DNA of 64,000 nucleotides from Burkholderiales bacterium (GTDB lineage: Bacteria > Pseudomonadota > Gammaproteobacteria > Burkholderiales > SG8-39): positions 286,615-350,614 of the forward strand of contig JAVQZY010000020.1 of the NCBI GenBank assembly GCA_033582675.1, in the 5' to 3' direction. Both the position numbers and the translations under genes were made by a program. Within the stretch, counting starts at the first letter, position 1, and every line of letters starts with the position of its first letter. Below, in pieces: positions 1 through 64,000 of this stretch. The notes beneath the pieces were generated by a model, which was not told the origin of the DNA, did not search any database, and saw nothing but the letters and a program-made list of their open reading frames with translations.

Positions 1-1230
1 CCGGCAAGCGCCGCCTCGATCGCGGGGCGCGTCGCGGCCGATCAAGAGCACCGCGCGCGCGTGTGCGCGCGCTGCCGCGCGCGAGCGGCGCAAAGTCCTG
101 CCCCTTGCCCTCGCCGCCGGCGATCAGCACCGCCGGCCGCCCGAGACCCGCGAGCGCGGCGACCGCCGCGCCGACGTTCGTGCCCTTGGAATCGTCCACC
201 GACAGGCACGCCCCCACGCTCGGCGACCGGGGTCGCCCGGTGGGGCAAGCCCGCGGAAGGAGCCGAGGCCCGCCGCGAGCGCCGCAAGCGGCACTCCTGC
301 CGCGTGGACGAGCGCGCAGGCGGCGAGGGCGTTCGCGACGTTGTGCCGGCCGGCGAGCGGAAGCGCGCCCGCGTCGAAAAACCGCTCGATCCCGCGCGCG
401 AGCCACTCGCGGCCGTCTTGCGTCGCGAGCCCGAAATCCTCCGGCCGCGGCGGCGCATCCAGACCGAAGGTCACCTGCGCGCAGCCGGCGCGCGCCATCG
501 CCATCGAGGCGGGGTCCGAGCGGTTGAGCACCTGCACGCGGCAGCCGGCGAAGATGCGCGCTTTTGCGGCGGCGTACTCGGCGAGATCGGCGTAGCGGTC
601 AAGGTGGTCCTCGGAAAGGTTGAGCATCGCCGCCGCCTCCGGCGCGAGCGACCAGGTCGTCTCCAGCTGAAAGCTCGAGAGCTCGAGCACCCAGACCGCG
701 GGCGGCCGGTCGCGCCTGGCGCGCGAGCGCCGTCGAGCGCCGCCGGGCCGATGTTTCCAGCGACCTCGCAGTCGATGCCGGCCGCGCGAAGCAGGTGCCC
801 GGTGAGCGCGGTGACGGTGCTCTTTCCGTTCGTTCCGGTCACCGCGAGCACCCGCGCGGCGCCGCGGCCGCGCACCGCCCAGGCGAACAGTTCCGATGTC
901 GCCCACCACCGGAATGCCGCGCGCGATCGCTTCCAGCACGAGCGGCTCGGCGAGCGAAAGCCCCGGGCTCTTGCAGACGAGGTCCACGCCATCGAGGAGC
1001 GAGGCATCGAGCGGGCCGGCGGCGAGCTCGCCCGCATCGAGGTCGCGCGCGCGCGGGGGCGCTGCGCGCGTGTCGGCCACCCGCACGCGCGCGCCCTCGG
1101 CCGCCGCCCAGCGCGCGACCGACAGGCCGGTGTCGCCGAGTCCGAGGACGAGCACGCGCCGCCCGGCGAGCGGCACCGGCTGCGGCGCAGGGAGCACGGC
1201 GAAAAGCGGTTCGCGCATCTTCGCGGTCAT
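1..1230 (-). pseudogene. murD: MurD (UDP-N-acetylmuramoyl-L-alanine--D-glutamate ligase). The 3' end runs off the window start, and the frame is broken at least 5 times as sequenced.
   Basis: ATG at 1228-1230 opens [22 protein letters not shown] in ORF 124..1335. The TGTNGKST P-loop continues in the ORF 471..1037 frame and GLPHR in the ORF 42..458 frame. [11 protein letters not shown] and GGEGKGQDF appear only in a further frame near 60-200. The gene follows mraY in dcw order. Confidence 0.85.
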
Positions 1231-1384
1231 CGCAGCTTCAGGGTCGAGAGGCCGGAGAGCACCAGCCTCATCGTGATGATCCAGAACCGCGCAGAAGGGA
1301 TTGGTCTCGGCGTCACGTTGGCGCCTGCGGCGCAAACGTGAGCCTCGCCCATCCCGTCCGTCGTGCGGTTCGCAAGCGCCCGTC
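1227..1384 (-). repeat. Diverged ~158-bp duplicate of the mraY-murD junction, inserted between the mraY stop and the murD start.
   Basis: 1227-1290 and 1385-1448 are 59/64 identical by hand alignment. They encode [20 protein letters not shown] and [20 protein letters not shown]. The spacer after the 1385 stop keeps murD-like strings (gcgaaccgc, tgcgccgcag) in murD order. Confidence 0.7.
1314..1340. other. Stable hairpin inside the junction duplicate (12-bp stem with one mismatch, 3-nt loop).
   Basis: cacgttggcgcc-tgc-ggcgcaaacgtg; 11 of 12 positions pair. Confidence 0.6.
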
Positions 1385-2478
1385 TCATCGCAGCTTGAGG
1401 GTCGAGAGCCCGAACAGCACCAGCATCATCGTGATGATCCAGAACCGCACGACGACCTGGGATTCCTTCCAGCCCTTCGAGCTCGTAGTGGTGGTGAAGC
1501 GGCGCCATGCGAAAGATCCGCTTGCCGCCGCTCAGCTTGTAGTAGATCACCTGGATCATCACCGACAGGGTCTCGGCGACGAAGACGCCGCCCATGATGA
1601 AGAGCACGATCTCCTGGCGCACGATCACCGCGATCGTGCCGAGCGCCGCCCCGAGCGCGAGCGCCCCGACGTCGCCCATGAACACCTCGGCGGGGTACGC
1701 GTTGAACCACAGAAAGCCGAGCCCGGCGCCGACCATCGCGCCGCAGACGACCGCGAGTTCGCCGGCGCCCGCGATGTAGGGCAGGCCGAGGTACTTGGAG
1801 AACACCGCGTGCCCGGCCACGTACGCGAAGATGCCGAGCGCGCCGGCGACGAGCACGGTCGGCATGATCGCGAGGCCATCCAGCCCGTCGGTGAGGTTGA
1901 CCGCGTTCGAGGTGCCGACGATCACGAAGTAGGTGAGCAGGATGAAGCCGACGGTGCCGAGCGGGTAGGCGACGAACTTGAAGAACGGCACGATCAGTTC
2001 GTTGAGCGCCGGAATGCTCTCGGCGACGTACGCGAGGTAGCCGGCGGCGGCGAGGCCCGCGACCGACTGCCAGAAGAATTTCGCCTTCGCCGACAGCCCC
2101 TTCGGGTTGCCCTGCACCACCTTGCGGTAGTCGTCGACCCAGCCGATCGCGCCGAAGGCGACGGTGACGAGCAGCACCACCCACACGAAGCGGTTGCCGA
2201 GGTCGCCCCAGGCGAGCACGGTGATCGCGATCGCGACGAGAATCAGCGCCCCGCCCATCGTCGGTGTGCCCGCCTTGCCGAGGTGCGACGCCGGGCCGTC
2301 GTCGCGCACCGCCTGGCCGATGCGGTAGGCGGTGAGCTTGCGGATGACGAACGGGCCGAGGACGAAGCGAGATCGCGAGCGCCGTCAGGCAGGCGAGCAC
2401 CGCGCGCAGCGTGATGTACTGAAACACGTTGAAGGCGCGTACGTCCTTCGCGAGCCATTGCGCGAGTTCGAGCAGCAT
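1385..2478 (-). pseudogene. mraY: MraY (phospho-N-acetylmuramoyl-pentapeptide transferase), with two frame disruptions near 2352 and 1478.
   Basis: MLLELAQWLAKDVRAFNVFQYITLRAVLA N-terminus, with ATG 2476-2478 overlapping the murF stop. The body lies in ORF 1227..2309 ([30 protein letters not shown]). The tail [28 protein letters not shown] appears only after a shift. Length 1094 nt is not divisible by 3. Confidence 0.9.
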
Positions 2479-3840
2479 CAGTGCGCCCCCTCGGTCGCCG
2501 GCTCGCCGGCAAGGAGCGCGACCACCCGCTCCATGCGCATGAAGCGCGAGCCCTTGACGAGCACCGCGGCGGCGCCCTCGGCCGAGCGCGCGAGCGCCTC
2601 GAGGTCCTCGAAATGCGCGCCGCCCGCGCCGAAGGCTTCGACCGCAGCGCGCGAGGCGGTGCCGAGCGCGGCAAGCCGCGCGATCCCGCGCCGCTTCGCG
2701 TACGCGCCCACCTCGCGATGGAACGCGGGCGCGAATTCGCCCGTCTCGCCCATGTCGCCGAGCACGAGCAGCTGCGGAGAGGGCAAGGCCGCGAGCACGT
2801 CGATCGCCGCGCGCACCGAGTCGGGGTTCGCGTTGTAGCTGTCGTCGACGAGGATCGCCCCCGAGGCGAGGCGCCGGATCGCGAGCCGGCCCGGCGCCGG
2901 TCGGAACGCGGCGAGCCCGGCGGCGATCGCCGCCGGCGCGACGCCGGCGGCGAACGCGCAGGCGGCGGCGGCGAGCGCGTTCCGCACGTTGTGCAGGCCC
3001 GGGATCGCGAGCGTCGCGCGCGCTTCGCCCGCGGGTGTGCGAAGCGCGATCTCGCTCGCGAGCGCCCCGAGCGAGAATTCGGCGCGCACCTCCGCCGGCG
3101 CCGCAAGGCCGAAGCGCACGATGCGGCGTCCGGCGGCGGCGGCGAAAGACCGCCGCGTGCGCGTCGTCGGCGTTCACCACCGCGATCCCGTCGGGCGCGA
3201 GCGCCGCGTACACCGCCGCGTTCTCGCGCGCGCAGGCCCCGACCGACTTCATGAATTCCATGTGCTCGCGCTGCGCGTTGGTGACGAGCGCGACCGCGGG
3301 CGCGACGATCGCCGCAAGCGGCGCGACCTCGCCCGGGTGGTTCATACCGATCTCGATCGCGCCGTAGCGGTGTTCCGGACGCAGGCGCAGCAGCGTGAGC
3401 GCGACGCCGATGTCGGTGTTGAGGTTGCCCGCGGTCGCGAGCACGGCGGCCTCGCCCGCGTGTGCGCGCAGGATCGCGGCGAGCATCTCCTTGGTGGTCG
3501 TCTTGCCGTTCGAGCCGGCGATCGCGACGAGCGTCGGCGAAAAGCGCCGGCGCCAGTGCGCCGCGAGCCGCCCGAGCGCTGCGCGGGTGTCCTCGACGAC
3601 GAGGCGCGGAAGCGGCGCCGGGCCGGCGGCGGCGAGCGCACACTCGTCGACCATCGCGGCCGCGGCGCCGCGCGCCGCGGCCGCGGCGACGAACGCGTGC
3701 CCGTCGTGACGCTCGCCGCGGATCGCGACGAAAAGCTCGCCTGCGCGCACCGTGCGGCTGTCGGTCGAGACCCCGGCAAAGCGCGCCGCGCCCTCGGCGC
3801 GCGCGCCGATCGCGCGGGCGGCTTCGGCGAGATCCATCAT
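2478..3840 (-). pseudogene. murF: MurF (UDP-MurNAc-tripeptide--D-Ala-D-Ala ligase), with one frame disruption near 3120-3135.
   Basis: The N-terminal part MMDLAEAARAIG..IAGSNGKTTTKEM lies in the ORF 1426..5010 frame. The C-terminal 213 aa lie in ORF 2478..3119 (DDSYNANPDS). ATGA overlap with the murE stop at 3837-3840. Length 1363 nt is not divisible by 3. Confidence 0.9.
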
Positions 3841-5306
3841 CGTTCGCCCCGCGCAGCGAGCGCGGCCTCGGCCTCGGCGACGTCGGAAAACGGCAGGCGG
3901 CGGCCGGCGATCTCCTGCGTGCGCTCGTGGCCTTTTCCCGCGATCAGCACCACGTCGGCCGCGGCTGCCTCGGCGATCGCGCGCCGGATCGCGCGAGCGC
4001 GGTCGGGCTCGACCTCGTGCGCGCGCTCGATGCCGCGCGCGATCGCCGCGATGATCGCGCGCGGATCCTCGCCGCGCGGGTTGTCCGAGGTGAGCACGAT
4101 CCGGTCGGCGTGGCGCGCGGCGGCTGCGCCCATCGCCGGGCGCTTGGCGGGGTCGCGCTCGCCGCCGGCGCCGAAGACCGCGACGAGCCGTCCGCCGCGC
4201 GCCTGCGCGAGCGGCCGAAGCGCCGCAAGGACCTTGTCGAGCGCATCGGGGGTGTGCGCGTAGTCGACGAAGACGAGCGGCCCGGCGCCGGCGCCGACGC
4301 GCTCGAGCCGCCCGGGCACCGACGGCAGCCGCTCGATGAGCCGCACCGCGTCGGCGAACGGCAGCCCGCGCGCAAGAAGGCATCCGAGCACGCCGAGGGC
4401 GTTCGCGACGTTGTGGCGTCCGAGGTGCGCGAACGCGACGCGCGCATCCCCCCAACTCGACTCGATAGCGAACGCCGCCTCGCCCGCCGGCGCGCCGAGG
4501 ATCCACTCGCGCACCGAGCCGGGCACGAGTGCGCCCCGCTCGAGCGCATAGCCGATCGTACGCACGCCGCGCGCGCCGAGTCGCGCCGCGAGCTCCACTC
4601 CGAACGCGTCGTCGAGGTTGAGCACCGCGCAGGCGAGCCCCGGCGTTTCGAACAGGCGCGCCTTCGCCTGTGCGTAGGCGCGCAGGCTGCCGTGGTAGTC
4701 GAGGTGATCGTGCGTGAGGTTGGTGAACAGCGCGCAGGCGAAGCGAACGCCGTTCACCCGTCCCTGATCGAGCGCGTGCGAGGAAACCTCCATCGCCACC
4801 GCGCGCGCGCCCGCGCGCCGCAGTTGCGCAAGCAGCGCGTGGACTTCGAGCGCATCGGGCGTCGTGTGCGCAAGCGGCGCGAGCGACCCCGGAAATCCCG
4901 CCCCGAGGGTGCCGATCACGCCCGCCCGCTCGCCCGCCGCCGCGAGCGCCGCCGCAAGCCACTGCGAGCAGGTCGTCTTGCCGTTCGTGCCGGTCACACC
5001 GCACACCCACAGCGCCTCCGACGGCCGGCCGTAGAACGCGTGCGCGAGATCGCCGGCGCGCTCGCGCAGCCCCCGCACCGGTGCGTTCGGCACGCGCCAG
5101 GCCGGGTCCCAGGCGAAGCCCTCGGGTTCCCAGAGCACCGCGGCGCAGCCGCGGCCGATCGCCTCCGGAATGTAGCGGCGGCCGTCGGTGCGCGTTCCGG
5201 GCCAGGCGAAAAACGCCGCACCGGGCCCGGCCGCACGGCTGTCGGCGACCAGCCGTTCGATCACCGCCCCCTCGCGCGCAAGCCGTGCAAGCACGTCCTC
5301 GGCCAT
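3837..5306 (-). CDS. murE: MurE (UDP-MurNAc-L-Ala-D-Glu--2,6-diaminopimelate ligase).
   Basis: MAEDVLARLAREG.. starts at residue 168 of ORF 3837..5807. It carries VTGTNGKTT, DNPR and a continuous 489-aa frame, in dcw order. Confidence 0.92.
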   Translation of the reverse strand: MAEDVLARLAREGAVIERLVADSRAAGPGAAFFAWPGTRTDGRRYIPEAIGRGCAAVLWEPEGFAWDPAWRVPNAPVRGLRERAGDLAHAFYGRPSEALWVCGVTGTNGKTTCSQWLAAALAAAGERAGVIGTLGAGFPGSLAPLAHTTPDALEVHALLAQLRRAGARAVAMEVSSHALDQGRVNGVRFACALFTNLTHDHLDYHGSLRAYAQAKARLFETPGLACAVLNLDDAFGVELAARLGARGVRTIGYALERGALVPGSVREWILGAPAGEAAFAIESSWGDARVAFAHLGRHNVANALGVLGCLLARGLPFADAVRLIERLPSVPGRLERVGAGAGPLVFVDYAHTPDALDKVLAALRPLAQARGGRLVAVFGAGGERDPAKRPAMGAAAARHADRIVLTSDNPRGEDPRAIIAAIARGIERAHEVEPDRARAIRRAIAEAAAADVVLIAGKGHERTQEIAGRRLPFSDVAEAEAALAARGER

Positions 5307-5331
5307 GCGTCCACCAGGCCGCGTTCGGCCA

Positions 5332-7059
5332 TCAGGTGCTCTCCTTCGCGTCCTCGCCCTCGCCCGGTAGCCCGATCGGCACGAGCGGCGCGTCGTAGGG
5401 CACACCGAGCAGCCGCAGCGCGCCTTCGGTGACCTGCGCGAACACCGGCGCCGCGACCTGACCGCCGTAGTACTGGCCGGCCGAGGGCTCGTCGAGCATG
5501 ACCGCGACGACGAGCCGCGGTTCCGACACCGGCGCGAATCCGACGAACGAGGCGATGTAGCGGTTCGTCGCGTAGCCGCCGTTTTCCTGCTTGCGCGAGG
5601 TGCCGGTCTTGCCCGCGACGCGCCAGCCCATGACGCGCGCGCGGGGGGCGGTGCCGCCCGGCTGCACCGCCGCCTCGAGCATCGCGCGCACCGTGCGCGC
5701 GACCTCGGGCGAGAGCACCTGGCGGCCGGCCGCGGGCATGCCGGTGCGCACGAGCGTGAGCGGCACGAGCTCGCCGTCGCGCGCGAACACGGTGTAGGCG
5801 CGCGCAAGCTGCGCGAGGCTCACCGCGATGCCGTGGCCGTAGGCCATCGTCGCCTGCTCGACCGGCCGCCAGTTCGCCGCCGGCCGCAGCTTTCCGGCCG
5901 CCTCACCGGGGAAACCGAGCTCGGGCGGTGCACCGAAGCCGAGGCGCGCGAAAAACGCGTGCATCTCCTCGCGCGGCAGGGCAAGCGCGATCTTCGCCGC
6001 GCCGACGTTCGAGGACTTGCGGATCACGTCGGCGACGCTCATCGCGGCGACCGGATGCACGTCGCGGATCGTGTACTTGCCGAGCGTGAGCGATCCGGGC
6101 GCGGTGACGATACGGGTCTCTGCGCCGACGCGGCCGAGCGCGAGCGCGAGGGCGACGGTGAAGGGTTTCAGCGTCGAGCCGGGCTCGAACATGTCGGTGA
6201 CGACGCGGTTGCGGATCTGCGCACCCGACAGGCGTGCACGGTTGTTCGGGTTGTAGGACGGCAGGTTCGCGAGCGCGAGCACTTCGCCGGTACGAACGTC
6301 CACCACCACGATCGCGCCGGCTTTTGCGCGGTGTGTCTCGACCGCGCTCTTGAGCGCCGCAAACGCGAGGCTCTGGATCTTCGCGTCGAGCGCGAGCGCG
6401 AGGTCGCGCCCGTCGCGCGCGGCGCGGATCGACGCGATGTCCTCGACGACGCGCCCGAGGCGGTCGCGGATCACGCGCCGGCTTCCGGGCACGCCCGCGA
6501 GCAGCGCCTCGTAGGCGAGCTCGATCCCCTCCTGTCCCTTGTCGTCCACGCCGGTGAAGCCGACGACGTGCGCGGCGGTCTCGCCCGCCGGGTAGTAGCG
6601 CCGGTACTCGCGGTGCTGATAGACGCCGGGGATGCCGAGCGCGGCGACCTGCTCGGCGAGTTCCGGCGGGATCTGCCGCTTGAGGTAGACGAAGTCGCGG
6701 CCGGCGTCGGCGAGCCGTCGCTCGAGCTCGGCCGGCGCGAGCGAAAGCAGCCCGGCGAGCGCCTTCAGCTGCGCCGCGCTCGCCTTCACGTCCTCCGGGA
6801 TCGCCCACACCGACTGCACCGGCGTGGACACCGCGAGCACCTCGCCGTTTCGGTCGAGGATGCGGCCGCGCGTCGCCGGCACCTCGAGCACGCGCGCATG
6901 CCGCGCCTCGCCTTTGCGGCGCAGGAAGTCGCTTTCGACCCATTGCAGCCAGACCGAGCGCGCCGCGAGCACCGCGAAACCGGCAAGGAGCAGCCCGAGC
7001 ACGGCAAAGGCGCGCCAGGACGCAAAGCGCGGCGGAAGGATCGCGCCGGCGGCGGTCAC
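5332..7059 (-). CDS. ftsI: FtsI / PBP3 peptidoglycan D,D-transpeptidase.
   Basis: GTG at 7057-7059 overlaps the ftsL stop (GTGA). It has an N-terminal TM segment (FAVLGLLLAGFAVLAA), the motifs STLKP, SSN and KTGT, and lies between ftsL and murE. Confidence 0.9.
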   Translation of the reverse strand: MTAAGAILPPRFASWRAFAVLGLLLAGFAVLAARSVWLQWVESDFLRRKGEARHARVLEVPATRGRILDRNGEVLAVSTPVQSVWAIPEDVKASAAQLKALAGLLSLAPAELERRLADAGRDFVYLKRQIPPELAEQVAALGIPGVYQHREYRRYYPAGETAAHVVGFTGVDDKGQEGIELAYEALLAGVPGSRRVIRDRLGRVVEDIASIRAARDGRDLALALDAKIQSLAFAALKSAVETHRAKAGAIVVVDVRTGEVLALANLPSYNPNNRARLSGAQIRNRVVTDMFEPGSTLKPFTVALALALGRVGAETRIVTAPGSLTLGKYTIRDVHPVAAMSVADVIRKSSNVGAAKIALALPREEMHAFFARLGFGAPPELGFPGEAAGKLRPAANWRPVEQATMAYGHGIAVSLAQLARAYTVFARDGELVPLTLVRTGMPAAGRQVLSPEVARTVRAMLEAAVQPGGTAPRARVMGWRVAGKTGTSRKQENGGYATNRYIASFVGFAPVSEPRLVVAVMLDEPSAGQYYGGQVAAPVFAQVTEGALRLLGVPYDAPLVPIGLPGEGEDAKEST

Positions 7060-7340
7060 GGCGCCTCCTGCGGGTCGGCGGCGCCCGCCACCTCGCGCAC
7101 GCGACGCGCATCCGGCGCCGCAAGCCCGAGCATCGCGCCTGCGAGGCGCGCAACGCGCGCATGCTGCCCCCACGTACTCGCCTCGAGTTGCAGCCGCCCG
7201 TACTCGACCTCGAGTTCGCGCGCGCGCTGCTGCTCGACCTCGAGTTCGGCGAACAGCTTGCGCGCCCGGTGCTGCGAGGTGACCAGCCCGAGCGCGCAGG
7301 CGACGAGCACCGCAAGCAGCACAAGATTCAGCTTTGCCAC
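7056..7340 (-). CDS. ftsL: Cell division protein FtsL.
   Basis: 94 aa with an N-terminal TM segment ([17 protein letters not shown]) followed by a coiled coil. It lies between rsmH and ftsI. Confidence 0.85.
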
Positions 7341-8311
7341 GCTCGGCGTCCGATGTCTTCGAGGCGCGCGCGATCGAGCGGTGCGTCGGTGCGCTCGGCC
7401 GCGCGCAGACGCGCGCTGCGCGCGCGCGGATTCGCGGCGACTTCGGCCGCCGACGGACGGCGCGCGCGACCGAGGAGTCTCACCGCCGGTTGTGGCATTT
7501 CGCGGGCGGTGAGCGGCAGATCCCGGGGCAGCGCAGTCGCCGCAGCCGCCGCGAGCACGCGCTTCACGATCCGGTCCTCGAGCGAGTGAAAGCTGATCAC
7601 CGCCAGCCGCCCGCCCGGGGCGAGCCGCGCGAGCGCCGCCGGCAGCATCATCGCGACCTCCTCAAGCTCCCGATTGACGAGAATCCGTAGAGCTTGAAAG
7701 GTGCGCGTCGCCGGATCCTTGCCGGCCTTCCGTGCGCCGACCGCGCGAGCCACGATCGCGGCAAGTTGCCCGGTACGCTCGATGGGCGCTCGCGCGCGAG
7801 CAGCCACAATCGCCTTTGCAATCTGTTCAGCAAACCGTTCTTCGCCATAGCGGGCGATCGCCTCCCGGATCTGTCGTTGCGACGCCTCGGCGAGCCACTG
7901 GGCCGCGGTCGGTCCTTCGTCCGGATCCATCCGCATGTCGAGCGGCCCGTCGGCGCGGAACGAGAATCCCCGCGCCGGGTCCTCCAGCTGCGGCGAGGAG
8001 ACGCCGAGGTCGGCGAGCACCCCGTGCACCCGCTCGACGCCCGACGCATCGAGAACGCGCTCGAGCGCGCTGAAGCGGGCCCGATGGATCGAGAAGCGCG
8101 CATCCTCGAGCGCGCGCGCCGCCGCGACCGCCGCCGGATCCCGATCGAGGGCGATCAGCCTGCCTGCCGGCCCGAGGCGCGCGAGGATCTCCCTGCTGTG
8201 GCCGCCGCGCCCGAAGGTGAGGTCGAGGTAGACGCCGGCCGGATCGATCGCGAGCGCCTCGATCGCCTCGGCGAGGAGCACCGGTCGGTGCGCGGGCGCG
8301 TCCTGCGGCAT
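7328..8311 (-). CDS. rsmH: 16S rRNA (cytosine1402-N4)-methyltransferase RsmH/MraW.
   Basis: [33 protein letters not shown] motifs. Second gene of the dcw cluster. Confidence 0.93.
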
Positions 8312-8326
8312 CGGCCGTTTCCGCGC

Positions 8327-8779
8327 TCACAGCGAGAAGTCCTCCATGCCCTGGGGGGGCGCGCCGTTGCCGGTGAGGTTGGCCGCGGCGAGCTTCGCGC
8401 TCCAGACGCCCGGATCCCAGAGTTCGAGGTAGTGGCCCTGGCCGACGAGCATCGCCTCGCGCGCAAGCTTCGCGTGAAGGCGCAGCCCCGGAGAAACGAG
8501 CACGCGTGCGGCGCTGTCGGGCACGACGTGCTCTTCGAAACCGAGCAGCAACCGCTTCCACCAGCTCGCTTGCGCGTGAAAGCTCGGAAATTTCTCGACC
8601 TGCGCGCGCACGCTCTCCCAAGCGTGCTCCGGGTAAATCAGCAGACAGCCTTCCGGGTGCGCGGTGAGAACGAGCGCGCGCCCGTTCTCGAAAAGCGCGT
8701 CGCGATGACGTGTCGGGATCGCAAAACGCCCCTTGGCATCGAGGGTGACCAGTGCCGCGCCGTGAAGCGAACTGCCCAT
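8327..8779 (-). CDS. mraZ: Transcriptional regulator MraZ.
   Basis: 150 aa with LDAKGRFAIP and a second SpoVT/AbrB-like half. First gene of the dcw cluster. Confidence 0.93.
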   Translation of the reverse strand: MGSSLHGAALVTLDAKGRFAIPTRHRDALFENGRALVLTAHPEGCLLIYPEHAWESVRAQVEKFPSFHAQASWWKRLLLGFEEHVVPDSAARVLVSPGLRLHAKLAREAMLVGQGHYLELWDPGVWSAKLAAANLTGNGAPPQGMEDFSL

Positions 8780-8836
8780 CCAACTTGCCCCCGGTAGAGT
8801 GGCTCCGGGGCAGATCGCATCTTCCTCCCCCGTAAT

Positions 8837-8861
8837 GCCACTTTTTTCTACGTTTTCCCAC
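8837..8861 (-). promoter_or_regulatory. Three direct pentamer repeats at 10-bp spacing; candidate MraZ operator.
   Basis: The minus strand reads GTGGGaaaacGTAGAaaaaaGTGGC, 58-82 nt upstream of the mraZ ATG. It resembles the spaced TGGG-type repeats bound by MraZ in E. coli. Confidence 0.5.
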
Positions 8862-8888
8862 TTTATTTGAGGCTGTTCACAAGGTCAA
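8860..8888 (-). promoter_or_regulatory. Sigma70-like dcw promoter (Pmra candidate).
   Basis: On the minus strand, TTGACC (8883-8888), a 17-nt spacer, then TAAAGT (8860-8865). It sits in the only AT-rich stretch upstream of mraZ. Confidence 0.5.
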
Positions 8889-9109
8889 GCGGGATTTTCT
8901 GGTTTTCCTAGGAGCGACAACGACTTAGCAAATCATGGGGAAGACGTTCCGAGATCGCAGAACAACGCTATTAATCAATGCCTTATCGTCCAGATTGAAT
9001 GTGCCGTGTGAAATGAACCGGCTTTTACGTCCTCGGCGAGCATCCGCTCGCGGCATCGACGGGCGCTTGCCGGCGGGTCTATTCACCGCACCCGCGGAGC
9101 CGCCTGCCG

Positions 9110-9960
9110 GGCGCATCGAGGAGATCGTCGAACCCCATCCGCAGCGCTCGCCGACGGGGCGACGATCTCCGTCTGAGGATTCCGCAACGTCGGTGTGCCG
9201 TCCCGGTCGATCAATGCCCTGATCGCGCAGTGCGCCAAAGACCTGACGGTGGTCGCGGACGACGCCGACAACGGCGACGTCGGCATCGCCGCGCGGCGCG
9301 TAAAAAGATCGTCTGTTCGTATCCCCGCCAGGCCAATTCGCAGCACTTCGACCAGGGGTATCGCGCTGGCGAAATCGAGCTCGAACTCGTGCCGCAGGGC
9401 ACGCTCGCGGAGCGCATCCGTATCGGGGGCACCGGGATCGGCGTGTTCTACACGCCGACCGCGTACGGCACGCGGCTTGCCGAGGGCGAGGAGACGCGCC
9501 GGTGATCGCGACTACTTCGAATCTCCAATCCGCTGCGACTACGCTTTTGTCGCCGCCGATCGTGCGACCGCTCCGGCAACTTCACCCACCGCAAGACCGG
9601 GCGCAACTTCGGACCGACTCATGGCGACGGCGTCGCGCGTCCCGGTCGCGAAGGCGCTCAAAGCGGTGCCGCTCGGGGCGATCGACCCGGAGCACGCGGT
9701 GACGCCGCGCATGTTCGTTACGCGCGTCCTGCGGGTCGAAAGAAGGATCGGCGCACGAAGCCGCTCGATCGCGAGCGGATCGCCGCGCGCCCCTTGCGCG
9801 CGCCAACTTGCGCACGCCGACCTTGCGCTGATCGACGTGCGAGCGGAGGGCCTGCACGTCGTCGAAATCGTCGGCGAAGCGCTTTCTTTCCCGCAGCTTC
9901 AGCGCTTGACCGCAGCGCCGATCAAGGCCAGCCGCGAACGCTTAAAGCGGGGCGCCCGCG
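9110..9960 (+). pseudogene. Decayed 3-oxoacid CoA-transferase (subunit A, plus a subunit B remnant with an internal deletion).
   Basis: Fragments sit in three frames: [75 protein letters not shown], then the B-like termini DRERIAAR and LIDVRAEGLHVVEIVGE. There is an in-frame stop and no start codon. Boundaries are approximate. Confidence 0.6.
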
Positions 9961-10051
9961 ATCTTTCTGCGCCGACGCGCACGCCGCTCGAGTTCGGGAA
10001 AGATGCCTTCGGCCGGTGCATCGGCTAGCGCGTTCGCTCGCACCGCCGCAC

Positions 10052-11668
10052 TCAGTGTTTGAAAAGCTGCACCGTCGAAGCGTGAGACGTGCCCGCGAAG
10101 GCGTGCATGCCGACACCGACATGGTCACCCGCCGCGCCCATGAAAACCCCCCGCATGTTTAACGTGGCCGAGGTGGAGTTGCAGCCAGGTCCTGAGCATG
10201 AGCCCGCAGCGGAAGCAGAGAAAAACGCGCCCTTGCCGAACTGGATCGGCGCAGTGATCGGGCCGAGGAAAGACCAGGTCTGAGATGGATAGGGATATCC
10301 GAAAACCATCGCCAGCCCGCTGAAGGAGACCGTCTTAGCGGTGAAGTCCACCCCCGCACTCGACAGACTGAACGATCCCAGAGCCCCCTGCTCGTTTGTC
10401 GGCGGCGTTCCGCCTACGAGCGAAAGCGAGAAAGTTCCGCTCTTTGCGTTCACCACCTCCGGCGGCGCGATCGGCCCGAGCAGATAATGGAAGTGATTGT
10501 TGGGGCCTATGTTGAATGACGAGCTGCCGATCGCGACCGTACCCTCCTCCCATCGCCCCCAGATCGCGCCGATCGCGTTCGCGGTCGTGTCGTTGAACAT
10601 CGCGGTGATCGGCCCCGCGAGCCCGCTTGTCGCGCTCGTTCCGCCGCCCGGCACCGCGTTGTTGCCTGCGAGGATCTGGAACGACGAAAGCTTGGTGTTC
10701 GGGCCGACGACGACGGTCGTAAAGTCCTGCGAGCGGAGAAATCCGCCGACGGTTTCGCTACTGAAGGCCCCGACAAGCGCGTGCGTTATCGCGCCCTCGG
10801 CGGGAACAACCGCGGACGAGCCGGCCGACGTTCGCGTCTCGGTCGACATGAACGCGCTCTCTCGCGGAGGAGGGGGCACCTCGTTCTGGCGACCCTCCGA
10901 GTCGATACCGCCCGCGACCGTCTCCCCGGTTTCCTCGCCGCGCTGCCCGGTTCTGCGCTGCTGCCCTTCCAAGCGGTCGAACAGGAACCGAGGAGGTGAG
11001 AGAAGCCGTTGCGGCGGACTCGTCCGATCGGGGACGTGGAAAAATTCGCCCGCGCCGAACTCGGCGTCACCCCCTTCGTTGACGACGCCGATCCGCCCGT
11101 CGCTCACGCCTCCGTAGGTCCCGCTCGGCGCAGGCGACGCCGCTGCCTGAGCAATAAGCGGCGCATCGCTCATGCGCGGCGCCTGCGCAAGCAGCAGCCC
11201 GGCGCGCCCGCCTACGGTGCAGGGCGAAAGGTCGTTGCACTCGCGAAGCACGAAATGCGTGCCGCGAATACCGATGGAGGCGGTCGCGGTGCGCACGCCG
11301 TAGCGGTCGTCGCGGCGCAGCTTGCCGATCGCGCCGGCGATCTTGCGCATGCCGCCGGCGACGAGCGTGAGGAAGCTGCGCTCGCTTCCGTCGGCCGCAC
11401 CGCGCCAGACGTATTCGTCCACGCGCAGGATCGAACGTTCCCGAAGCGAAAGAATGGCCCCGTCGGCGAACCGGATCTGCACGTTGCTCGCCGGGCCGAC
11501 GCGGACGGTGTCACCTTGCTCGATCGTGGAGCCGCGCGCAAGCGCTATCCGCGTCCCGGCGCGCTCGACCTCCGCCTCACCGACAGCAACCAGCACTCGC
11601 CCCACCTCGGCGAAAGCGGCGCACGAGCAAAGGGCGAGCGATATCGCGAACAACCTCGATGCTCTCAT
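10052..11668 (-). CDS. Secreted FecR-domain protein with a TbpB-handle-like C-terminal beta domain.
   Basis: Signal peptide MRASRLFAISLALCSCAAFA. FecR-like N-terminus (GEAEVERAG..TIEQGDTVRVGPASNVQIRFADGAILSL). Pro/Gly-rich linker. The C-terminus shows alternating beta patterns, ending GVFMGAAGDHVGVGMHAF. Confidence 0.75.
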   Translation of the reverse strand: MRASRLFAISLALCSCAAFAEVGRVLVAVGEAEVERAGTRIALARGSTIEQGDTVRVGPASNVQIRFADGAILSLRERSILRVDEYVWRGAADGSERSFLTLVAGGMRKIAGAIGKLRRDDRYGVRTATASIGIRGTHFVLRECNDLSPCTVGGRAGLLLAQAPRMSDAPLIAQAAASPAPSGTYGGVSDGRIGVVNEGGDAEFGAGEFFHVPDRTSPPQRLLSPPRFLFDRLEGQQRRTGQRGEETGETVAGGIDSEGRQNEVPPPPRESAFMSTETRTSAGSSAVVPAEGAITHALVGAFSSETVGGFLRSQDFTTVVVGPNTKLSSFQILAGNNAVPGGGTSATSGLAGPITAMFNDTTANAIGAIWGRWEEGTVAIGSSSFNIGPNNHFHYLLGPIAPPEVVNAKSGTFSLSLVGGTPPTNEQGALGSFSLSSAGVDFTAKTVSFSGLAMVFGYPYPSQTWSFLGPITAPIQFGKGAFFSASAAGSCSGPGCNSTSATLNMRGVFMGAAGDHVGVGMHAFAGTSHASTVQLFKH

Positions 11669-11971
11669 CGCTCCCTCTCGAAGTTCATGCCGCGGCCGAA
11701 GCGCGGCGGTCGACGTCCCGCGTCCGGACGAGAAGCGCGTTCGCCGAGGTCCCGCTCGGGCGACCGGAAGGCGCCGAATGATCCGCCGGTTGTCGCCGCG
11801 AACGCCCGCTGATTGCAGCGCGTCTTCCGACGGCCGGCAAGGTTGCGAGCCGCCCGTCCTGCGGCCCGCCAGAACCGGTCGCGCCCCGCTTCTCCGAAAA
11901 CGCGCGGCGCGATTTTCGCTCGGCCGCCGCCGCGCTTCAACTCGCGCTCGCCTCGCGCGCCGCCGCCCGGC

Positions 11972-12607
11972 TCACGGCCCGCTTCCCCGCGCACCGCCCT
12001 CGCCGCCGAGAACGAAACCGATGCGCCGCCTCGTCTGCGCCGCGCGTTCGCGTTCGCCCGCCGCCTCGGCGCGGCGCGCTTCCACTTCGAGCCACGCAAC
12101 GAGCGGCCGACGCCAACCCTGGGCGGAGGCGATCTCGATCGCCTCGGCGATCTCGGGCGGCGCGATCCTTCCTGCGCGCAGCCGCACCGCCGCACGTACG
12201 AGCCGCGAAAGCGGCTCGTCGGCCGCGGCGCGCTCGCGCCGGCCGGCGAGGTAGTCCGCGTAGGCGAGCTCCTCCGCTCCGGCGTCGGCGCGCAGCCGCT
12301 CGAAGCCGGGGCAGTCGTCGAAGTCGAGGCTCGCCGTGCGCACCGCGCAGCGGGCAAGCTCCGCGCGCGCGGCAAGATCGATCCGTCCGGTCTTCGCGAT
12401 CGCGGCGCGAAGCCGCGCGAACTCGATCTCCGCAAGGCGCGTGTCGCCGGCGAGAAAATGCCGCTCGAAGGCCGCAAGCGCCGCGCGCGCCTCGAGCTGC
12501 CAGTCGGCGGGTGGCGGCCCCGAGGCGCAGCCTGCGACAGCGAGCGCCGCGCCGGCGAGCGCGCGCCTCACGGCAGCCGCAGGCGCGTGTCGCGCTCGAA
12601 CGGCCAT
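11972..12607 (-). CDS. Helical lipoprotein of unknown function. An alternative GTG start at 12571 overlaps the MlaD stop.
   Basis: Lipobox LAVAGC after a basic n-region. The body is Ala/Arg-rich and helical. It is co-oriented with and overlaps the MlaD-like gene. Confidence 0.6.
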   Translation of the reverse strand: MAVRARHAPAAAVRRALAGAALAVAGCASGPPPADWQLEARAALAAFERHFLAGDTRLAEIEFARLRAAIAKTGRIDLAARAELARCAVRTASLDFDDCPGFERLRADAGAEELAYADYLAGRRERAAADEPLSRLVRAAVRLRAGRIAPPEIAEAIEIASAQGWRRPLVAWLEVEARRAEAAGERERAAQTRRRIGFVLGGEGGARGSGP

Positions 12608-13581
12608 CGGCGGTCGATGTCCTCGATCAGGGCGCCGAGCCGACGCAGGCTCGCCTCGACCTCGGCGCGCAGCGCCGCGAGATCCGTCGTCGCGCGGGCG
12701 ACATTGCCTGCCGCGGTCCGCGCGCTCGCCGCGGTCGCCTGCGCATCCGCAAGGATCGCCTCGACCGCGGCGAGCCGCGCGCGCATCTCGGCGAGGAGCG
12801 CGCGCGCCTCGGCGGCGGCCTTCGTCGCCTCATCGGCGATGCCGCCCACCCCGAGCAGCCGCTCGTCGCTTTTCGCGATCAAGCCTTCCAGCCGGCTCGC
12901 CGCCGCGCCGAGCGAGGCAACGAGCGCGTTCGCCCGATCGAGCGCGGCGAGCACCTTCTGTGCGTGCGCCTCCTCGCCGAGGAGCGCGCCGAGCACGCCG
13001 GTGCGGCCGGCCATGCGCTCGGTCACCGCGCGCAGGTCCGCGAGGCTCTTCGCGAGGCTCGACTCCGGGCCGGTCAGACGCTCGGCGTTCTCCAGGATCG
13101 CGCGCAGCGTCGCGATCATGCGCGGGATCTCCTCGGTCGTGTCGCCCCGCAGAACCGGGCGCACCGCGCCGTCCTCGAGCGGCGCGTCCTCGAGGTTTCC
13201 GGTGAAGGCGCGGATGCGCGCGGCGCCGAAGAGCGACACCTCGAGCGTGAAGACGCTCGAGCGCCGCAGCCACTTCGCGTCGCGCTTCGGCACATCCACT
13301 TCGATCCGCGCCCTGCCGTCCTCGGCAAGGGCGATGCGCCGCACCCGCCCGATCGGAAAGCCGGCGAAGCTGAGGTCCATGCCGACGGTGACGCCCTCGG
13401 CGTTGTCGGCGACGAGCACGAGCCGCTGCGTCGCCTCGAAAACCCCGCGCGCATAGAGCGTGTAGAAGACGAACGCGACCGCAAGGAGCGCGGCCGCGCC
13501 GAGGAGCATTCCGGCGCGCAGCCCGAGGTTGCGCGGCACCCGCGCGACCGGCGTCTCGCGCTCGTGGCCCGGGCCGTCCAC
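12568..13581 (-). CDS. MlaD/MCE-family protein with a long C-terminal helical extension.
   Basis: TM segment LLGAAALLAVAFVFYTL, then an MCE core (VLVADNAEGVTVGMDLSFAGFPIGRVRRIAL..RIEVDV). GTG at 13581 lies 7 nt after the MlaE stop; an alternative ATG is at 13509. Confidence 0.8.
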   Translation of the reverse strand: MDGPGHERETPVARVPRNLGLRAGMLLGAAALLAVAFVFYTLYARGVFEATQRLVLVADNAEGVTVGMDLSFAGFPIGRVRRIALAEDGRARIEVDVPKRDAKWLRRSSVFTLEVSLFGAARIRAFTGNLEDAPLEDGAVRPVLRGDTTEEIPRMIATLRAILENAERLTGPESSLAKSLADLRAVTERMAGRTGVLGALLGEEAHAQKVLAALDRANALVASLGAAASRLEGLIAKSDERLLGVGGIADEATKAAAEARALLAEMRARLAAVEAILADAQATAASARTAAGNVARATTDLAALRAEVEASLRRLGALIEDIDRRWPFERDTRLRLP

Positions 13582-13588
13582 CGCCCGC

Positions 13589-14362
13589 TCAGCCGACGTA
13601 GCGCGCAGCGAGCGCCGCGATCTCGATCGCCGCGATCGCCGCGAACACCCGCACCATCGCGGCGCGCACTGCGACCGGCGCGGTGCGCCGCCGCCGGTCG
13701 GCGGAAAGCCCCGCCTGGATCGGAAAGAGCGCGACCGCGGCGCCGAAGAGCACGCACTTGAGCGCAAGACCGGCGAGCGTCGCCCCGCCGAAGACGCGGC
13801 CCACGGCGCGCGTGTACTCCTCGAACCCCCAGGGCGAGGCGCCGTACATCGCCGCGTAGGCGATCGCGAGCGCGAGCGTGCAGGCGAATACCGTCAGCGA
13901 GGCGACCGAGGCCGCCGCCGCCGCGACGCGCGGGGCGAACTCGCAGGCGAGCGGATCGCGCCCCTCGGCGCGCATGCGCTCGAAATCGCCGGCGATCGCC
14001 GCAAGCGCGATCTCGGTCGCGATCGCCGCCCCGGACCGCAGCGCGACGAAGAGCGCGGTAAAGAGCGGCGCGAGCTCCAGCACGAGCACCCGCATTACGA
14101 GCTCCAGCGCGAACTGCGACAGGCCGAAGTCGCGCGCCGCCTCGATCGCGATCGTCGCGGTGACCGCCGCGGCGAGCGCGGCAAAGAGCGCGAACCCGGG
14201 CAGAATCTCGCCGGCGGTGAACCAGATCTGGCGCAGCGCGAGCGTGCGCGCCTGCGCGTCGTAGCTCGAAGGCGAGGCCGCCGCCGCAAGCGTCGCGCCG
14301 GCGAAGACGAGCGCGCCCCGCCAACGCGCGAGCCGGTCCGCGAGAATGCCTCCGGGCACCAT
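13589..14362 (-). CDS. MlaE-family ABC transporter permease.
   Basis: 257 aa, polytopic, with the MlaE-type pattern (LRQIWFTAGEILP.., LELAPLFTALFVALRSGAAIATEI). Confidence 0.8.
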   Translation of the reverse strand: MVPGGILADRLARWRGALVFAGATLAAAASPSSYDAQARTLALRQIWFTAGEILPGFALFAALAAAVTATIAIEAARDFGLSQFALELVMRVLVLELAPLFTALFVALRSGAAIATEIALAAIAGDFERMRAEGRDPLACEFAPRVAAAAASVASLTVFACTLALAIAYAAMYGASPWGFEEYTRAVGRVFGGATLAGLALKCVLFGAAVALFPIQAGLSADRRRRTAPVAVRAAMVRVFAAIAAIEIAALAARYVG

Positions 14363-14372
14363 GGCGCGAGTT

Positions 14373-14378
14373 TACAAT
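14373..14378 (+). promoter_or_regulatory. Candidate -10 hexamer TACAAT.
   Basis: Part of the 13-mer GCGAGTTTACAAT (14366-14378). It lies 4 nt before GTG 14383 and 16 nt before ATG 14395. Confidence 0.4.
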
Positions 14379-14382
14379 CCCG

Positions 14383-16128
14383 GTGACGCACCGCATGAGC
14401 CGCAGGCGCAAACGACCCGAGGAGCTGCGCAGCCACCGCTGGTTCGGCGTCGCGGACCTGCGCGCCTTCGGCCACCGCTCGCGCATGGCGCAGATGGGCT
14501 ACGACCGCGCCGAGTTCGCCGGGCGGCCGGTGATCGCGATCGTCAACACCTGGTCCGACATCAACCACTGCCACGCGCACTTTCGCGCGCGCGCCGAGGA
14601 CGTAAAGCGCGGCGTCTGGCAGGCGGGCGGGTTTCCGCTCGAGATGCCGGCGATGGCGCTCGCCGAGCCGATGCAGAAGCCGAGCACGATGCTCTATCGC
14701 AACTTCCTCGCGATGGAGACCGAGGAGCTGCTGCGCTCCTACCCGGTGGACGGCGCAGTGCTCTTGGGCGGCTGCGACAAGACGACGCCGGCGCTCTTGA
14801 TGGGCGCAACGAGCATGAACATCCCGGCGATCTACGTGCCGGCCGGGCCGATGCTCTCTGCGCACTGGCGCGACCAGACGCTCGGCTCCGGGTCGGATGT
14901 CTGGAAATACTGGGACGAGCTCCGCGCCGGAGGAATCGGCGAAGAGGACTGGCGCGAAATCGAAACTTCGATCGCGCGCTCGGCCGGCACCTGCATGACG
15001 ATGGGCACCGCCGCGACCATGATGGCGCTTGCCGAAGTGCTCGGCTGGTCGCTTCCCGGCGCCTCGTCGATTCCGGCGGTGGATGCGAACCACGCCCGCA
15101 TGGCCGCCGCAAGCGGCCGGCGCATCGTCGAGATGGTGTGGGAGGACCTGAAACCGCGCGACTTCCTCTCGCGCGCCTCGTTCGATAACGCGATCACCGT
15201 GCTGATGGCGCTCGGCGGCTCGACGAACGCGGTGGTGCATCTCACCGCGATGGCGCGCCGCGCGGGGCTCGCGTTTCCGCTGGAGCGCTACAACGAAATC
15301 GCCGCGCGCACGCCGGTGCTCGCGAACATCCGGCCCTCCGGCGAGCGCTATCTGATGGAGGACTTCTACTACGCCGGCGGCCTGCGCGCGCTCCTTGCCG
15401 AGATCCGGGACCTGCTGGACCTTTCGGCGCTCACGGTGAACGGTCGAACGCTCGGCGAAAACATCGAGGGCGCGCGGATCTGGAACCCCGAGGTGATCCG
15501 GCCGAGGAGCCGCCCGGTGAAGCCCTCGGGCGGGCTCGTCGTCCTCAAAGGCTCGCTCGCCCCGGACGGCGCGGTGATCAAAGCGAGCGCCGCCACCCCT
15601 GCGCTCCTCAGGCACACCGGGCGCGCGGTGGTGTTCGAGGATTACAACGACATGGCGGCGAGGATCGACCGCGACGATCTGGAGGTGGACGCCTCCTCGG
15701 TCCTCGTGCTGAAGAACGCCGGACCGCTCGGCGGCCCGGGATTCCCCGAATGGGGGATGCTGCCGATCCCGAAGAAGCTGCTCCGCCAGGGCGTGCGCGA
15801 CATGGTGCGGGTGTCCGATGCCCGCATGAGCGGAACGAGCTACGGCACCTGCGTGCTGCACGTCGCGCCCGAGGCGTACGTCGGCGGGCCGCTCGCGCTC
15901 GTTCGAACCGGCGACCTCATCGAGCTCGACGTCGAGCGGCGCGCGCTCAACCTGCTCGTTTCGCCCGAGGAGCTTTCGCGCCGGCGCGCAGAGTGGCGGC
16001 CGCCTGCGCCGCGCTATGCGCGCGGCTACGGCGCGATCTTCTCGCGCCATGTGACGCAGGCGAACGAGGGCTGCGACTTCGACTTCCTCGAAGGCACCGC
16101 GCCGGTGCCCGAGCCGGAAATTCACTGA
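14383..16128 (+). CDS. IlvD/Edd-family dehydratase (sugar-acid / dihydroxy-acid dehydratase paralog). An alternative ATG is at 14395.
   Basis: 581 aa with LRSHRWFG, GGCDKTTPALLMGA, AGTCMTMGTAATM and MSGTSYGT motifs. Confidence 0.9.
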   Translation: MTHRMSRRRKRPEELRSHRWFGVADLRAFGHRSRMAQMGYDRAEFAGRPVIAIVNTWSDINHCHAHFRARAEDVKRGVWQAGGFPLEMPAMALAEPMQKPSTMLYRNFLAMETEELLRSYPVDGAVLLGGCDKTTPALLMGATSMNIPAIYVPAGPMLSAHWRDQTLGSGSDVWKYWDELRAGGIGEEDWREIETSIARSAGTCMTMGTAATMMALAEVLGWSLPGASSIPAVDANHARMAAASGRRIVEMVWEDLKPRDFLSRASFDNAITVLMALGGSTNAVVHLTAMARRAGLAFPLERYNEIAARTPVLANIRPSGERYLMEDFYYAGGLRALLAEIRDLLDLSALTVNGRTLGENIEGARIWNPEVIRPRSRPVKPSGGLVVLKGSLAPDGAVIKASAATPALLRHTGRAVVFEDYNDMAARIDRDDLEVDASSVLVLKNAGPLGGPGFPEWGMLPIPKKLLRQGVRDMVRVSDARMSGTSYGTCVLHVAPEAYVGGPLALVRTGDLIELDVERRALNLLVSPEELSRRRAEWRPPAPRYARGYGAIFSRHVTQANEGCDFDFLEGTAPVPEPEIH

Positions 16129-16176
16129 TGCGCACCGGCCGCGGCAAGCGCCTGCCACCGCTTTGCCCTGCGGCCC

Positions 16177-16668
16177 TCAGATCACCGCCGGCGCATTCGG
16201 CAGCTCGTCGGGATTAGGCCCCTCGCGCGCCGGAAAGTGGCGCACGAGAAGCTCGCTCGTGGCCCGGATGCCCGCGAGCATGCCTGCGAGGTAGCGGCCG
16301 GCGGCGAACTCGCGCTCCATCGCGCGGCAGATCTCCTCCCAGGCGGCCTCCCCCGCGCGGGCGTGGATGCCGCGATCGGCGACGATCTCGACGTCGCGGT
16401 CGGCAAGGAGCACGTAGATGAGGACGCCCCCGTTCTCCTCGGTGTCCCAGACGCGAAGCCGCGCGAAGAGCTCGAGCGCCCGCTCGCGCGGGCTCGCGCC
16501 CCGAAGGAGCGCCGCAAGCGGCAGGCCCCCTTCGATCGCCACCCGGATCTCGCCCCGATGGCGCCGCTCCGCTTCGGCGACCGCGCGCTCGATCTCGGCG
16601 AGCGCCGCGGGTGGAAAGGCGCGGCGCATCAGCGCCTCGTCGAGAAAGAGGTGACGCAGCCAGCGCAT
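16177..16668 (-). CDS. TPM-domain protein (third gene of the LemA-TPM-TPM operon).
   Basis: 163 aa starting MRWLRHLF.., with GEIRVAIE..VWDTEENGGVLIYVLLADRDVEIVADRGI. ATG at 16666-16668 lies 2 nt after the upstream stop. Confidence 0.75.
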   Translation of the reverse strand: MRWLRHLFLDEALMRRAFPPAALAEIERAVAEAERRHRGEIRVAIEGGLPLAALLRGASPRERALELFARLRVWDTEENGGVLIYVLLADRDVEIVADRGIHARAGEAAWEEICRAMEREFAAGRYLAGMLAGIRATSELLVRHFPAREGPNPDELPNAPAVI

Positions 16669-16670
16669 CG

Positions 16671-17543
16671 CTACCAGCGGCCCGAGGCGCCGCCGCCGCC
16701 GAAGCCACCGCCCCCGCCGCGGAATCCGCCGCCGAAGCCGCCGCCTGCGCCCCCGAAGCCGCCGCCCCAGCCCCCGGGGACCCCGCCGTAGGTCCAGCGC
16801 CCCGAGCGCCCCGCCCCGGTGTTCGCATAGGCGATCGCGAAGGCGACGAGCGCCGCAAGGATCGCGACCGCAAGCCCGAAGATGTGCCACGCGAGGAAGC
16901 CTGCGCCAGCGCCGGTCGCGAGCGAGCCGGCGAGCCGCCCGAGAACGACCCGCAGCACCGCGCCGGCGGCGACGACGAAAAAGAGGAACACCGGGATCGC
17001 TTCGACGACGGCGAAGGCGGAAGCGCCGCGCTCGCGCGCCGACTGAGGCGCGGGCAGCCGCTCGCCCTCGGCCAGACGAATCAGCGCCTCGAGACCGCTC
17101 GCGAGCCCGCCGTAGAAATCGCCCTCGCGAAAGCGCGGAACGATCCGCTCCTCGATCACGCGCTTTGCGACCGAGTCCGGAATCGCGCCCTCCAGCCCGT
17201 AGCCCACTTCGATCCGCACCCGCCGGTCCTCCTTTGCGACGAGCAGGATCAAGCCGTCGTCCACGCCCTTGCGGCCGATTCTCCACGCTTCGGCAACCCG
17301 GATCGCGTACTGCTCGATCTCCTCGGGCTTCGTCGTCGGCACGAGGAGCACCGCGAACTGCGTGCCGCGGCGCCGCTCGAAGTCGGCAAGGCGCGCTTCC
17401 AGCGTCTCGCGCTCGCTCGGCGAGAGCGTTCCGGTGAGATCGGTGACCCGGGCCTTGAGCGGCGGCACCGGCACCTCGGCCGCCGCCCCCGTCGCGAGCG
17501 CCGCGAGCGCGAACAGCGCGGCGGCGAGGCGGGCCATCGGCAC
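16671..17543 (-). CDS. TPM-domain (YgcG-like) membrane protein with a Gly-rich tail.
   Basis: Signal peptide; VTDLTGTLSPSE..FAVLLVPT..GLILLVAKEDRRVRIEVGYGLEG; TM segments; C-terminal GGFGGAGGGFGGGFRGGGGGFGGGG. Confidence 0.8.
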   Translation of the reverse strand: MPMARLAAALFALAALATGAAAEVPVPPLKARVTDLTGTLSPSERETLEARLADFERRRGTQFAVLLVPTTKPEEIEQYAIRVAEAWRIGRKGVDDGLILLVAKEDRRVRIEVGYGLEGAIPDSVAKRVIEERIVPRFREGDFYGGLASGLEALIRLAEGERLPAPQSARERGASAFAVVEAIPVFLFFVVAAGAVLRVVLGRLAGSLATGAGAGFLAWHIFGLAVAILAALVAFAIAYANTGAGRSGRWTYGGVPGGWGGGFGGAGGGFGGGFRGGGGGFGGGGASGRW

Positions 17544-17547
17544 GCGG

Positions 17548-18144
17548 CTATTTCGCTGCCGGCTTGCCGAACTCGACCTTCGGCGGCGCGGCGAGCGCCT
17601 TCTCGTTCTCGACCGTGAAGTTCGCCTTCACCTTGTAGCCGAAGAGCATCGCGGTGAGGTTGGTCGGGAACTGGCGCGCGAGCGTGTTGTATTCCTGCAC
17701 CGCGCGGATGTAGCGCCCGCGCGCGACCGCGATGCGGTTCTCGGTGCCGGCGAGTTCGGCCCGAAGCTCGCCGAATTCGCGCGTCGCGGCAAGCTGCGGG
17801 TAGGCCTCGGCGACCGCGAGCAACCGCGCGAGCGCGCTCGAGAGCTGCGCCTGCGCCGCCTGAAACCTCGCGAACGCTTCCGGGTCGTTGACGAGCTCGG
17901 GCGTTGCGCGAATGGCGGCGACCGAGGCGCGCGCCTGGGTCACTTCCGCGAGCACCTGCCGCTCGAAGTCGGCCGCGCCCTGCACCGTCGCGACGAGGTT
18001 CGGAATGAGATCCGCGCGGCGCTGATAGTTGTTGAGCACCTCCGACCAGGCGGCGGTGACCGCTTCGTCGAGCCGCTGAAACTCGTTGTAGCCGCAGCCC
18101 GAAAGGGCGAGCGTCGCGGAAAGGGCGACGAAGAGCTTGCGCAT
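17548..18144 (-). CDS. lemA: LemA-family lipoprotein.
   Basis: MRKLFVALSATLALSGC lipobox, then GYNEFQRLDE..RRADLIPNLV..ENRIAVARGRYIRAVQEYN. ATG at 18142-18144. Confidence 0.88.
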   Translation of the reverse strand: MRKLFVALSATLALSGCGYNEFQRLDEAVTAAWSEVLNNYQRRADLIPNLVATVQGAADFERQVLAEVTQARASVAAIRATPELVNDPEAFARFQAAQAQLSSALARLLAVAEAYPQLAATREFGELRAELAGTENRIAVARGRYIRAVQEYNTLARQFPTNLTAMLFGYKVKANFTVENEKALAAPPKVEFGKPAAK

Positions 18145-18165
18145 GGCAATCCTTCCTGCGAACGA

Positions 18166-18190
18166 GGCGCCCTCCCCAGATGGGGGCGCC
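18166..18190 (-). terminator. GC-rich hairpin downstream of the Ldh2-family gene.
   Basis: GGCGCCC (18166-18172) pairs with GGGCGCC (18184-18190). It lies in the 71-nt gap before lemA and has no U-tract. Confidence 0.35.
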
Positions 18191-18215
18191 CGCTCGCGAT
18201 CCAAGAGCGGCGCCG

Positions 18216-19295
18216 TCAGGCGCCTTGCGCGAGCCGCTCGAGGCGCGCGCGCTCGACGCCGAGCTTCGCGCCCGCCGCGACGATTTCCTCCCAGGTAGCG
18301 GAATCCACCGGGATCCCTTCACGCTCGCGCTGCGCGCGCGCCTCGCGCTCCGGCTCGCCCGCGATCCTCACCTTGTCGAAGCCGAGCGCGACCGGCGAGC
18401 GGCGCAGCGAGTCGAGAAACGCTCGCGTTTCGGCGGCGAACGCCTCGGCCGTGCCGAGCCGCGTCGGGTCGATGAGGATCGTGAGCATGCCGTTCCAGAC
18501 GCGGCGCTTCGACTTGTCGTCCGAATGCCAGGTGCCCCCGCCGGTGAGCGCCCCGCCGAGCAGTTCGCACGCGACCGCGAGCCCGTAGCCCTTGTGCAGC
18601 CCGAAGGTGCGCAGCGCGCCGAACGGCTCGACGACGCCGTAGCGCGGATCCGAGGTCGGGTTGCCCTTGTCGTCGAGCAGCCAATCGGGATCGACGCGCT
18701 CGCCCTTGTTGTAGGCAACGCGGATCTTGCCCTGCGCGACGGCGCTTGTGGCCATGTCGAGGATGAACGGCGGCTCGCCCGGAAGCGGAATCCCGACCGC
18801 GAAGGGATTCGTTCCGAAACGCGCGTCCGACCCCCCGTAGGGGGCGACGATCGCGCGCGAGAGGACGTTCACGAAGTGGATCGAGACGAGGCCGGCGGCC
18901 ACCGCCTGCTCGGCCCACTGGCCGATCCTGCACAGATGGTGCGCGCGCGCGAGCGCCATCACGCAAAGGCCGTGCTCGCGCGCGCGCTCGATCGCGATCT
19001 GCATCGCCTCGAGCCCCACCACCTGCCCGTAGCCCATTCTGCCGTCCAGCGCGAGCATCGCGCCGCCGTCGAACGTGACTTCGGGATGCTGGTTGACTTT
19101 CAGCCCGCCCTCGAGGAGCGCGTCCACGTAGCGCGGGATCATGCCGACGCCGTGCGAATCGTGCCCGGCGAGGTTCGCGGTGACGAGGTTTTCGGCGACG
19201 AGGCGCGCTTCGCGCGCGTCGCTTCCGCCGGCGGCGACGATCGCCTCGATCGCGCGCGCGAGCGCCGGCGCGCGGAAGACGCGTTCTTCGTTCAC
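18216..19295 (-). CDS. Ldh2-family (malate/L-lactate/ureidoglycolate-type) dehydrogenase.
   Basis: GTG at 19293-19295 opens VNEERVF... Motifs include NLAGHDSHGVGMIPRYV, GTNPFAVGIP and HKGYGLAVACELLGGALTG. It starts 6 nt after the Bug gene stop. Confidence 0.85.
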   Translation of the reverse strand: MNEERVFRAPALARAIEAIVAAGGSDAREARLVAENLVTANLAGHDSHGVGMIPRYVDALLEGGLKVNQHPEVTFDGGAMLALDGRMGYGQVVGLEAMQIAIERAREHGLCVMALARAHHLCRIGQWAEQAVAAGLVSIHFVNVLSRAIVAPYGGSDARFGTNPFAVGIPLPGEPPFILDMATSAVAQGKIRVAYNKGERVDPDWLLDDKGNPTSDPRYGVVEPFGALRTFGLHKGYGLAVACELLGGALTGGGTWHSDDKSKRRVWNGMLTILIDPTRLGTAEAFAAETRAFLDSLRRSPVALGFDKVRIAGEPEREARAQREREGIPVDSATWEEIVAAGAKLGVERARLERLAQGA

Positions 19296-19300
19296 GCGGC

Positions 19301-20269
19301 TCAGTCCGGCTTGATGTTGCCGCGCTCGACGACTTTCGCCCAGCGCTCGATCTCGGCCTTCATGAACGCGGCGAACTCCTCGGGCGTGCTCGCCACCACG
19401 TCGAAGCCGATCTGCTGCATGCGCTCGCGAACGTCCGGGGAACGCAGCGCTCGCACCACCGCCTCGTTCAGCCGCGCGACCACCGGCGCCGGCGTCTTCG
19501 CGGGCGCCGCCACCGCCTGCCACGACGTGACCACGAGATCGGGGAATCCCGCCTCGGCCGCGGTCGGCACGTTGGGCAGCTGCGGGTGCCGCTCGCGCGC
19601 GGTGACGGCGAGCGCCTTCATCCGTCCGCCGCGGATGTAGGTCGTCACCGCCCCGAGGTTCTGGAACGAAAAATCGACCTGCCCGCCCATCAAGTCGGTC
19701 TGGCAGGCGGCGCCGCCCCGGTAGGGCACGTGCACCGCGAAGATGCCCGCCTGCTGCTTGAACACCTCGCCCGTCAGGTGGTCGGAAGAGCCCGAGCCGC
19801 TCGAGCAGTAGGAGAGTCGTCCCGGGTTTTTCTTCGCGTGCGCGACCAGCTCTTTCATCGTCGCGACCGGCAGGTCCGGGCGCGTCACGAGCACGTTCGG
19901 GGTCGTCACCGCGAGCGAAATCGGCGCAAAATCGCGCACCGGGTGATAGCGCAGGTCCTTGAAGAGCGCCGCGTTGATCGAAAAGACTCCGATCGAGCCG
20001 ACGAGGATGGTGTAGCCGTCGGGCTCGGCCTTCGCGACGAACTCGGCGGCGATCGCCCCGTTTGCGCCGGGTCGGTTCTCGACCACCGCCGGCTGGCCGA
20101 GATACTCCTGGAACTTTCCGCCGATCGCCCGCCCGACGATGTCGGAGGAGCCGCCGGCGACGAAGGGGATGATGACGCGGATCGGTTTCGCCGGAAAACC
20201 CTGCGCGAGCGTCGCGCCCGCGGCCGCGGCGCCGACGAGCGCCGCGGCGATTCGCACCAGCCGGTTCAT
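19301..20269 (-). CDS. Bug/TctC-family tripartite tricarboxylate transporter substrate-binding protein.
   Basis: Signal peptide; FPAKPIRVIIPFVAGGSSD..VVENRPGANG..DGYTILVG. Confidence 0.9.
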   Translation of the reverse strand: MNRLVRIAAALVGAAAAGATLAQGFPAKPIRVIIPFVAGGSSDIVGRAIGGKFQEYLGQPAVVENRPGANGAIAAEFVAKAEPDGYTILVGSIGVFSINAALFKDLRYHPVRDFAPISLAVTTPNVLVTRPDLPVATMKELVAHAKKNPGRLSYCSSGSGSSDHLTGEVFKQQAGIFAVHVPYRGGAACQTDLMGGQVDFSFQNLGAVTTYIRGGRMKALAVTARERHPQLPNVPTAAEAGFPDLVVTSWQAVAAPAKTPAPVVARLNEAVVRALRSPDVRERMQQIGFDVVASTPEEFAAFMKAEIERWAKVVERGNIKPD

Positions 20270-20308
20270 GTTTCGCCTCCCCGGTTTCCTCGCTCGGAGC
20301 GGCGAGTT

Positions 20309-20314
20309 TACAAT
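20309..20314 (+). promoter_or_regulatory. Candidate -10 hexamer TACAAT.
   Basis: Part of the same 13-mer GCGAGTTTACAAT (20302-20314), 32 nt before ATG 20347. Confidence 0.4.
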
Positions 20315-20346
20315 GCCGCGCTCCGCATCCGCGCTTTATCGTTCCG

Positions 20347-21120
20347 ATGGAGCTGCCCCCGAATCCGCTCAAGCGCGCGCTCGCCGCCGGCCGCGTGCAG
20401 ATCGGCCTGTGGTCGAGCCTTGCGTCGAACTACTCGGTCGAGGTGATCGCCGGCGCCGGTTTCGACTGGATCCTGCTCGACATGGAGCATTCGCCGAACG
20501 ATCTGGCGTCGGTGCTCGCGCAGCTTCAGGCCACGGCTGCCTATCCGGTCGCGCCGATGGTGCGCGTACCCTGGAACGACCCGGTCGTCATCAAGCGGGT
20601 GCTCGACCTCGGCGTGCAGTCGCTCCTCGTCCCCTACGTGAATTCGCCCGAGGAGGCGCGCGCCGCGGTCGCCGCGACCCGCTATCCGCCGGCCGGCGTG
20701 CGCGGGATGGCCGGCACCACGCGCGCGACGCGCTTCGGACGCATCCGCGACTACGCGCGCCGCGCGCACGAGGAGCTCTGCCTCGTCGTGCAGGCGGAGA
20801 CGAAGGCGGCGCTCGATCAGCTCGAGGCGATCTGCGCGGTCGAGGGCGTGGACGGCGTCTTCATCGGCCCGGCGGACCTTCACGCCTCGCTCGGCTATCC
20901 GGGCGAAACCGCGAACCCGGCGGTGATGCCGGCGATCGAGCAGGCGATCCGGCGCATCCGCGCTAGCGGCAAGGCGCCCGGGTACCTCTCGCCGGTCGAA
21001 GCGGACGCAAGGCGCATGATCGCCGCAGGCGCGCAACTCGTCGCCGTCGGCTCGGATGTGGCGCTCCTTGCGCGCGGCGCGGAGGCCTTGCGCGCGAAAT
21101 TCGCAGAAGGTGCGCGATGA
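20347..21120 (+). CDS. HpcH/HpaI-family 2-keto-3-deoxy-acid aldolase.
   Basis: 257 aa with GLWSSLASNYSVEVIAGAGFDWILLDMEHSPND..MVRVPWNDPVVIKRVLDLG..QAET..GVFIGPADL. Confidence 0.88.
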   Translation: MELPPNPLKRALAAGRVQIGLWSSLASNYSVEVIAGAGFDWILLDMEHSPNDLASVLAQLQATAAYPVAPMVRVPWNDPVVIKRVLDLGVQSLLVPYVNSPEEARAAVAATRYPPAGVRGMAGTTRATRFGRIRDYARRAHEELCLVVQAETKAALDQLEAICAVEGVDGVFIGPADLHASLGYPGETANPAVMPAIEQAIRRIRASGKAPGYLSPVEADARRMIAAGAQLVAVGSDVALLARGAEALRAKFAEGAR

Positions 21121-22056
21121 AGCCCGTGGTGCTCGTCACCGGCCCGATCTTTCCGAAGACGCGCGAGATCCTCGAGCGCGAATTCACTTGCCACCGCCTC
21201 TACGAGGCGACCGACCGCGCGGCGTTGCTGAAGGAAGTCGGACGCGAGGTGCGAGGGCTCGCCACCTTCGGCCCGTGGGGGGCGGATGCGGCGCTGATCG
21301 ATGCGCTGCCCGCGCTCGAGATCATCTCGAATTTCGGCGTCGGCGTGGATGCGATCGATCTCGAGGCAGCCAGGCGCCGCGGCATCGTCGTCACCAACAC
21401 GCCGGAGGTGCTCGACGACTGCGTCGCCGACACAGCGATCGCCCTGGTGCTCAATACGCTGCGGCGCTTTCCGCAGGCGGAGAGGTGGCTTCGCTCGGGC
21501 CACTGGGCGAGCCGGGGCGCCTATCCGCTTGCGACCGCCCTGCGCGGAAAGACGATGGGCGTGCTCGGCCTCGGGCGCATCGGCGAGGCGATCGCAAGGC
21601 GCGCGCTCGCCTTCGGCATGAAGGTGCGCTACCACAACCGCCGGCCGAAGGCGGTCGCGTACCCCTACGACCCCGACCCGGTGACGCTCGCGAAGAATTC
21701 CGACGTGCTCGTGGTGGCGACACCCGGCGGCCCCGAGACCCGAGGGCTCGTCGACGCGCGCGTGCTCGATGCGCTCGGGCCCGAGGGCTACCTCGTCAAC
21801 ATCTCGCGCGGCTCTGTGGTGGACGAGCCGGTGCTGCTCGCCTACCTCAAGGCGGGAAAGATCGCAGGCGCCGGGCTCGACGTGTTCGACAACGAACCGA
21901 ACATCGACCCCGAGTGGTTCGCGCTCGAGAACGCGGTCGCTGCTGCCGCACGTCGGCAGCGCCACCGTCGAGACGCGCACCGCGATGGGGATGCTGCAGA
22001 TCGAGAACCTGCGCCTTCACTTCGCCGGAAAGCCGGTGAAGACGCCGGTCGTCTGA
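21117..22056 (+). pseudogene. D-isomer-specific 2-hydroxyacid dehydrogenase (GhrA-like), with a single 1-nt frame disruption near 21937.
   Basis: GVLGLGRIGEAIARR NAD motif. The frame is lost at gcggtcgctgctgccgcac. The conserved tail [28 protein letters not shown] lies in ORF 21769..22056. Confidence 0.85.
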
Positions 22057-22067
22057 GGCGCGCGAGC

Positions 22068-22092
22068 GCGCCGCACCCCGGGCGTGCGGCGC
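22068..22092. terminator. Perfect 9-bp GC hairpin between convergent genes.
   Basis: GCGCCGCAC-cccgggc-GTGCGGCGC, between stop 22056 (+) and stop 22109 (-). Confidence 0.5.
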
Positions 22093-22108
22093 GGTGACGC
22101 TCGGAACG

Positions 22109-23098
22109 CTACTCGACCTTCGCGCCCGAGGCCTTCACCACCTTCGCCCACTTCGCGATCTCGGCCTGGATGTGCGCGGCGAACTCTTCGGGCGTGCCGG
22201 GTGCCGCGATCGCGCCCTGCTGGTCGAACTTTTCGCGCACGTCCGGCATCGCGAGGATGCGGTTCACCTCCTGGTTCAAGCGGGCGACGATCTCGCGCGG
22301 GGTTTTTGCCGGCACCATGATCCCGAACCAGGCGCTCGACTCGTAGCCGGGTACCCCCGCCTCCTGCATCGTCGGAAGGTCGGGCAGCCCGGGGTAGCGC
22401 TGCGCGGTCGTGATCGCGAGCGCGCGCAGCTTTCCGCTCTTGATGTGCGGCATCGAGGGCGGGAGGTTATCGAACATCACCGACACCTGCCCGCCGAGCA
22501 GGTCGGTGAGCGCGGGGGCGCTGCCCTTGTACGGCACGTGCACGATGTCCACGCCGGTGAGCATCTTGAACAGCTCCCCCGACATGTGGATCGAGGTGCC
22601 GGTGCCGGAAGACGCGAAGTTGATCTTTCCGGGGTTCGCCTTCGCGTAGTCGATGAACTCGCGCACCGTACGCGCCGGGACCGCCGGATTCACCACCATC
22701 ACGTTCGGCACGCGGGCGACCAGCGCGACCGGCGCAAGATCGCGCATCAGCGCGTAGCCGAGCTTCGGGTAGAGCGTCTCGCTGATCGACTGCGCGACCG
22801 TCACCATGAGGAGCGTATAGCCGTCGGGCGCGGATTTGGCGACGAACTCGGTGCCGACGTTGCCGGCCGCCCCGGGGCGGTTTTCGACCACCACCGACTG
22901 GCCGAGCGCAGGGCCCAGCTTGTCGGCGACGATGCGCGCGAGGATGTCGGTCGCCCCCGCCGGCGGAAACGGCACGATGTAGCGGATCGGTTTCGACGGC
23001 CAGGCCTGCGCGAGTGCCGCCCCGGGCAGCGCGGCGAGGGCGACGAACGAAGCGAGCGCCGCGGCAAGGCGCGGCGCGAATGCGCGGACGAATCTCAT
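22109..23098 (-). CDS. Bug/TctC-family substrate-binding protein.
   Basis: ATG at 23096-23098 opens MRFVRAFAPRLAAALASFVALAAL. Motifs include WPSKPIRYIVPFPPAGATD and VVENRPGAAGN. A GGAGGAG SD lies upstream. Confidence 0.9.
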   Translation of the reverse strand: MRFVRAFAPRLAAALASFVALAALPGAALAQAWPSKPIRYIVPFPPAGATDILARIVADKLGPALGQSVVVENRPGAAGNVGTEFVAKSAPDGYTLLMVTVAQSISETLYPKLGYALMRDLAPVALVARVPNVMVVNPAVPARTVREFIDYAKANPGKINFASSGTGTSIHMSGELFKMLTGVDIVHVPYKGSAPALTDLLGGQVSVMFDNLPPSMPHIKSGKLRALAITTAQRYPGLPDLPTMQEAGVPGYESSAWFGIMVPAKTPREIVARLNQEVNRILAMPDVREKFDQQGAIAAPGTPEEFAAHIQAEIAKWAKVVKASGAKVE

Positions 23099-23127
23099 GG
23101 GCTCCTCCTCGAATCGAGACGGCGACG

Positions 23128-23133
23128 ATTGTA
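23128..23133 (-). promoter_or_regulatory. Candidate -10 hexamer TACAAT (minus strand).
   Basis: attgta on the plus strand, about 30 nt upstream of ATG 23098, with an SD in between. Confidence 0.4.
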
Positions 23134-23151
23134 TCGCCCGCGCCGCCCGCT

Positions 23152-24711
23152 TCAGCCGAGCGTGAAGTAGAACGCGGCGCCCGCGCCGGGCGACGCCTCG
23201 GCCCAGACGCGGCCGCCGTGGCGCTCGACCACGCGCCGCACGATGGCGAGGCCGATGCCGGTGCCGGAGAACTCGCGCTCGGTGTGCAGCCGCTCGAAAG
23301 GCCGGAAAAGCTTTCCCGCATAGCGCATGTCGAAGCCGACGCCGTTGTCGCGCACGTACCAGGCGCCCTGTGCCGCGTCCCAGCCGAATTCGGCGCGCGG
23401 CTCGGCCACCCGACTCGAATACTTGAACGCGTTGTCGAGCAGGTTGAGGAGACAAAGCCGCACGAGCAGGGGATCGGCGCACGCGGGCGGCGTCTGCCCG
23501 ATCTCAAGGCGCGCCCGCGGATAGGCGGCGGCGAGCTCTGCCGCGATCGACGCGGCGAGCGCGCCCAGATCGAGCGGCTCGCGCCGCAGTCCGTGGCGGT
23601 TGACGCGCGCAAGCTCGAGCAAGTCGTCGACCAGCTGGCCCATGCGCCGGGCGTTGTCCTCGACCACCGCGAGCTTGCGTCGGCCTTCGCTCGAGAGCCG
23701 CTCGCCCTCGTCCTCGATCACCATGCGCGCGAACGCCCCCATCGCGCGCAACGGCGCGCGCAGGTCGTGCGACACCGAGTACGAGAACGACTCCAGCTCG
23801 GTGAGCGCCTCCTCGAGCTGCGCGGTGCGCTCGGCGACGCGGCGCTCGAGCTCGCGGTTGTGGTCGCGCAGCGCCGCCTCGGCGCGCTTGCGCTCGGTGA
23901 TGTCCACGCCGAACGTGAGCGTGCTGCCGTCCGAGAGCTTGCGATCGCTGACGAGCAGCCAGAGGCCGCCCTTCCGGCGCGTTTCGACCGGCGCCGAGCC
24001 GCGCCGGCGCCGCGCAAGCCGCTCGGCGAGCCAGGCCGCCTCCCGCCCTTCGGCTTCCGGGAACAGCCCGCGCTCGAGCCCTGCGCGCAGGTGCTCCTCG
24101 TAGCGGCGGCCGGGCTCGACGTACTCGGCCACCGCGGCGTTGATCTCGCGGAACCGGCGGTTCGCGACCACGATGCGGTCCTCGGCGTCGGCGATGCAGA
24201 TCGGCTCGTCCAAGTGCTCGACCGCCTCACGCAGCCGGCGGTCCGCCGCGGCTGCGAGCCGTTCGAGCTCGACCTGATGCGTCACGTCGCTGGCGACGCC
24301 GCGGTAGCCGCGAAAGACGCCGTCGCGGTCGAAATACGGAACGCCGCTCGTCTGCACCCAGCGCTCCTTGCCGTCCGGCCCGGTGACGCGGTAGCGGAAA
24401 TCGCGGAACGGTTCCCGCCGCGCGAGCGCCTCGAGGTGCGCGCGCCAGCGCGCGGAGCCGAGGTTCGCGTCATAGGCGATCTCGTCCCGGCGACGGCCGT
24501 AGAACGCCTGCGGTGCAAGCCCGGTCACCGCGGTGATCGAATCCGACATCCAAACGAACCGATGCTCGGCGTCGGTCTCCCAGAACCAGTCGGCCGAGGC
24601 GCGCGCGAAATCGTGCAGCCGTGCCTCGCTCTCGGACCGCTCGTTCTCCGCTGCACGCGGCGCAGGGCGAGCCGCGTACGCCGCCCTCGGATCGGTGCTC
24701 GCGTCCTGCAT
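23152..24711 (-). CDS. Cytoplasmic PAS/PAC sensor histidine kinase with no adjacent response regulator.
   Basis: Two PAS-like segments (DWFWETDAEHRFVWMSD; ICIADAEDRIVVANRRF), H-box SFSYSVSHDLRAPLR, and N/G boxes (LLDNAFKY, DNGVGFD, GTGIGLAIV). Confidence 0.88.
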   Translation of the reverse strand: MQDASTDPRAAYAARPAPRAAENERSESEARLHDFARASADWFWETDAEHRFVWMSDSITAVTGLAPQAFYGRRRDEIAYDANLGSARWRAHLEALARREPFRDFRYRVTGPDGKERWVQTSGVPYFDRDGVFRGYRGVASDVTHQVELERLAAAADRRLREAVEHLDEPICIADAEDRIVVANRRFREINAAVAEYVEPGRRYEEHLRAGLERGLFPEAEGREAAWLAERLARRRRGSAPVETRRKGGLWLLVSDRKLSDGSTLTFGVDITERKRAEAALRDHNRELERRVAERTAQLEEALTELESFSYSVSHDLRAPLRAMGAFARMVIEDEGERLSSEGRRKLAVVEDNARRMGQLVDDLLELARVNRHGLRREPLDLGALAASIAAELAAAYPRARLEIGQTPPACADPLLVRLCLLNLLDNAFKYSSRVAEPRAEFGWDAAQGAWYVRDNGVGFDMRYAGKLFRPFERLHTEREFSGTGIGLAIVRRVVERHGGRVWAEASPGAGAAFYFTLG

Positions 24712-24734
24712 CCGCCCCGCGCCCGGTGCGACCC

Positions 24735-25124
24735 TCAGACGGGCGCCGGTTCGGCGGCGTCGAAGTCGATCTCGACCTTCGCCCCGTTCGGGTCGTAAAA
24801 GAAAAGCTGCCAGGTGCCGTAGGCGGGGAGTCTTCGCAGCTCGTACGGCACCCCGCGCGCTTTCAGACGCGCGACCGTTTTCGCCAGATCCTTGCCGGTG
24901 AAGGCCATGTGATCGATCACCCCGGGTACCAGCTCCCGCCGCGGCCGTCCGGCGATGACATGCAGGATCGCCTCGGTGCCGCCCTCGGCGTAGAGCCAGG
25001 CGCCCGGAAACGCAAACGGCGGCCGCGGGCCGGGCTTGAGCCCCAGATGCTCCTCGTAGAACGCGAGCGTCGCCGCCAGATCGTCGGTGAGGATCGTGAA
25101 GTGGTTCATCCCGACCGCGCTCAT
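24735..25124 (-). CDS. VOC (glyoxalase/bleomycin-resistance/dioxygenase) family protein.
   Basis: 129 aa: MNHFTILTDDLAATLAFYEEHLGL..IDHMAF..FFYDPNGAKVEIDF. ATG at 25122-25124. Confidence 0.8.
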   Translation of the reverse strand: MSAVGMNHFTILTDDLAATLAFYEEHLGLKPGPRPPFAFPGAWLYAEGGTEAILHVIAGRPRRELVPGVIDHMAFTGKDLAKTVARLKARGVPYELRRLPAYGTWQLFFYDPNGAKVEIDFDAAEPAPV

Positions 25125-25566
25125 CGTCCGCCCCCTACGCCTTCGTCGCGCCCGTCTGTGCCTGCCGCACGCGCTCGAGCACCCTCCTCTTGCCGATCTC
25201 GCTCCGCAGCCTCGTCCGCGCAAGCCGCGTGATCGCCACCACGCCGAGCCGCGGGAGGCGAGCCGGGGTCGGTCCTTTGGTAGTCGAGGATGCCGTGCAC
25301 CGCGAGCCGGGCGCCCTGCTTCGTGATGCACAGCTGCTTGGGCACGGCGCCTCCTTCACCGGGAGCCGGCAGGCGACCCGGTCGAGGGGATGATGAGCGC
25401 GCTGACGACGAGCGCCTGCGCAGCGACCTCCTGCTCGGCCAAAGCGGCCGCCGCGCCGATGGCCGCGACGCCGAAAGAGCAGGACGAACGTTCCGGTCAG
25501 CATTACGACGTCTGGCCGAAGACCGCCCACACGAGCGCCGGATCGAGTTCGCCCATCGGGCTAATT

Positions 25567-25572
25567 TAGAAT
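25567..25572 (+). promoter_or_regulatory. Candidate -10 hexamer TAGAAT.
   Basis: It ends 9 nt before ATG 25582 and no SD is visible, which suggests a leaderless mRNA. Confidence 0.4.
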
Positions 25573-25581
25573 CCGCCGCGC

Positions 25582-26382
25582 ATGGACGCAACCGCGATCG
25601 CCGCGGAGCTCGCGGCGCTGAACGAAAACGGCGGGCTCGCGCCGCCGTTTTCGCGCCGCGACCCGCCGCTAGCGCCCGCTTGCGCCGCCGCGGCCGCGCG
25701 ACGGCTTCACGAGCGGCGGCTCGCCGCCGGCTGGCGCCCGCGCGGGCGAAAGATCGGCTTCACCAACCGCACGCTCTGGCCGCGCTACGGCGTCTTCGAG
25801 CCGATCTGGGGGTTCGTGTACGACCGCACGCTGATCGAGGCGGCGCAAAACCGCGCCGTCGTTCCGCTCGCCGGTCTCGCGCAGCCGCGCATCGAGCCCG
25901 AGATCGCCTTCGGGCTGAAGCGCGCCCCGGCGGCCGCGGATCCGCACTCGCTCGTCGCCGCGATCGACTGGGTCGCGCACGCGGTCGAGATCGTGCAGTG
26001 CCATCACCCGGGCTGGGCGGTCGCGCTCGCGGATGCGATCGCCGACAACGGCCTGCACGGTCGACTGGTGCTCGGTGCGCCGATGCCGGCGCACGCGCTC
26101 GGCGATCTCGCCGCCTCGTTGCCCTCGGCGAGCGTCGAGCTGCGCCGCGACGAGGCGCTCGTCGAGCGCGGGCGCGGAGAAAACGTGCTCGGCAGCCCGC
26201 TTGCCGCGCTCGGCTGGCTCGTCGAGGCGCTCGCGCGCGATCCGCAAGCGCCGCCGCTCGCCGCTGGCGACGTGGTGAGCACCGGCACGCTCACCGACGC
26301 GCACCCGGTCGCCGCCGGCGAGCGCTGGAGGACGCGCTTCGACGGGATCGCGCTCCCCGGCCTCGAGATCGCGTTCGCATGA
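25582..26382 (+). CDS. 2-keto-4-pentenoate hydratase-like (MhpD/FAH-fold hydratase-decarboxylase family) protein.
   Basis: 266 aa with GRKIGFTNRTLW..RIEPEIAF..GDVVSTGTLT. Confidence 0.75.
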   Translation: MDATAIAAELAALNENGGLAPPFSRRDPPLAPACAAAAARRLHERRLAAGWRPRGRKIGFTNRTLWPRYGVFEPIWGFVYDRTLIEAAQNRAVVPLAGLAQPRIEPEIAFGLKRAPAAADPHSLVAAIDWVAHAVEIVQCHHPGWAVALADAIADNGLHGRLVLGAPMPAHALGDLAASLPSASVELRRDEALVERGRGENVLGSPLAALGWLVEALARDPQAPPLAAGDVVSTGTLTDAHPVAAGERWRTRFDGIALPGLEIAFA

Positions 26383-27566
26383 GCCGGCCGCTCGAGGGCA
26401 TCACGGTCGTCGGTCTCGAGCAAGTGATCGCCGCGCCGTTCTGCACGCGCCAGCTCGCTGATCTCGGTGCGCGCGTGATCAAGATCGAGCGGCCGGGCGA
26501 AGGCGACCCGGCGCGCAGCTACGACTGCACGGTGAACGGGCTTTCGTCGCACTTCGTCTGGGTGAACCGCTCGAAGGAGAGCCTCGCGCTCGACGCGAAG
26601 CACCCGCGCGCGGCCGAGATCCTCGAGCGGCTGCTTGCGCGCGCGGACGTCTTCGTGCAGAACCTCGCGCCGGGCGCCGCCGAGCGGCTGGGGCTGGGCG
26701 CCGAGCGCCTGCGCGCGAGATATCCGCGCCTCATCTGGTGCGGGATCTCGGGCTACGGCCCGGCGGGCCCGTACGCCGCGAAAAAGGCCTACGACCTGCT
26801 CGTTCAGTGCGAGACGGGGCTGCTTTCGGTCACCGGCACCCCGGAGGCGCCCGCCAAAGCGGGCATCCCGGTCGCCGACATCGCCGCCGGGATGTACGCG
26901 TTCTCCTCGATCCTCGCCGCGCTCTTTCGCCGGGCGCGCGAGGGCGAGGGTGCGACCATCGAGGTGACGATGTTCGAGGCGCTCGGCGAATGGATGGGAT
27001 TTCCGGTCTACTACACCGCCTACGGCGGCGAGCCGCCGCCGCGCTCAGGGGCGCATCACGCGACCATCGCCCCTTACGGGCCGTACCGCGCCGGCGACGG
27101 CCGCACGGTGTTTCTCGCGGTTCAGAACGAACGCGAGTTCGCGCGCTTCTGCGAGGGCGTGCTCGGCGAGCCGCGCCTGAAGGACGATCCGCGCTTTGCG
27201 ACCGGCCCGGCGCGGCAGGCGAATCGCGCCGCGCTCGCTGCCGAGATCGAACGGGTGTTCGCGCGCCTTTCCTCCGACGAGATCCTTCGCCGGCTGCAGG
27301 CGGCCGACATCGCCCACGCGGAGCTGCGCGACATGCGCGGGTTCTGGACGCACCCGCAACTTGCGGCGCGAGGGCGTCGCGTGCCGGTCGCTGCGCCCGG
27401 CGGCGGCTTCGAGGCGCTCAAACCGCCCTTCAACCTCGACCGGTTCGAGCCCCGCATGGACGCGGTGCCGGCGCTCGGCGCGCACACGCGCGCGATTCTC
27501 GCCGAACTCGGCTACGACGAGCCGACGATCGGCGCGCTCGCGGCCGAAGGCGCGGTCGCGCTTTAG
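26379..27566 (+). CDS. Family III (CaiB/BaiF) CoA-transferase.
   Basis: ATGA overlap at 26379-26382. MSRPLEGITVVGLEQVIAAPFCTRQLADLGARVIKIERPGEGD; 395 aa. Confidence 0.88.
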   Translation: MSRPLEGITVVGLEQVIAAPFCTRQLADLGARVIKIERPGEGDPARSYDCTVNGLSSHFVWVNRSKESLALDAKHPRAAEILERLLARADVFVQNLAPGAAERLGLGAERLRARYPRLIWCGISGYGPAGPYAAKKAYDLLVQCETGLLSVTGTPEAPAKAGIPVADIAAGMYAFSSILAALFRRAREGEGATIEVTMFEALGEWMGFPVYYTAYGGEPPPRSGAHHATIAPYGPYRAGDGRTVFLAVQNEREFARFCEGVLGEPRLKDDPRFATGPARQANRAALAAEIERVFARLSSDEILRRLQAADIAHAELRDMRGFWTHPQLAARGRRVPVAAPGGGFEALKPPFNLDRFEPRMDAVPALGAHTRAILAELGYDEPTIGALAAEGAVAL

Positions 27567-27575
27567 GGGCGCGTT

Positions 27576-28697
27576 CTAGGGCCGCTTGCCGGTCTCCAGA
27601 CCGATCGCGCGCGCAAGGTCGCGATGCACGCGCGCGACGCGCTCGACCTCGCCCTTCGCGGGGAAGCGCTCGTAGAACCCCTCCTCGCGAAAGAGCGGCG
27701 CCATCTCGGCCCAGGGTTGGAGCCGCTTCTGCCAGCGCTCCGGGCGGCCGCTGGCGGGCTCGGCGTCCTCGCGCGCGAGATCCGCGCACACCCGGATCAT
27801 CGCCTTGATGGTCACCGGCTTCGTGACCATGTAGGCGTCGTTGCCCCAGACCCCCTCGCCGAAGACAGCTTTGGCCGCCTGCAGAAAGTCGCGCACGATC
27901 GCGTAGTAGCGCGGAAGCTCCTTCGGCGTGCCGCCCGCAAGCTGGATCGAGCGCCAGCGGCCGCGTACCCAGCGGTGAAGCTCGTTGAAGAGTTCGGCCT
28001 GCAGTACCCACTTGTCGCGCTGACTGCGTCCGCCGAGCCGGTTGATGCGGTAGCGAAGCGGGCTGTCGCCCTCGCCGTAGAGCCGTTCGACCAGCCGCGC
28101 GGCGAACTTGCGGTCGGGGGCGGCCCACGAGACGCGCTCGTAGAGGTCGATAAGATGGCTTTTGTTGATGCGCGTCGGCGTCGAGTTGATGATGACGAAC
28201 ATCTCGGCGGCGAAGTCCTCGCTCCTGCCGTCGAAGATGATGCACGGCACATGGATCGTCGCGGCCTCCGCCGGCCGCTCCTGCATGTAGAAGTAAAGCG
28301 CCGCAAGCCGATGCTGGCCGTCGATGATCAGGAACTTGCCCGCGGGCTCCGACAGCGTGCCGAAGCCGTCGGCGTTCTCGGCGCGGAACTGCAGCCGCTC
28401 GTGCGTAAAGAGGAGCACCGTCCCGGGGATCGCCGGCTGCGAGACCGCGGTCTCGTAGAAGTTGACGAGCTGGCGCACCTTGGTGCGCGACAGCGAGCGC
28501 TGGAACGCGCTGTCGCTGCGCTCGACGCGGGCGATGAACTGCGCGATGTCGTCATTCTCGGCGACCGGCGTCGGCGCGATCTCGCCCTGCTCGCCGTAGA
28601 AGCGGCTGATGAAGCGCACCCTCGCGAGCAGGTCCTTCGCCTTGTAGCTGACGAAGTAGAACACCCCGTCCTTCTGCCGGATCTGCGTCGCGTGCAT
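27576..28697 (-). CDS. Stand-alone DGQHR-domain (DndB-like, ParB/Srx-fold) protein.
   Basis: 373 aa. The IIDGQHRL motif is encoded at 28308-28322. QRSLSRTKVRQLVNFY lies upstream and FVIINSTPTRINKSHLIDL downstream. No dnd or dpd partner gene is in the window. Confidence 0.8.
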   Translation of the reverse strand: MHATQIRQKDGVFYFVSYKAKDLLARVRFISRFYGEQGEIAPTPVAENDDIAQFIARVERSDSAFQRSLSRTKVRQLVNFYETAVSQPAIPGTVLLFTHERLQFRAENADGFGTLSEPAGKFLIIDGQHRLAALYFYMQERPAEAATIHVPCIIFDGRSEDFAAEMFVIINSTPTRINKSHLIDLYERVSWAAPDRKFAARLVERLYGEGDSPLRYRINRLGGRSQRDKWVLQAELFNELHRWVRGRWRSIQLAGGTPKELPRYYAIVRDFLQAAKAVFGEGVWGNDAYMVTKPVTIKAMIRVCADLAREDAEPASGRPERWQKRLQPWAEMAPLFREEGFYERFPAKGEVERVARVHRDLARAIGLETGKRP

Positions 28698-28803
28698 GCC
28701 CCTTCCCCGCGGGTCGTTCTGGCCGTGCCGAAATATACCCGGAGTCGGTGCGCGGCGCAGAAGCCGCGGCGGCCGCCCCCCGGAGGACGGCGGTGCCGGC
28801 CGC

Positions 28804-29436
28804 CTACCGGGCGAACCGTTCGAGGAGCTTGACGACCTCGGCGTGGCCGCGCTCGCGCGCGTAGTCGAGCGGCCGCTTGCCCTCGCGGTTCGGCTCCCGG
28901 GGATCGAGGCCGAGCGAGAGCAGCCACTCGACCTGCTCGACCGAGCCGCCGTCGGCGGCCGCGTGCAGCAGCCCGTTGCCGCGCAGGTCCTTTGCCCTCA
29001 GGTCGGCCCCCCGCTCGACGAGCAGCCGCGCGGTTTCGGTGTTGCCGGCGAGCACCGCCCAGTAGAGCGGCGATTCGCCGTCGTCGTTGCGCAGCCGCGG
29101 ATCGGCCCCGGCGGCGAGCAGAAGCGCCGCGAAGGCGGGATCCTCGTGCAACGCCGCATAGTGAAGCGGCGTCTCGCCGTTCGGGCCGCGCGCGTTCGGT
29201 CGCGCGCCGCGCCGCACGAGCAGCTCGGCGAGCTCCCGATAGCCCTTCTCTATCGCCCGGTGGAGCGCGGTCTCGCCCGCCTCGTTGCGCGCCTCGAGAT
29301 CGACGGCCCCGCGCTCGACGATGCCCTCGGCGACGAGCGGTTTGCCGTCCTCGATCGCGGCGAAGAGCCGCGCCGCCGGGCTCTGCGCCCACGCCGGCGC
29401 GACGGCAAGGAGCAGGATCGCGCAGCACCGCTTCAT
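28804..29436 (-). CDS. Secreted ankyrin-repeat protein.
   Basis: Signal peptide MKRCCAILLLAVAPAWA. Five or six ANK-like repeats (GETALHRAIEKGYRELAELLVRRGARPN, GETPLHYAA, GESPLYWAV, GNGLLHAAA, GKRPLDYA). Confidence 0.85.
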   Translation of the reverse strand: MKRCCAILLLAVAPAWAQSPAARLFAAIEDGKPLVAEGIVERGAVDLEARNEAGETALHRAIEKGYRELAELLVRRGARPNARGPNGETPLHYAALHEDPAFAALLLAAGADPRLRNDDGESPLYWAVLAGNTETARLLVERGADLRAKDLRGNGLLHAAADGGSVEQVEWLLSLGLDPREPNREGKRPLDYARERGHAEVVKLLERFAR

Positions 29437-29442
29437 GTCGGC

Positions 29443-29450
29443 ATTGTAAT
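29443..29450. promoter_or_regulatory. Shared AT-rich element for divergent promoters: TACAAT on the minus strand, TGTAAT on the plus strand.
   Basis: cattgtaatc. The minus-strand hexamer ends 6 nt before ankyrin ATG 29436, suggesting a leaderless mRNA. The plus-strand hexamer lies 43 nt before ACT ATG 29494, which has an AGGAGGA SD. Confidence 0.4.
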
Positions 29451-29493
29451 CGGCGTACGATTGGCGCTCCGACCGACGAGAGGAGGACTTGCG

Positions 29494-29919
29494 ATGGCAC
29501 TCAAGGTGACGCGTGCAGACGTCTGGACGGCGACCGTCGAAGACCGGGTCGGCGGCGCCGCCGAAAAGTTCGAGGCGCTCGCCCGCGCCAAGGTGAACCT
29601 CGAGTTCGCGCTCGCGCGGCGAACGCCCGAGAACCCCGGCAAGGGCATCCTGTTCGCCTATCCGCTGAAGGGCGCGAAAGCGATCCGCGCGGCGCAGGAG
29701 GCCGGCTTCGCCAAGTCGGCGTCGATCCATTCGGTTCGCATCGAGGGCCCGGACAAGCCGGGCACGGCGGCGCGCATCGCGCGCGCGCTCGCCGAGGCCG
29801 GGATCTCGTTCCGGGGCCTTGCGGCGAGCGCGCTCGGGCGCAGGTTCGTCGGCTTCGTCGCGCTCGATAGCGCCGAGGACGCGAAAAAAGCGGCGGCGGT
29901 GCTGAGAAAGCTCGCCTGA
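29494..29919 (+). CDS. ACT-domain (amino-acid-binding-like) protein.
   Basis: 141 aa, preceded by AGGAGGA. Two small beta-alpha-beta-beta-alpha-beta-like halves (VRIEGPDKPGTAARIARALAEAGISFRGL). Confidence 0.6.
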   Translation: MALKVTRADVWTATVEDRVGGAAEKFEALARAKVNLEFALARRTPENPGKGILFAYPLKGAKAIRAAQEAGFAKSASIHSVRIEGPDKPGTAARIARALAEAGISFRGLAASALGRRFVGFVALDSAEDAKKAAAVLRKLA

Positions 29920-29920
29920 G

Positions 29921-29937
29921 GGGCGCCGAAAGCGCCC
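29921..29937. terminator. Short GC hairpin between convergent genes.
   Basis: GGGCGC-cgaaa-GCGCCC, directly after ACT stop 29917-29919. Confidence 0.35.
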
Positions 29938-29942
29938 GGCCG

Positions 29943-32833
29943 TCAGGGCGCCGACGCCGGGTGCGCGTCCCGCGCGGCGAGCGCGCGCGCGAGCGCCTCG
30001 GCGAGGTGAAGCGTCGGGCGGCCGGTGAGCGCCTCGATCTGCTCCCGGCAGGAAAAGCCGTCCGCGACGATGAGCGTCGCAGGCGATGTTCGTCGCACCT
30101 CGGGTAGCAGCGAGCGCTCGGCGATCCGGACCGACGCGCCGTAGGTCTCGCGGCGAAAGCCGAAGGCGCCCGCCATGCCGCAGCAGCCGGTGTCCGGAGC
30201 GTGCACCTCCATGCCGGCGGCTTCGAGCAGGGCGAGGTCGGCGGCGATGCCGGCGAGCGCCTTGCGGTGACAGTGGCCGTGTACGAGCGCCCGTCCGCCT
30301 TTCGCCGGCGGCCGCCAGCCGCGCTCAAGGAGCAGCTCGCCGAGCGAGGTGGCGAGCTCAGAGAGCCGCATCGCCTCGGCCTGCCCCGGGAACAGGCGCC
30401 GCAGCTCGTCGCGAAACACCGAAAGGCACCCGGGCTCCAAGACGACGAGAGGCACGCCGGCGCGAACCCTCGGCGCCATCGCCTCGAGGATCCTGCGCAT
30501 CGCCGAGCGCGCAGCATCGAGCATGCCGGCGTCGTAGTACGGTCGGCCGCAGCAGAGCCCCGGCGGCGAAAGCTCCGGGCGGAACCCGGCCGCCTCGAGC
30601 ACCTCGACAGCGGCGACACCCGCTTCGGGCCGGAAATGCCCGGTGAAGGTGTCGGCGAAAACGATCACCGGCTCGCCTTGCCCGACGCGCCGCGGCCGCC
30701 CGCGCGCGGCGAGCGCCGCGCGAAGCGTACGCGCCGCAAGCCGCGGAAGCGGCCGCTCGGCGGCGATTCCGAGCGCCCTCCGCAGGAGCGCGCCGGTGAC
30801 CGGCGCCAAAGCGATCCAATTGGCAAGGCGCGGCAGGCGCGCAAGGAGCGGCGCCCACTCGCCGACGCGCGCGAACGCCGCGACCGCGAGCGGCCGACGC
30901 CGGCGATCATAGTAGTGCGAGAGGAACTCGGCCTTGTAGGCGGCCATGTCGGTGTGCGTCGGGCAGTCGCTCTTGCAGCCCTTGCAGCCGAGGCACCAGT
31001 CGAGCGCCTCGCGCACCGCTTCGCTCTCCCAGCCGTCGGCGATCACCTCGCCGCGCAGCATCTCCTGCAGCAGCCGGGCGCGGCCGCGCGTCGAGTAGCG
31101 CTCCTCGCCCGTCGCGCGATAGCTCGGGCACATCGTGCCGCCGGTGCGCGCGCGGCACTTTCCCATGCCGACGCAGCGCTCGAGCTCCCGCGCGAAGCCC
31201 TCGCCCACCTCGCTCGAAAAATCGAGCCGCGTGGCGAGGGTCACCGGCCGGTACTGCGGCCCGAGCCGCAGGTGCTCGTCGACGCGGTAAACCGCCCCGC
31301 CCGCTGCGACGAGCTTTCCCGGGTTCATGCGGCCGAGCGGATCCCAGATGCGCTTGAACTCGCCGAACGCCTCCATCAACGCCGGGCCGTACATCACCGG
31401 AAGGAGCTCCGCCTTCGCCTGGCCGTCGCCGTGCTCGCCCGAGAGCGAGCCGCCGTATCGCACGACGAGCGCCGCCGCGTCGAACAGAAAGGAGCGCCAG
31501 CGCGCAAGGCCCTCGGGCGTGCGAAGATCGAACGTGATGCGCGCGTGCACGCAGCCGTCGCCGAAGTGGCCGTAGAGCGAGGTGCGATACCCGTAGCGGT
31601 CGACGAGGCGCTGGAACTCGCGCAGGTAGTCGCCGAGCCGCAGCGGATCGACCGCGGCGTCTTCCCAGCCGACCACCGGATCAGGGCCGGGCGTGCCCTT
31701 GAGGTTGAGCGCCGTCGCCGAGGCGCCGGTCTCGCGGATCGTCCAGATGCGCTCGGCGATCGCGCGGTCTTCGAGCAGGCGACCGCCGAGGCGCGCTTGG
31801 AGCGCCCGCGCGCGCTCGATCGCTTCGGCGCGCGTGTCGGCGCCGAACTCGATCATCAGCCAGGCGCCGCCCTCGGGCAGGAGCGCGAGGTCGGCAAGCC
31901 GCAGGCGGCGCTCCCGCAGCCCGCCGACGATTCCGCTGTCCAGTCCCTCGCAGGCGATCGGGCCCGCTTCGAGCACCTGCGGGACGGCGTCTGCCGCGGC
32001 ATAGATGTCGGGAAAGCCTGCGACGAGGAGCACCCGCTCCCGCGGGCTCTTTACCAGCCGCACGAGCGCCTGGAGCACGATCGCGCAGGTGCCCTCGCTG
32101 CCGACCAGCGCCCGCGCCACATGAAAGCCGTTCTCCGGGAGCAGCTGGTCGAGGTTGTAGCCCGACACGCGCCGCTTGATCCTCGGAAACCCCCGCCGGA
32201 TGTGCTCTGCGTAGCGCTCGCGCAGCGCCGCGAGCGCGGCGTAGATCTCGCCCCGCCGGCCGCCGGCGCGCACGATCGCCTCCAGCTCCGCCTCCGAGGT
32301 CGCGCCGCACCAGAAGCGCGCGCCGTCGTAAGTGAGCACTTCCAGCGCTTCGACGTTCTCGACCGTCTTTCCGGCCATCACCGAGTGCGGGCCGCAGGCG
32401 TTGTTGCCGATCATGCCCCCAGCGTGCAGCGCGAGTGCGTCGCCGGATCCGGCGCGAAGGTAAGGCCGTAGCGCTCGGCCTCCGAGCGCAGCGCATCGCA
32501 CACCGCCCCCGGCTCGACGCGCGCAAGGCGCGCTTGCGCGTCCACCTCGAGCACCCGGTCGAGGTATTTCGAGGAATCGATGACGACGGCGACGTTCACC
32601 GACTGGCCGCAAAGCGAGGTGCCCCCGCCGCGCGCAAGCACCGGCGCGCCGTACTCGCGGCAGACGGCGACCGCGGCGACGATGTCCTCGACCGAGCGCG
32701 GCAGCACGACGCCGATCGGCACCTGGCGGTAGTTCGAGGCATCCGAGGCGTAGGCGGCGCGCGCGCCGGCATCGAAGCGCACTTCGCCTTCGACCGCGCG
32801 GCGCAGCGCGGCGTGCAGGCCGGCGTAGTTCAC
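29943..32833 (-). pseudogene. YdiJ-like FAD-linked oxidase fused to an Fe-S / CCG domain (2-hydroxyacid dehydrogenase type), with one frame disruption near 32412.
   Basis: The N-terminal 140 aa lie in ORF 32411..32833 (ARGGGTSLCGQS). The rest lies in ORF 29943..32897 (GMIGNNACGPH, HFGDGCVH, CxxCxxCxxxCP as CLGCKGCKSDCP, CCG motifs). Confidence 0.85.
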
Positions 32834-34835
32834 GGCGCGAGTCTAGCGGGGTCGAGCGTCTCGAGGAGCGGCGGCAGCGGGCAGTCGAGCACCGCACCGA
32901 CGAGCCGCAGAAGCTCGGCCTCCGCGAGCCGGATCCGGCCGTCGTGGGTGGCGGTCGCGAACAGCCCGCGAACGAGGATCGCCTTCTCGAGCGGCCCGAG
33001 CTCGCGCAGCGCTTCGAGCGCCGCCGCGGCGTTCTCCGGCGTTAGCTCACCGGCGCTCCTCGGCTCCAAGCCCATCTCTCTCGCCCCTGCAGCGATCGCG
33101 GCCGCGAGCGCCTCGGCGCGCGCGCCGACCGCGTCCCGGCGCGTGCCCGCGTGCGCGACGAGCGAGACGAGCAGCGCCGCCTGCGGCGCAAGGTCGGCGA
33201 GCCGCCGGTCGCCGGCGACCGGTTTCGGCGGCGGAAAGAGCTGAGCGCGAACGAGCGTAAGGACGACGAATTCGTGCACCGACATGCGCTGGTCGGCGCG
33301 TACGACCGCCTCGAGCGCCCGCACGGCGTCCCGGCGCAGGTCCTCCGGGGCGCCTTTGAGCGCAGCGAGCGCAAGATCGATCGCCGGCAGGTGCGCCGGC
33401 GGCCCGATTCGCGCGGCAAGCGGCGCGATCGCCTCCGCCTGCGCGGCGATCGCTTCGAGCCCTGCGGCGCGCAGCGCCGCGAACTGGCCGCGCCTTGCAT
33501 CCTCGCGGGCAGCGAGCGCGAGCGCAACCAGCACCGCGGGCGCCCCGTGCGGCGTACGCATGCGCGCCTTGAGCTCTTCCGGCAGCGCCGCGAGCAGCCG
33601 CCGCGCGTAATCGACCTTCGCGCCGTCGGTGGTGCCGACGAGCGCGGCGCTCTCGCCCGCCGACCGGCCCCAAGCGCTCGCCGCGTCGCCCGCGCGCCGT
33701 CCGCCGGCGGCCAGTGTCGCCTCGGCGAGCACCGCGGCGATCGCGCTGCGCCGCTCGCCTTCGCGCGCCTGTGCCTGCGCGAGCGCCTGCGCCCGCCGCG
33801 CGCGCTTTCGCGATAGAGGCGCGGCTGGAAATGCGGGTATACGCGGCGGATGCGCTCCTCGATCGGCGGGTGCGTCGCGAACAGCCGCTCGAACCAAAGC
33901 GCGACCGCCTCGGCGAAGAACATGTGCGACAGCTCCTCGGCGTGGCGGTCGCGGATCAGCGTTCCGACCGGTTCGCTCCTCAAGCCGGTCGAGCGCGCCG
34001 GCGACCGCCTCCGGGTTTCGCGTGAACTGCACGCTCGCGGCGTCGGCGAGGAACTCGCGCTGGCGCGCCACCGCCGCCTTGATGAGCCGCGCAAAAAACA
34101 GCCCGACGTAGCCGATCAGGAGCAAGGCGAGCCCGACGGCGAGCAGCGGCCCCGAGCGCGAGCGGCCGTCGCCGCGCCGCGCGCGCAGCAGGAACTCGCC
34201 CACCGAGCCGACGAACACGATGCCCGCGAGCACCCCCAGCATGCGGATGTCGAGCCGCATGTCGCCGTTCAGGATGTGGCTGAACTCGTGGCCGATCACG
34301 CCCTGCAGCTCGTCGCGGTCGAGATGTTCGAGCGCGCCGCGCGTCACCGCGACCACCGCGTCCGACACGGTGTAGCCGGCCGCGAACGCGTTGATGCCCG
34401 GCTCGCCGTCCATCACGTAGGCGGCCGGAACGCGCAGGCCGGCGGCGATCGCCATTTCCTCGACGACGTTCAGGTAGCGGCGCTCGAGCGGATCGGCGGT
34501 GTCGGGCCGCACGCGCGCGCGCGCCGACGAGCTCGGCGACCTTGCGCCCGCCCTGCGCGAGCTTCGCGACGTTCCAGACGCTCACCGCGAGGATCGTCGC
34601 CGCGGTCGCGACCGCGCCCCAGACGTAGACCGCGGCGGCACCAGCCGATAGAGGCCGCCGAACCCCGGGGCGACGAGCGTCGGCGAGCAGCCGGTCGCCG
34701 ACCGCCCAGAGGTACGCGGTCGCGACGACGAGGTCGACGGCGATCACGACGCCTGATGACCGCGGCCGCGTAGAGCAGCACGAGCAGCCTCGTATTGCGC
34801 CGCGCCGTCTCCTGCCGCTCGAAGAACGTCGCCAT
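32830..34835 (-). pseudogene. M48-family (HtpX-like) zinc metalloprotease with a long Ala-rich helical C-terminal domain, with at least 5 frame disruptions.
   Basis: MATFFERQETARRNT start at 34835. TM pieces sit in other frames. HEFSHILNGD is the HExxH motif. FATHPPIEERIRRV lies in the ORF 33042..34094 frame. The C-terminal ~330 aa lie in ORF 32830..34512. Confidence 0.75.
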
Positions 34836-34865
34836 GGCGCGCCGCCCGCTCGCGCGCGACCGGCG

Positions 34866-35454
34866 CTAGCCGAACGAGACCCTCGGCGCCTTGCGCTCCT
34901 CGGCCGATTCGGTCGCCTCGAGCAGCTTCGCTTCGGCGAACCCGGAAAGGCCGGCGACGATCGAATCCGGAAAGGACTCGCGCCGCGTGTTGTACGCCAT
35001 CACCGCGTCGTTGTACGCCTGGCGCGCGAACGCGACCTTGTTCTCGGTCGAGGTGAGCTCTTCCTGCACCTGCAGGACGTCTGGTTCGCCTTCAGGTCGG
35101 GATACGCCTCGAAGAGCGCGAGCAGCCGCCCGAGCGCGCCGCCGAGCGCGCCCTCGGCCTCGGCGAGCCCCTGCATCGCCGCCGCATCGCCCGGCGCGGC
35201 GGCCGCCTTCTGCGCGGCGGCGAGCGCCGCCCGCGCGCCGCGATCGCCGCCTCGAGCGTGTCGCGCTCGTGCGCGAGGTAGCCCTTCGCCGCCTCGACGA
35301 GGTTCGGGACGAGGTCGTAGCGGCGCTTCAGCTGCACGTCGATCTGCGCGAACGCGTTGCGGTAGCGCTCGCGCAGCGCGACGAGGCGGTTGTAAATCGC
35401 GATCCCCGCGACGACGATCGCCGCGAGCACGCCGACGAAGATCCAGATGCCCAT
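34866..35454 (-). pseudogene. lemA: Second LemA-family protein, with two frame disruptions.
   Basis: N-terminus MGIWIFVGVLAAIVVAGIAIYNRLVALRE..QLKRRYDLVPNLVEAAKGY in ORF 35092..35454. C-terminus ELTSTENKVAFARQAYNDAVMAYNT in ORF 34866..35069. Confidence 0.8.
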
Positions 35455-35486
35455 GCCGATCTCCCGAAACGCTGCGCGCGTGCGGG

Positions 35487-35495
35487 TACTATAGC
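35487..35495. promoter_or_regulatory. Shared AT-rich element for divergent promoters: TACTAT on the plus strand, TATAGT on the minus strand.
   Basis: ggtactatagcg. The plus-strand hexamer ends 5 nt before ATG 35498, suggesting a leaderless mRNA. The minus-strand TATAGT lies about 30 nt before lemA ATG 35454. Confidence 0.4.
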
Positions 35496-35497
35496 GT

Positions 35498-36753
35498 ATG
35501 CGCGATCGGCTCTGTCGTCTGCTGCGCGCGCAGCCGCACGAACTCGGCGCGCTCGCCGCCGCGTTCGCGTACTTTTTTCTCCTGCTCGCCGCGTACTACG
35601 TGCTGCGGCCGGTGCGCGACGCGCTCGCGGTGCAGGCGGGCGCGGCGCGTCTGCCGTGGGTGCTCACCGCGGTTTTCGCCGCGATGCTCGCGCTCGTGCC
35701 GCTCTGGGGCTGGCTGTGCGCGCGGTTTGCGCGCGCGCCGCTCCTTGCGGCGACGTACGCATGTTTCGCGCTCGACCTGTGCGCGTTCTGGCTCGCGCTG
35801 CGCGGCGGCGCCGGACCGCTGCTCGCCGGCGGTTTCTTCGTCTGGGTGAGCGTGTTCAACCTGTTCGCGGTGTCGGTGTTCTGGAGCTTCATGGCCGACC
35901 TGTTCGACCGCGCGCAGGCCGCGCGCGCTCTTTCCCGCGATCGCCGCAGGCGGCAGCTGCGGCGCGATCGCAGGTCCCGCGTTGACCGCGCCAGGCGGCG
36001 CCCGCGCTCGGGCCGGCGAACCTGCTCGTCGTATCGGCGACGCTGCTTGCGGCCGCGATCGGCTGCATCCTCGCGCTCGCGCGCTGGGCGCGCCGGCACC
36101 CGCGCGCGGGCGAGCCGGCCGCCGAGACGCCGCTCGGCGGCTGCGATCCTCGCCGGCGCGCGCGCCGCGCTCACGTCGCCGTTTCTGCTGGGCATCGGCG
36201 GCTGGCTGCTCTGCTACACCGTGCTCTCGACCGCGCTCTACTTCCAGCAGGTGCAGATCGTCGGCGCCGCGATCGCCGATCCGGCCGAGCGCACGCGGCT
36301 CTTCGCGGCGGTGGATCTCGCGGTGAACGCGCTCGCGCTCGTCGTTCAGCTCGGCGCGACCGCGCGCCTCACGCTTCGGCTCGGCACCGGCTGGATGCTC
36401 GCGCTGATGCCGCTTCTTCGCTCGCCGGCTTCGCGCTGCTCGGCGCCGCGCCGGTTCTCGCGGTGCTCGTCGCCTTCGGCATCGCGCGGCGCGTGGGCGA
36501 ATTCGCGATCTCGAAGCCCGTGCGCGAGGCGCTCTACACCGGGGTGTCGCGCGAGGCGCGCTACAAGGCGAAGAACTTCATCGACACCGTCGTCTATCGC
36601 GGCGGCGACGCGCTCGCGGGCTGGCTCGTGCAGGCGCTGCGCGCGCTCGGGCTCGGGGTCTCGGGGATCGCGTTCGCGATGCTGCCGGTCGCGGCCGCCT
36701 GGGTCGCCGTGAGCTTCTGGCTCGGCCGCCGCGAGGCGCGCGCCCAGGCATAG
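35498..36753 (+). pseudogene. TLC/ATP:ADP-antiporter-like (MFS-type) membrane transporter, with at least 4 frame disruptions.
   Basis: AAYYVLRPVRDAL and GGFFVWVSVFNLFAVSVFWSFMADLF are typical of the family. Further real-looking segments sit in other frames (LFPAIAAGGSCGAIAGPALTA). The tail is ORF 36463..36753. Confidence 0.6.
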
Positions 36754-36756
36754 AAT
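36751..36756 (+). promoter_or_regulatory. Candidate -10 hexamer TAGAAT.
   Basis: It ends 8 nt before ATG 36765, with no SD visible. It also contains the stop codon of the upstream gene. Confidence 0.4.
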
Positions 36757-36764
36757 CGCGACCG

Positions 36765-37677
36765 ATGAACCCTCGGCGCCGGGCGACCCTGCGATCGCTC
36801 GCCGCGCTCGCTGCCACCGTGACCGCCGGTCCCCTGAATTCCGCGCCGGGCGCGATGCACACGCGGCCGATACCCGCGAGCGGCGAGCCGCTGCCCGTCG
36901 TCGGTCTCGGCACTTGGCGGGTATTCGACGTCGGCGACGACGCCGGGGCGAAGGCGACGCTCGGCGAAGTGCTGCGCATTTTCCATGCCGGCGGCGGGCG
37001 CCTGATCGATTCCTCGCCGATGTACGGCGCGGCCGAATCGGTGGTGGGCGAGCTGTGCGACGCGCTCGGGCTCTGCGCGTCGCTTTTCCTCGCGACCAAG
37101 GTCTGGAGGAGCGGGCGAGCGGAAGGCGTGCGGCAGATGGAGACCTCGTTGCGCCGGCTGCGGGTGCCGGCGATCGACCTCATGCAGGTGCACAACCTCG
37201 TCGACGTCGCCGCGCACGCGGACACGCTCGCCGATGGAAGGCTGCGGGCCGCGCGCGCTGACATCGGCATCACGCACTACAGCGCCGCCGCCTACGGCGA
37301 GGTGGAACATTGGCTCGCGGCGCGGCGCTGGGACTTCCTGCAGATCAACTACGCTCGCCGAGCGCGATGCCGAGCGCCGCCTGCTGCCGATTGCGCGCAG
37401 CGCGGGATCGCGGTGATCGCCGAACCGGCCGTTCGCCGAGGGAGCGCTCTTTCGCCGCGTGCGCGGAAAGCCGCTTCCCGCCTGGGCGCAGGAGGCCGGC
37501 ATCGCGAGTTGGGCGCAGTACTTCCTCAAGTGGATCCTCGGCCATCCGGCGGTGACCTGCGCGATTCCGGGCACCGGCCGGCCCGAGCACATGCGCGACA
37601 ACCTCGCCGCGGGCGTCGGGACGCTGCCCGACGAGGCGCTGCGCCGGCGCATGACCGCGTATTTCGACGCGCTGTGA
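36765..37677 (+). pseudogene. Aldo/keto reductase with a twin-arginine signal, with at least 5 frame disruptions.
   Basis: MNPRRRATLRSLAALAATV is Tat-like. GLGTW..IDSSPMYG..ATKVW. A compensated shift at 37235-37258 hides WKAAGRAR. LAERDAERRLLPIARSAG and the tail GKPLPAWAQ..TAYFDAL lie in other frames. Confidence 0.75.
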
Positions 37678-38478
37678 AAGCGCTCGCGCTCGCCTTGCTG
37701 CTTGCGTGCGCGGGCGCGCTCGCGCAGCCGCAGGAGGGCGTCAAGGTCGAGAAAAGCCGGCTGCTGCTTCTTCCCGCCTCGACCGTCGAGCGCAGCGCCG
37801 CGCAGCAGTACGCGCAGCTGATGCGCCAGGCGGCGCAGAAAGGCGTGCTCAACACCGACCGGCGCCAGGTCGAGCGGCTGCGCGCGATCGCGCGCGCGCT
37901 GATTCCGCACTCGGGGCGGTTCAACAAGGACGCCGAAAAATGGCGTTGGGAGGTGAACCTCATCCAGTCGCGCACCGTGAACGCGTTCTGCATGCCGGGC
38001 GGCAAGATCGCGTTCTTTTCGGGGATCCTCGATGCGCTCGCGCTCACCGACGACGAGGTCGCGGCGGTGATGGGGCACGAGATCGCGCACGCGCTGCTTG
38101 AGCACGGCCGCGCGCGCATGTCCCGAGCAGGTGCTGAAGAACGTCGGCATCGCGGTCGCCGCGACGGTGTTCAACCTCGGGCAGTTCTCGACCGAGCTGC
38201 TCGCGCACGCGGCCAATCTCGCGGTGAGCCTGCCCTACGCCCGACGGCAGGAGACCGACGCCGACTTGGTCGGCATGGAGCTTGCCGCGCGCGCCGGTTT
38301 CGATCCGCGCGCCGCGGCCGAGGTCTGGCGCAAGATGGCGCGGCTTGCCGAGCGCACCGGCCGCGGCCAGCCGCCGCAGTTCCTCTCGACGCACCCGTCG
38401 CACGAGACGCGCCTGAAGGAGATCGAGGCGAACCTGCCGCGGGTGTTGCCGCTCTACGAGGCCGCCCGGCGGCGCTGA
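37674..38478 (+). pseudogene. M48-family periplasmic metalloprotease (YcaL/LoiP-like), with one frame disruption near 38115.
   Basis: GTGA overlap at 37674-37677. Signal peptide KALALALLLACAGALA; NAFCMPGGKIAFFSGIL; MGHEIAHALLEH. The tail with ETDADLVGMELAARAGFDP lies in ORF 38098..38478. Confidence 0.8.
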
Positions 38479-38487
38479 AGGTCCCCG

Positions 38488-40167
38488 CTACGCCGCGCCG
38501 GCCAGATGCCGGCCGGCGATCCAGCCGAAGGTCATCGCAGGTCCCAGGGTGATGCCGGGGCCGGGGTAATTCCCCCCATGATCGAGAGCGCGTCGTTTCC
38601 GACCGCATAGAGCCCGGGGATCGGGCGGCGATTCGCATCGAGCGCCTGCGCGTTCGCGTTCGTGACGATGCCGGCGTAGGTGCCGAGGTCGCCCACGTGC
38701 ACCTGCACCGCGTAGAAGGGCGGCGTCTCGATCGGCGCGATGCAGGGGTTCGGCCGGATGTCCGGATCGCCGTAGAAGCGGTTATAGGCGGTGCCGCCCT
38801 TGCCGAACGCCGGGTCCGAACCCGTTCTCGCGTGGCGGTTGTATTCGGCGATCGTGCGCTCGAGGCCCGCCGCGTCCACCCCGCAGGCGGCGGCGAGCTG
38901 CCGCGACCGTCCGGCCGCGCTTGAGGTAGCCGCTCGCGAGGTGCGGCGCAAGCGGCAGCGGCCGCGGTTTGACGAACCCGAGCCCGTAGGCGCGGATCGC
39001 GCGGTGGTCAGCGACGAGCCAGGCGGTGACCTCGCGCTCGCCCGGCGAGGCGCGAAAGAGCGCCTGGATGAAGTCGTGGTAGGAGTTCGCCTCGTTCACG
39101 AAGCGCTCGCCCCTTGCGGGTCACCGCGATCACGCCGGGTTTCGCCCGATCCACGAAATGCGGGAAAAGCCCGAAAGAGCCGTCGCCCCGGGGCACTTTC
39201 GATACCGGAACCCAGGCTGCCGGCTGAGGCAGCGACTCGTCCACTTTCGCGCCGGCCGCCTCGGCGAGCCGCCAGCCCGTCGCCGGTGTTCGCAGGCGGC
39301 GCAGGCGAGAAATGCTCCGCGTGCGCAAAAAGCCGCGCGCGGCGCTCGGGCGTCATGCGGAAATCCGCCGCAGGCGAGCACCACGCCGCGGCGCGTCCTC
39401 ACTTCGACCTCGCGGTCGCCGCGGCGAACGAGAGCGCCGCGCACCGCCCGGATTCGACGAGGAGCCGCACGACCGGGGCCGAGTCGCCAGAGTTCCGACC
39501 CCCGCATCGAGCGCGGACCTGAGCAGCCGCGCCAGCAAGCGCGTTGCCGTTGGTCGAGCCGCACACCGCGGCCGTAGAAAAGGCGCGCGAGCGCCGTGGC
39601 CGAGGAGCCGTCTGCGCGACGAACGCCGCCGAGCGTGCGACTTCGACCAGCGCATGAAGTGAACGAGCTTCCGCACCCGAGCCGATCATCACGCCGAAGA
39701 CGGTGAGCTCCGGCAAGCGGCGGCGCGAGCTTCGCGAACATCGGCCCGAGCGCGCGCCCGTCGAAGGGAGCGGCGACGATCGAGCGCCCGCCGGGCTTTC
39801 CGCCCGGCGCATCCGGGTGGTAGTCGGAAAAAGTGGCCGAAGGCTCGAACCGGACCGCGGTCTCGCGCTGGAACCACTCCACCATGCGCGGACCCGCAGC
39901 GAGAAACGCGTTCACCCGCTCGGGATCGAATTTCTCGCCCGTCTCGTGAAGGAGGTAGGTCGCCGCCTCCTCGACGCTGTCGGCGACACCGATCCCGGCC
40001 TGCATCGGGTGGTTCGGGATCCAGAGCCAGCCCCCTGAGCGCGCGGTGGTGCCGCCGAAGACCGGCGCCTTTTCGGCGACGATCACCGAAAGGCCGTGCT
40101 TCGCCGCGGTCACCGCCGCGGCGAGGCCGCCGGCGCCCGAGCCGGCGACGAGGACGTCGCATTCCAT
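38488..40167 (-). pseudogene. FAD-dependent oxidoreductase (KstD / fumarate-reductase flavoprotein-like), with several frame disruptions.
   Basis: MECDVLVAGSGAGGLAAAVTAAKHGLSVIVAEK..FGGTTARSGG in ORF 39130..40239. C-terminal GLYAVGND lies in ORF 38532..38951. The final GNYPGPGITLGPAMTFGWIAGRHLAGAA* lies in another frame. Confidence 0.75.
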
Positions 40168-40233
40168 CGCGAGCGCCGATCTTACCCCCGGCGCTGCTAT
40201 CTTCGCGGTTCGATCGCGAAACGGAGAACGCAG

Positions 40234-41139
40234 ATGCAAATCGCCTTCGTGGGGCTCGGGTTGATGGGCGCGCCGATCGCGGCGAGGCTCCTCGCGCAGG
40301 TCACGCGCTTTCGGTCTTCGACCTGCGGCGCGAGGCTGCCGAGCCGCTACTTTCCGCAGGCGCTCGCTGGTCGGAAAATCCGGCGCGCGGCGCCGAACTC
40401 GGTCTTCGCTTCGCTTCCCGGGCCGCAGGAGGTCGAGTCATGGGCCCCGCGCTTTCTCGGTTCGCTCGCCCCCGGTGCCGCCTGGTTCGATCTCAGCACC
40501 AATTCGCCGCAGACCGTGCGGCGAATCCACGCCGAAGCCGCCGCGCGCGGCATCCGCTTTCTCGACGCGCCGGTGAGCGGCGGGCCGCGGGGCGCGCATA
40601 GCGGGCGGCTCGCGCTCTGGGTGGGCGGCGATCGGGATGCGTACGAGCGCGCGCGGCCGGTGCTCTCGGCGTTCGCCGATCGGCCTTTCTACGTCGGCCC
40701 GGCCGGCGCGGGCACGGTGGCGAAGCTCGCGCACAACGCCGCAAGCTTCATGGTGCAGACGGCGCTCGCCGAGGCGATGACGCTCGGGGTGAAGGCCGGG
40801 GTGGAGCCGCTTACGCTCTTTCGCGCCCTTCGCCAGGGCGCGACCGGGCGCGCGCGTACCTTCGACCGGCTCGCGGAGCAGTTTCTGCCCGGACGGTTCG
40901 ATCCGCCGGCGTTCGCGCTGCGGCTCGCCCACAAGGACATGCGGCTTGCGCTGGAACTCGCGCGCTCGCTCGGCGTGCCGATGCGCGCGGGCGAGCACGC
41001 GCTCGCGGAACTCGAGGAAGCGCTCGCGCGCGGCTGGGGCGAGCGCGATGCGCGCGTCGCGATGACGCTTCAGGAGGAGCGCGCCGGGGTCGCCGTGCGC
41101 GTCTCGCCCGAGGCGCTCGCGGCGGCGCTTGCCGAGTGA
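40234..41139 (+). pseudogene. 3-hydroxyisobutyrate-dehydrogenase-family NAD(P) oxidoreductase, with a compensated pair of frame shifts around 40290-40400.
   Basis: MQIAFVGLGLMGAPIAARLL, then about 35 aa readable only in another frame (HALSVFDLRREAAEPLLSAGARW), then back to SLPGPQEVE..DAPVSGG..GAGTVAKLAHN. Confidence 0.8.
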
Positions 41140-41188
41140 ATCCCGCTCTCCGACCTCACTGCCGATCGCTCCGCGACTCTTTCGCGCC

Positions 41189-42125
41189 GTGACCCCGATC
41201 AGCCCCTCGCAGCACCGCTTCGGCATAGCCGTGATGGTTTTCTGCGCCTTTCTCTGGAGCACTGCGGGCGTCGCGATGCGCGCGGCGTCGGTCACGAACG
41301 GCTGGGAAGCGACGTTCTGGCGCTCGCTTTTTCTCTGCGGCGTCGTCGGCGCCTACCTCCTTGCGCGGCATCGCGGCCGGGCGCCGGCGCGCCTTCGCGC
41401 GATGGGCTGGCACGGCGCGGTCTCGGGCGTCTGTTGGGCGACGATGTTCACCGCGTTCATGCTCGCCCTCTCGCTCACCACGGTCGCGAACACGCTGGCG
41501 ACGATGGCGACGATGCCGTTCTTCGCCGCCCTCGCCGGCCGGCTCTTACTCGGCGAGCGGATCGCGCCTCGGACCTGGGCGGCGATGGCGGCCGCCGCCG
41601 TCGGCATCGCCGCGATGTTTCACGAGGCTTTCGCGAGCGGCACGATCGCGGGCAGCGTCGTCGCGCTCGCGGTCCCGCTCGCGGCAGCGGCGAACACGGT
41701 GACGGTGAAGCTCGCGCGCGGGCAGGTGGATCTCGTTCCCGCGCTCCTCGTCGGCGGCGCGATCTCGGTCGCGCTCGCCGCTCCGTTCGCGCTTCCGCTT
41801 TCGGCCGACGCGCGCGACCTCGCGATATTTGCCGCGCTCGCAGATCTTTCAGCTCGCGCTGCCCTGCGCGCTTCTCGTCGCCGTGGCGATGCCGCGGCTC
41901 TCGGCCGCGGAGATCGGCCTGCTGTCCCTACTCGAAGTGGTGCTCGGGCCGCTCTGGGTCTGGCTCGCCTGGCGCGAGCACCCGGGGGCGGCGGCGCTCG
42001 CCGGCGGCGCCGTCGTCATCGCGGCGCTCGCGGCAAACGAGGCGGTCGCCCTCTGGCGCGAGCGGCGCGCGGCGGCGGATGCGCTCAGCCGCGCTTCCTC
42101 GCGATCGCCTTCGCGATCGCGGTAA
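41189..42125 (+). pseudogene. EamA/DMT-family transporter, with one frame disruption near 41835. The start is uncertain (GTG 41189).
   Basis: Ten hydrophobic segments. The first half lies in ORF 41129..42154 (FCAFLWSTAGVAMR). The second half lies in ORF 41829..42125 (QLALPCALLVAVAMPRLSAAEIGLLSLLEVVLGPLWVWL). Confidence 0.7.
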
Positions 42126-42542
42126 AGCGCCCCGTCCTTTTAGGCCGGCGCTAGCGCGCGCTCAAGCGGCGCCAGCGCGTTGCCGCCCCGGCGGGGCCGA
42201 GCCGCTGCTCGCGCGCAAGCTGTGTGGGCAGGCCCCCGGCGGCTCGACGCACACCTCTTTCCCCGCGCCGCGCCCGCGAGGCGAGAGAAACGCGACGTCG
42301 GCGGCCGATTCGGCCGCGATCACGCTGGACTCGACCGGCCGCTCGAGCGGCTCACCTTCCATATCGAAGGCGCAGATCGCCTCGCCCCGATTTGAGCGCC
42401 ATGTTGCGACAGATCGGCTCGCCCATGACGCCGAGAAAGCCCGAGCATCCGCCCCCCGGCAGGTGCACTCGACAGCACCTGCGAACGCTTCGGATCGACC
42501 GGCGTGCGCTCTCCAGGCGGTCCGCCCGCCGGCTGAACGCTG

Positions 42543-43087
42543 CTAGGCCTTGCGCCCGTATTTCCCGACGAGCACCGCCTTTGCGATCGCGTTCGCGTTC
42601 ACCATGAAGCCGGCAAGGGAGGCCGTCGCCCCGGCGACGTCCAGCTTTTCGGTCTTGAGCGCGTAGACCGTCAAACACGTATCGGTGCGGCTTGTCGCCG
42701 ACCGGCGGGCAGGGCCCGCCCCAGCCGGGAGAGCCGAAGTCGGTCGAGACCTGCACCGCCCCCTCGGGAAGCTTCGAGCCGTCCGCGCGACCAGCGTCCT
42801 TTTCCAACCGCGTTACGGAGGCCGGGATGTTCACCACCACCCAGTGCCACCAGCCGGCGCCGCCGGTGGGCGCATCCGGGTCGTGGCAGAGCAGCGCAGA
42901 AGCTCTTCGTTTCCTCGGGCGCACCGGTCCATTCGAGCGCGGGCGAGATGTTCTCCCCTTTGCAGCCGAAGCCGTTGTACACCTGTTCCATCGCGAGCGT
43001 GCCGTTCGGCCGGAAATCGGGGCTCGTGAGCCGGAACTTCGGGCGCGCCGGCCGCGTCGTGCGCTTTTTCGCTTTTTTCGCGGGCAT
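42543..43087 (-). pseudogene. YbhB/YbcL (PEBP/Raf-kinase-inhibitor-like) family protein, with two frame disruptions.
   Basis: FRLTSPDFRPNGTL..NISPALEW in ORF 42671..43120. HDPDAPTGGAGWWHWVVVNIPA..GPCPPVGDKPHRY lies in the ORF 42352..43257 frame. The tail TVYALKTEKLDV..GKYGRKA* lies in a third frame. Confidence 0.8.
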
Positions 43088-43119
43088 CGGGATTCCTCCT
43101 CTGGTCGAATCGGGCGCCA

Positions 43120-43125
43120 ATTGTA
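43120..43125 (-). promoter_or_regulatory. Candidate -10 hexamer TACAAT (minus strand).
   Basis: attgta on the plus strand, about 32 nt upstream of ATG 43087, with a GAGGAGGAA SD in between. Confidence 0.35.
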
Positions 43126-43173
43126 GCCAAGCGCTGCGCGCGAAACGTCACGCCCAGCCCGCCGCAAGGCGCG

Positions 43174-43179
43174 CATAAT
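43174..43179 (+). promoter_or_regulatory. Candidate -10 hexamer CATAAT.
   Basis: 22 nt before ATG 43202, with GAGGA in between. Confidence 0.3.
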
Positions 43180-43201
43180 GCGCCCTCGGAACGAGGATCC
43201 C

Positions 43202-44131
43202 ATGAAACCCGCCGCCACCCGCACTCGACTCGAGGGCGTGCTCGCCCCGGTGATCACCCCGTTTCGCCGCGACCTCTCGCCGGACCCCGACCGGTTCGTC
43301 CGTCACTGCCGCTGGCTGATGCGAAGCGGCTGCGCGGGCCTTGCCGTCTTCGGTACGAACAGCGAGGCGAACTCGCTTTCGGTCGAGGAAAAGCTCGAGC
43401 TGCTGGAGGCGCTCGTCAAGGCCGGAATCCCCCCCTCGGTGCTCATGCCCGGCACCGGCGCCTGCGCGCTCCCCGACGCGGTGGCGATGACCCGCGAGGC
43501 GGTGCGCCTCGGCTGCGCGGGCGTCCTGATGCTCCCGCCGTTCTACTACAAGGGGGTGTCGGACGAAGGCCTCGCGCGGTTTTTCTCCGAGGTGATCGAG
43601 CGGGTGGGCGACGAGCGGCTGCGCCTGTACCTCTATCACATCCCTGCGGTCTCCGGCGTGCCGATCAGCGCGGAGCTGATCGAGCGGCTCCTCGATCGCT
43701 ACCCCGGGATCGTCGCCGGCGCAAAGGACTCTTCGGGCGACTGGCAGAACACGCGCGCCTGGCTCGAGCGCTTCGCCGAGCGCAGTTTCGACGTGTTTCC
43801 GGGAAGCGAGGCGTTCCTGCTCCAGGGCTTGCGCGCAGGCGCCAAAGGGTGCATCTCGGCCACCGCGAACATCAACCCGGGCGCGATCGACCGGGTCTTC
43901 CGCACCTGGCGCTCGCCGGAAGCGGAGAAGCTTCAGGCCGCGATCGCGGCGACGCGCGCGATCGTGCAGAAGGTGCCGATGATCCCGGCGCTCAAGGCGG
44001 TGACCGCCCATTTTGCGAACGACCCGGAGTGGCGTCGGGTGCGCCCGCCGCTCGTGGAACTTGCTGCCGAGCAGGAACGCCAGGTGATCACCGAGCTGAA
44101 GGCGGTCGGCTTTTCGATGCCGGGCTTGTAG
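43202..44131 (+). CDS. Dihydrodipicolinate-synthase-family (class I aldolase/dehydratase) protein. An alternative start is at 43178.
   Basis: LEGVLAPVITPF..AVFGTNSEANSLSVEEK..YYK..YHIP. 309-317 aa depending on the start. Confidence 0.85.
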   Translation: MKPAATRTRLEGVLAPVITPFRRDLSPDPDRFVRHCRWLMRSGCAGLAVFGTNSEANSLSVEEKLELLEALVKAGIPPSVLMPGTGACALPDAVAMTREAVRLGCAGVLMLPPFYYKGVSDEGLARFFSEVIERVGDERLRLYLYHIPAVSGVPISAELIERLLDRYPGIVAGAKDSSGDWQNTRAWLERFAERSFDVFPGSEAFLLQGLRAGAKGCISATANINPGAIDRVFRTWRSPEAEKLQAAIAATRAIVQKVPMIPALKAVTAHFANDPEWRRVRPPLVELAAEQERQVITELKAVGFSMPGL

Positions 44132-44185
44132 CCCGCGGCGGCTGCACGCCGCCCTTGACGAGTTGCTGGAAGGAGGAGGAGACGA

Positions 44186-45152
44186 ATGATCGCGAAAACG
44201 CTGTTCGCTCTATGTGCCGCCTGCGTCGCGCTCGGCGCCGCGGCGCAGCCTTTCCCCGCGCGCCCGGTGAAGCTCGTCGTTCCGCACGCACCGGGCGGCA
44301 ACTCCGACACGTTCGGGCGGATCCTCGCGGCGAAACTCTCCGAGCGCCTCGGCCAGCAAGTGATCGTCGAAAACCGCGCCGGCGCGGGCGGCACGGTGGC
44401 GAGCGAATTCGTCGCCCGCCAGGCGCCCGACGGCTACACGCTCCTCGTCGGCGACAACGGCACCCACGGCATCGCGCCGACCCTTTACGCCAAGCTGCCG
44501 TACAAGGTGCCGCAGGACTTCACCTCGATCACGCTCGCGGCCACTTTTCCGACGCTGCTCCTTGCGCACCCGTCGCTTCCGGCGAAGAACGTCGCCGAGT
44601 TCGTCGCGCTGGTGAAGGCGAACCCGGGCAAGTACACGTACTTCGTCGGCGGGCACCGGCAACGGCTCGCACCTCACGGTGGACATGTTCCTTCAGGCCG
44701 CAGGCGGCCTGCAGATGGTGCACGTGCCTTACAAGGGCGGCGCGCCCGCGGTGCAGGCGCTTCTTGCGGGCGACGTGCAACTGACCGCGGTCAGCGTCAA
44801 CACCGGGCTTCCGCACATCAAGTCGGGCAAGGTGCGCGCGCTCGCGATCGCCTCGCTCAAGCGCTCGCCGGCGGTGCCCGAGGTGCCGACGCTCGCCGAG
44901 CAGGGCATAAAGGGAGCGGAAGCCGACAGCTGGCTCGCGATCTTCGGCCCGGCGGGTATCCCGGAGCCGATCGTCGCCAAGCTGCACCAGGAGATCGCCG
45001 CAGCGCTCAACGATCCGCCGATCCGCGAGCGGCTTTCGGGGATCGGGCTCGAGGTGGTCGCCTCGACCCCGGCGCAGCTCGCGGCGATGCTGCCGGGCGA
45101 AGTCGCGAAGTGGGGCGAGGCGGTGCGCCGCTCCGGCGCCCGCGTGGACTGA
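44186..45152 (+). pseudogene. Bug/TctC-family substrate-binding protein, with a frame disruption near 44650.
   Basis: FPARPVKLVVPHAPGGNSD..VENRAGAGG in ORF 44186..45277. The C-terminal half from HLTVDMFLQAAGGLQMVHVPYKGGAP lies in ORF 44679..45152. Confidence 0.88.
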
Positions 45153-45156
45153 AGCG

Positions 45157-46032
45157 GTGCCGGCGGCGTCGCTTCGGCCGCTTCTTGCCGCGGGCGACTT
45201 CGTCGTCGCGCCGGGCGTCTTCGAAATGCTCTCGGCCCGGATCGCCGACCGCCTCGGCTTCAAGGCGCTCTACATGACCGGCTACGGCATTTCCGCCTCG
45301 CACCTGGGGTTGCCGGATGCGGGCCTCGTCACCTACCGCGACATGGTGGAGCGCGCGCGCACGATCGCCCAAGGGACCAAGACGCCGGTGATCGCGGACG
45401 CCGACACCGGCTTCGGCGGCCTGCTCAATATCCGCCACACGGTCGAGGGCTACGAGTCCGCCGGCGTCGCCGCGATCCAGATCGAAGACCAGGAGATGCC
45501 GAAGAAGTGCGGCCACACGCCGGGGCGCCGGGTGGTGCCGCTCGCTGAGGCGGTGCGGCGGATCGAGGTCGCGGTGCAAGCCCGCCGCTCGAAGGACTTC
45601 CTCGTCGTCGCGCGAACCGACGCGCGCGCATCGCTCGGGCTCGAGGAGGCGATCCGACGCGCGCGCGAGTTCGCGCGCGCCGGCGCCGACATTCTTTTCG
45701 TCGAGGCGCCGGAGTCCGAAGACGAGTTCCGGCGCGTCGGCGAAGCGCTCGCGGGCAACGCCTGGCTCCTCGCCAACATGGTCCCCACCGGCCGCTCGCC
45801 GGTGGTGCCGCCCGAGCGGCTGAAAGCTTGGGGATATTCGATCGCGATCTGGCCGGGGATCGGCATGACTGCCGCCTGCGCGGCGATGGAAGCCGCTTTT
45901 CGCCATCTTCGCGAGCACGGCAGCACGATCGGCTCGCCGGTGCCGGCCTGGGACATGGCGCGGCTGCACGACCTCGTCGGCTTTCCCGAGGTCTGGGAGT
46001 TCGAGCGCCGCTACGCCGACGCCCCGTCGTAA
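45157..46032 (+). CDS. Isocitrate-lyase / PEP-mutase superfamily lyase (methylisocitrate- or dimethylmalate-lyase-like).
   Basis: 291 aa with GVFEMLSARIA..ALYMTGYG..IADADTGFG..IQIEDQEMPKKCGH..ARTDA..GADILFVEAP. Confidence 0.85.
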   Translation: MPAASLRPLLAAGDFVVAPGVFEMLSARIADRLGFKALYMTGYGISASHLGLPDAGLVTYRDMVERARTIAQGTKTPVIADADTGFGGLLNIRHTVEGYESAGVAAIQIEDQEMPKKCGHTPGRRVVPLAEAVRRIEVAVQARRSKDFLVVARTDARASLGLEEAIRRAREFARAGADILFVEAPESEDEFRRVGEALAGNAWLLANMVPTGRSPVVPPERLKAWGYSIAIWPGIGMTAACAAMEAAFRHLREHGSTIGSPVPAWDMARLHDLVGFPEVWEFERRYADAPS

Positions 46033-47410
46033 ATGGGCCGCACGCTTTTCGAGAAGGTCTGGGACGAACACGTCGTCGCGCGCCTCGAAGGCGGCGCGGA
46101 ACTCGTTCACGTCGACCGGCATCTGCTCCACGACCTCGGCGGCGCGCAGGCGCTCGCCGAGCTTCGCGCGCGCGGGCTCGCGGTGAGAAACCCCGAGCTC
46201 ACGTTCGCGGTGCCCGATCACCTGGTCGGCACCGAACCCGGCCGGCGCGGCACGCGCGATTGGGCGGTAGCGCTCGTCGATGCGCTTCGCGACGAATGCG
46301 CGCGCGCCGGCATCCGGCACTTCGACCTCGATTCCGAAAACCAGGGGATCGTGCACGTCGTCGCGCCGGAACTCGGCCTTTCGCTTCCCGGCGCGCTCGT
46401 CGTCTGCGGCGACAGCCACACCTGCACGAACGGCGCGCTCGGCGCGATCGGCTTCGGCATCGGCGCGAGCGAACTCGTGCAGGTGCTCGCGACCCAGTGC
46501 CTCGTGCAGAAGCGGCCGAAGACGATGCGCGTGCGCTTCGAAGGCGAGCTCGCGCGCGGCGTGTTCGCGAAGGACATGATCCTCGCGTTGATCGGGCGCC
46601 TCGGAGCCGCGGCGGGAACGGGCTACGCGGTGGAATACGCAGGCCCCGCGGTGGCCGCGCTCGACATGGAAGCGCGCATGACGCTCTGCAACCTCTCGGT
46701 CGAGCTCGGCGCGAGAATCGGCATGGTCGCGCCGGACGAGACGACCTTTTCGTGGCTTGCCGGCCGGCCTTTTGCGCCGCAAGGCGCGGCGTTCGAGCGC
46801 GCGGTCGAACACTGGCGCACGCTCGCAAGCGACGCCGATGCGCGCTTTGACCGCGAGGTCGTGGTCGACTGCGCGGCGCTCTCGCCGCAGGTCACCTGGG
46901 GCACGAGCCCCGAGGACACGATCGGCGTGGACGAGACGATCCCGGTCCCGCGGCGACGACGCAAAACGCGCCGCGCTCGACTACATGGGCCTTCGCGCAG
47001 GCGAGCGCATCGCCGGAACGCGCATCGATCGCGTCTTCATCGGCTCGTGCACCAACGCGCGGCTTTCCGACCTTCGCATCGCCGCCGAGGTGGCAAGGCG
47101 CGGCCGCGTCGCAAAGCATGTCGTCGCCCGGGTCGTGCCCGGCTCGATGCGCGTCAAGCGCGCCGCCGAGCGCGAGGGACTCGACGAAATCCTCCGCGCC
47201 GCCGGGTTCGAATGGCGCGAGCCGGGCTGTTCGATGTGCGTCGGCGCAAACGGCGAGCTCGTTGAACCGGAAGCCCGCTGCGTTTCCACCTCGAACCGCA
47301 ACTTCGTCGGCCGCCAGGGTCCGCGCGCCCGCACGCACCTTGCGAGTCCGGCGACCGCCGCCGCCGCGGCGCTCGCCGGCGAAATCGCCGACGTGCGCGG
47401 TCTGCTTTGA
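46033..47410 (+). pseudogene. Aconitase-family hydro-lyase large subunit (LeuC-like), with a frame disruption near 46945.
   Basis: TLFEKVWDEHVV..VDRHLLHD..GDSHTCTNGALGA in ORF 46033..47265. The tail with [32 protein letters not shown] lies in ORF 46757..47410. Confidence 0.88.
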
Positions 47411-47411
47411 G

Positions 47412-48072
47412 ATGGAGAAGTTCAGGCGCCTGGAGGCGATCGCGGCGTCGCTGCCGCTTGCGAACGTGGACACCGACGTGATCATCCGCGTCGATCGCTG
47501 CGCGCGCACGCCGCGCGCCGAGCTCGGGCGTTACGCCTTCGAAGCCCTTCGCTACGTGCCCGACGGCAGCGAAAACCCCGATTTTGTCCTCAACCGCGAG
47601 CCGTGGCGGCGCGCGCGGATCCTCGTCTGCGGCGAGAACTTCGGCTGCGGGAGTTCGCGCGAGATGGCGGTCTGGGCGATCGCCGGCGATGGGCATACGC
47701 TGTCTCGTCGCGCCCTCCTTCGGCGACATCTTCTTCGCAACTGCCTGCAGAACGGCGTGCTCGCTATCCGGCTCCCCGCGTCCACCGTTGCGCGGCTACA
47801 TGCGCTCGCCGCCCGGGCCGGCGACCGCGACCCTGACCGTGGACCTCGAGCGGCAGTCGATCCGCACCGCCGCGGCCGAGGAAATTTCCTTCGAGGTCGA
47901 GCCGCTCGCGCGCCGAATGCTCCTTGAGGGGCTCGATGCGATCGGGCTTGCGCTCGCGTACGAGGCGCGCATCGCCGCGTTCCAGGCTGCCGACCGCGCG
48001 CGCCGGCCGTGGATTTACGACCCTGGAACGAAGAGAGTGTCCGCAGCTTCGCCCTCAAGCGGTGCGGCGTGA
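47412..48072 (+). pseudogene. Aconitase-family hydro-lyase small subunit (LeuD-like), with at least 3 frame disruptions.
   Basis: LPLANVDTDVII..ILVCGENFGCGSSRE in one frame; GIRCLVAPSFGDIFF and TVDLERQSI..ISFEVEPLARRMLLEGLD in another; NCLQNGVLAIRL in the first again. Confidence 0.8.
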
Positions 48073-48118
48073 CCCCCAGCGCCCCTATTCGGTGCAAAGA
48101 CCTTCGACGGAATTTCTC

Positions 48119-49531
48119 TCAGAACGCCTTCTGCCAGCTCGCGGTGCGACGCATCTCGCCCCAGCGAACGCGCACGCCGAACGCCCAGTGTGCGAGCCCT
48201 TCGAGACGCCAAAGTGTCAACAGCTGGCGATAGCCGAGGTTCTCCAACACCGCGAAGATCGCGAGAACGGCGAGCTCGCGCGGCCGTTTGTACACGTGGA
48301 ACGACATTTCCTCGAGGAGCAGCGCGCTTGCGGACAGCGCAACGCCGAGCCCGACGGCGAGGATCACGAAGCCGGCAAAGGCCTCGACCGAGATCAGTCC
48401 GAGCCGCGAAGCCTGCGACGAGCAGCCCGTAACCGCACACTTCGACCAGCGGGCCGAGCCACTCGAACAGCACCGCGAAAGGGATCGCGAGCCAGCCGGG
48501 CGCGCCGCCGCTCGGGTGCAGAGCGAGCGCGAGGTTCATCGTCAGGCTCTCGGCGAGGCCGCGCTGCCAGCGAGCGCGCTGGGCGCGCAACACCCTGAGC
48601 GACTCCGGCGCCTCGGTCCAGCAGATCGGTTCCGGTACGAATGCGATCCGGTACGTTCGGACCTGCGAGCCGGTGAAGGCGGTGCAGGCGCACGACGAGT
48701 TCCATGTCCTCGCCCACGGTGTCGATGCGGTAGCCGCCCGCCGCGACGACGGCTTCCCGGCGGAAGACGCCGAACGCGCCGGAGACGATGAGCACCGCGT
48801 TTAGCGGGCGACCAGCCGGCGCGCCCGAAGAGAAACGCGCGCAGGTACTCGACGACCTGGAAAAGCGGCAGCAGCCGACGCGGTAGCGCGACTTCCTCGA
48901 GGAACCCGCCGCGCACCACGCAGCCGTTCGCGACGCGCACGGTGCCGCCGGTCGCGATCATGCGGGGATCGTGCAGAAACGGCGCGACGACGCGGCGCAG
49001 ACTGCGACGCTCGAGGATCGAGTCGGCATCCACCGCGCACACCAGCGGGTACCGCGCGGCGTTGATACCGGCGTTCAAGGCGTCCGCCTTGCCCCCGTTT
49101 TCCTTGTCGATGACCCGCAGGTTGGCATGGCGCAAGGAGCGGTAGATGCCGCGCACCGGGCGTACCGGCAGCCGCCGTCGGTAGGCCTCGGGAAACGGTA
49201 TCAGCGCGAACTCGCGTCGCAGCGCCTCGAGCGTTCCGTCGCGCGAACCGTCGTTCACCACGACGATCTCGAACTCCGGGTATTCGAGCTGCAGCATCGA
49301 GCGCACCGAAGTGGCGATGGTGTTCTCCTCGTTGTACGCCGGCACGATCACGCTCACCGGCGGCTCCATTCCCGAAACGATCGGCAGGAGATCCTCCAGC
49401 ACCCGGTCCGTGAGGTAACGCCGCACGGCGAAAAACGCGGATACGTTGAGCAGCAAAAAGCCGGTGTTCAGGCCCACCAGGTAGGCGAAGAACACCCACT
49501 GGGCGACCACGATTGCCTGTTCCAGAATCAC
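48119..49531 (-). pseudogene. Polytopic processive family-2 glycosyltransferase (PgaC/NfrB-type synthase), with three frame disruptions.
   Basis: GTG 49529-49531 overlaps the upstream stop. N-terminal TMs; VSVIVPAYNEE, VNDGSRDGT, AVDADS in ORF 48542..49879; GEDMEL in ORF 48394..48795; QRARWQRG (48567-48581) in ORF 48015..48593; C-terminal TMs in ORF 48119..48367. Confidence 0.8.
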
Positions 49532-50603
49532 CGTGCGTCGCGCTCGGAGAGCACCTGAGCGAGCATGTCGGCCGCGAAGCGATCGCTGCTTTCTGACAAC
49601 ATCTTCTCGAGCGCTTGGCGCGTGATGCCTGGAAGACGGGCGAGCGTCTGCGCGGTCCGGTAGCGCACCCACCAGCTCGAGTCCGACAACAACGCAACCA
49701 GACGCTCGCGATCCTCGGGCCCGCCGATGCGGTCGAGCGCACGCACGGCGGCGACGCGCACGAACCATTCCGGGTGACCGAGCGCACGACGCGCGTGCTC
49801 GGCGTCCTCCGGGTGCCAGAGCGCAGCGAGCGCGGCTGCGACCACCTGCGCTGGCGCGGGTCGCTCGAGCAGCCGGCATACCGCCGGCCGCAGGAGCGCA
49901 GAGTTCGCGACTTTCGCAAGCTGCAGCAGCCGCACGATCTCGGATTCGGCCTGCGACGCACGCTTGAGCCGCGCTGCGAGCGCCTGCGCGAGCGCTTCAG
50001 CGACCGCGTCCCGGTCGCACTCGCGCAGCATCGCCGCGATTCTCGCGACCGGCCAGTCCTCGCGCTCTGCCGCCCGCTCGATCACTTGCGGAAGGTGGCG
50101 CCGACGCATCCAGCCTCAGGAGCATCTGCCCTGCGGCGAGCGACACGAGTGGGAAAGGCAGGTCGATCAGTGCGGCAGCAAGCGGTTCTGCGCTCCTCAG
50201 GCGCAGATAGCCGAGCGCGGCGAGGGCGATCAGCTCCTTGCGTTCGTCGCCCGAGGCGAGCAGCGTGACGGCGAGCCGGTCGGCACCCGTCCTCGCCGCG
50301 AGTTCGACCAGCCGCCCGCGCGTTGCGCCCTGGACGGATTCGAGCGCGCGCACCCAGAGCGAGAGAAAGAGCGCGCCGTCCTGCGGCGCGAGCGCCGGAA
50401 GTCGGTCCGGAATCGGCTTCGGTGCACGCGGCGAATATCGGCAGCCAGCGCGCGGAGAAACGCTGCTCGTGCTCCCGCTGCGCCGTAAGGCGCAACCTCA
50501 GGAAAAGCGCGCTGGCGATCAGCAGCGCCGAGAGCGCGAGCGCCGCGTAGCCGGTCCAGAAGGCGGCCGCGATCAGCGCATCAGAAGCGGTGGCGAAGCC
50601 CAA
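49528..50603 (-). pseudogene. Membrane-anchored HEAT-repeat protein, with two frame disruptions near 50415 and 50105.
   Basis: N-terminal TM AAAFWTGYAALALSALLIASALFL (ORF 50082..50603). Middle part in ORF 49997..50353. C-terminal HEAT/PBS-lyase-like repeats EWFVRVAAVRALDRIG and SWWVRYRTAQTLARL (ORF 49528..50109). Confidence 0.7.
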
Positions 50604-51336
50604 GGTGCAGGCCTCGGCGCCGATAGAGGTCGCCCTGCTCGTGGGTCGACAGCTCCCAGGAAAGCGCCCAATTCCGGCTCATCCAGTGACGTCCCCCGAT
50701 GCTCAGGCCGTATACGCGATTCGCGACCACCCCGACCGGCGGCCCGGCGTTTTCCACTTGCCGCCCGGCGACTGCCGCGACCGCGACGCTGCTGCCCTCA
50801 CCGTACGAATGCGCGAGCGCAAGACGCGCCGAGACGCCCGTGGATGCGCCCTCGGGGCGCCCGGCGAAAATCGTGAGCGCTGCCCGCCAGTCCGCCCAGT
50901 AGCGTTCGGCGCCGAGCACCAGAATGCGCACATCGGTCAAGGTGAACGAGCTGTGCCTCAGGCCGGCGCTCAGCACCCAGCCGCCTTCGATTTCCCGACC
51001 GAGCTGTCCGTAGATCGAATGCTCCGGCAACACGCGGTGGGAGCCGCTTGCGCTCGCCTCGAGCAACGCGTTCCATCCAGGCCCGATCGGCCACGCATAG
51101 CCGCCGAACAGCTCGGCATCATGCAGGCGAAAGCGTTCGGTGCGCCGTACCCCACCGTAGAGCGACTCGCGCGGACCGAGGCGGCGAACGGCCTCCAGCG
51201 CGGCGCTTCGCCAATCTCCTCGCCCGCCGGTCACCTGCTCTCGGGAGGCGCTCAATTCGACCTCGACCGCCGTCGGCTCGGCAAACGCCGCCGCAGGAAG
51301 AAGGAGCGCGACGATGAGCGCGGCGCGCACCGTCAT
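50581..51336 (-). CDS. YaiO-family outer-membrane beta-barrel protein.
   Basis: ATGA overlap with the receiver gene at 51333-51336. Signal peptide MTVRAALIVALLLPAAAFA. Alternating beta pattern; C-terminal ..LHLGLRHRF ends in an aromatic residue. Confidence 0.7.
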   Translation of the reverse strand: MTVRAALIVALLLPAAAFAEPTAVEVELSASREQVTGGRGDWRSAALEAVRRLGPRESLYGGVRRTERFRLHDAELFGGYAWPIGPGWNALLEASASGSHRVLPEHSIYGQLGREIEGGWVLSAGLRHSSFTLTDVRILVLGAERYWADWRAALTIFAGRPEGASTGVSARLALAHSYGEGSSVAVAAVAGRQVENAGPPVGVVANRVYGLSIGGRHWMSRNWALSWELSTHEQGDLYRRRGLHLGLRHRF

Positions 51337-51722
51337 CGTTTCAACAAGCGCCGCACGCGCGCCCGAAGCTCCTCGGGCTTGAAAGGCTTGACGACGTAGT
51401 CGCTCGCCCCAGCGTCGAATCCTCGCACGATATCCTCCTCCTCCCCGCGGCCGGTAATCATCACCACCGGAACCTGCTCCCAATCCGCTCGCGCGCGTAT
51501 CCGCGAGAGCAGCGCGAATCCGTCCAAGTGCGGCAGCATCACGTCAAGCGTGACGAGCGCGGGCGGCGGCGCAGTGTCGATCAGCTGTTCGGCACTGCGG
51601 CCGTCGACAGCGACCCGCACCGAAAGCCCCTCGCGCTCGAGAATATAGCGCACGAGGGCGATGATCTGCTCGTCGTCCTCGACGACGAGAGCGGTCTGCT
51701 GCAGCGAGAGTCGTTGCAACAT
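51333..51722 (-). CDS. Stand-alone CheY-like receiver domain protein.
   Basis: 129 aa with ALVVEDDE, TLDVMLPHLDG, VVMITGRG and YVVKPF. There is no output domain. Confidence 0.88.
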   Translation of the reverse strand: MLQRLSLQQTALVVEDDEQIIALVRYILEREGLSVRVAVDGRSAEQLIDTAPPPALVTLDVMLPHLDGFALLSRIRARADWEQVPVVMITGRGEEEDIVRGFDAGASDYVVKPFKPEELRARVRRLLKR

Positions 51723-51731
51723 GCGCGGATG

Positions 51732-52224
51732 CTATCGCACGCGATAGATCTCCACGTCGAAGTTGCCGCGCCAGGCCTCGACCTCGGCGCGCTTTCCCTT
51801 TTCGGGCGCGGTGAGCACCGCCTGCGCGCACGCCCTTCTGCCAGCGCATCTTGAAGATGCGGCGGTCTTCGACGCCGGAACGCGCGATCACCTCGGTCGT
51901 CTCGGCAAGCGGCGCGCCCCAGCTCGCGCGCAGGTGCGTGCGCACTGCGTCGAGATCCTGCGCGTCGAAGCGCACGCTGAACGCTTCGACCGAGCCGCCC
52001 TTGAGATAGAACGTGATGCGCGCTTTTGCGCCGCCGAACGAGATGCGCCCGTCGTCGCAGCGCCGATCGGCGGCGTCGGATTTCCACTCGAGCGGTTTGC
52101 AATACGCCGCGGGATAGACGCGCTTGATGTCGGATTCGCCCGCGCCGAGCGCGACGCCGCCGGCGTCGAACGCCGCCGCACCCGACGCCCAGAGAGCGAG
52201 CGAGAGCCCGAGGATCCGGTACAT
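51732..52224 (-). pseudogene. Small secreted protein of unknown function, with one frame disruption near 51835.
   Basis: Signal peptide MYRILGLSLALWASGAAA (ATG 52222-52224). The tail AQAVLTAPEKGKRAEVEAWRGNFDVEIYRVR* is readable only after a shift. The stop lies 9 nt before the receiver gene. Confidence 0.5.
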
Positions 52225-52263
52225 CGCCGCGAATCTTACCGCGGGCGCCGGGCGGCTCGAAGG

Positions 52264-52269
52264 TAGAAT
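52264..52269 (+). promoter_or_regulatory. Candidate -10 hexamer TAGAAT.
   Basis: 23 nt before GTG 52293. Confidence 0.35.
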
Positions 52270-52292
52270 GGCCGCAACCGAGGCGACCGCCC

Positions 52293-52601
52293 GTGCCGGG
52301 ACGCCGTCTTCATCTCGCGCTCTTGCCGCTTCTCGCCTGCGGCTGCGCCGCGCCGCGGGGGCAGCGGTCCGGCGCCTCGCCCGACGAGTCGCGCGAGGAC
52401 CTCGCCGCCTGCCGCGCAGCGGCGGCCGAGCGCATTGCGCGGACGGCGCCGGCCACCGCCCCACCGATGCAGATCGATCCGCGCTTCGGTGCGACCGAGC
52501 CGCAGCGGCCGGCTGAGCGCCGCATGGAAGAAGAGCGGCTGGTGGATGCCTGCATGCGCGAGAAGGGCTACCGCCTCGCGCCGGCCGCGCCGCAGAGATA
52601 G
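52293..52601 (+). CDS. Small lipoprotein of unknown function.
   Basis: 102 aa with the lipobox LLACGC after a basic n-region. It uses a GTG start and is divergent from the polysaccharide-type operon. Confidence 0.5.
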   Translation: MPGRRLHLALLPLLACGCAAPRGQRSGASPDESREDLAACRAAAAERIARTAPATAPPMQIDPRFGATEPQRPAERRMEEERLVDACMREKGYRLAPAAPQR

Positions 52602-52648
52602 CATGGCCCCGCGCTCCCGCCCGGCTGCGGCGAGAGTCGCTCGCCCGC

Positions 52649-55039
52649 TCAGGCCGTCCCGCCGCCTGCGCGCAGGACGTGCCGCACGCGCGCGGCGGCA
52701 TCCTCGAACGCATCTTCCGGCTTCGGCTCGTGGCTTGCCGGCCGCGCCCGGATGCGAAGGTCGCGCAGTTCCTCGCGCTCGCGCGCGGCAAGGCGAAACG
52801 CCTGGTCCTTGCCCGAGAGGTATTGCGGCGGCCAGTGCTGCGCCCCGTGTTGATACCACGCCGAGGCCTGAAGCGTGAAGTACGGGCTCGAGAGATGCGG
52901 CCGGGCGAGGGCGACGATGTCCGCCTTGCCGGAGGCAAGGAGCGTGTTCACCTGGTCGGCGGTGGTGATCGCGCCGACGGTCATCGTGGCGATTTTCACC
53001 TCGTTCCTCACCCAGTCGGAGAACGGCGCTTGGTACATGCGCCCATAGACCGGCTTTTGCCAAGGCACCGTCTGGCCGGTCGAGCAGTCGATGAGGTCGC
53101 AGCCCGCCTCCTTCAGCATCCGCACGAGCGCCATCAGGTCTTCGCCCGAAAGGCCGCCCGGTGCCCAGTCGGTCGCGGAAATGCGCACCGACATCGGTTT
53201 GTCCTGCGGCCAGACCGCACGACAGGCGCGGAAGACTTCGAGCGGAAAGCGCATGCGGTTCTCGATCGGGCCGCCGTATTCGTCGGTGCGGCGGTTCGTG
53301 AGCGGCGAGATGAAGCTCGCAAGGAGGTAGCCGTGCGCCATGTGGATTTCGAGCATGTCGAACCCCGCTTCCTCGGCAAGCCGCGTCGCGCGCACGAAAT
53401 CGGCCAGCACCTTGTCCATGTCGGCGCGCGTCATCTCGCGCGGCACCTGCGAGATGCCGTCGAGGTACGGGATCGGCGAAGGCGCGACGAGCGGCCAGTT
53501 GCCCGACGGAAGCGGATGATCCATCTGCTCCCAGCCGAGTTGCGTCGAGCCCTTGCGGCCCGCATGGCCGATCTGCAGGCAGAGCTTCGCCTTCGAGTGC
53601 GCGTGGCAAAAATCGACGATGCGCCGGAAAGCGTCGCGCTGCGCCTCGTTCCAGAGGCCGGTGCAGCCGGGCGAGATGCGCGCCTCCGGCGACACGCACG
53701 TCATCTCAAAGAACACGAGCCCCGCCCCCCCGATCGCGCGCGAGCCGTAGTGCACGAAGTGCCAGTCGGTGGGCACCCCGTCGACCGCCGAATACTGGTC
53801 CATCGGCGAAACGGCGACGCGGTTCTCGAGCACCATGCCGCGCAGCCTGAACGGCGTGAACATCGGCACCGGCGGATTTTCGAGGTCCACGGGGAAGCCC
53901 CGCGCGCGAACGCCCGCCGCGAACCAGCGCTGCACATCGCGGACGAACCCCGGGTCGCGCAGCTCCAGGTTCTCCCAAGTGATCTGCTTCGAGCGCGACA
54001 TCAGGCCAAAAGCGAACTGCTCCGGGTCCATGCCCCAGTAGCGCTTCATGTTCTCGAACCAGGCAAGCGACACGTTCGCCGCGTGCTGCGTCTTCTCGAC
54101 CTCCTCGCGGCGCGCGCTGTCGTAGCGCGCGAGCGCCCGCTCGACCGTGCGCTCGGCACGGAAACACTCGTAAAGGGCGATCGCGTCCTCCATCGCGAGC
54201 TTGGTGCCCGAGCCGATCGAGAAATGCGCCGTCGCCTTCGCATCGCCCACGAGCACCGCGTTTCCCATCACCCAGGTGCGGTTGACGATCGTCGGAAAAT
54301 TGCGCCAGATCGAGCGGTTGGCGATCAGGCGGTGGCCGGCGAGTTCCTCGGCGAACACGCGCTCGAGCGTCGCGAGCATCTCTGGCTCGTCCTTGCGGTC
54401 GAAGCCGAAGTTGCGCCAGGTGGATTCGTCCGTCTCGATCACCCAGGTCGAGCGGCCGGCCTCGTACTGATAGCAGTGCGCGAGGATGATCCCTTCGGGC
54501 GTCTCGCGGAAAAAGTACTTGAACGCATCGAGCGGGCGGGTCGAACCGAGCCAGACGAACTTGTTCGGCCGCAGGTCCACGCTCGGCTGAAAATGGTCCC
54601 GGTGCTGCTCGCGGATCTTGGAATGGATGCCGTCTGCGACCACGATCAGGTCGGAGTCGGGAAACTCGGCGAGCGACTCGACCTCGTGCTGAAAGACGAG
54701 CCGGGCGCCCAGTTCGCGTGCGCGCGCCTGCAGGATGTTGAGCAGCGCCACCCGCGAGCAGCCGCAGAAGCCGTTGCCTGCGACGCGGATCGTGCGGCCG
54801 CGGTAGACCACGTCCACGTCGTCCCAGTAGGCGAAGCGGTGCCGGATCATCTCGTAGGAAGGTCGGTCGTAGGCCTTGAAGGTGTCGAGCGTCTGGTCCG
54901 AGAACACCACGCCGAAGCCGAAAGTGTCGTCGGGACGGTTGCGCTCGTAGACGGTGACCTCCCAGCGCGGCCAGGCTTTTTTCGCGAGCACGGCGAAATA
55001 AAGGCCTCCGGGCCCGCCGCCGATGACGGTGACTTTCAT
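52649..55039 (-). CDS. 2-aminobenzoyl-CoA (or salicylyl-CoA) monooxygenase/reductase: an FAD monooxygenase fused to an OYE-like FMN reductase.
   Basis: 796 aa. [16 protein letters not shown]; [11 protein letters not shown]; [22 protein letters not shown]. The C-terminal half is OYE-like ([52 protein letters not shown]). Confidence 0.85.
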
Positions 55040-55440
55040 GCAACCTCCGGAATCACGGCTGTGGCTTCGATTTCGAGGCGCGCCTCGGGCTCGACCAGTC
55101 CCGACACCTCGACGACGGTCATCGCCGGGTAGTGCCGGCCCATCCGTTCGCGCCAAGCGGCGCCCAGCTCCTTCAGCGAAGCGAGATATTCGGCGCGGTC
55201 GAGCACGTACCAGTTCATGCGCACGATGTGCTCGGGCCGGCCGCCCGCCTGCGCGAGCACCTCGAGGACGTTGGCGAGCGCCTGGCGGAACTGTCCGGCG
55301 AAATCGCGCGCCTGCCAGCGCCGCTCGCCCGTCCATCCGACCTGCCCGGCGATGTAGACGGTCGTTCCTCCGCGCACCGCGATGCCGTTCGCGTAGCCCC
55401 GCGGCCTCGCCCAGCCGGGCGGCTGAAGCACGGTCATCAT
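55036..55440 (-). CDS. RidA/YjgF-family enamine/imine deaminase-like protein.
   Basis: 134 aa with YIAGQVG and VEIEATAV-type motifs. ATGA-type overlaps occur at both ends. Confidence 0.8.
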
Positions 55441-57053
55441 CCCTGCATCCTCAGCTTGTAGCGCTGCAGCTTTCCGGTCTCCGTCCTAGGCAGCGACTCG
55501 ACGAATTCCACCTTGCGCGGATACTTGTACGGCGCGATCGTGCGCTTGACGTGCTCCTGCAGTTCCTTCGCCGTCGCCTCGCCCGCGGGCACGCCGGGCT
55601 TGAGCACGACGAACGCCTTGACCACCATGCCGCGCTCTTCGTCCGGCACGCCGACCACGCCGCATTCGGCGACCGCGGGGTGCGTGAGCAGCGCCCCCTC
55701 GACCTCGGGGCCGGCGATGTTGTAGCCGGCCGAGATGATCATGTCGTCGGTGCGGGCCTGGTAAAAAAAGTAGCCGTCCTCGTCCATCACGTAGGCGTCG
55801 CCGGTGATGTTCCAGCCGTTCTGCACGTAGGTCTTTTGCCGCTCGTCGGCGAGGTACCGGCAACCGGTCGGGCCCTTCACCGCAAGCCGCCCGATCTCGC
55901 CCGGCTTGCACGGCCGCCCCTCGGCATCGAGCACGGTCGCGACGTAGCCGGGAAGGGCGTAGCCGGTCGCACCGCGCCGCACCCGCTCGGGCCGGTGCGA
56001 GATAAAGATGTGGATCATCTCGGTCGAGCCGATGCCGTCCACGATCTCGATGCCGCTCGCCTCCTTGAAGAGCTGGCGCGTCGCATCCGGCAGCGCCTCG
56101 CCCGCCGAGACGCATTTCGCGAGCGACGGAATCTCGCCGCGGCGCCACAGCGGCGCGAGCTGCCGGTACATCGTCGGCGCGGTGAAAAGCGTCGTCGCGC
56201 GAAAGCGCTGGATGGACTCGATGAGCGTCTGCGGGGTGAGCTTCTCGACGAGCGCGACGCTCGCGCCGAAGCGAAGCGGAAACGCGAGCAGCCCTCCGAG
56301 GCCGAAGGTAAACGCCAAGGGCGGCGTGCCGATGAAGACGTCCTCGGGCGTCGGCTCGAGGCAGTGCCGGGGAAAGACATCGCACATCGCGATCACGTCG
56401 CGGTGGAAATGGATCGTCCCCTTCGGCTTTCCGGTGGTGCCGGAAGTGAACGCGATGAGCGCCGGGTCGTCGGCCGCGGTATCGACGTTTTCGAAGTGCT
56501 CCGGTTTTCCGCGGCAGAGCGCATCGAGCGAGTCGGGCGCGTCGTCGTACCAGTAGCGCACCTCCCGCAGCGTCGGGCAGGCGGGCATCGCAAGTTTCAG
56601 CTCTTCTTCCAGCCGCTTGTCGCAGAGCGCGTGGGTGATTTGCGCCTTGTTGATGATTTCGGTGAGCTCGCGCGCGCGAAGGAGCGGCATCGTGCCGACG
56701 CAGACGCCGCCCGCCTTGAACACCGCAAGCCAGCAGGCGGCCATCATCGGGTTGTTCGGTCCGCGCAGGAGCACGCGGTTTCCGGGCACGAGGCCCATGT
56801 CTTCGACGAGCACGCGGGCGATGCGGTTCGCCTGCGCGGCAAGTTGCAGGTACGTGCACTCGCCGTCGGGCGCGCGGATGGCGATTCGGTCGCCTTCGCC
56901 CGCGCGCACGCGATCGTCGAGCAGCACCTGCGCGCAGTTCATGCGCTCGGGGTACTTGAGCACCGGCAGATCGAAGAGAAACTCCGGCCACGCGTCCTCC
57001 GGCGGGAGGTTGTCGCGCACGAAGGTGTCCACATGTGCGGTTTTCGCGCCCAT
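55437..57053 (-). CDS. Aryl-carboxylate (2-aminobenzoate/benzoate)-CoA ligase.
   Basis: 538 aa with the AMP-binding motifs [34 protein letters not shown] and [10 protein letters not shown]. Confidence 0.85.
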
Positions 57054-57054
57054 G

Positions 57055-58173
57055 TCAGTTCGCCTCCTTGATAAGTTCCCTCGCGACGATCAGCTTCTGG
57101 ACCTCGCTTGCGCCTTCGTAGATGCGAAGGGCGCGCACCTCGCGGTAGAGCCGCTCGACCGGGTGCTCGAGCACCACACCCAGGCCGCCGTGGATCTGCA
57201 CCGCGGCATCCACCACCGCCTGCGCCGTCTCGGTCGCGGCGAGTTTCGCCATCGCCGCCTCGCGTGTCACCCGCGCGCCCTTCGTATCGCGCAGCCACGC
57301 CGCGCGGTAGCAAAGGAGGGCGGCGGCGTCGATCCCGCAGGCCATGTCGGCGAGCCTCGCCTGCGTCATCTGCAGGTCGGCGAGCCGAGCGCCGAAGAGG
57401 CGCCGGTTTTTTGCGCGCGACAGCGCCTCGTCGAGCGCGCGGCGCGCAAACCCGAGCGCGGCGCCCGCGACCGTCGTGCGGAAGATGTCGAGCGTTCGCA
57501 TCGCGAGGCGAAAGCCCTCGCCCGGCGCGCCGAGCAGCTCGGCGCGCGCTCCGGAGAGGCGCAAGGTGGCCATCGGGTGGGGCGCGGTGATCTCGATGCG
57601 CTCGCGCGCGTCCACCTCGGCCGCCTCGACGAGAAATGCGGAGATGCCTTCCTCGGCCCGTGCGAAGACGACGTAGAAGTCGGCGATGCCGCCGTTCGAG
57701 ATCCAGGTTTTCGTGCCTTCCAGCCGCCAGAGGGCGCCGTCCCCCCGCGCACGGCAGGCGAGCGCCGCGGCGTCCGAGCCCGCCTCGGGCTCCGAGAGCG
57801 CGAACGCGGCGATCGCCTCGCCGCGTGCGACCCGCGGTAGCCAAGTGGCCTTCTGCGCCTCGGTGCCGGCGAGCGCGATCGGGGCGCTGCCGAGCCCCTG
57901 CATCGCGAACGCAAAATCGGCGAGCCCCGCGTGATAGGCGAGCACTTCGCGCACGAGCGCGATCGAGCGCACGTCGAAGCCGGCTCCCCCGGGCACGCAA
58001 TGCCGAAGCAGCCCCGCCTCGCCCAGCCGCGGCACGAGCTTGCGGCAGATCGCATCGGCGTCCCTGCCGTGGGCGTCGGCGAGATTCGCCCGCGCCCACG
58101 CCTCGACCTCGCGCGCAAGCTGCGCATGGCGCGCCTCGAAAAAGGGCCAGGCGAGGTGCGCGAAGCGGTCCAT
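57055..58173 (-). CDS. Acyl-CoA dehydrogenase.
   Basis: 372 aa with [18 protein letters not shown] and IYEGASEVQ. Confidence 0.88.
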
Positions 58174-58965
58174 TCAGTCGCCTTCGAAAACGGGCTTGCG
58201 CTTGGCGGCGAACGCTTCGTAGGCGCGCCGGAAGTCGTTCGTCTGCATGCAGATCGCCTGCGCCTGCGCCTCCATCTCGATCGCTTCGTCCAGGCCGACG
58301 TTCCATTCCTGAAAGAGCATCCTCTTCGTCATCGCGGTGGCGAAGGTCGGGCCGGCGGCGAGCGATTGCGCGAGTTCCAGCGCCGCCGCGAGCGCCGGCG
58401 AGGCGAGCCGGTTGAAAAAGCCCCAGGCGAGCCCTTCCTCGGCCGACATCGTGCGGCCGGTGTAGAGGAGTTCGGCCGCGCGCCCCTGCCCGATCACGCG
58501 CGGAAGCATCGCGCACGCCCCCATGTCGCAGCCCGCAAGGCCCACGCGGTTGAAAAGGAACGAGACCTTCGAATCCGGCGCGCCGATCCGAAGGTCGGAA
58601 AAAAGGGCGATCATCGCGCCTGCGCCGGCGCAGACGCCTTCGACCGCGGCGATGACCGGCTGCGGGCAGTGAAGCATCGCCTTCACCAGGTCCCCGGTCA
58701 TGCGGGTGAAGGCGAGCAGTTGCGGCATCGTCATTTTCGTGAGCGGGCCGATGATCTCGTGCACGTCGCCGCCGGAGCAGAAGTTGCCGCCGGCGCCGGT
58801 CACGACCACCGCTCTTACCTCGCGCTCGCGCTCGAGCGCGCGAAAGAGGTCGCGAAGCTCGGCGTAGGACTCGAAGGTGAGCGGATTCTTCTTCTCCGGG
58901 CGGTCGAGCGTGACGATGCCCACCCGGCCCTCGGTGCGCCAGCGGAAATGCTTCGGTTCGATCAT
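58174..58965 (-). CDS. Enoyl-CoA hydratase/isomerase (crotonase) family protein.
   Basis: 263 aa with [31 protein letters not shown] and [16 protein letters not shown]. Confidence 0.88.
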
Positions 58966-59474
58966 CGAACCTCCTCTTCAGGGGGTCGCCGGGCCAGCAT
59001 GTGCTGCTTGAGCTTGGCAAGGAGCGCATAGAGCGTTTCGTGCTCGCGGCGCGTAAGCCCGGCGAAAAGCTCCGTGATCCAGCGCTCGTGCTCGCGCGCC
59101 ATCTCGGCGAAGGCGCGGCTCCCGGCGCGCGTCAGGCGCACGCGCGCGGCGCGCCGGTCCGCAGGCTCCGGCAGCCGCTCGACCAGCCCCTCTTTTGCGA
59201 GCTGGTCCACGACCGCGGTGACGTTGCCGCCGGTCACCATCAGCAGCCGCGACAGCTCGTTCATCTTGAGCCCGTCGGGGAAGCGATCGAGCTGCGCCAT
59301 CAGGTCGAAACGCGGCAGCGTCGTGCCGAAGCGTTGCCGCAACCGCGAGCGCACGCGCCGCTCGATCATCTGGGTGCAGGTAAGAAGCCGCAGCCAGGTC
59401 CGCAGCGCCCAATGATCGTCCGACCGCGCGATCGTCTCCCGGTCGTGGCTCGAGTTGCGGTCAGCTTCGAACAT
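58962..59474 (-). CDS. MarR-family transcriptional regulator.
   Basis: 170 aa with a winged-helix core ([49 protein letters not shown]). First gene of the aryl-CoA operon. Confidence 0.88.
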
Positions 59475-59492
59475 GCAAGGGCGCGGCTGCGG

Positions 59493-59514
59493 TTTACTTT
59501 AAACTTAAAGCAAA
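59493..59514. promoter_or_regulatory. AT-rich inverted repeat; candidate MarR operator.
   Basis: TTTACTTTAA-ac-TTAAAGCAAA. The core CTTTAA/TTAAAG is a perfect match, and the 10-bp arms have one mismatch. It lies 19-40 nt upstream of marR ATG 59474. Confidence 0.5.
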
Positions 59515-59611
59515 TCGCCGGCGTGCGTCAACCGCTTCGCTGCGCTGCGGCATCGAAGGGCCGTATGGCCTTATAGCGCTGTCGCGGTCGAGCACCGCGC
59601 GAAGCCGCGCG

Positions 59612-59617
59612 TAGAAT
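59612..59617 (+). promoter_or_regulatory. Candidate -10 hexamer TAGAAT.
   Basis: 19 nt before ATG 59637, with an AAGGAGG SD in between. Confidence 0.4.
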
Positions 59618-59636
59618 ATTGCCGAAGGAGGTCATC

Positions 59637-60848
59637 ATGGACGAGCACAGGCGCAAATTCCTCGAAGGCGCGGCGGGCCTCGGCGCGATCGCGCTCGCCG
59701 GCGACCTGTTTGCGCAGGACAAGCCGGCGGCGAAAGAACCCCCGGCCCCGCCCGGCACGGTGCCGAACGAGGTGGTGAAGCGGGAGAAGGTCGCCGCGAT
59801 GCAGTACCACTCGGAGCGGCCGCTCACCGGCTCGGTTCCGGCGCACGAGCACGACTTCGACGTGACGCCCACCGACCGGATGTTCATCCGCAACAACCTG
59901 CTCACGCCGGATATCGACGCCGCGCAGCACCGCCTGACGGTCAAGGGTCTCGTGGAGCGCGAGATTTCCTTTTCGGTCGAAGAGCTGAAAAAGGCGTTCC
60001 CAGTCGTGAGCTTTCAGGCGATGCTCGAGTGCGCGGGCGCCGGGCGCACCGCGTTCAATCCGCGTCCGAGCGGCACGCCTTGGAGCGAGACCGGAGGCAT
60101 GGGCTGCCCGCGCTGGACCGGGGTACGCCTTGCGGATCTGCTTCGGGCCGCCGGCCTGAGAGCGAACGCGGTACACGTCGCTGGCCAAGGCGGCGACCCC
60201 GGCATGGTGCCCACCGCGCCGCCGGTCATCCGTTCGATTCCGATCTCGAAGGCGATGGAGGAGCACACAATCGTCGCTTGGGAGATGAACGGCGCGCCCC
60301 TGCCCAAGGTCCACGGCTATCCGCTGCGACTGGTGGTGCCCGGCTGGGTCGGCTCGGCCTCCATCAAGTGGCTGCACACGCTCACCGTTCTCGATGCACC
60401 GTTCAAGGGCACCTACATGACCGACAGCTACGTCATGCCGAAGTGGCCGGTCGAGCCCGGCTCGAAGATGCCGCCCGACACGGTTTCGACGGAGGCTTGG
60501 CCGGTGAAATCCATGATCACGTACCCGGCGCCGAACGCGCGTTTCAAGGGCAATGCGCCGATCACGGTGCGCGGCCGCGCGTGGGTCGGCGAAGGCTCGG
60601 TCGAGCGCGTCGAGATCTCGGTGGACGAAGGGAAGACCTGGCACCGGGCGCGGCTTTCGCCCCGCGGCGACAAGTACGCCTGGCGTACCTTCACCTTCCA
60701 GTACCAGCCGGAGCGCTTTGGCTACGTCACTTTCCTCGCGCGCGCTTGGGACGACCGTGGCAACGTCCAGCCCATCCTTCCGCCTTGGAATCCGCTCGGC
60801 TACTTCTGGAACGGCATTCACCGAGTGGGCGTGATCGTTGAAGCCTGA
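59637..60848 (+). CDS. Sulfite-oxidase-family molybdopterin oxidoreductase (SorA-like sulfite dehydrogenase).
   Basis: Tat signal MDEHRRKFLEGAAGLGAIALAG. FIRNN; ECAGAGR; NGAPLPKVHGYPLRLVVPGWVGSASIKWL; dimerisation-domain-like C-terminus. Confidence 0.85.
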   Translation: MDEHRRKFLEGAAGLGAIALAGDLFAQDKPAAKEPPAPPGTVPNEVVKREKVAAMQYHSERPLTGSVPAHEHDFDVTPTDRMFIRNNLLTPDIDAAQHRLTVKGLVEREISFSVEELKKAFPVVSFQAMLECAGAGRTAFNPRPSGTPWSETGGMGCPRWTGVRLADLLRAAGLRANAVHVAGQGGDPGMVPTAPPVIRSIPISKAMEEHTIVAWEMNGAPLPKVHGYPLRLVVPGWVGSASIKWLHTLTVLDAPFKGTYMTDSYVMPKWPVEPGSKMPPDTVSTEAWPVKSMITYPAPNARFKGNAPITVRGRAWVGEGSVERVEISVDEGKTWHRARLSPRGDKYAWRTFTFQYQPERFGYVTFLARAWDDRGNVQPILPPWNPLGYFWNGIHRVGVIVEA

Positions 60849-61419
60849 AGTCCGGACGCTTGGGCTTGCGGCCGCTCTGGCGGCCGCTTTTGTTTTCGCG
60901 CGCGCGCTGGCGCAGGGCGGCGGGCCGCTCGTCTCCGGGCCCGGGATGAACCTGACGCTCGAGAAGTGCCAGACCTGTCACGAGATCGCCCACGTCACCC
61001 GTGCGCCGATGTCGCGCGGCGAGTGGGCTGACAATCTGCACCGGATGCGTGGGCGCGGCGCACAGCTCACCGACGAAGAGTTCGAGATCATCCTGAACTA
61101 CCTCGCGACCTACTACGGCCGCGAGCCGGCGCCGCCGCCTGCACCGGACACCTACGCTGCGGGCGTCGATCCGATCGCCGCCCTTTTGCGCACCCACGGC
61201 TGCAGCGCCTGCCATGCGGCGGACCAGCGCCTCGTCGGCCCCTCGTTTCGCGAAGTCGCCGCGCGCTACGCCGGCGACGCCGGGGCGGCCGAGCAGCTCG
61301 CGCAGCGCATACGCAAGGGCACGCAAGGGGCTTGGGGGCCGGTGCCGATGCCGCCGATCGCCTCCATCTCGGACGCCGAGCTCGCGCAAGTCGTCGCCTG
61401 GGTGCTCGCCCAAAGGTGA
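60838..61419 (+). CDS. Di-haem c-type cytochrome (SorB-like domain plus a c551/c552-like domain).
   Basis: Two CxxCH motifs (CQTCH, CSACH) and a signal peptide. It uses a TTG start that overlaps the sorA-like stop by 11 nt. The second domain reads VGPSFREVAARYAG..GAWGPVPMPP. Confidence 0.75.
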   Translation: MKPEVRTLGLAAALAAAFVFARALAQGGGPLVSGPGMNLTLEKCQTCHEIAHVTRAPMSRGEWADNLHRMRGRGAQLTDEEFEIILNYLATYYGREPAPPPAPDTYAAGVDPIAALLRTHGCSACHAADQRLVGPSFREVAARYAGDAGAAEQLAQRIRKGTQGAWGPVPMPPIASISDAELAQVVAWVLAQR

Positions 61420-62265
61420 CCCTGCGGCGGCTCGCCGCCGTCCGCGCGCACCTGCGAAATCCTTCGACGAGGCGCGCCGCCTCGGCGCTCACGCCGCTGC
61501 TTGCGGCACACGGGTCGCGCACCGGTTGCACACGCCCTCGGCGTGCTCGCGAACCCGGACTGCCGACGAAGTCGCGCGCCGCCGTGCCGAATGCCGGGTG
61601 ACGCTCACCCGAGACCGGGTGTCCCCGTCATCGCGGGGGGAGCCTGCCGCAGCGATCGCGCCCTCGCCGCCCGAGGTCTCGCCGTCGCCCGCAGCCGAGC
61701 GTCAGGCACCGCCTGAGCCAACGCAATCGGCTCCGGCGAAAGAGCGCGCTCCGAGCGCCCCGGGTGAAGCCTCCGGTCGCGGTCCTGCCGAGAGCCGATT
61801 GCGCCGCTTCGGCCGATCGTCGCAGGAGCGCTCGAAGAGCCGTCGAAGCGGGAAGAGTTGGCCGCGCTGACCGCAGCCGCCGCTGTACCGAGCCCGAAAG
61901 CCGCCCCCGCGCCGCCGAAGGCCCCGGTGCCGTTCGCGCTGGTCGAGCGTCCGGCCCCCGCAGTCGCCTAGGTTTCCTCGCACGCGCAAACCTGGCCGGC
62001 GCCTGCCGCCGAGCCCGGCTGCGCCGACCGGTGGTCGCGGTCGCACGCCAAAGCGACGGTCTATTCGTCCCGCGCGACCGAAGAGCGCGGCGAGCCGCTC
62101 GAGCCCTGCAACGCGCGCGAATCTGGCCGATCTCGATCCTGCCGCTAAACGAGCTGCTTCCGCCCGAGGAGCGGCGCTCGCGCGAAGCGAGGCTCACGAT
62201 CGCGCTCGACGGCAGCTGCAGGCTGAAGTCCGGACTGTCCGCGCTGAGACGGCCCTCGCCACGCC

Positions 62266-63969
62266 TCAGGCGCGGCGCAGGAAATCGAAGTCGCAGCCCT
62301 CTTCGGCCTGCAGGACGTGCGTCATGTAAAGCTTCGCGTAACCGCGCGCCGGCGCTTGCGCCGGCGGCCGCCAGGCGCTTCTTCGCCGCGCGAGCTCGTC
62401 TTCGCCCACCAGCAGATCGAGCCGCCGCTCGCGCACCGAAAGCCGGATGCGGTCGCCGGTCCGCACGAGCGCGAGCGGCCCGCCGACGGCGGCTTCGGGC
62501 GATACGTGCAGCACGATCGTGCCGTAGGCGGTGCCGCTCATTCGCGCATCCGAAATCCGCACCATGTCCTTCACCCCGGCGCGCGCGAGCTTCTGCGGGA
62601 TCGGCAGGTAGCCGGCCTCCGGCATCGCGTAGCCGGAGCGCGGTCCGGCGTTCTGCAGCACCAGAAAATCGTCGGGGGTGACGTCGAGCGCCGGATCGTC
62701 TACGCGCGCGGCGAGGTCCTCGAGCGAGGAGAACACCACCGCGCGGCCCTCGCGCTCGAAGAGCCGCGGGTCGGCGGCCGAGCGCTTAAGGATCGCGCCG
62801 TTCGGCGCAAGCGTGCCGAAGAGCGCGACCAGCCCGCCCTCCTTCGCGAGCGGCTCGGCGAGCGTGCGCACGACCGTCCGATCGACCCACGCGCCCTGCT
62901 CGCGCGCAATGCGCTCGCCGAGCGTTTCGCCCGCGACCGTCGGGCAGTCGAGATGAAGCAGCGGCGCAAGCTCCCGCAACACCGCGCCGAGGCCGCCGGC
63001 GGCGTAAAGATCCGACATGTAATGCTGGCCGGTCGGTTTCAGATCGACGAGCACCGGCGTCGTATCCGACAGCTCGTTCAGGCGCCTGAGGCTGAAGGGC
63101 GCGCCGACGCGCCCGGCGATCGCGGCAAGATGCACGATCGCGTTCGTCGAGCCGCCGATCGCGAGCAGCACCCGCAGCGCGTTCTCGATCGACTTTTCGG
63201 TGATGATCTGCGAGGGCCGGATCGGGCGGGCGGCGAGTTCGACCGCGCGTCGGCCGCTCGCCTCGGCCGCGCGCAACCGGTCGGCGTGCACCGCCGGGAT
63301 CGCCGCGGTGCCGGGAAGCGACATGCCGAGCGCCTCCGCGATCGCGGCCATCGTGGAGGCGGTCCCCATCACCGCGCAGGTGCCGGCGGTCGTGGCGAGG
63401 TTGCTCTCGATGCGCTCGATGCCTGCGGCGTCGATGCGCCCTGCGCGATAGAGCGCCCAGAAGCGCCGGCAGTCGGTGCATGCGCCGAGCCGCTCGCCCT
63501 CGAACGACGTCGGCATCATCGGACCGGCGACAAGCTGGATCGCCGGCCGGTCGGCGCTCGCCGCCCCCATCAGCTGCGCCGGCACCGTCTTGTCGCAGCC
63601 GCCAAGCAGCACCACCGCGTCCATCGGTTGCGCCCGGATCATCTCCTCGACGTCCATCGCCATGAGGTTGCGGAACATCATCGAAGTGGGGCTGAGAAAC
63701 ACTTCGCCGAGCGAGGTCGTCGGAAATTCGAGCGGCAGGCCGCCTGCGGCGAGCACGCCGCGCTTGACCGCCTCGACGAGTTCCGGGAAATGGCGGTGGC
63801 AGTTGTTGAAGCCGCTGCGCGAGTCGGCGATGCCGACCACCGGCCGCGCGAGCATGTCGGCCGAGAAACCCATGCTCTTCGCGAACGAGCGGCGCAGGTA
63901 GAGCGAAAAGCCTGCGTCGCCGTAGTTCGTCAGGCCTCGCGCAAGGCCCCGCGGTTCGGAGTCGGACAT
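62266..63969 (-). CDS. IlvD/Edd-family dehydratase (second paralog).
   Basis: 567 aa with GGCDKTVPAQLMGA, AGTCAVMGTASTM and MSGTAYGT. Confidence 0.9.
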   Translation of the reverse strand: MSDSEPRGLARGLTNYGDAGFSLYLRRSFAKSMGFSADMLARPVVGIADSRSGFNNCHRHFPELVEAVKRGVLAAGGLPLEFPTTSLGEVFLSPTSMMFRNLMAMDVEEMIRAQPMDAVVLLGGCDKTVPAQLMGAASADRPAIQLVAGPMMPTSFEGERLGACTDCRRFWALYRAGRIDAAGIERIESNLATTAGTCAVMGTASTMAAIAEALGMSLPGTAAIPAVHADRLRAAEASGRRAVELAARPIRPSQIITEKSIENALRVLLAIGGSTNAIVHLAAIAGRVGAPFSLRRLNELSDTTPVLVDLKPTGQHYMSDLYAAGGLGAVLRELAPLLHLDCPTVAGETLGERIAREQGAWVDRTVVRTLAEPLAKEGGLVALFGTLAPNGAILKRSAADPRLFEREGRAVVFSSLEDLAARVDDPALDVTPDDFLVLQNAGPRSGYAMPEAGYLPIPQKLARAGVKDMVRISDARMSGTAYGTIVLHVSPEAAVGGPLALVRTGDRIRLSVRERRLDLLVGEDELARRRSAWRPPAQAPARGYAKLYMTHVLQAEEGCDFDFLRRA

Positions 63970-63977
63970 CGGCGAGC

Positions 63978-63983
63978 ATTGTA
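63978..63983 (-). promoter_or_regulatory. Candidate -10 hexamer TACAAT (minus strand).
   Basis: attgta on the plus strand. It ends 8 nt before ATG 63969, which suggests a leaderless mRNA. Confidence 0.4.
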
Positions 63984-64000
63984 GCCGCAGCGTGCGTGCC

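What the first reader, a model, noticed from the sequence alone, without database searches (positions are those of the whole stretch)
27576..28697. Orphan DGQHR (DndB-like) protein with none of its usual DNA-modification partners
This 373-aa protein has the diagnostic IIDGQHRL motif (28308-28322) and the N-terminal QRSL..VRQLVNFY segment of the DGQHR / ParB-Srx-fold family. That family contains DndB of phosphorothioation systems and the DndB-like component of 7-deazaguanine (Dpd) systems. No dndACDE, dpdA/tgt-like, sulfurtransferase, restriction or helicase gene lies within at least 25 kb on either side. The protein is wedged convergently against a CoA-transferase gene and sits 106 nt downstream of a secreted ankyrin-repeat gene. 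Hand-counted 60-nt lines inside the gene give 30-42 G+C per 60, against 41-44 in the adjacent CoA-transferase gene. This modest dip is compatible with horizontal acquisition. Stand-alone DGQHR proteins are, to my knowledge, functionally uncharacterised. It could be a solo DNA-binding regulator or nuclease, or a remnant of a lost modification island.
Basis: partly seen in the sequence, partly recalled or inferred. Interest (0 to 1): 0.55.

Follow-up and report, generated by a model that had tools for sequence, protein, structure and literature searches.

The report
Stand-alone, lineage-conserved DGQHR (DndB-like) protein
This is an intact, strongly conserved, chromosomally inherited relative of the DNA-modification helpers DndB and DpdB that always occurs on its own, so it probably is a nucleotide-switched DNA-binding protein with a job unrelated to those defence systems; that job has not been studied.

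Summary
ORF 27576-28697(-) encodes a 373-aa protein that passes the DGQHR-domain model (115.9 bits, cutoff 58.85) and keeps all family motifs. It fails the DndB, DpdB and DGQHR_dnd_1 models by a wide margin. No Dnd, Dpd, Ssp or restriction gene is found among 58 gene calls in the 64-kb window.

- Horizontal transfer: the G+C dip comes only from amino-acid composition. GC3 is 0.93, sixth highest of 58 genes.
- Decaying remnant: the gene has thousands of ~80%-identical orthologs in uncultured Burkholderiales and relatives in at least 457 species genomes. It sits in conserved synteny among housekeeping genes and has the lowest dN/dS of its neighbours (0.25).

Members at 27-52% identity in Planctomycetota, Binatia, Methylomirabilota and archaeal bins are also stand-alone. 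No ortholog occurs on 72,556 plasmids or 50,697 phages. An 11-nt box (TCGGGTATATT) travels with the gene: 39 of 39 occurrences in 1.12 Mb lie just upstream of it.

Best reading, inferred and not shown: a dimeric NTP-gated DNA-binding switch or regulator with a ParB/Srx-type N-domain and a basic helical C-domain. NCBI already labels the protein "DGQHR domain-containing protein". Interest is moderate.

The parts
27576..28697 (-). Gene for the 373-aa stand-alone DGQHR-domain protein (42.8 kDa, pI 9.55); identical to NCBI MDW8469355.1
   Evidence: ORF; TIGR03187 115.9 bits and PF14072 36.9 bits; exact match in the protein collection; codon log-odds score 184
28128..28697 (-). N-terminal domain (about residues 1-190): ParB/Srx-like alpha/beta domain carrying all nucleotide-site motifs; pI 6.5
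   Evidence: AlphaFold model secondary structure. Top Foldseek PDB matches are ParB-type N-domains (5k5a, PadC 6ryk) and sulfiredoxin, at non-significant E-values. Weak Pfam GmrSD_N hit at residues 64-140
28497..28505 (-). F65-Q66-R67: the 'QR pair' motif of DGQHR domains
   Evidence: Q66 and R67 are invariant in 37 sequences spanning 27-90% identity; motif defined in PMC4619093
28419..28481 (-). K73-T93: Box I-like helix (KVRQLVNFYET) and QPAIPGT loop
   Evidence: K73, P88, I90 and P91 invariant. Same pattern as the Box I helix and loop of the ATP/GTP-binding DndB-like protein in PMC12704722
28299..28322 (-). D126-GQHRLAA133: DGQHR pentapeptide overlapping a GxxRxxA P-motif (ParB Box II equivalent)
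   Evidence: D126-R130 invariant. The GxxRxxA analogy and the requirement of the DGQQR arginine for NTPase activity come from PMC10164549 and PMC11662687
28185..28199 (-). F167-VII-N171: the FxxxN motif
   Evidence: F167 and N171 invariant; motif defined in PMC4619093
27579..28127 (-). C-terminal all-helical domain (about residues 191-373), strongly basic (pI 10.1; 35 K+R against 24 D+E); candidate DNA-binding part
   Evidence: Model pLDDT mostly above 85 here; charge calculation; covered by the DndB and DpdB profile matches to residues 311-330; no EHxxP or HNH motif on reading the alignment
28732..28742 (-). Conserved 11-nt box CCGGGTATATT (family consensus TCGGGTATATT), 35-45 nt upstream of the ATG. 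Probably the gene's own -10 promoter region; an operator role is possible
   Evidence: Unique in the 64-kb window. 39 of 39 occurrences of CGG[GC]TATA[TG]T in 1.12 Mb of related loci lie under 170 nt upstream of the DGQHR gene on the same strand, against 3.7 expected. Present whatever the upstream gene is. Not called by the consensus promoter scan
28699..28706 (-). GGAAGGGG Shine-Dalgarno-like stretch
   Evidence: Sequence; GGGAG(G/A) conserved at this position in the orthologs' leaders

Best explanation
The gene encodes a functional, vertically inherited, independently transcribed single-gene member of the DGQHR family. It has the same two-domain architecture as DndB and DpdB: a ParB/Srx-type nucleotide-binding N-domain and a basic helical C-domain. 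It belongs to a separate clade that works without adjacent Dnd or Dpd partners. Most likely it is a homodimeric NTP-gated (ATP and/or GTP) DNA-binding switch. In that model, nucleotide binding at the QR / Box I / DGQHR-GxxRxxA / FxxxN site controls association of the basic C-domain with DNA, giving a regulatory or chromosome-associated housekeeping role in these soil and groundwater lineages rather than a defence role. Shown here: family membership, intact motifs, purifying selection, vertical inheritance, lack of linked partners, absence from mobile elements, and a gene-specific conserved upstream box. Inferred only: NTP binding and hydrolysis, dimerisation, DNA binding, and a regulatory role.
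For: Domain and motifs. Not a DndB, DpdB or DGQHR_dnd_1 equivalog. Conservation: more than 5,162 hits with the top 120 at 79-90% identity; at least 457 GTDB species genomes with a relative, the best 80 all Burkholderiales/Betaproteobacteria MAGs at 70-82%. Synteny in housekeeping context and no partner; PADLOC on 149 neighbour-cluster representatives, standing for 912 of 1,058 neighbour proteins, found no Dnd, Dpd, Ssp or restriction-modification hit. Selection: median dN/dS 0.246, lower than CoA-transferase 0.262, DUF1223 0.326, FAA-hydrolase 0.366 and ankyrin 0.496; median identity 76% against 56-72% for neighbours. The gene is retained although DNA on both sides was lost in this genome. Distant clades are also stand-alone: Methylomirabilota, Planctomycetota, Binatia and an archaeal-type bin. 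No ortholog on plasmids or phages. Native codon usage. Basic C-domain. Private conserved upstream box. Precedents from the literature: DndB is a homodimeric, ATP-modulated, autoregulating DNA-binding repressor (PMC4507180; Xia 2019 as cited in PMC10853773). DpdB is a homodimeric, DNA-stimulated ATPase (PMC10164549). A DndB-like protein binds ATP and GTP (PMC12704722).
Against: There is no biochemical evidence for any member of this clade. Fold searches gave only non-significant ParB/Srx matches (best E 0.13-0.29, probability 0.5-0.89). No PDB sequence hit was found even with a profile. No palindromic operator around the conserved box exceeds chance (22% of loci, equal to the shuffle maximum), so DndB-style autoregulation is unsupported. 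No recognised DNA-binding domain such as HTH was detected. Unlinked partners elsewhere in the genome were not excluded.
Confidence: 0.55

Rival explanations
1. It is a trans-encoded component of a DNA-modification system (Dnd-, Dpd-, Ssp-like or an undescribed one) whose other genes lie elsewhere in the genome. It would then act as the regulator, like DndB, or as the ATPase helper, like DpdB, of that system.
For: All characterised DGQHR proteins work with modification machinery. Only 64 kb of this genome and 10 kb either side of each related locus could be inspected. DpdA and DpdB do not form a stable complex (PMC10164549), so physical linkage is not a mechanistic necessity.
Against: Scores against the DndB, DpdB and DGQHR_dnd_1 equivalog models are 17, 44.5 and 49 bits against cutoffs of 328, 300 and 450. 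No partner lies near any of about 90 loci in five lineages, whereas a genuine partner-associated DGQHR protein sits beside DndE, the small protein and ABC ATPases. dnd clusters are sporadic, with dndBCD in 568 of 31,478 genomes (PMC11662687), which fits poorly with a lineage-wide, syntenic, slowly evolving gene.
Confidence: 0.13
2. It is an enzyme of the ParB/Srx fold acting on a non-DNA substrate, such as a sulfiredoxin-like, kinase-like or nucleotide-processing activity linked to the metabolic or redox genes around it.
For: The ParB/Srx fold includes sulfiredoxin and kinases. A thioredoxin-like secreted DUF1223 gene lies directly upstream on the same strand in 44 of 73 loci. Other neighbours are metabolic. 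No DNA-binding domain was recognised.
Against: The sulfiredoxin catalytic Cys position is Gln (DGQHR against FGGCHR), and the first Cys of the protein is C152. DUF1223 has a signal peptide while this protein has none. The pairing is absent in the window and in other sub-clades and phyla. Gaps of 29-126 nt that carry the gene's own conserved box argue for separate transcription. The C-domain is strongly basic and matches the DndB and DpdB profiles.
Confidence: 0.12
3. It is a single-gene anti-phage or anti-plasmid effector, either a nuclease or an NTP-depleting ParB-superfamily enzyme.
For: ParB-superfamily proteins in conflict systems can act as nucleases or NTP degraders, a possibility raised for DndB in PMC10853773. 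There are weak PADLOC DpdB/DndB hits. Remote DGQHR proteins do occur on plasmids and on Pf and Mx4 phages.
Against: Vertical inheritance, conserved synteny and the lowest dN/dS in the neighbourhood. No defence-island context. No ortholog on 72,556 plasmids or 50,697 phages, the best hits being 20-31% identical and partial. No HNH, EHxxP or PD-(D/E)xK motif seen in the alignment.
Confidence: 0.08
4. It is a decaying remnant of a lost modification island, or a recent horizontally acquired passenger gene.
For: Orphan status and a 4-5 point lower G+C than the neighbours. Some genes elsewhere in the window are frameshifted.
Against: Full-length ORF with all motifs invariant. dN/dS 0.25. GC3 0.93. 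The same locus is present in many species. The identical protein occurs in independent assemblies.
Confidence: 0.02

Closest known systems
DndB (TIGR03233; regulator of the dndBCDE phosphorothioation operon)
   Same: DGQHR domain with QR, DGQHR and FxxxN motifs. Similar length (about 355-380 aa) and two-domain layout. Pfam PF14072 matches residues 59-330. By precedent a homodimeric, ATP-modulated DNA binder.
   Different: 17.3 bits against a 328-bit equivalog cutoff. No dndCDE nearby in any of about 90 loci. No palindromic operator detectable. The conserved N-terminal Cys of DndB (C29) has no counterpart, the first Cys here being C152. Vertically inherited in housekeeping context rather than carried on islands.
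DpdB (NF041060; ATPase partner of the DNA transglycosylase DpdA)
   Same: Best full-length profile coverage, residues 54-311. Same predicted ParB-like N-domain plus helical C-domain. PadC is the top structural neighbour both for the DpdB model (PMC10164549) and for my first model, and it ranks 3-4 for the second.
   Different: 44.5 bits against a 300-bit cutoff. DGQHR rather than the DGQQR reported for DpdB. No dpdA/tgt-like or dpdC gene in the window or in related loci.
DNA phosphorothioation-associated DGQHR protein 1 (TIGR04172)
   Same: Highest-scoring specific NCBIfam model, 49 bits over residues 3-220. About 24% identity to the Mesorhizobium plasmid example.
   Different: Cutoff is 450 bits. 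The genuine member sits beside DndE, the modification-system small protein and ABC/AAA and FtsK-like ATPases, none of which occur here.
GmrS/DUF262 NTPase domains of SspE, DndI, BrxU and GmrSD
   Same: Related ParB-superfamily NTPase module with a DGQ(Q/H)R motif whose arginine is needed for NTP hydrolysis. Weak Pfam GmrSD_N hit, E 5.7e-4.
   Different: Below the Pfam cutoff (20.5 against 33.2 bits). No fused HNH/DUF1524 nuclease domain. Not in a defence context.
ParB-CTPase fold switches (ParB, Noc, KorB, PadC)
   Same: GxxRxxA P-motif (GQHRLAA) and a Box I-like helix and loop. Weak structural similarity to ParB N-domains and PadC. This is the likely working analogy: an NTP-gated DNA-binding dimer.
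   Different: No detectable sequence similarity by HMMER against PDB. No ParB HTH or parS-type site, and no parA partner. The one DGQHR-type protein tested bound ATP and GTP rather than CTP.

Membership tests
DGQHR domain family (TIGR03187 / Pfam PF14072) | Profile score above the curated cutoff | tested here: met
   TIGR03187 115.9 bits against 58.85, covering 1-275 of 276 profile positions. PF14072 36.9 bits against 29.1
DGQHR domain family (TIGR03187 / Pfam PF14072) | Nearly invariant DGQHR pentapeptide plus QR pair and FxxxN motif (PMC4619093) | tested here: met
   D126-R130, Q66-R67, F167 and N171 present, and invariant across 37 homologs at 27-90% identity
DndB (TIGR03233) | Equivalog HMM score at or above 328 bits | tested here: not met
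   17.3 bits, E 0.002, over 75 residues only; PADLOC DndB E 9.2e-5
DndB (TIGR03233) | Encoded in or next to a dndCDE (and dndA/iscS) cluster | tested here: not met
   None in the 64-kb window. None around 80 orthologous loci or the distant clades.
DndB (TIGR03233) | Binds palindromic boxes in its own promoter (TACG-N10-CGTA in Salmonella) | tested here: inconclusive
   No palindrome around the conserved box beyond chance, but a gene-specific conserved 11-nt box exists. Binding itself cannot be tested here
DpdB (NF041060) | Equivalog HMM score at or above 300 bits | tested here: not met
   44.5 bits; PADLOC DpdB E 2.3e-12
DpdB (NF041060) | Adjacent dpdA (TGT-like transglycosylase) and dpdC | tested here: not met
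   No such hit among the window proteins or the neighbour clusters
DpdB (NF041060) | DNA-stimulated ATPase activity | not testable with these tools
   Biochemical assay needed; the motif residues required in relatives are present
DGQHR_dnd_1 (TIGR04172) | HMM score at or above 450 bits and neighbourhood with DndE and ABC ATPase | tested here: not met
   49 bits; compare the genuine context in L092
GmrS/DUF262 (PF03235) | Pfam score at or above 33.2 bits and fused or adjacent HNH/DUF1524 nuclease | tested here: not met
   20.5 bits; no nuclease domain found
ParB/Srx fold superfamily | GxxRxxA phosphate-binding motif (Box II) | tested here: met
   G127-Q-H-R130-L-A-A133 read directly from the sequence; the equivalence to ParB Box II is taken from PMC10164549 and PMC12704722
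ParB/Srx fold superfamily | Significant structural similarity of the N-domain to solved ParB/Srx structures | tested here: inconclusive
   Top hits are PadC, the pNOB8 ParB N-domain and sulfiredoxin, but E is 0.13-0.8 and probability 0.5-0.89. Model pLDDT was 72 and then 82.7

The most novel reading that the evidence does not exclude
This clade of DGQHR proteins is a core, housekeeping NTP-gated DNA-binding switch of several uncultured soil and groundwater lineages (Burkholderiales families, Binatia, Planctomycetota, Methylomirabilota). That would make it a ParB-fold ATPase/GTPase regulator or nucleoid factor independent of both chromosome segregation and DNA-modification defence. It would be expressed from its own conserved promoter or operator box, and might represent the ancestral 'free' form from which DndB and DpdB were recruited into defence islands.
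Probability: 0.25. Interest if true: 0.6.

Novelty: new variant of a known kind. Interest (0 to 1): 0.36.

Why it matters
DGQHR proteins are known only as accessories of DNA phosphorothioation (DndB) and 7-deazaguanine (DpdB) systems. Recent work shows that the ParB fold is a versatile NTP switch well beyond chromosome segregation. A partner-less clade that is inherited vertically and evolves more slowly than the neighbouring metabolic enzymes argues that the DGQHR module has a cellular role outside defence. The same pattern is seen in several phyla. The clade offers a simple single-protein system for working out what the module does on DNA: which nucleotide it uses, whether it clamps, and what it binds. 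The practical limits are that all carriers are uncultured, and that the protein is already annotated generically, so this is a lead rather than a surprise.

Tried and rejected
- Horizontal transfer: rejected on GC3, codon log-odds and synteny.
- Pseudogene or remnant: rejected.
- PDB sequence searches with the single sequence and with a profile: no hit at E <= 10.
- Two AlphaFold models (pLDDT 72 and 82.7) searched against the PDB: only non-significant ParB/Srx-type hits, and no full-length structural relative.
- Palindromic operator around the conserved box: not above shuffles.
- Conserved RNA structure in the 5' leader: RNAalifold predicts no pairs. The alignment is poor, so this is a weak negative.
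- Consensus sigma-70 promoter and terminator scan of 27300-29100: nothing found.
- Rfam and tRNA scans of the window: nothing found.
- Functional coupling to DUF1223 or to the CoA-transferase: rejected, because neither is kept outside one sub-clade. DUF1223 is absent from the window, and the CoA-transferase gene is convergent.
Full report
OBSERVATION. The ORF listing gives a 373-aa ORF at exactly 27576-28697 on the minus strand. Reading the strand shows several features:
- an ATG at 28697 preceded by GGAAGGGG
- the DGQHR codons at 28308-28322
- the stop codon at 27576-27578, only 9 nt from the stop of a convergent CoA_transf_3 gene (26379-27566)
- the stop of an ankyrin-repeat gene at 28804-28806, 106 nt upstream

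The domain assignment survives profile search. NCBIfam TIGR03187 (DGQHR domain) scores 115.9 bits against a cutoff of 58.85, over essentially the whole model. Pfam PF14072 (DndB) scores 36.9 bits against 29.1. The three signatures that define the domain in the literature are all present: the QR pair, DGQHR and FxxxN (PMC4619093).

WHAT IT IS NOT. The protein falls far below the curated cutoffs of every function-specific model:
- DndB: 17.3 bits against 328
- DpdB: 44.5 bits against 300
- DGQHR_dnd_1: 49 bits against 450

The Pfam GmrSD_N hit is sub-threshold. I called 58 genes in the window with a codon-usage model and scanned all of them against PADLOC. The only Dnd- or Dpd-type hits are this protein's own weak ones. 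Pfam on 41 of the 58 gene calls, lying between 2.5 and 51.7 kb, together with the precomputed Pfam labels for six more that flank the gene on a public contig, shows ordinary chromosome. The genes include the dcw cluster (mraZ-rsmH-ftsL-ftsI-murE-murF-mraY), Mla, ilvD, TctC receptors, aldolases and dehydrogenases, a PAS histidine kinase, a FAD-linked oxidase and an M48 peptidase.

THE G+C DIP IS NOT A TRANSFER SIGNAL. Total G+C of the gene is 67.6% against a window median of 71.1%. GC3, however, is 0.93, sixth highest of 58 genes. The deficit sits in codon positions 1 and 2 (0.66 and 0.44). It reflects a protein rich in F, Y, M, I, N and K: 22.8% against 15.3% window-wide. The per-60-nt counts are 36-47, not the hand-counted 30-42. 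The codon-usage log-odds per codon is higher than that of the flanking genes.

A LARGE, SLOWLY EVOLVING, VERTICALLY INHERITED CLADE. The word-indexed protein search returned more than 5,162 hits. The best 120 are all 79-90% identical, 366-399 aa long (almost all 369-376), and come from uncultured Betaproteobacteria/Burkholderiales. The exact protein is NCBI MDW8469355.1, 'DGQHR domain-containing protein [Burkholderiales bacterium]', on a 393-kb MAG contig.

At 50% clustering the exhaustive HMMER search finds only 686 representatives in 1.84 billion. There are about six full-length clusters at 45-67% identity, then a drop to roughly 30%. The best 80 are all Burkholderiales-type MAGs at 70-82% identity. 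A few record titles name other taxa, but these are placeholder names.

I called and clustered 1,137 proteins in those 80 loci. Three main arrangements appear:
- The commonest is DUF1223 (same strand, upstream, in 44 of 73 loci), then DGQHR, then a convergent CoA_transf_3 gene, an FAA-hydrolase-like gene, NfeD and Band_7.
- A second sub-clade has pyruvate kinase, DGQHR, then pgk, gap and tkt.
- Others have ilvD-DGQHR, or DUF1800-DUF1501-DGQHR-RidA.

No neighbour is kept throughout. A PADLOC scan of 149 neighbour-cluster representatives, covering 912 of 1,058 neighbour proteins, found no Dnd, Dpd, Ssp or restriction-modification component.

The DGQHR gene is the best conserved gene of its neighbourhood. 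Its median identity to the window is 76%, against 72% for the CoA-transferase, 58% for the FAA-hydrolase-like gene and 56% for the ankyrin gene. It also has the lowest Nei-Gojobori dN/dS: 0.246, against 0.262, 0.366, 0.326 and 0.496 for the neighbours. The absolute values are inflated by GC3 saturation, so the ranking is the informative part.

The window genome has lost the DUF1223, MFS and luciferase-like genes on one side and NfeD and Band_7 on the other. A 27-codon Band_7 remnant survives at 25265-25345. The DGQHR gene is nevertheless intact. This rules out a decaying remnant.

THE SAME LOGIC IN OTHER PHYLA. The nearest out-clade is about 28% identical and aligns over 356 columns with hhalign probability 99.9. 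It belongs to Methylomirabilota/Rokubacteria and is itself 85-98% conserved internally. In two long contigs it sits among housekeeping genes.

Members at 45-52% identity come from Planctomycetota, Candidatus Binatia and archaeal-type bins. They are likewise alone. In a distance tree these stand-alone clades group together, apart from a plasmid DGQHR_dnd_1 protein and a Burkholderia glumae plasmid DGQHR protein. All of them keep the motifs.

A genuine partner-associated member looks quite different. It is flanked by DndE, the modification-system small protein, ABC/AAA ATPases and an FtsK-like gene. tblastn against 72,556 plasmids and 50,697 phages finds no ortholog. The hits are only 20-31% identical and partial.

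A PRIVATE CIS-ELEMENT. An 11-nt element with consensus TCGGGTATATT is conserved upstream of the orthologs, while the rest of the intergenic DNA is not. The box begins 42 nt before the ATG in the window and mostly 48-64 nt before it in the orthologs. The box is present whether the upstream gene is DUF1223, MFS, ilvD or, in the window, ankyrin. In the window it lies at 28732-28742 as CCGGGTATATT and is unique there.

In 1.12 Mb of related loci, counting both strands, CGG[GC]TATA[TG]T occurs 39 times. All 39 lie within 170 nt upstream of the DGQHR gene on the same strand, against 3.7 matches expected from composition. The simplest reading is the -10 region of the gene's own promoter. That fits independent transcription, with gaps of 29-126 nt to DUF1223. 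The strict 11-nt conservation leaves room for a regulator site.

Two follow-up tests were negative. No palindrome around the box exceeds shuffled controls. RNAalifold finds no conserved leader structure. The consensus promoter scan does not call the site, because the -35 region is weak.

STRUCTURE. A first AlphaFold model from 14 sequences reached pLDDT 72. A second model from 37 sequences spanning 27-90% identity reached pLDDT 82.7 and pTM 0.65. It shows an alpha/beta N-domain of about 190 residues that carries all the motifs, followed by an all-helical C-domain.

The segment G127-QHRLA-A133 fits the GxxRxxA phosphate-binding motif of ParB Box II. K73-T93 resembles the Box I helix and loop listed for an ATP/GTP-binding DndB-like protein. 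The C-domain is strongly basic, with pI 10.1. It lacks the EHxxP and HNH signatures of the SspE and DndI nuclease domains (for the alignment; for the motifs).

MECHANISM: SHOWN AND INFERRED. Shown:
- family membership
- an intact and invariant nucleotide-site motif set
- purifying selection
- vertical inheritance in housekeeping loci
- no linked partners in any lineage examined
- absence from mobile elements
- a gene-specific upstream box
- a basic helical C-domain

Inferred from relatives:
- DndB is a homodimeric repressor whose DNA binding is modulated by ATP (PMC4507180; Xia 2019 cited in PMC10853773).
- DpdB is a homodimeric, DNA-stimulated ATPase (PMC10164549).
- A DndB-like protein binds ATP and GTP (PMC12704722).
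- The arginine of the DGQ(Q/H)R motif is required for NTP hydrolysis in SspE and DndI (PMC11662687).

I therefore propose a dimeric NTP-gated DNA-binding switch with a regulatory or chromosome-associated role (confidence 0.55). The rivals are a trans-acting component of an unlinked modification system (0.13), a non-DNA ParB/Srx-fold enzyme (0.12), a single-gene defence effector (0.08) and a remnant or recent import (0.02).

NOVELTY AND VERDICT. The protein is already labelled 'DGQHR domain-containing protein' in public records, and stand-alone DGQHR proteins are known to annotators. What is added here is that this is a distinct, partner-less clade. It is slowly evolving and chromosomally fixed, spans several uncultured phyla, and has its own conserved cis-element. 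That points to a non-defence role for the DndB/DpdB-type module. I rate it a new variant of a known kind, of moderate interest (0.36). The 'orphan' interpretation is supported. The horizontal-acquisition and lost-island suggestions are not.

Noticed in passing
window 34866-38879: Several genes are broken relative to intact homologs in related loci. LemA is split into 34866-35069 and 35092-35454. An aldo-keto reductase is split across frames at 37137-37674. Peptidase M48 is split by a frameshift near 38125 (37734-38460). Only the C-terminal fragment of a FAD_binding_2 gene remains (38532-38879, minus strand). These are either true pseudogenes or indel errors of the assembly.
   Followed up: partly
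window 25265-25345 (-): A 27-codon remnant of a Band_7 (stomatin-like) gene lies between the glyoxalase gene (24735-25124) and the FAA-hydrolase-like gene (25582-26382). Most related genomes have intact NfeD and Band_7 genes there, so this genome has a local deletion. The DUF1223, MFS and luciferase-like genes that separate the ankyrin and DGQHR genes in relatives are also missing.
   Followed up: partly
window, gene not identified; also one neighbour cluster in L007-L086: One of the 58 window proteins matches the PADLOC candidate-defence family PDC-M72A (E 1.4e-27). One neighbour-cluster representative of the related loci matches it too (1.1e-26). The summary output does not say which gene. 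It is probably a syntenic housekeeping-type protein.
   Followed up: no
L087 14534-15010 (-) and L088 11148-11480 (-): In the Methylomirabilota sister clade the stand-alone DGQHR gene lies close to a GreA/GreB-like gene and an RND efflux operon in both long contigs examined. In L088 the GreA-like gene is immediately downstream and convergent. This may be plain synteny.
   Followed up: no
L090 12583-13359 (+) and 4396-5774 (+): In the 52%-identical member from assembly GCA_041890195.1 (archaeal-type context with Csa3_N/MarR genes and a Cdc48-like AAA protein), an N6_N4 DNA methyltransferase lies two genes downstream of the DGQHR gene. This is the only DNA-modification gene seen near any member examined.
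   Followed up: no
L010 and L020 (both from MAG SMAG_U2770, DASWEU01): One MAG carries two about 80%-identical copies of the DGQHR gene on two contigs. This is either a real duplication or a bin that mixes two strains.
   Followed up: no
L016, L028, L031, L048, L054, L072, L081, L086: The record titles of these 'binchicken' and SRP co-assembly MAGs name Enterobacteriaceae or Streptomyces. Their sequence, G+C and synteny are those of the Burkholderiales clade, so the titles look like placeholder or wrong taxonomy.
   Followed up: no
window 124-8779 (-): A canonical dcw cell-division and cell-wall cluster (mraZ, rsmH/mraW, ftsL-like, ftsI/PBP3, murE, murF, mraY) occupies the left end of the window, confirming core-chromosome context.
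   Followed up: partly

What the first reader, a model, noticed from the sequence alone, without database searches (positions are those of the whole stretch)
32411..43087. Ten consecutive genes all frame-disrupted, while neighbouring 10-12 kb tracts are flawless
From 32.4 to 43.1 kb every gene needs one or more frame corrections. These are the YdiJ-like oxidase, M48 protease, LemA, TLC-like transporter, Tat-AKR, a second M48 protease, an FAD oxidoreductase, a HIBADH-family dehydrogenase, an EamA transporter and a PEBP protein. By manual tracing this tract alone has roughly 30 disruptions. In contrast, 3.2-9.1 kb, 10.05-21.9 kb, 22.1-32.4 kb and 52.3-64 kb contain long intact ORFs of up to 796 aa with none. 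Further clusters lie at 1-3.2 kb and 46.9-51.9 kb. Within broken genes each fragment still shows clean family motifs and no internal stops. Several shifts are compensated within 25-110 nt. For example, 37235-37258 encodes WKAAGRAR only in the +1 frame, and about 40290-40400 in the HIBADH-family gene is similar. This pattern fits patchy indel error, such as low-coverage or unpolished long-read sequence or a strain-mixed assembly, better than old pseudogenes. Only the scoAB remnant at 9.1-10 kb looks truly decayed. A recently degrading accessory region cannot be excluded.
Basis: seen in the sequence. Interest (0 to 1): 0.6.

Follow-up and report, generated by a model that had tools for sequence, protein, structure and literature searches.

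The report
Assembly indel errors, not pseudogenes
The ten "broken" genes are intact in nature: about 44 one-base insertions and deletions were added to this stretch when the metagenome-assembled genome was built, so this is a data-quality artefact and not gene decay.

Summary
All ten genes between 32.4 and 43.1 kb are frame-disrupted. The indel-rich tract runs from 32416 to 44641 and holds 44 window-specific indels (31 insertions, 13 deletions; all 1 bp except one of 2 bp).

The window comes from a 393-kb contig of a Burkholderiales MAG. A 94%-identical relative (GCA_026416295.1) has every one of these genes intact. Removing the indels gives full-length, gap-free proteins that are 93-99.6% identical to the relative's.

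Four contigs assembled independently from run SRR15826901 (Logan) are 98.7-99.9% identical to the window. They lack all 23 indels they cover and have none of their own.

Substitution density and the synonymous/non-synonymous ratio are normal. The same defect hits the essential genes murD, mraY and murF at 1-3.2 kb. Indel density tracks local strain SNP density, and three insertions carry both strain alleles side by side.

Verdict: these are consensus errors in strain-heterogeneous or poorly polished patches of an assembly. Biological interest is low.

The parts
32416..44641 (.). Indel-rich tract: 44 window-specific frameshifting indels (31 insertions, 13 deletions; all 1 bp except a 2-bp deletion at 37352).
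   Evidence: blastn against relative L081/L084 and Logan contigs L082, L083, L087; three-way polarisation.
29943..32833 (-). YdiJ-like FAD/Fe-S oxidase. A 1-bp deletion at 32416 (C6 to C5) splits off the N-terminal FAD_binding_4 domain.
   Evidence: tblastn frames -3/-1. The gene is intact at 963 aa in Logan L082 and 965 aa in relative L081. The source record annotates only an 823-aa fragment, MDW8469358.1.
32830..34835 (-). M48 metallopeptidase a (667 aa when corrected): 6 indels (33806, 33982/5, 34516, 34636, 34671, 34754).
   Evidence: The corrected product aligns 1-667 with the relative's at 92.7% identity and no gaps.
34869..35454 (-). LemA (196 aa): 2 deletions (35080, 35230).
35498..36753 (+). 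The first three insertions are the Logan allele and the relative's allele in tandem.
   Evidence: The gene is intact at 417 aa in L083 and L081.
36765..37677 (+). Tat-signal aldo/keto reductase (304 aa): 5 indels (37234, 37260, 37352 [2 bp], 37399, 37420).
   Evidence: The gene is intact at 304 aa in Logan L083.
37674..38478 (+). M48 metallopeptidase b (267 aa): a single inserted C at 38122.
   Evidence: Removing that one base gives a protein that exists exactly in the Logan assembly (P0122). The source record annotates a 126-aa fragment, MDW8469363.1.
38488..40239 (-). FAD-dependent oxidoreductase (580 aa): 15 indels. This is the hottest spot, with 14 in the kilobase 38843-39843.
   Evidence: The corrected protein is 97.2% identical to the relative's with no gaps, and 89-90% identical over 100% coverage to other full-length homologues.
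40234..41139 (+). HIBADH-family dehydrogenase (301 aa): a compensating pair, deletion at 40292 and insertion at 40401.
41189..42140 (+). EamA/DMT transporter: insertions at 41842 and 42133. In-frame 3-bp differences from the relative at 41178 and 42069 were not counted as errors; whether they are real could not be tested (no second assembly covers them).
42141..42542 (.). Non-genic remnant between EamA and PEBP with 3 inserted bases (42242, 42245, 42439). This shows the indels are not confined to coding sequence.
42543..43087 (-). PEBP (YbhB/YbcL-type, 180 aa): insertions at 42672 and 42899.
   Evidence: Intact at 180 aa in Logan L087. The stitched protein matches Pfam PBP positions 6-135 of 135.
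44186..45152 (+). TctC/Bug-type binding protein: inserted C at 44641, the last event of the tract and outside the finding.
1..3148 (-). Second cluster, in essential cell-wall genes: murD (7 insertions: 22, 80, 207, 246, 717, 733, 894), mraY (1472, 2366) and murF (2-bp deletion at 3147-8).
   Evidence: The fragments hit consecutive positions of the NCBIfam murD, mraY and murF models. Aligned to intact relative L085. Logan L086 is identical to the window over 2927-8209 apart from this 2-bp deletion and one SNP.
46948..51827 (.). Third cluster: leuC-like (about 46948), leuD-like (about 47792), GT2 glycosyltransferase (about 48404, 48677, 48810), two further shifts (about 50098, 50411) in a downstream ORF that I did not test against any family, and about 51827.
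   Evidence: Frame HMM. leuC, leuD and GT2 fragments hit consecutive positions of the same NCBIfam models. The other sites rest on the HMM only. No second assembly was obtained for this cluster.

Best explanation
The frame disruptions are consensus errors in the deposited assembly. They are not mutations carried by the organism.

Shown: the window is part of a 393-kb contig of a Burkholderiales metagenome-assembled genome.

Inferred: in a few patches of 3-12 kb the consensus was built badly. The likely reason is that the sampled population holds two or more haplotypes differing by about 0.1-1% in those patches. Noisy reads from the different strains were collapsed into one consensus and short-read polishing failed there. 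The consensus step then inserted or dropped single bases. In some places it kept both alleles of a strain SNP next to each other.

Shown: the underlying genes are intact and under normal purifying selection.

The steps concerning read technology, coverage and polishing are inferred. They cannot be checked without the reads.
For: 1. Source. The YdiJ fragment is 100% identical to MDW8469358.1 on a 393,184-bp contig labelled 'MAG: Burkholderiales bacterium'. That record annotates gene fragments of 823, 126 and 115 aa.

2. Intact relative. Contigs of GCA_026416295.1 (L081/L084) are 94.4% identical in DNA and fully syntenic, with all the genes intact.

3. Indel versus substitution density. The tract has 41 frameshifting indels in 9.8 kb, against 1 in the adjacent 4.6 kb. 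Substitution density is not raised (49.9 against 58.9 per kb).

4. Correction restores the genes. Deleting or restoring just those bases gives single-frame, gap-free, full-length alignments at 92.7-99.6% amino-acid identity for seven genes.

5. An exact match. The corrected M48b protein exists exactly in an independent assembly.

6. Independent assembly. Four Logan contigs from SRR15826901 cover 22 kb of the window at 98.7-99.94% identity. They lack all 23 window indels that they span and have no indels of their own.

7. Polarisation. With the relative as outgroup, 16 of 16 testable indels are window-unique. Of the 36 substitutions between the window and L083, 27 are derived on the Logan lineage.

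8. Spectrum. In the tabulation of 52 events (which still includes the two intergenic indels at 43155 and 44169 that later showed to be real), there are 37 insertions and 15 deletions. All are 1-2 bp, and 24 of the 37 insertions are not homopolymer extensions.

9. Constraint is unchanged. Codons differing from the relative are 225 synonymous and 113 non-synonymous in the tract, against 88 and 33 in the clean part of YdiJ.

10. Essential genes are hit. murD has 7 insertions, mraY 2 and murF a 2-bp deletion. The murF deletion is the only indel difference from Logan contig L086, which otherwise differs from the window by one SNP in 5.3 kb.

11. Link to strain heterogeneity. Window-versus-Logan SNPs per kb and indels per kb by segment are:
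- 2927-8209: 0.19 and 0.19
- 23707-32410: 0.11 and 0
- 32411-34053: 1.8 and 1.8
- 35323-39033: 9.7 and 3.2
- 42064-44745: 1.1 and 2.6
. Logan contigs also break at 2927, 34053, 35323, 39033, 42064 and 44745, that is, inside or at the edges of the clusters.

12. Both alleles in tandem. At 35926/7, 35990/1 and 36142/3 the window carries the Logan allele and the relative's allele side by side. The chance per random insertion is 1.5%, giving P about 1e-4 for 3 of 7 and 1.3e-3 for 3 of 15.

13. Precedent. Long-read consensus indels cause frameshifted gene calls in MAGs (PMC9262707). Nearby allelic variants introduce indel errors into collapsed assemblies (PMC8445201).
Against: - No reads, coverage or quality values are available, so the error is inferred and not observed.
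- I could not establish the sequencing platform, or whether SRR15826901 is the MAG's own sample.
- In 35.3-39.0 kb the Logan contig is a different haplotype (1.3% divergent). There it shows only that a very close strain has intact genes, not that this haplotype does.
- The segment 39.03-42.06 kb, which includes the 15-indel FAD gene, is compared only with the 94% relative.
- The insertion bias and the many non-homopolymer insertions are not the textbook nanopore signature of homopolymer deletions.
- The both-alleles idea was formed after seeing the data and explains only 3 of 15 testable insertions.
Confidence: 0.92

Rival explanations
1. Genuine recent pseudogenisation. A strain in this population is losing an accessory gene block, and other blocks, through real frameshift mutations.
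For: - Ten consecutive, non-essential-looking genes are hit.
- The window haplotype in 35.3-39.0 kb really is distinct from the Logan contig (36 SNPs), so a separate lineage exists.
- The scoAB region of the same contig looks truly decayed, so some decay does occur in this genome.
Against: - The essential genes murD, mraY and murF carry the same lesions.
- Where the Logan haplotype is nearly identical to the window (1-3 SNPs per contig), it still lacks the indels.
- On the window branch the indel-to-substitution ratio is at or above 1 (16 indels against 12 substitutions). From general knowledge, natural bacterial pseudogenes have far fewer indels than substitutions and a deletion bias with a broad size range. 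Here the events are 1-2 bp only and insertions outnumber deletions by about 2.5 to 1.
- There are no nonsense mutations and no larger deletions, and the synonymous/non-synonymous ratio is unchanged.
- The both-alleles-in-tandem insertions have no obvious mutational origin.
Confidence: 0.04
2. The same kind of artefact, but caused only by locally low coverage or unpolished long-read consensus, or by a single poor read bridging the stretch. Strain heterogeneity plays no part.
For: - Patch sizes of 3-12 kb are on the scale of single long reads.
- 12 of 15 testable insertions are not both-allele sites.
- In 42.06-44.75 kb the SNP density is only 1.1 per kb but the indel density is 2.6 per kb.
- Indel-only error with normal substitution density is typical of long-read consensus (PMC9262707).
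Against: - SNP density against the independent assembly is 10-90 times higher inside the patches than in the clean flanks.
- The short-read contigs fragment exactly there.
- Three insertions reproduce both strain alleles (P about 1e-4).
- Low coverage and strain heterogeneity are not mutually exclusive.
Confidence: 0.3
3. A biological process that tolerates or generates frameshifts: programmed ribosomal frameshifting or transcriptional slippage, or a mismatch-repair-deficient mutator lineage.
For: 10 of the 15 deletions lie in short homopolymers, as slippage would give.
Against: - More than 50 sites share no motif.
- 24 of 37 insertions are outside homopolymers.
- Events also occur in non-coding DNA (42242, 42245, 42439).
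- They are confined to patches and not spread genome-wide.
- The closest relatives and the same population encode uninterrupted genes.
Confidence: 0.01

Closest known systems
Frameshift-causing indel errors in long-read (nanopore or PacBio CLR) genome and MAG consensus sequences (PMC9262707; the gene-fragmenting errors addressed by tools such as Kastor, PMC12007338)
   Same: - Only small indels, with normal substitution level.
- Genes are split into fragments that each keep clean family similarity.
- The defect disappears in a short-read assembly of the same population.
- The record is a MAG with a very long contig (393 kb).
   Different: - The spectrum here is insertion-biased, and most insertions are outside homopolymers. 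The textbook nanopore error is a homopolymer deletion.
- The errors are confined to 3-12 kb patches and not spread evenly.
- The platform is unknown.
Indel artefacts from collapsing two haplotypes into one consensus (shown for a diploid eukaryote in PMC8445201: nearby allelic variants cause wrong read alignments and indel errors)
   Same: - Indel density follows local polymorphism.
- Three insertions hold both alleles in tandem.
- The clean flanks are the stretches where the haplotypes are identical.
   Different: - Here the 'haplotypes' are co-existing bacterial strains in a metagenome, not homologous chromosomes.
- Only a minority of the events can be tied to a known SNP.
True pseudogene tracts in decaying bacterial genomes (for example Mycobacterium leprae, Burkholderia mallei, Bordetella pertussis; from general knowledge)
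   Same: Runs of neighbouring genes with disrupted frames while other regions are intact.
   Different: - There are no stop-codon mutations, no larger deletions, no IS elements and no relaxed constraint.
- Essential genes are also hit.
- The lesions are absent from the same population in another assembly.
- The scoAB remnant at about 8.95-9.96 kb, with indels of 1-12 bp, shows what real divergence or decay looks like in this same contig.

Membership tests
Assembly/consensus indel artefact | The indels are absent from an independent assembly of the same population. | tested here: met
   23 of 23 covered indels are absent from Logan SRR15826901 contigs L082, L083, L086 and L087. There are no Logan-specific indels in 22 kb.
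Assembly/consensus indel artefact | Removing the indels restores full-length, conserved ORFs without other defects. | tested here: met
   Seven genes align end to end with the relative's proteins at 92.7-99.6% identity and no gaps. The corrected M48b is an exact database match.
Assembly/consensus indel artefact | The error profile is dominated by 1-bp indels with no excess of substitutions. | tested here: met
   Of 52 tabulated events, 50 are 1 bp and 2 are 2 bp. Mismatch density is 49.9 per kb in the tract and 58.9 per kb in the flank.
Assembly/consensus indel artefact | Indispensable single-copy genes are affected in the same way. | tested here: met
   murD, mraY and murF are split. murF is intact in a Logan contig that differs from the window by one SNP. 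Essentiality is from general knowledge. A second copy elsewhere in the genome was not checked.
Assembly/consensus indel artefact | Raw reads disagree with the consensus at the indel sites, and depth or quality is low there. | not testable with these tools
   No reads or quality values are available.
Collapsed-strain (haplotype-mix) consensus error | The errors coincide with polymorphic stretches of the population. | tested here: met
   SNPs per kb against the Logan contigs are 0.1-0.2 in clean stretches and 1.1-9.7 in the tract. Logan contigs break inside the clusters.
Collapsed-strain (haplotype-mix) consensus error | Individual errors can be traced to specific variant sites. | tested here: inconclusive
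   3 of 15 testable insertions are both alleles in tandem (P about 1e-3 to 1e-4). The rest are not, and the hypothesis was formed post hoc.
Genuine pseudogene tract | The lesions are fixed in the organism's DNA. | tested here: not met
   They are absent from near-identical Logan contigs. This is not a proof for the 39.0-42.06 kb stretch, which is compared only with the 94% relative.
Genuine pseudogene tract | Relaxed selection, a mixed lesion spectrum (stops, deletions of many sizes) and a deletion bias. | tested here: not met
   The synonymous/non-synonymous counts are unchanged. There are no in-frame stops after correction. Insertions outnumber deletions 37 to 15 and all events are 1-2 bp.

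The most novel reading that the evidence does not exclude
Some of the indels are real and mark a minority strain in which this accessory block (stress and protease, transporter and oxidoreductase genes) is being inactivated. Alternatively, the tandem both-allele insertions record an unknown mutational outcome of recombination between co-existing strains. The stretch 39.0-42.06 kb, including the 15-indel FAD gene, has no same-population comparison, so this cannot be formally excluded there.
Probability: 0.03. Interest if true: 0.45.

Novelty: not a real feature. Interest (0 to 1): 0.08.

Why it matters
This matters for data hygiene and not for biology. A public MAG record carries at least 54 spurious indels in the compared parts of this 64-kb window. 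Further shifts that could not be compared with a second assembly lie at 46.9-51.8 kb and about 21938. The indels break essential genes and produce fragment proteins that are now in protein databases (for example MDW8469358.1, MDW8469363.1 and MDW8469364.1).

Anyone counting pseudogenes, estimating genome decay, or building protein families or pangenomes from this MAG would be misled.

The case also gives a practical diagnostic for separating such artefacts from real decay without reads:
- indels of 1-2 bp only
- normal dN/dS
- essential genes also hit
- co-location with strain SNPs

The scoAB remnant in the same contig serves as a contrast: it shows the mixed indel sizes and lower identity expected of real divergence or decay, though no second assembly covers it.

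Tried and rejected
- A genome-contig scan with the MFS fragment found only relatives at 60% identity or less. It was useful for synteny (L042, L072) but not for a DNA-level comparison.
- Exact look-ups of the source's own proteins failed (DHDPS with the long start; P0001). The source contig is evidently not in that index.
Seven of eight corrected proteins were not exact matches in the collection, because the strains differ by a few residues or the start calls differ.
- The clusters of the relative's FAD, HIBADH, EamA, LemA and M48a proteins contain no Logan members. The FAD homologue search returned only cluster representatives at 90% identity or less. So 39.03-42.06 kb has no same-population comparison.
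- Look-ups for proteins flanking the third cluster (45157-46029, 51336-51722, 52652-55039) found nothing. That cluster therefore rests on the frame HMM and NCBIfam split hits only.
- A literature search for the run and assembly accessions found nothing, so the platform and sample are unknown.
- I first suspected that the 64-nt repeat at 1227-1290 / 1385-1448 was an assembly stutter. I rejected this because the relative has the same duplication.
- I first counted 43155 and 44169 as intergenic errors. I rejected this because the Logan contig agrees with the window there.
- The HMM candidate at 11736 is not a convincing frameshift.

Full report
**Observation**

The window has about 71% G+C, so mechanical ORF lists are uninformative. 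I traced the coding frame in two ways. The first was GC3 periodicity and a codon-usage hidden Markov model trained on the window itself. The second was homology.

The HMM finds same-strand frame changes without a stop codon in three clusters: 0.2-3.1 kb, 32.4-44.6 kb and 46.9-51.8 kb. It finds essentially none in 3.8-21.9 kb, 22-32.4 kb or 52-64 kb. There is one isolated shift near 21938, where a 2-hydroxyacid dehydrogenase continues as ...[13 protein letters not shown]... in another frame.

A local tblastn of ORFs from 80 distantly related loci confirmed that the YdiJ-like, M48, LemA, MFS, AKR and second M48 genes each continue in a different frame.

**Source and close relatives**

A search with the long YdiJ fragment gave three useful results.
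- A 100% match that is only 823 aa long, on a 393,184-bp contig labelled 'MAG: Burkholderiales bacterium' (MDW8469358.1). This is the source record, and its gene call is truncated by the frameshift.
- A 95%-identical, full-length 965-aa protein from another MAG, GCA_026416295.1.
- Within the first protein's cluster, a 963-aa full-length version assembled by Logan from run SRR15826901.

The relative's contig (L081/L084) is syntenic across the whole tract. It has intact genes for YdiJ (965 aa), M48 (667), LemA (196), MFS (417), M48 (267), the FAD oxidoreductase (580), HIBADH (301) and EamA (310), followed by DHDPS, TctC and a PEP-mutase-like gene.

**The indels**

blastn of the window against this relative gives one 14.4-kb alignment at 94.35% identity. 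Listing every gap shows 41 frameshifting indels between 32416 and 42182, against one in 27843-32410. That is 4.18 against 0.22 per kb. Mismatch density is not raised (49.9 against 58.9 per kb).

I edited only those bases out of, or into, the window. Each gene then aligns as one uninterrupted, gap-free, full-length match to the relative's protein at 92.7-99.6% identity. The corrected proteins match Pfam AKR, PEBP, LemA and HIBADH-type models over their full lengths.

Events 37234 and 37260 bracket WKAAGRAR. Events 40292 and 40401 bracket the HIBADH stretch.

**Independent assembly of the same population**

Four Logan contigs from SRR15826901 could be recovered.
- L082 equals window 23707-34053 at 99.93% identity. 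It differs by four SNPs and three 1-bp indels (32416, 33806, 33985), which are exactly the window's frameshift sites.
- L083 equals window 35323-39033 at 98.7% identity. It differs by 36 SNPs and 12 indel events, all at the sites found with the relative. Its MFS (417 aa), AKR (304 aa) and M48 (267 aa) genes are intact. I found it because the window's M48b protein, after removal of the single inserted C at 38122, is an exact match to a Logan protein.
- L087 equals window 42064-44745 at 99.6% identity. It differs by three SNPs and seven 1-bp insertions in the window (42133, 42242, 42245, 42439, 42672, 42899, 44641). Its PEBP gene is intact at 180 aa.
- L086 equals window 2927-8209. It differs by one SNP and a 2-bp deletion in murF.

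In total, 23 indel events are present only in the window and none is present only in the Logan contigs, over 22 kb.

A three-way comparison with the relative as outgroup shows that 16 of 16 testable indel events are window-unique. Of the 36 substitutions between the window and L083, 27 are derived on the Logan lineage. So the substitutions are ordinary strain polymorphism and not errors in the window.

Two 1-bp differences from the relative (43155, 44169) are shared by the window and the Logan contig, so they are real intergenic differences between species. The 1-bp (28700) and 6-bp (30298) differences in the flank are likewise shared. This gives a baseline for natural indels in this lineage: a few per 10 kb at 6% divergence, and none of them disruptive.

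The revised tract is 32416-44641 with 44 window-specific events (31 insertions, 13 deletions). Of these, 43 lie inside the finding's coordinates.

**Why this is error and not decay**

1. Essential genes are hit. The 1-3.1 kb cluster lies in the dcw operon. murD is in four pieces that hit NCBIfam TIGR01087 positions 1-94, 96-145, 150-304 and 320-359. mraY hits TIGR00445 positions 3-291 and 292-319. murF hits TIGR01143 positions 1-203 and 210-418. Against the relative's intact operon (L085), the window has nine 1-bp insertions and one 2-bp deletion in these three genes, and no frameshifting indel in the next 5.8 kb. These genes are indispensable for a bacterium with peptidoglycan (general knowledge). 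The murF lesion is absent from a Logan contig that is otherwise identical to the window.

2. The spectrum is wrong for decay. In the tabulation of 52 events, 50 are 1 bp and 2 are 2 bp. Insertions outnumber deletions 37 to 15, and 24 of the 37 insertions do not extend a homopolymer. That tabulation still includes 43155 and 44169, which later showed to be real. Natural bacterial pseudogenes show a deletion bias, a broad range of indel sizes, and nonsense mutations as well (general knowledge). The same contig offers a contrast. At about 8.95-9.96 kb (the scoAB CoA-transferase remnant; the genes are intact in the relative), the indels range from 1 to 12 bp and identity drops.

3. Constraint is unchanged. 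Codons differing from the relative are 225 synonymous and 113 non-synonymous in the tract, against 88 and 33 in the clean part of YdiJ.

4. The indels also occur in the non-genic stretch at 42141-42542.

**Probable cause**

Indel density follows strain polymorphism. SNPs per kb between the window and the Logan contigs, paired with indels per kb, are:
- 2927-8209: 0.19 and 0.19
- 23707-32410: 0.11 and 0
- 32411-34053: 1.8 and 1.8
- 35323-39033: 9.7 and 3.2
- 42064-44745: 1.1 and 2.6

(I corrected the first L082 figures by hand, because the SNP at 32052 lies in the flank.)

The short-read contigs also break at 2927, 34053, 35323, 39033, 42064 and 44745. These positions are inside or at the edges of the clusters, which is what strain variation does to de Bruijn graph assemblies.

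At three insertions (35926/7, 35990/1, 36142/3), deleting one base of a pair gives the Logan allele and deleting the other gives the relative's allele. The window therefore holds both alleles of a strain SNP in tandem. In a simulation of random insertions, this pattern arises in 1.5% of cases. That gives P about 1e-4 for 3 of 7 in that segment and 1.3e-3 for 3 of 15 overall. This test was devised after seeing the data.

Published work describes the general phenomena. Indels in long-read consensus cause frameshifted gene calls in MAGs unless they are polished (PMC9262707). Nearby allelic variants cause misalignment and indel errors when haplotypes are collapsed (PMC8445201).

I therefore think the patches are places where co-existing strains differ. 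The assembler collapsed them, and consensus building or polishing failed there. Purely low coverage remains a reasonable alternative or contributing cause.

**Limits**

- No reads are available.
- The platform, and the relation of SRR15826901 to the MAG's sample, are unknown.
- The stretch 39.03-42.06 kb, including the FAD gene with 15 indels, is compared only with the 94% relative.
- The third cluster rests on the frame HMM and on split NCBIfam hits for the leuC-like, leuD-like and GT2 genes. No second assembly was obtained for it.

**Verdict**

This is not a biological feature, and its interest is low except as a warning about this record.

Noticed in passing
window 1-3148: The essential dcw genes murD (7 one-base insertions), mraY (2) and murF (a 2-bp deletion, A5 to A3, at 3147-8) are frameshifted. 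murE, ftsI, ftsL, rsmH and mraZ (3840-8779) are intact.
   Followed up: yes
window 1227-1290 and 1385-1448: A 64-nt direct repeat (92% identical, 158 nt apart) duplicates the 3' end of mraY in the mraY-murD spacer. The relative L085 has the same duplication, so it is a real, conserved feature and not an assembly stutter. Its function is unknown.
   Followed up: partly
window about 8949-9960: This is the scoAB (CoA-transferase) region. Compared with the relative's intact CoA_trans genes, the window shows indels of 1, 2, 3, 4, 5, 9 and 12 bp and lower identity, and the frame HMM calls much of it non-coding. It looks like genuine decay or divergence, unlike the 1-bp-only tracts. No Logan contig covers it.
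   Followed up: partly
window about 21938 (gene 21114-22056, +): An isolated frameshift lies near the 3' end of a D-2-hydroxyacid dehydrogenase gene. The conserved ...[17 protein letters not shown]... motif continues in another frame.
   Followed up: partly
window 46948-51827: This is a third frameshift cluster. It affects a leuC-like gene (NCBIfam positions 4-308 then 321-465 of 472), a leuD-like gene (1-126 then 138-200 of 202), a GT2 glycosyltransferase in four pieces, a downstream ORF that I did not test against any family, and a site near 51827. No second assembly was obtained.
   Followed up: partly
window 42141-42542 compared with L084 11030-12521: The window lacks about 1.2 kb that the relative has between EamA and PEBP (a second NAD_binding_2 gene and a DUF1036 gene). 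Only a 78%-identical remnant is left at 42228-42432. Logan contig L087 shares the shorter form, so this is a real difference between the two species.
   Followed up: yes
window 2927, 34053, 35323, 39033, 42064, 44745: The ends of the independent short-read (Logan) contigs fall inside or at the edges of the indel clusters. An uninterrupted 10.3-kb contig covers the clean flank. This is consistent with strain variation in the patches.
   Followed up: partly
window 36423-36425: Three adjacent window-specific substitutions (CGC against TTT in both Logan and the relative) sit next to the 1-bp deletion at 36417-9. This is probably one local misalignment or consensus event and not three separate mutations.
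   Followed up: no
source record (outside the window): Fragment proteins from the broken genes are deposited as ordinary proteins (MDW8469358.1, 823 aa; MDW8469363.1, 126 aa; MDW8469364.1, 115 aa). One of them, the 115-aa fragment, even serves as the representative of a 90% cluster that contains the full-length 580-aa protein.
   Followed up: partly

What the first reader, a model, noticed from the sequence alone, without database searches (positions are those of the whole stretch)
48119..52224. Receiver / YaiO porin / HEAT-repeat / processive GT2 operon: a compact polysaccharide synthase-export module I cannot match to a characterised system
Five co-directional minus-strand genes are packed with coupling overlaps: a 9-nt gap at 51723-51731, ATGA at 51333-51336, a 23-nt overlap at 50581-50603, and GTGA at 49528-49531. 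In order they encode a small signal-peptide protein, a stand-alone CheY-like receiver, a YaiO-family beta-barrel ending GLRHRF, a membrane-anchored HEAT-repeat protein, and a polytopic family-2 glycosyltransferase. The glycosyltransferase carries the signature of processive synthases (VNDGSRDGT, AVDADS, QRARW at 48567-48581) between N- and C-terminal TM segments. An inner-membrane synthase paired with an outer-membrane barrel is the logic of PgaC/PgaA and NfrB/NfrA. From memory, E. coli yaiO shares a small locus with the GT2 gene yaiP; this should be verified. Those systems have neither a HEAT-repeat partner nor a receiver domain. This operon has no PilZ/MshEN/GGDEF-type c-di-GMP module, no deacetylase or lyase, and no Wzx/Wzy or ABC exporter. 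That suggests a minimal, phosphorylation-gated, synthase-dependent exopolysaccharide pathway. Caveat: the GT2 gene (3), the HEAT gene (2) and the first gene (1) carry frame disruptions as sequenced.
Basis: partly seen in the sequence, partly recalled or inferred. Interest (0 to 1): 0.75.

Follow-up and report, generated by a model that had tools for sequence, protein, structure and literature searches.

The report
Uncharacterised receiver–porin–HEAT–synthase polysaccharide operon
This five-gene operon is a member of a widespread but unstudied family of sugar-polymer secretion systems in which a membrane synthase is always paired with a HEAT-repeat partner and usually with a phosphorylation-type signalling switch and an outer-membrane barrel.

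Summary
On the minus strand of 48119-52224 lie five translationally coupled genes: a small secreted protein, a stand-alone receiver, a YaiO-family barrel, a HEAT-repeat protein and a polytopic GT2 synthase. All four junctions are exactly as described.

The six frame breaks are single-base insertions. They are absent from a relative that is 96% identical in DNA and has all five genes intact. leuC and leuD carry the same kind of break, so this is most likely a sequence-quality problem, not gene decay.

The cassette is strongly conserved:
- GT2 directly follows HEAT in 77 of 79 loci.
- A receiver lies upstream in 57 of 76 loci.
- Receiver plus YaiO in the window's order occurs in 42 of 76 loci.
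- A HEAT–GT2 pair, often with a receiver, also occurs in Alphaproteobacteria, Deinococcus, Bacteroides, Planococcus and two haloarchaea.
- Close relatives add a CHASE-PAS histidine kinase, an Hpt protein, TPR repeats fused to YaiO, and a CE4-like protein.

The GT2 is a distant PgaC relative (29% identity, far below the equivalog cutoff). Its model matches hyaluronan synthases over its full length. The HEAT domain is predicted to be cytoplasmic.

My reading is a synthase-dependent exopolysaccharide system controlled by phosphotransfer. Neither the polymer nor the gating is shown. I found no publication or curated family for it. A link to Xanthomonas xagABCD could not be tested directly.

The parts
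51732..52224 (-). Small secreted protein (163 aa after correction). It has an N-terminal signal-like segment and no known family. It is a lineage-specific accessory, not part of the conserved core.
   Evidence: The reading frame is restored by removing one inserted base at about 51828. It has no Pfam or NCBIfam hit. Homologues were found only in L001 (82-89% identity in the tblastn pieces; 12 of 163 residues differ) and L002 (55-57% identity). dN/dS against L001 is 0.18.
51333..51722 (-). Stand-alone CheY-like receiver (129 aa) with no output domain. The phospho-acceptor Asp is in TLDVMLP (D60).
   Evidence: PF00072 scores 101.8 bits, and the best NCBIfam matches cover only the receiver halves of PhoB/OmpR-type regulators. 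In 61 cassette-linked receivers, E15 and D16 are 97% conserved, D17 89%, D60 97% and K112 100%. A receiver lies upstream of HEAT in 57 of 76 loci.
50581..51336 (-). YaiO-family outer-membrane beta-barrel (251 aa). It has a signal peptide ending AFA|E and a C-terminal GLRHRF with a terminal Phe. It is the presumed outer-membrane exit pore.
   Evidence: TIGR04390 scores 141.2 bits against a cutoff of 32, and PF19413 scores 63.8 bits. It sits in this position in 42 of 76 loci. In Mesorhizobium and Thermomonas the same barrel is fused to N-terminal TPR repeats. The gene is intact in the window.
49528..50603 (-). Single-pass membrane-anchored HEAT-repeat protein (357 aa after correction). The N-terminus is predicted outside and the alpha-solenoid in the cytoplasm. 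It is the obligate partner of the synthase.
   Evidence: There are two one-base insertions, at about 50415 and 50101. HEAT_2 scores 41 bits. The AlphaFold2 model of a homologue has pLDDT 92.3 and shows a long N-terminal helix followed by 17 helices. Foldseek finds only generic HEAT/ARM proteins. Flanking the TM segment, Lys+Arg averages 0.35 on the N side and 5.0 on the C side, and the C side is richer in 84 of 84 sequences. At least 1315 50%-identity clusters match at E<=1e-30.
48119..49531 (-). Polytopic family-2 glycosyltransferase (469 aa after correction) with the motifs of a processive synthase-translocase: NDGS, DAD, GED and QRARW.
   Evidence: There are three one-base insertions, at about 48805, 48659 and 48403. 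It is 99% identical to the intact protein P0001. Pfam GT2 families match. PgaC_IcaA scores 143.5 bits against a 422.3 cutoff. It is 29% identical to E. coli PgaC over 280 aa. The AlphaFold2 model (pLDDT 74) matches hyaluronan synthases best over its full length (TM 0.64-0.66), then BcsA and chitin synthases. GT2 directly follows HEAT in 77 of 79 loci.

Best explanation
The operon encodes a synthase-dependent exopolysaccharide secretion system of an undescribed family.

Shown or strongly supported:
- The GT2 is a membrane-embedded processive synthase of the hyaluronan-synthase / PgaC / chitin-synthase type.
- It is always encoded directly after a single-pass HEAT-repeat protein whose solenoid faces the cytoplasm.
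- In diderm bacteria a YaiO-family beta-barrel, often with TPR repeats, is encoded alongside.
- A stand-alone receiver with an intact phospho-acceptor pocket is the commonest fourth partner.
- Histidine kinases and Hpt proteins are frequent neighbours.

Inferred mechanism:
1. A sensor kinase (CHASE-PAS type in close relatives; not located in this window) phosphorylates the receiver.
2. The phospho-receiver docks on the cytoplasmic HEAT solenoid, which is bound to the synthase, and switches polymerisation and translocation on or off. This would be the role that c-di-GMP receptors (PilZ, PgaD, MshEN) play in known systems.
3. The nascent chain crosses the inner membrane through the synthase's own channel and leaves through the YaiO barrel.

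The polymer is unknown. An N-acetylhexosamine-based chain is the best guess. This window holds a reduced version that lacks the kinase and the CE4-like protein present in some relatives, including the 74%-identical L002. Its frame breaks are most likely sequence errors.
For: - Anatomy and domains.
- Intact 96%-identical relative and purifying selection on all five genes.
- Cassette conservation: Burkholderiales metagenome-assembled genomes, with a CHASE-PAS kinase directly after GT2 in 3 of 4. 471 GTDB species encode a HEAT relative, and 80 loci were mapped.
- Annotated records: Mesorhizobium ciceri pMESCI01 has HK, RR, RR, TPR-YaiO, HEAT, GT2, Hpt. Erythrobacter has RR, TPR, HEAT, GT2. Deinococcus has TPR, HEAT, GT2. 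Haloarchaea have RR, HEAT, GT2, in one case followed by a sugar nucleotidyltransferase and glmS. Planococcus and Bacteroides have HEAT, GT2.
- Thermomonas has HEAT, GT2, TPR-YaiO and a sulfatase-type transferase.
- Synthase fold.
- HEAT fold and topology.
- Receiver pocket conservation.
- Hints for GlcNAc: the best NCBIfam hit is PgaC_IcaA; a CE4-like neighbour occurs in 5 of the 61 loci with enough flanking sequence on both sides; glmS is adjacent in Halosolutus.
Against: - No polymer, phenotype or protein-protein contact has been observed for any member.
- The receiver could act elsewhere.
- No cognate kinase or Hpt lies near the operon in this window. The only kinase-like hit is 24 kb away at 26% identity.
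- 19 of 76 loci have neither a receiver nor YaiO upstream, so neither is obligatory.
- The barrel domain is about 230 residues, smaller than the 16-18-stranded porins of known systems. Its strand number and pore could not be modelled here.
- The GT2 model is only moderately confident (pLDDT 74).
- As sequenced, three of the five genes are out of frame.
Confidence: 0.6

Rival explanations
1. The system is the same synthase-export machine, but the receiver does not gate the enzyme. The HEAT protein is simply a structural co-subunit (like PgaD or BcsB). The receiver is a phosphate sink or connector in a two-component pathway that controls transcription or another target.
For: Stand-alone receivers commonly act as phosphorelay intermediates or sinks (general knowledge). 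Relatives carry hybrid kinases, Hpt proteins and extra receivers, which suggests a multi-step relay. One relative has an Hpt-REC-REC-GGDEF protein after the kinase, and a PilZ gene lies nearby in Erythrobacter, so c-di-GMP may be the real final signal. HEAT-GT2 occurs without a receiver in 19 of 76 loci and in Planococcus and Bacteroides.
Against: The receiver is translationally coupled inside the structural operon (ATGA overlap). It is ortholog-level conserved with it from Proteobacteria to haloarchaea. It has no DNA-binding domain. No transcription factor is a conserved neighbour.
Confidence: 0.2
2. The cassette is an orthologue of the Xanthomonas xagABCD cluster. That cluster is genetically known to direct an uncharacterised biofilm polysaccharide, so the system would be 'already known' at the genetic level.
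For: xag is a small operon around a COG1215-type GT2, and its polymer is still unknown (PMC3528676, PMC8042644, PMC3609779, PMC9040811). Thermomonas, in the same order as Xanthomonas, carries HEAT, GT2, TPR-YaiO, sulfatase-like and a 314-aa protein as one operon. That arrangement superficially resembles a four-gene xag cluster.
Against: Xag protein sequences could not be obtained. The X. oryzae qRT-PCR primers for xagA-D give no signal against profiles of the HEAT, GT2, YaiO and p563 families (xagB against GT2 scores 6.5; null 10.0 +/- 3.5). The 'xagB-like' protein of iron oxidisers has an N-terminal T2SSE_N (IPR007831) domain, which I read as MshEN-type, and a BcsB-like partner, and those genomes have no xagA (PMC4643136, PMC8250860). 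That points to a different GT2 lineage. No Xanthomonas protein appeared among the best 120 of the 288 relatives of the Thermomonas HEAT protein. No source names any member Xag.
Confidence: 0.12
3. The GT2 is not a secreted-polymer synthase. It makes a membrane glycolipid or short glycoconjugate (for example a processive diacylglycerol or ceramide-type glycosyltransferase), and the barrel has an unrelated role.
For: There is a weak Glyco_transf_21 match (28.7 bits). GT2 enzymes with similar motifs include lipid glycosyltransferases (general knowledge). The barrel is small.
Against: The full-length structural match is to polymer synthase-translocases (hyaluronan synthase, BcsA, chitin synthase), including the C-terminal TM bundle. 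A QxxRW motif is present. The recurrent partners are typical of secreted polysaccharides: a TPR-fused outer-membrane barrel, a CE4-like protein and a sulfatase/LtaS-type transferase.
Confidence: 0.06
4. In this particular organism the operon is a decaying pseudogene cluster. The six frameshifts are real, and the loss of the kinase and the CE4-like gene marks inactivation.
For: Three of five genes are out of frame as sequenced. Compared with L002, the lineage has lost the kinase, a second receiver and the CE4-like gene.
Against: All seven indels against L001 are +1 insertions. One of them is in leuD, and leuC is also broken in the window. L001 has the same reduced gene set with all genes intact. 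There are no premature stops from substitutions, and dN/dS is 0.15-0.36.
Confidence: 0.07

Closest known systems
PgaABCD / IcaADBC poly-beta-1,6-GlcNAc systems
   Same: The synthase has the same overall build: a GT2 with N- and C-terminal TM segments and D, DxD, ED and QxxRW motifs. It needs a small membrane partner and is paired with an outer-membrane barrel. PgaC_IcaA is the best-scoring curated family, with 29% identity to E. coli PgaC. A CE4-like protein is present in 5 of 61 mapped relatives, including L002.
   Different: The score is a third of the equivalog cutoff, and the family has its own 24-residue insertion. The partner is a 357-aa HEAT solenoid, not the two-TM PgaD. The porin is a YaiO barrel, not the PgaA family (TIGR03939 only 23.7 bits, on the TPR part). 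There is no PgaB in this window. Control appears to be by phosphotransfer, not c-di-GMP.
NfrB / NfrA / YbcH of E. coli
   Same: The logic is the same: an inner-membrane GT2 synthase, a TPR-type outer-membrane protein and an auxiliary protein in a short operon.
   Different: There is no sequence similarity between the GT2 proteins beyond 37 residues. There is no MshEN c-di-GMP domain. The outer-membrane family is different.
Class I hyaluronan synthases (Chlorella virus HAS, vertebrate HAS)
   Same: They are the best full-length structural match to the GT2 model (TM 0.64-0.66, 16-18% identity). Size and TM/GT arrangement are the same, and they are self-translocating synthases.
   Different: This is fold-level resemblance only. 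Hyaluronan synthases act alone, without a HEAT partner, porin or receiver. Substrate specificity cannot be read from the match.
E. coli yaiS-yaiP-yaiX-yaiO locus
   Same: A YaiO-family barrel is encoded with a GT2 and sugar-modifying enzymes on one strand. Both barrels belong to TIGR04390/PF19413.
   Different: YaiP matches only over the N-terminal GT-A half (28% identity). The two YaiO proteins show no BLASTP similarity. The E. coli locus has no HEAT protein and no receiver, and is itself uncharacterised and disrupted by IS2.
Bacterial cellulose synthase (BcsA-BcsB-BcsC, with BcsG)
   Same: It is a synthase-dependent system with a processive GT2, a TPR-plus-barrel porin and post-translational gating of the synthase. 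In the Thermomonas subtype, the sulfatase-type transferase recalls BcsG.
   Different: There is no PilZ domain and no BcsB. The TIGR03030 score is 59 bits against a 699 cutoff.
Xanthomonas xagABCD
   Same: It is a small GT2-centred operon for an unidentified biofilm polysaccharide (PMC3528676, PMC3609779).
   Different: Homology is untested. The only sequence data available (primers) gave no support.

Membership tests
PgaC/IcaA PNAG synthase (TIGR03937 equivalog) | Whole-protein score at or above the curated equivalog cutoff | tested here: not met
   143.5 bits against a cutoff of 422.3 for the frame-corrected protein. 29% identity to E. coli PgaC over 280 aa.
PgaABCD system | Partners PgaD (small two-TM protein), PgaB (CE4 deacetylase/hydrolase) and PgaA (TPR plus porin, TIGR03939) | tested here: not met
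   The operon holds HEAT, YaiO and a receiver instead. No CE4 homologue occurs anywhere in the window. PgaA scores 23.7 bits against a 366 cutoff for a related TPR-YaiO protein.
NfrB-type c-di-GMP-activated synthase | GT2 fused to a C-terminal MshEN domain, with an NfrA partner | tested here: not met
   The protein is 469 aa with only GT2 Pfam domains. There is no significant similarity to NfrB.
BcsA cellulose synthase | Match to the CelA equivalog-domain model (TIGR03030), C-terminal PilZ domain and BcsB partner | tested here: not met
   TIGR03030 scores 59.4 bits against a 699.1 cutoff. There is no PilZ domain and no BcsB-like gene.
Processive membrane GT2 synthase-translocases (general class) | GT-A domain with D, DxD, ED and QxxRW motifs, flanked by TM helices that form a channel | tested here: met
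   The motifs are present and invariant in 33 homologues. TM segments lie at both ends. The model matches hyaluronan synthase, BcsA and chitin synthase over its full length. Channel function itself was not tested.
YaiO family outer-membrane beta-barrel (TIGR04390 / PF19413) | Profile match above cutoff, a signal peptide and a C-terminal aromatic residue | tested here: met
   141.2 bits against 32, and 63.8 bits against 23.9. Signal peptide MTVRAALIVALLLPAAAFA and terminal ...GLRHRF.
Synthase-dependent exopolysaccharide secretion systems (Gram-negative) | An outer-membrane porin that conducts the polymer, with a periplasmic TPR scaffold | not testable with these tools
   The barrel family is present. 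TPR repeats are absent from the window's 251-aa protein but are fused to the same barrel in Mesorhizobium and Thermomonas. Pore size and conduction could not be modelled.
Synthase-dependent exopolysaccharide secretion systems (Gram-negative) | Post-translational activation by a c-di-GMP receptor | tested here: not met
   None of the five proteins has a PilZ, MshEN, GGDEF or EAL domain. A receiver domain occupies the regulatory slot.
CheY-like stand-alone response regulator | Receiver fold with an acid pocket, phospho-acceptor Asp and conserved Lys, and no output domain | tested here: met
   PF00072 covers residues 12-124 of 129. E15, D16, D17, D60 and K112 are conserved across 61 cassette receivers.
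Xanthomonas Xag system | Orthology of XagA-D to the proteins of this operon | tested here: inconclusive
   No Xag sequences were reachable. The primer-peptide test was negative. Two metagenome scans with the primers found nothing.

The most novel reading that the evidence does not exclude
HEAT-GT2 is an ancient two-subunit polysaccharide synthase shared by Bacteria and Archaea. Its activity is switched directly by a phosphorylated CheY-like receiver docking on the HEAT solenoid. That would be the first synthase-dependent exopolysaccharide pathway gated by two-component phosphotransfer instead of c-di-GMP, with YaiO-family barrels as a new class of polysaccharide export porin. It would also give E. 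coli YaiO a function.
Probability: 0.3. Interest if true: 0.8.

Novelty: new variant of a known kind. Interest (0 to 1): 0.6.

Why it matters
Only a handful of synthase-dependent exopolysaccharide systems are characterised: cellulose, PNAG, alginate, Pel and Nfr. All of them are switched by c-di-GMP.

This cassette would add a family that:
- is present in hundreds of species, with relatives of the HEAT partner in 471 GTDB species representatives and more than 1300 clusters at 50% identity;
- spans several bacterial phyla and haloarchaea;
- uses a different accessory subunit (a cytoplasmic HEAT solenoid);
- uses a different outer-membrane barrel family (YaiO, of unknown function even in E. coli);
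- apparently uses a different control principle (phosphotransfer).

It occurs in cultivable and, in some cases, genetically tractable bacteria such as Mesorhizobium ciceri, Massilia, Noviherbaspirillum and Thermomonas. The hypothesis is therefore directly testable. The polymer could matter for biofilm or floc formation in soil, water and the rhizosphere.

Tried and rejected
1. Link to Xanthomonas xagABCD.
- The original paper is not held, and the reviews give no domain data.
- X. oryzae primers from a supplement did not match any fetched locus. They showed no signal against family profiles.
- Two exact-match scans of metagenome contigs found nothing.

2. Iron-oxidiser 'xag-like / sfz' stalk clusters. 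These have a BcsB-like protein and a GT2 with an N-terminal T2SSE_N (IPR007831) domain, so they are a different system.

3. Rubrivivax EmbRS clusters are Wzx/Wzy-type and unrelated. The Lipocone paper is unrelated.

4. Literature searches for YaiO, for HEAT plus glycosyltransferase plus receiver, and for 'synthase-dependent' found no description of the cassette.

5. Structure of the YaiO barrel. Strand number is therefore undetermined.

6. The afdb50 fold library was not available.

7. The promoter scan found nothing in this 69% G+C region. The terminator-like hits lie inside genes and number about what chance would give.

8. PDB sequence searches for the p563 and CE4-like accessory proteins found nothing.

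9. Source names for cultured-organism members are all generic.

Full report
**What is in the window**

The minus strand of 48119-52224 carries five consecutive reading frames.
- a TAG stop, then 9 nt, then the receiver ATG;
- ATGA between the receiver and the YaiO gene;
- a 23-nt overlap between the YaiO stop and the TTG start of the HEAT gene;
- GTGA between the HEAT gene and GT2.

Profile searches confirm each assignment:
- Response_reg scores 101.8 bits.
- The YaiO family scores 141 bits on TIGR04390 against a cutoff of 32.
- HEAT_2 scores 41 bits.
- Three GT2 Pfam families match.

The first protein has a signal-like N-terminus and no family. The GT2 carries NDGS, DAD, GED and QRARW, the last at 48567-48581. 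Hydrophobic segments lie at both ends.

**The frame breaks**

A 4.8-kb contig of a Burkholderiales metagenome-assembled genome (GCA_026416295.1, locus L001) aligns over its whole length at 96.3% identity. It has all five genes intact, at 163, 129, 251, 357 and 469 aa.

The only indels between the two sequences are seven single-base insertions in the window. Six make the reported frame breaks and the seventh is in leuD. leuC is also split in the window.

With the inserted bases removed, dN/dS against L001 is 0.15-0.36 for all five genes. I conclude that the breaks are most likely errors of this sequence, not decay of the operon.

Synonymous divergence varies 13-fold along the operon, from 0.019 in GT2 to 0.25 in the first gene. 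That suggests a recombination mosaic.

**Conservation**

The corrected GT2 has thousands of relatives, and the best 120 are 65-99% identical. Four long contigs carrying such relatives all show receiver, YaiO, HEAT, GT2. In three of them a CHASE-PAS histidine kinase starts at or just after the GT2 stop.

A profile of the HEAT protein finds at least 1315 clusters (50% identity) at E<=1e-30. Relatives occur in 471 GTDB species representatives.

In the 83 non-duplicate loci fetched:
- GT2 directly follows HEAT in 77 of the 79 loci with room for it.
- A stand-alone receiver lies upstream in 57 of 76.
- Receiver plus YaiO in the window's order occurs in 42 of 76.

These loci were chosen by similarity to Burkholderiales HEAT proteins, so the proportions are not an unbiased census.

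Three arrangements recur:
- receiver, YaiO, HEAT, GT2, with or without a kinase;
- receiver, HEAT, GT2 and a p563-family protein (Massilia);
- HEAT, GT2, TPR-YaiO, a sulfatase/LtaS-type transferase and a 314-aa protein (Thermomonas).

Annotated plasmid records extend the range:

| Organism | Arrangement |
|---|---|
| Mesorhizobium ciceri pMESCI01 | hybrid kinase, two receivers, a 580-aa TPR-YaiO protein, HEAT, GT2, Hpt |
| Erythrobacter | receiver, TPR, HEAT, GT2 |
| Deinococcus | TPR, HEAT, GT2 |
| Planococcus | HEAT, GT2 |
| Bacteroides | HEAT, GT2 |
| Halosolutus (haloarchaeon) | receiver, HEAT, GT2, then a sugar nucleotidyltransferase and glmS |
| Salinirubellus (haloarchaeon) | receiver, HEAT, GT2 |

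The invariant core is therefore HEAT plus GT2. The receiver is the commonest third partner. The YaiO barrel, with or without TPR, appeared in many of the proteobacterial and other diderm loci mapped and in neither haloarchaeon nor Planococcus.

The small first gene of the window was found in only one other distinct locus, L002, besides the near-identical L001. It is not part of the conserved system.

**What the parts look like**

The GT2 model (pLDDT 74) matches Chlorella-virus and Xenopus hyaluronan synthases over its full length (TM 0.64-0.66). BcsA and chitin synthases come next. This is the fold of enzymes that polymerise and translocate in one protein.

By sequence the GT2 is a distant PgaC relative (143.5 bits against a 422.3 cutoff; 29% identity). 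It is unrelated to NfrB. No close relative has a solved structure.

The HEAT model (pLDDT 92) shows one long N-terminal helix followed by an alpha-solenoid. It resembles only generic HEAT/ARM proteins. In all 84 family members the residues after the TM segment are rich in Lys and Arg (mean 5.0, against 0.35 before it). By the positive-inside rule, the solenoid lies in the cytoplasm, on the same side as the GT domain and the receiver.

The receivers linked to the cassette are 50-72% identical across proteobacterial genera. They keep the acid pocket, D60 and K112, and they have no output domain.

**Mechanism**

The anatomy fits a synthase-dependent secretion system, and I commit to that.
- Shown: the families, the topology prediction, the fold class and the gene linkage.
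- Inferred: HEAT is a subunit of the synthase. The phospho-receiver acts on it, taking the place that PilZ, PgaD or MshEN c-di-GMP receptors have elsewhere. The chain leaves through YaiO.

The product is unknown. Weak pointers favour an N-acetylhexosamine polymer:
- PgaC_IcaA is the best curated match.
- A CE4-like protein is present in 5 of the 61 loci with enough flanking sequence, including L002.
- glmS is adjacent in one archaeon.

The window's version lacks the kinase, the second receiver and the CE4-like gene that L002 (74% GT2 identity) has at the same chromosomal site, between the oxidoreductase and leuCD. It is a reduced form, and its kinase must be encoded elsewhere.

**Comparison with what is known**

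No Pfam, NCBIfam or source name identifies the HEAT protein, the GT2 or the accessory p563 and CE4-like proteins beyond generic labels. Nine literature searches found no description of the cassette.

However, it shares only the barrel family and a GT-A half-domain with this operon.

The one named system I could not exclude is Xanthomonas xagABCD, whose polymer is still unidentified (PMC3528676, PMC8042644). Primer-derived peptides gave no support. The published 'xagB-like' genes of iron oxidisers have a different architecture (PMC4643136, PMC8250860). I put orthology at roughly one in eight.

**Verdict**

It needs three corrections: the first gene is not part of the core, 'minimal' is a lineage-specific state, and gating is inferred. 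This is a new variant of a known kind of system. It is widespread, unnamed and experimentally approachable.

Noticed in passing
window 46033-47410 (+) and about 47818: leuC is split into two frames near 46.9 kb. leuD carries a one-base insertion relative to L001. Frame breaks are therefore window-wide rather than specific to the polysaccharide operon.
   Followed up: partly
window 48119-52224 against L001: Synonymous divergence differs 13-fold along the operon: GT2 0.019, HEAT 0.045, YaiO 0.16, receiver 0.14, first gene 0.25. The step lies near 50.45-50.6 kb. This suggests recombination between lineages inside the operon.
   Followed up: partly
window 52293-52601 (+): A 102-aa ORF has a lipoprotein-type signal (LLAC|G). 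It is 42% identical to a 106-aa gene at the same position in L002. It lies between the operon and the FAD-binding/Old-Yellow-Enzyme fusion gene at 52649-55336 (-).
   Followed up: partly
L005 1972-5543; L003 4149-5471; L048 14216-15160; L013, L015, L029 and others: Two accessory protein families without any Pfam or NCBIfam model recur beside HEAT-GT2. One is a 440-680-aa 'p563' family, whose C-terminal ~300 residues also occur alone as a 314-aa protein; it is present in 29 of 61 loci. The other is a ~626-aa protein with a weak CE4 deacetylase match. Neither is present in the window.
   Followed up: partly
L088 (Halosolutus plasmid) 3519-9568; L093 (Salinirubellus) 3024-5889: Haloarchaea carry receiver, HEAT, GT2 with a GT2 that is 45-47% identical to the window's. 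In one case the genes are followed by a sugar nucleotidyltransferase and glmS. This is a cross-domain distribution, and it hints at UDP-GlcNAc as the substrate.
   Followed up: partly
window about 23158-24627 (-): A PAS-HisKA-HATPase kinase gene is the only kinase-like match in the window to the cassette-linked kinases (26% identity). It is too distant and too generic to call cognate.
   Followed up: no
L003 12216-13844; L090 12510-13037: Some relatives have c-di-GMP components next to the cassette: an Hpt-REC-REC-GGDEF protein after the kinase, and a PilZ protein in Erythrobacter. Phosphorelay and c-di-GMP signalling may be linked in this family.
   Followed up: no
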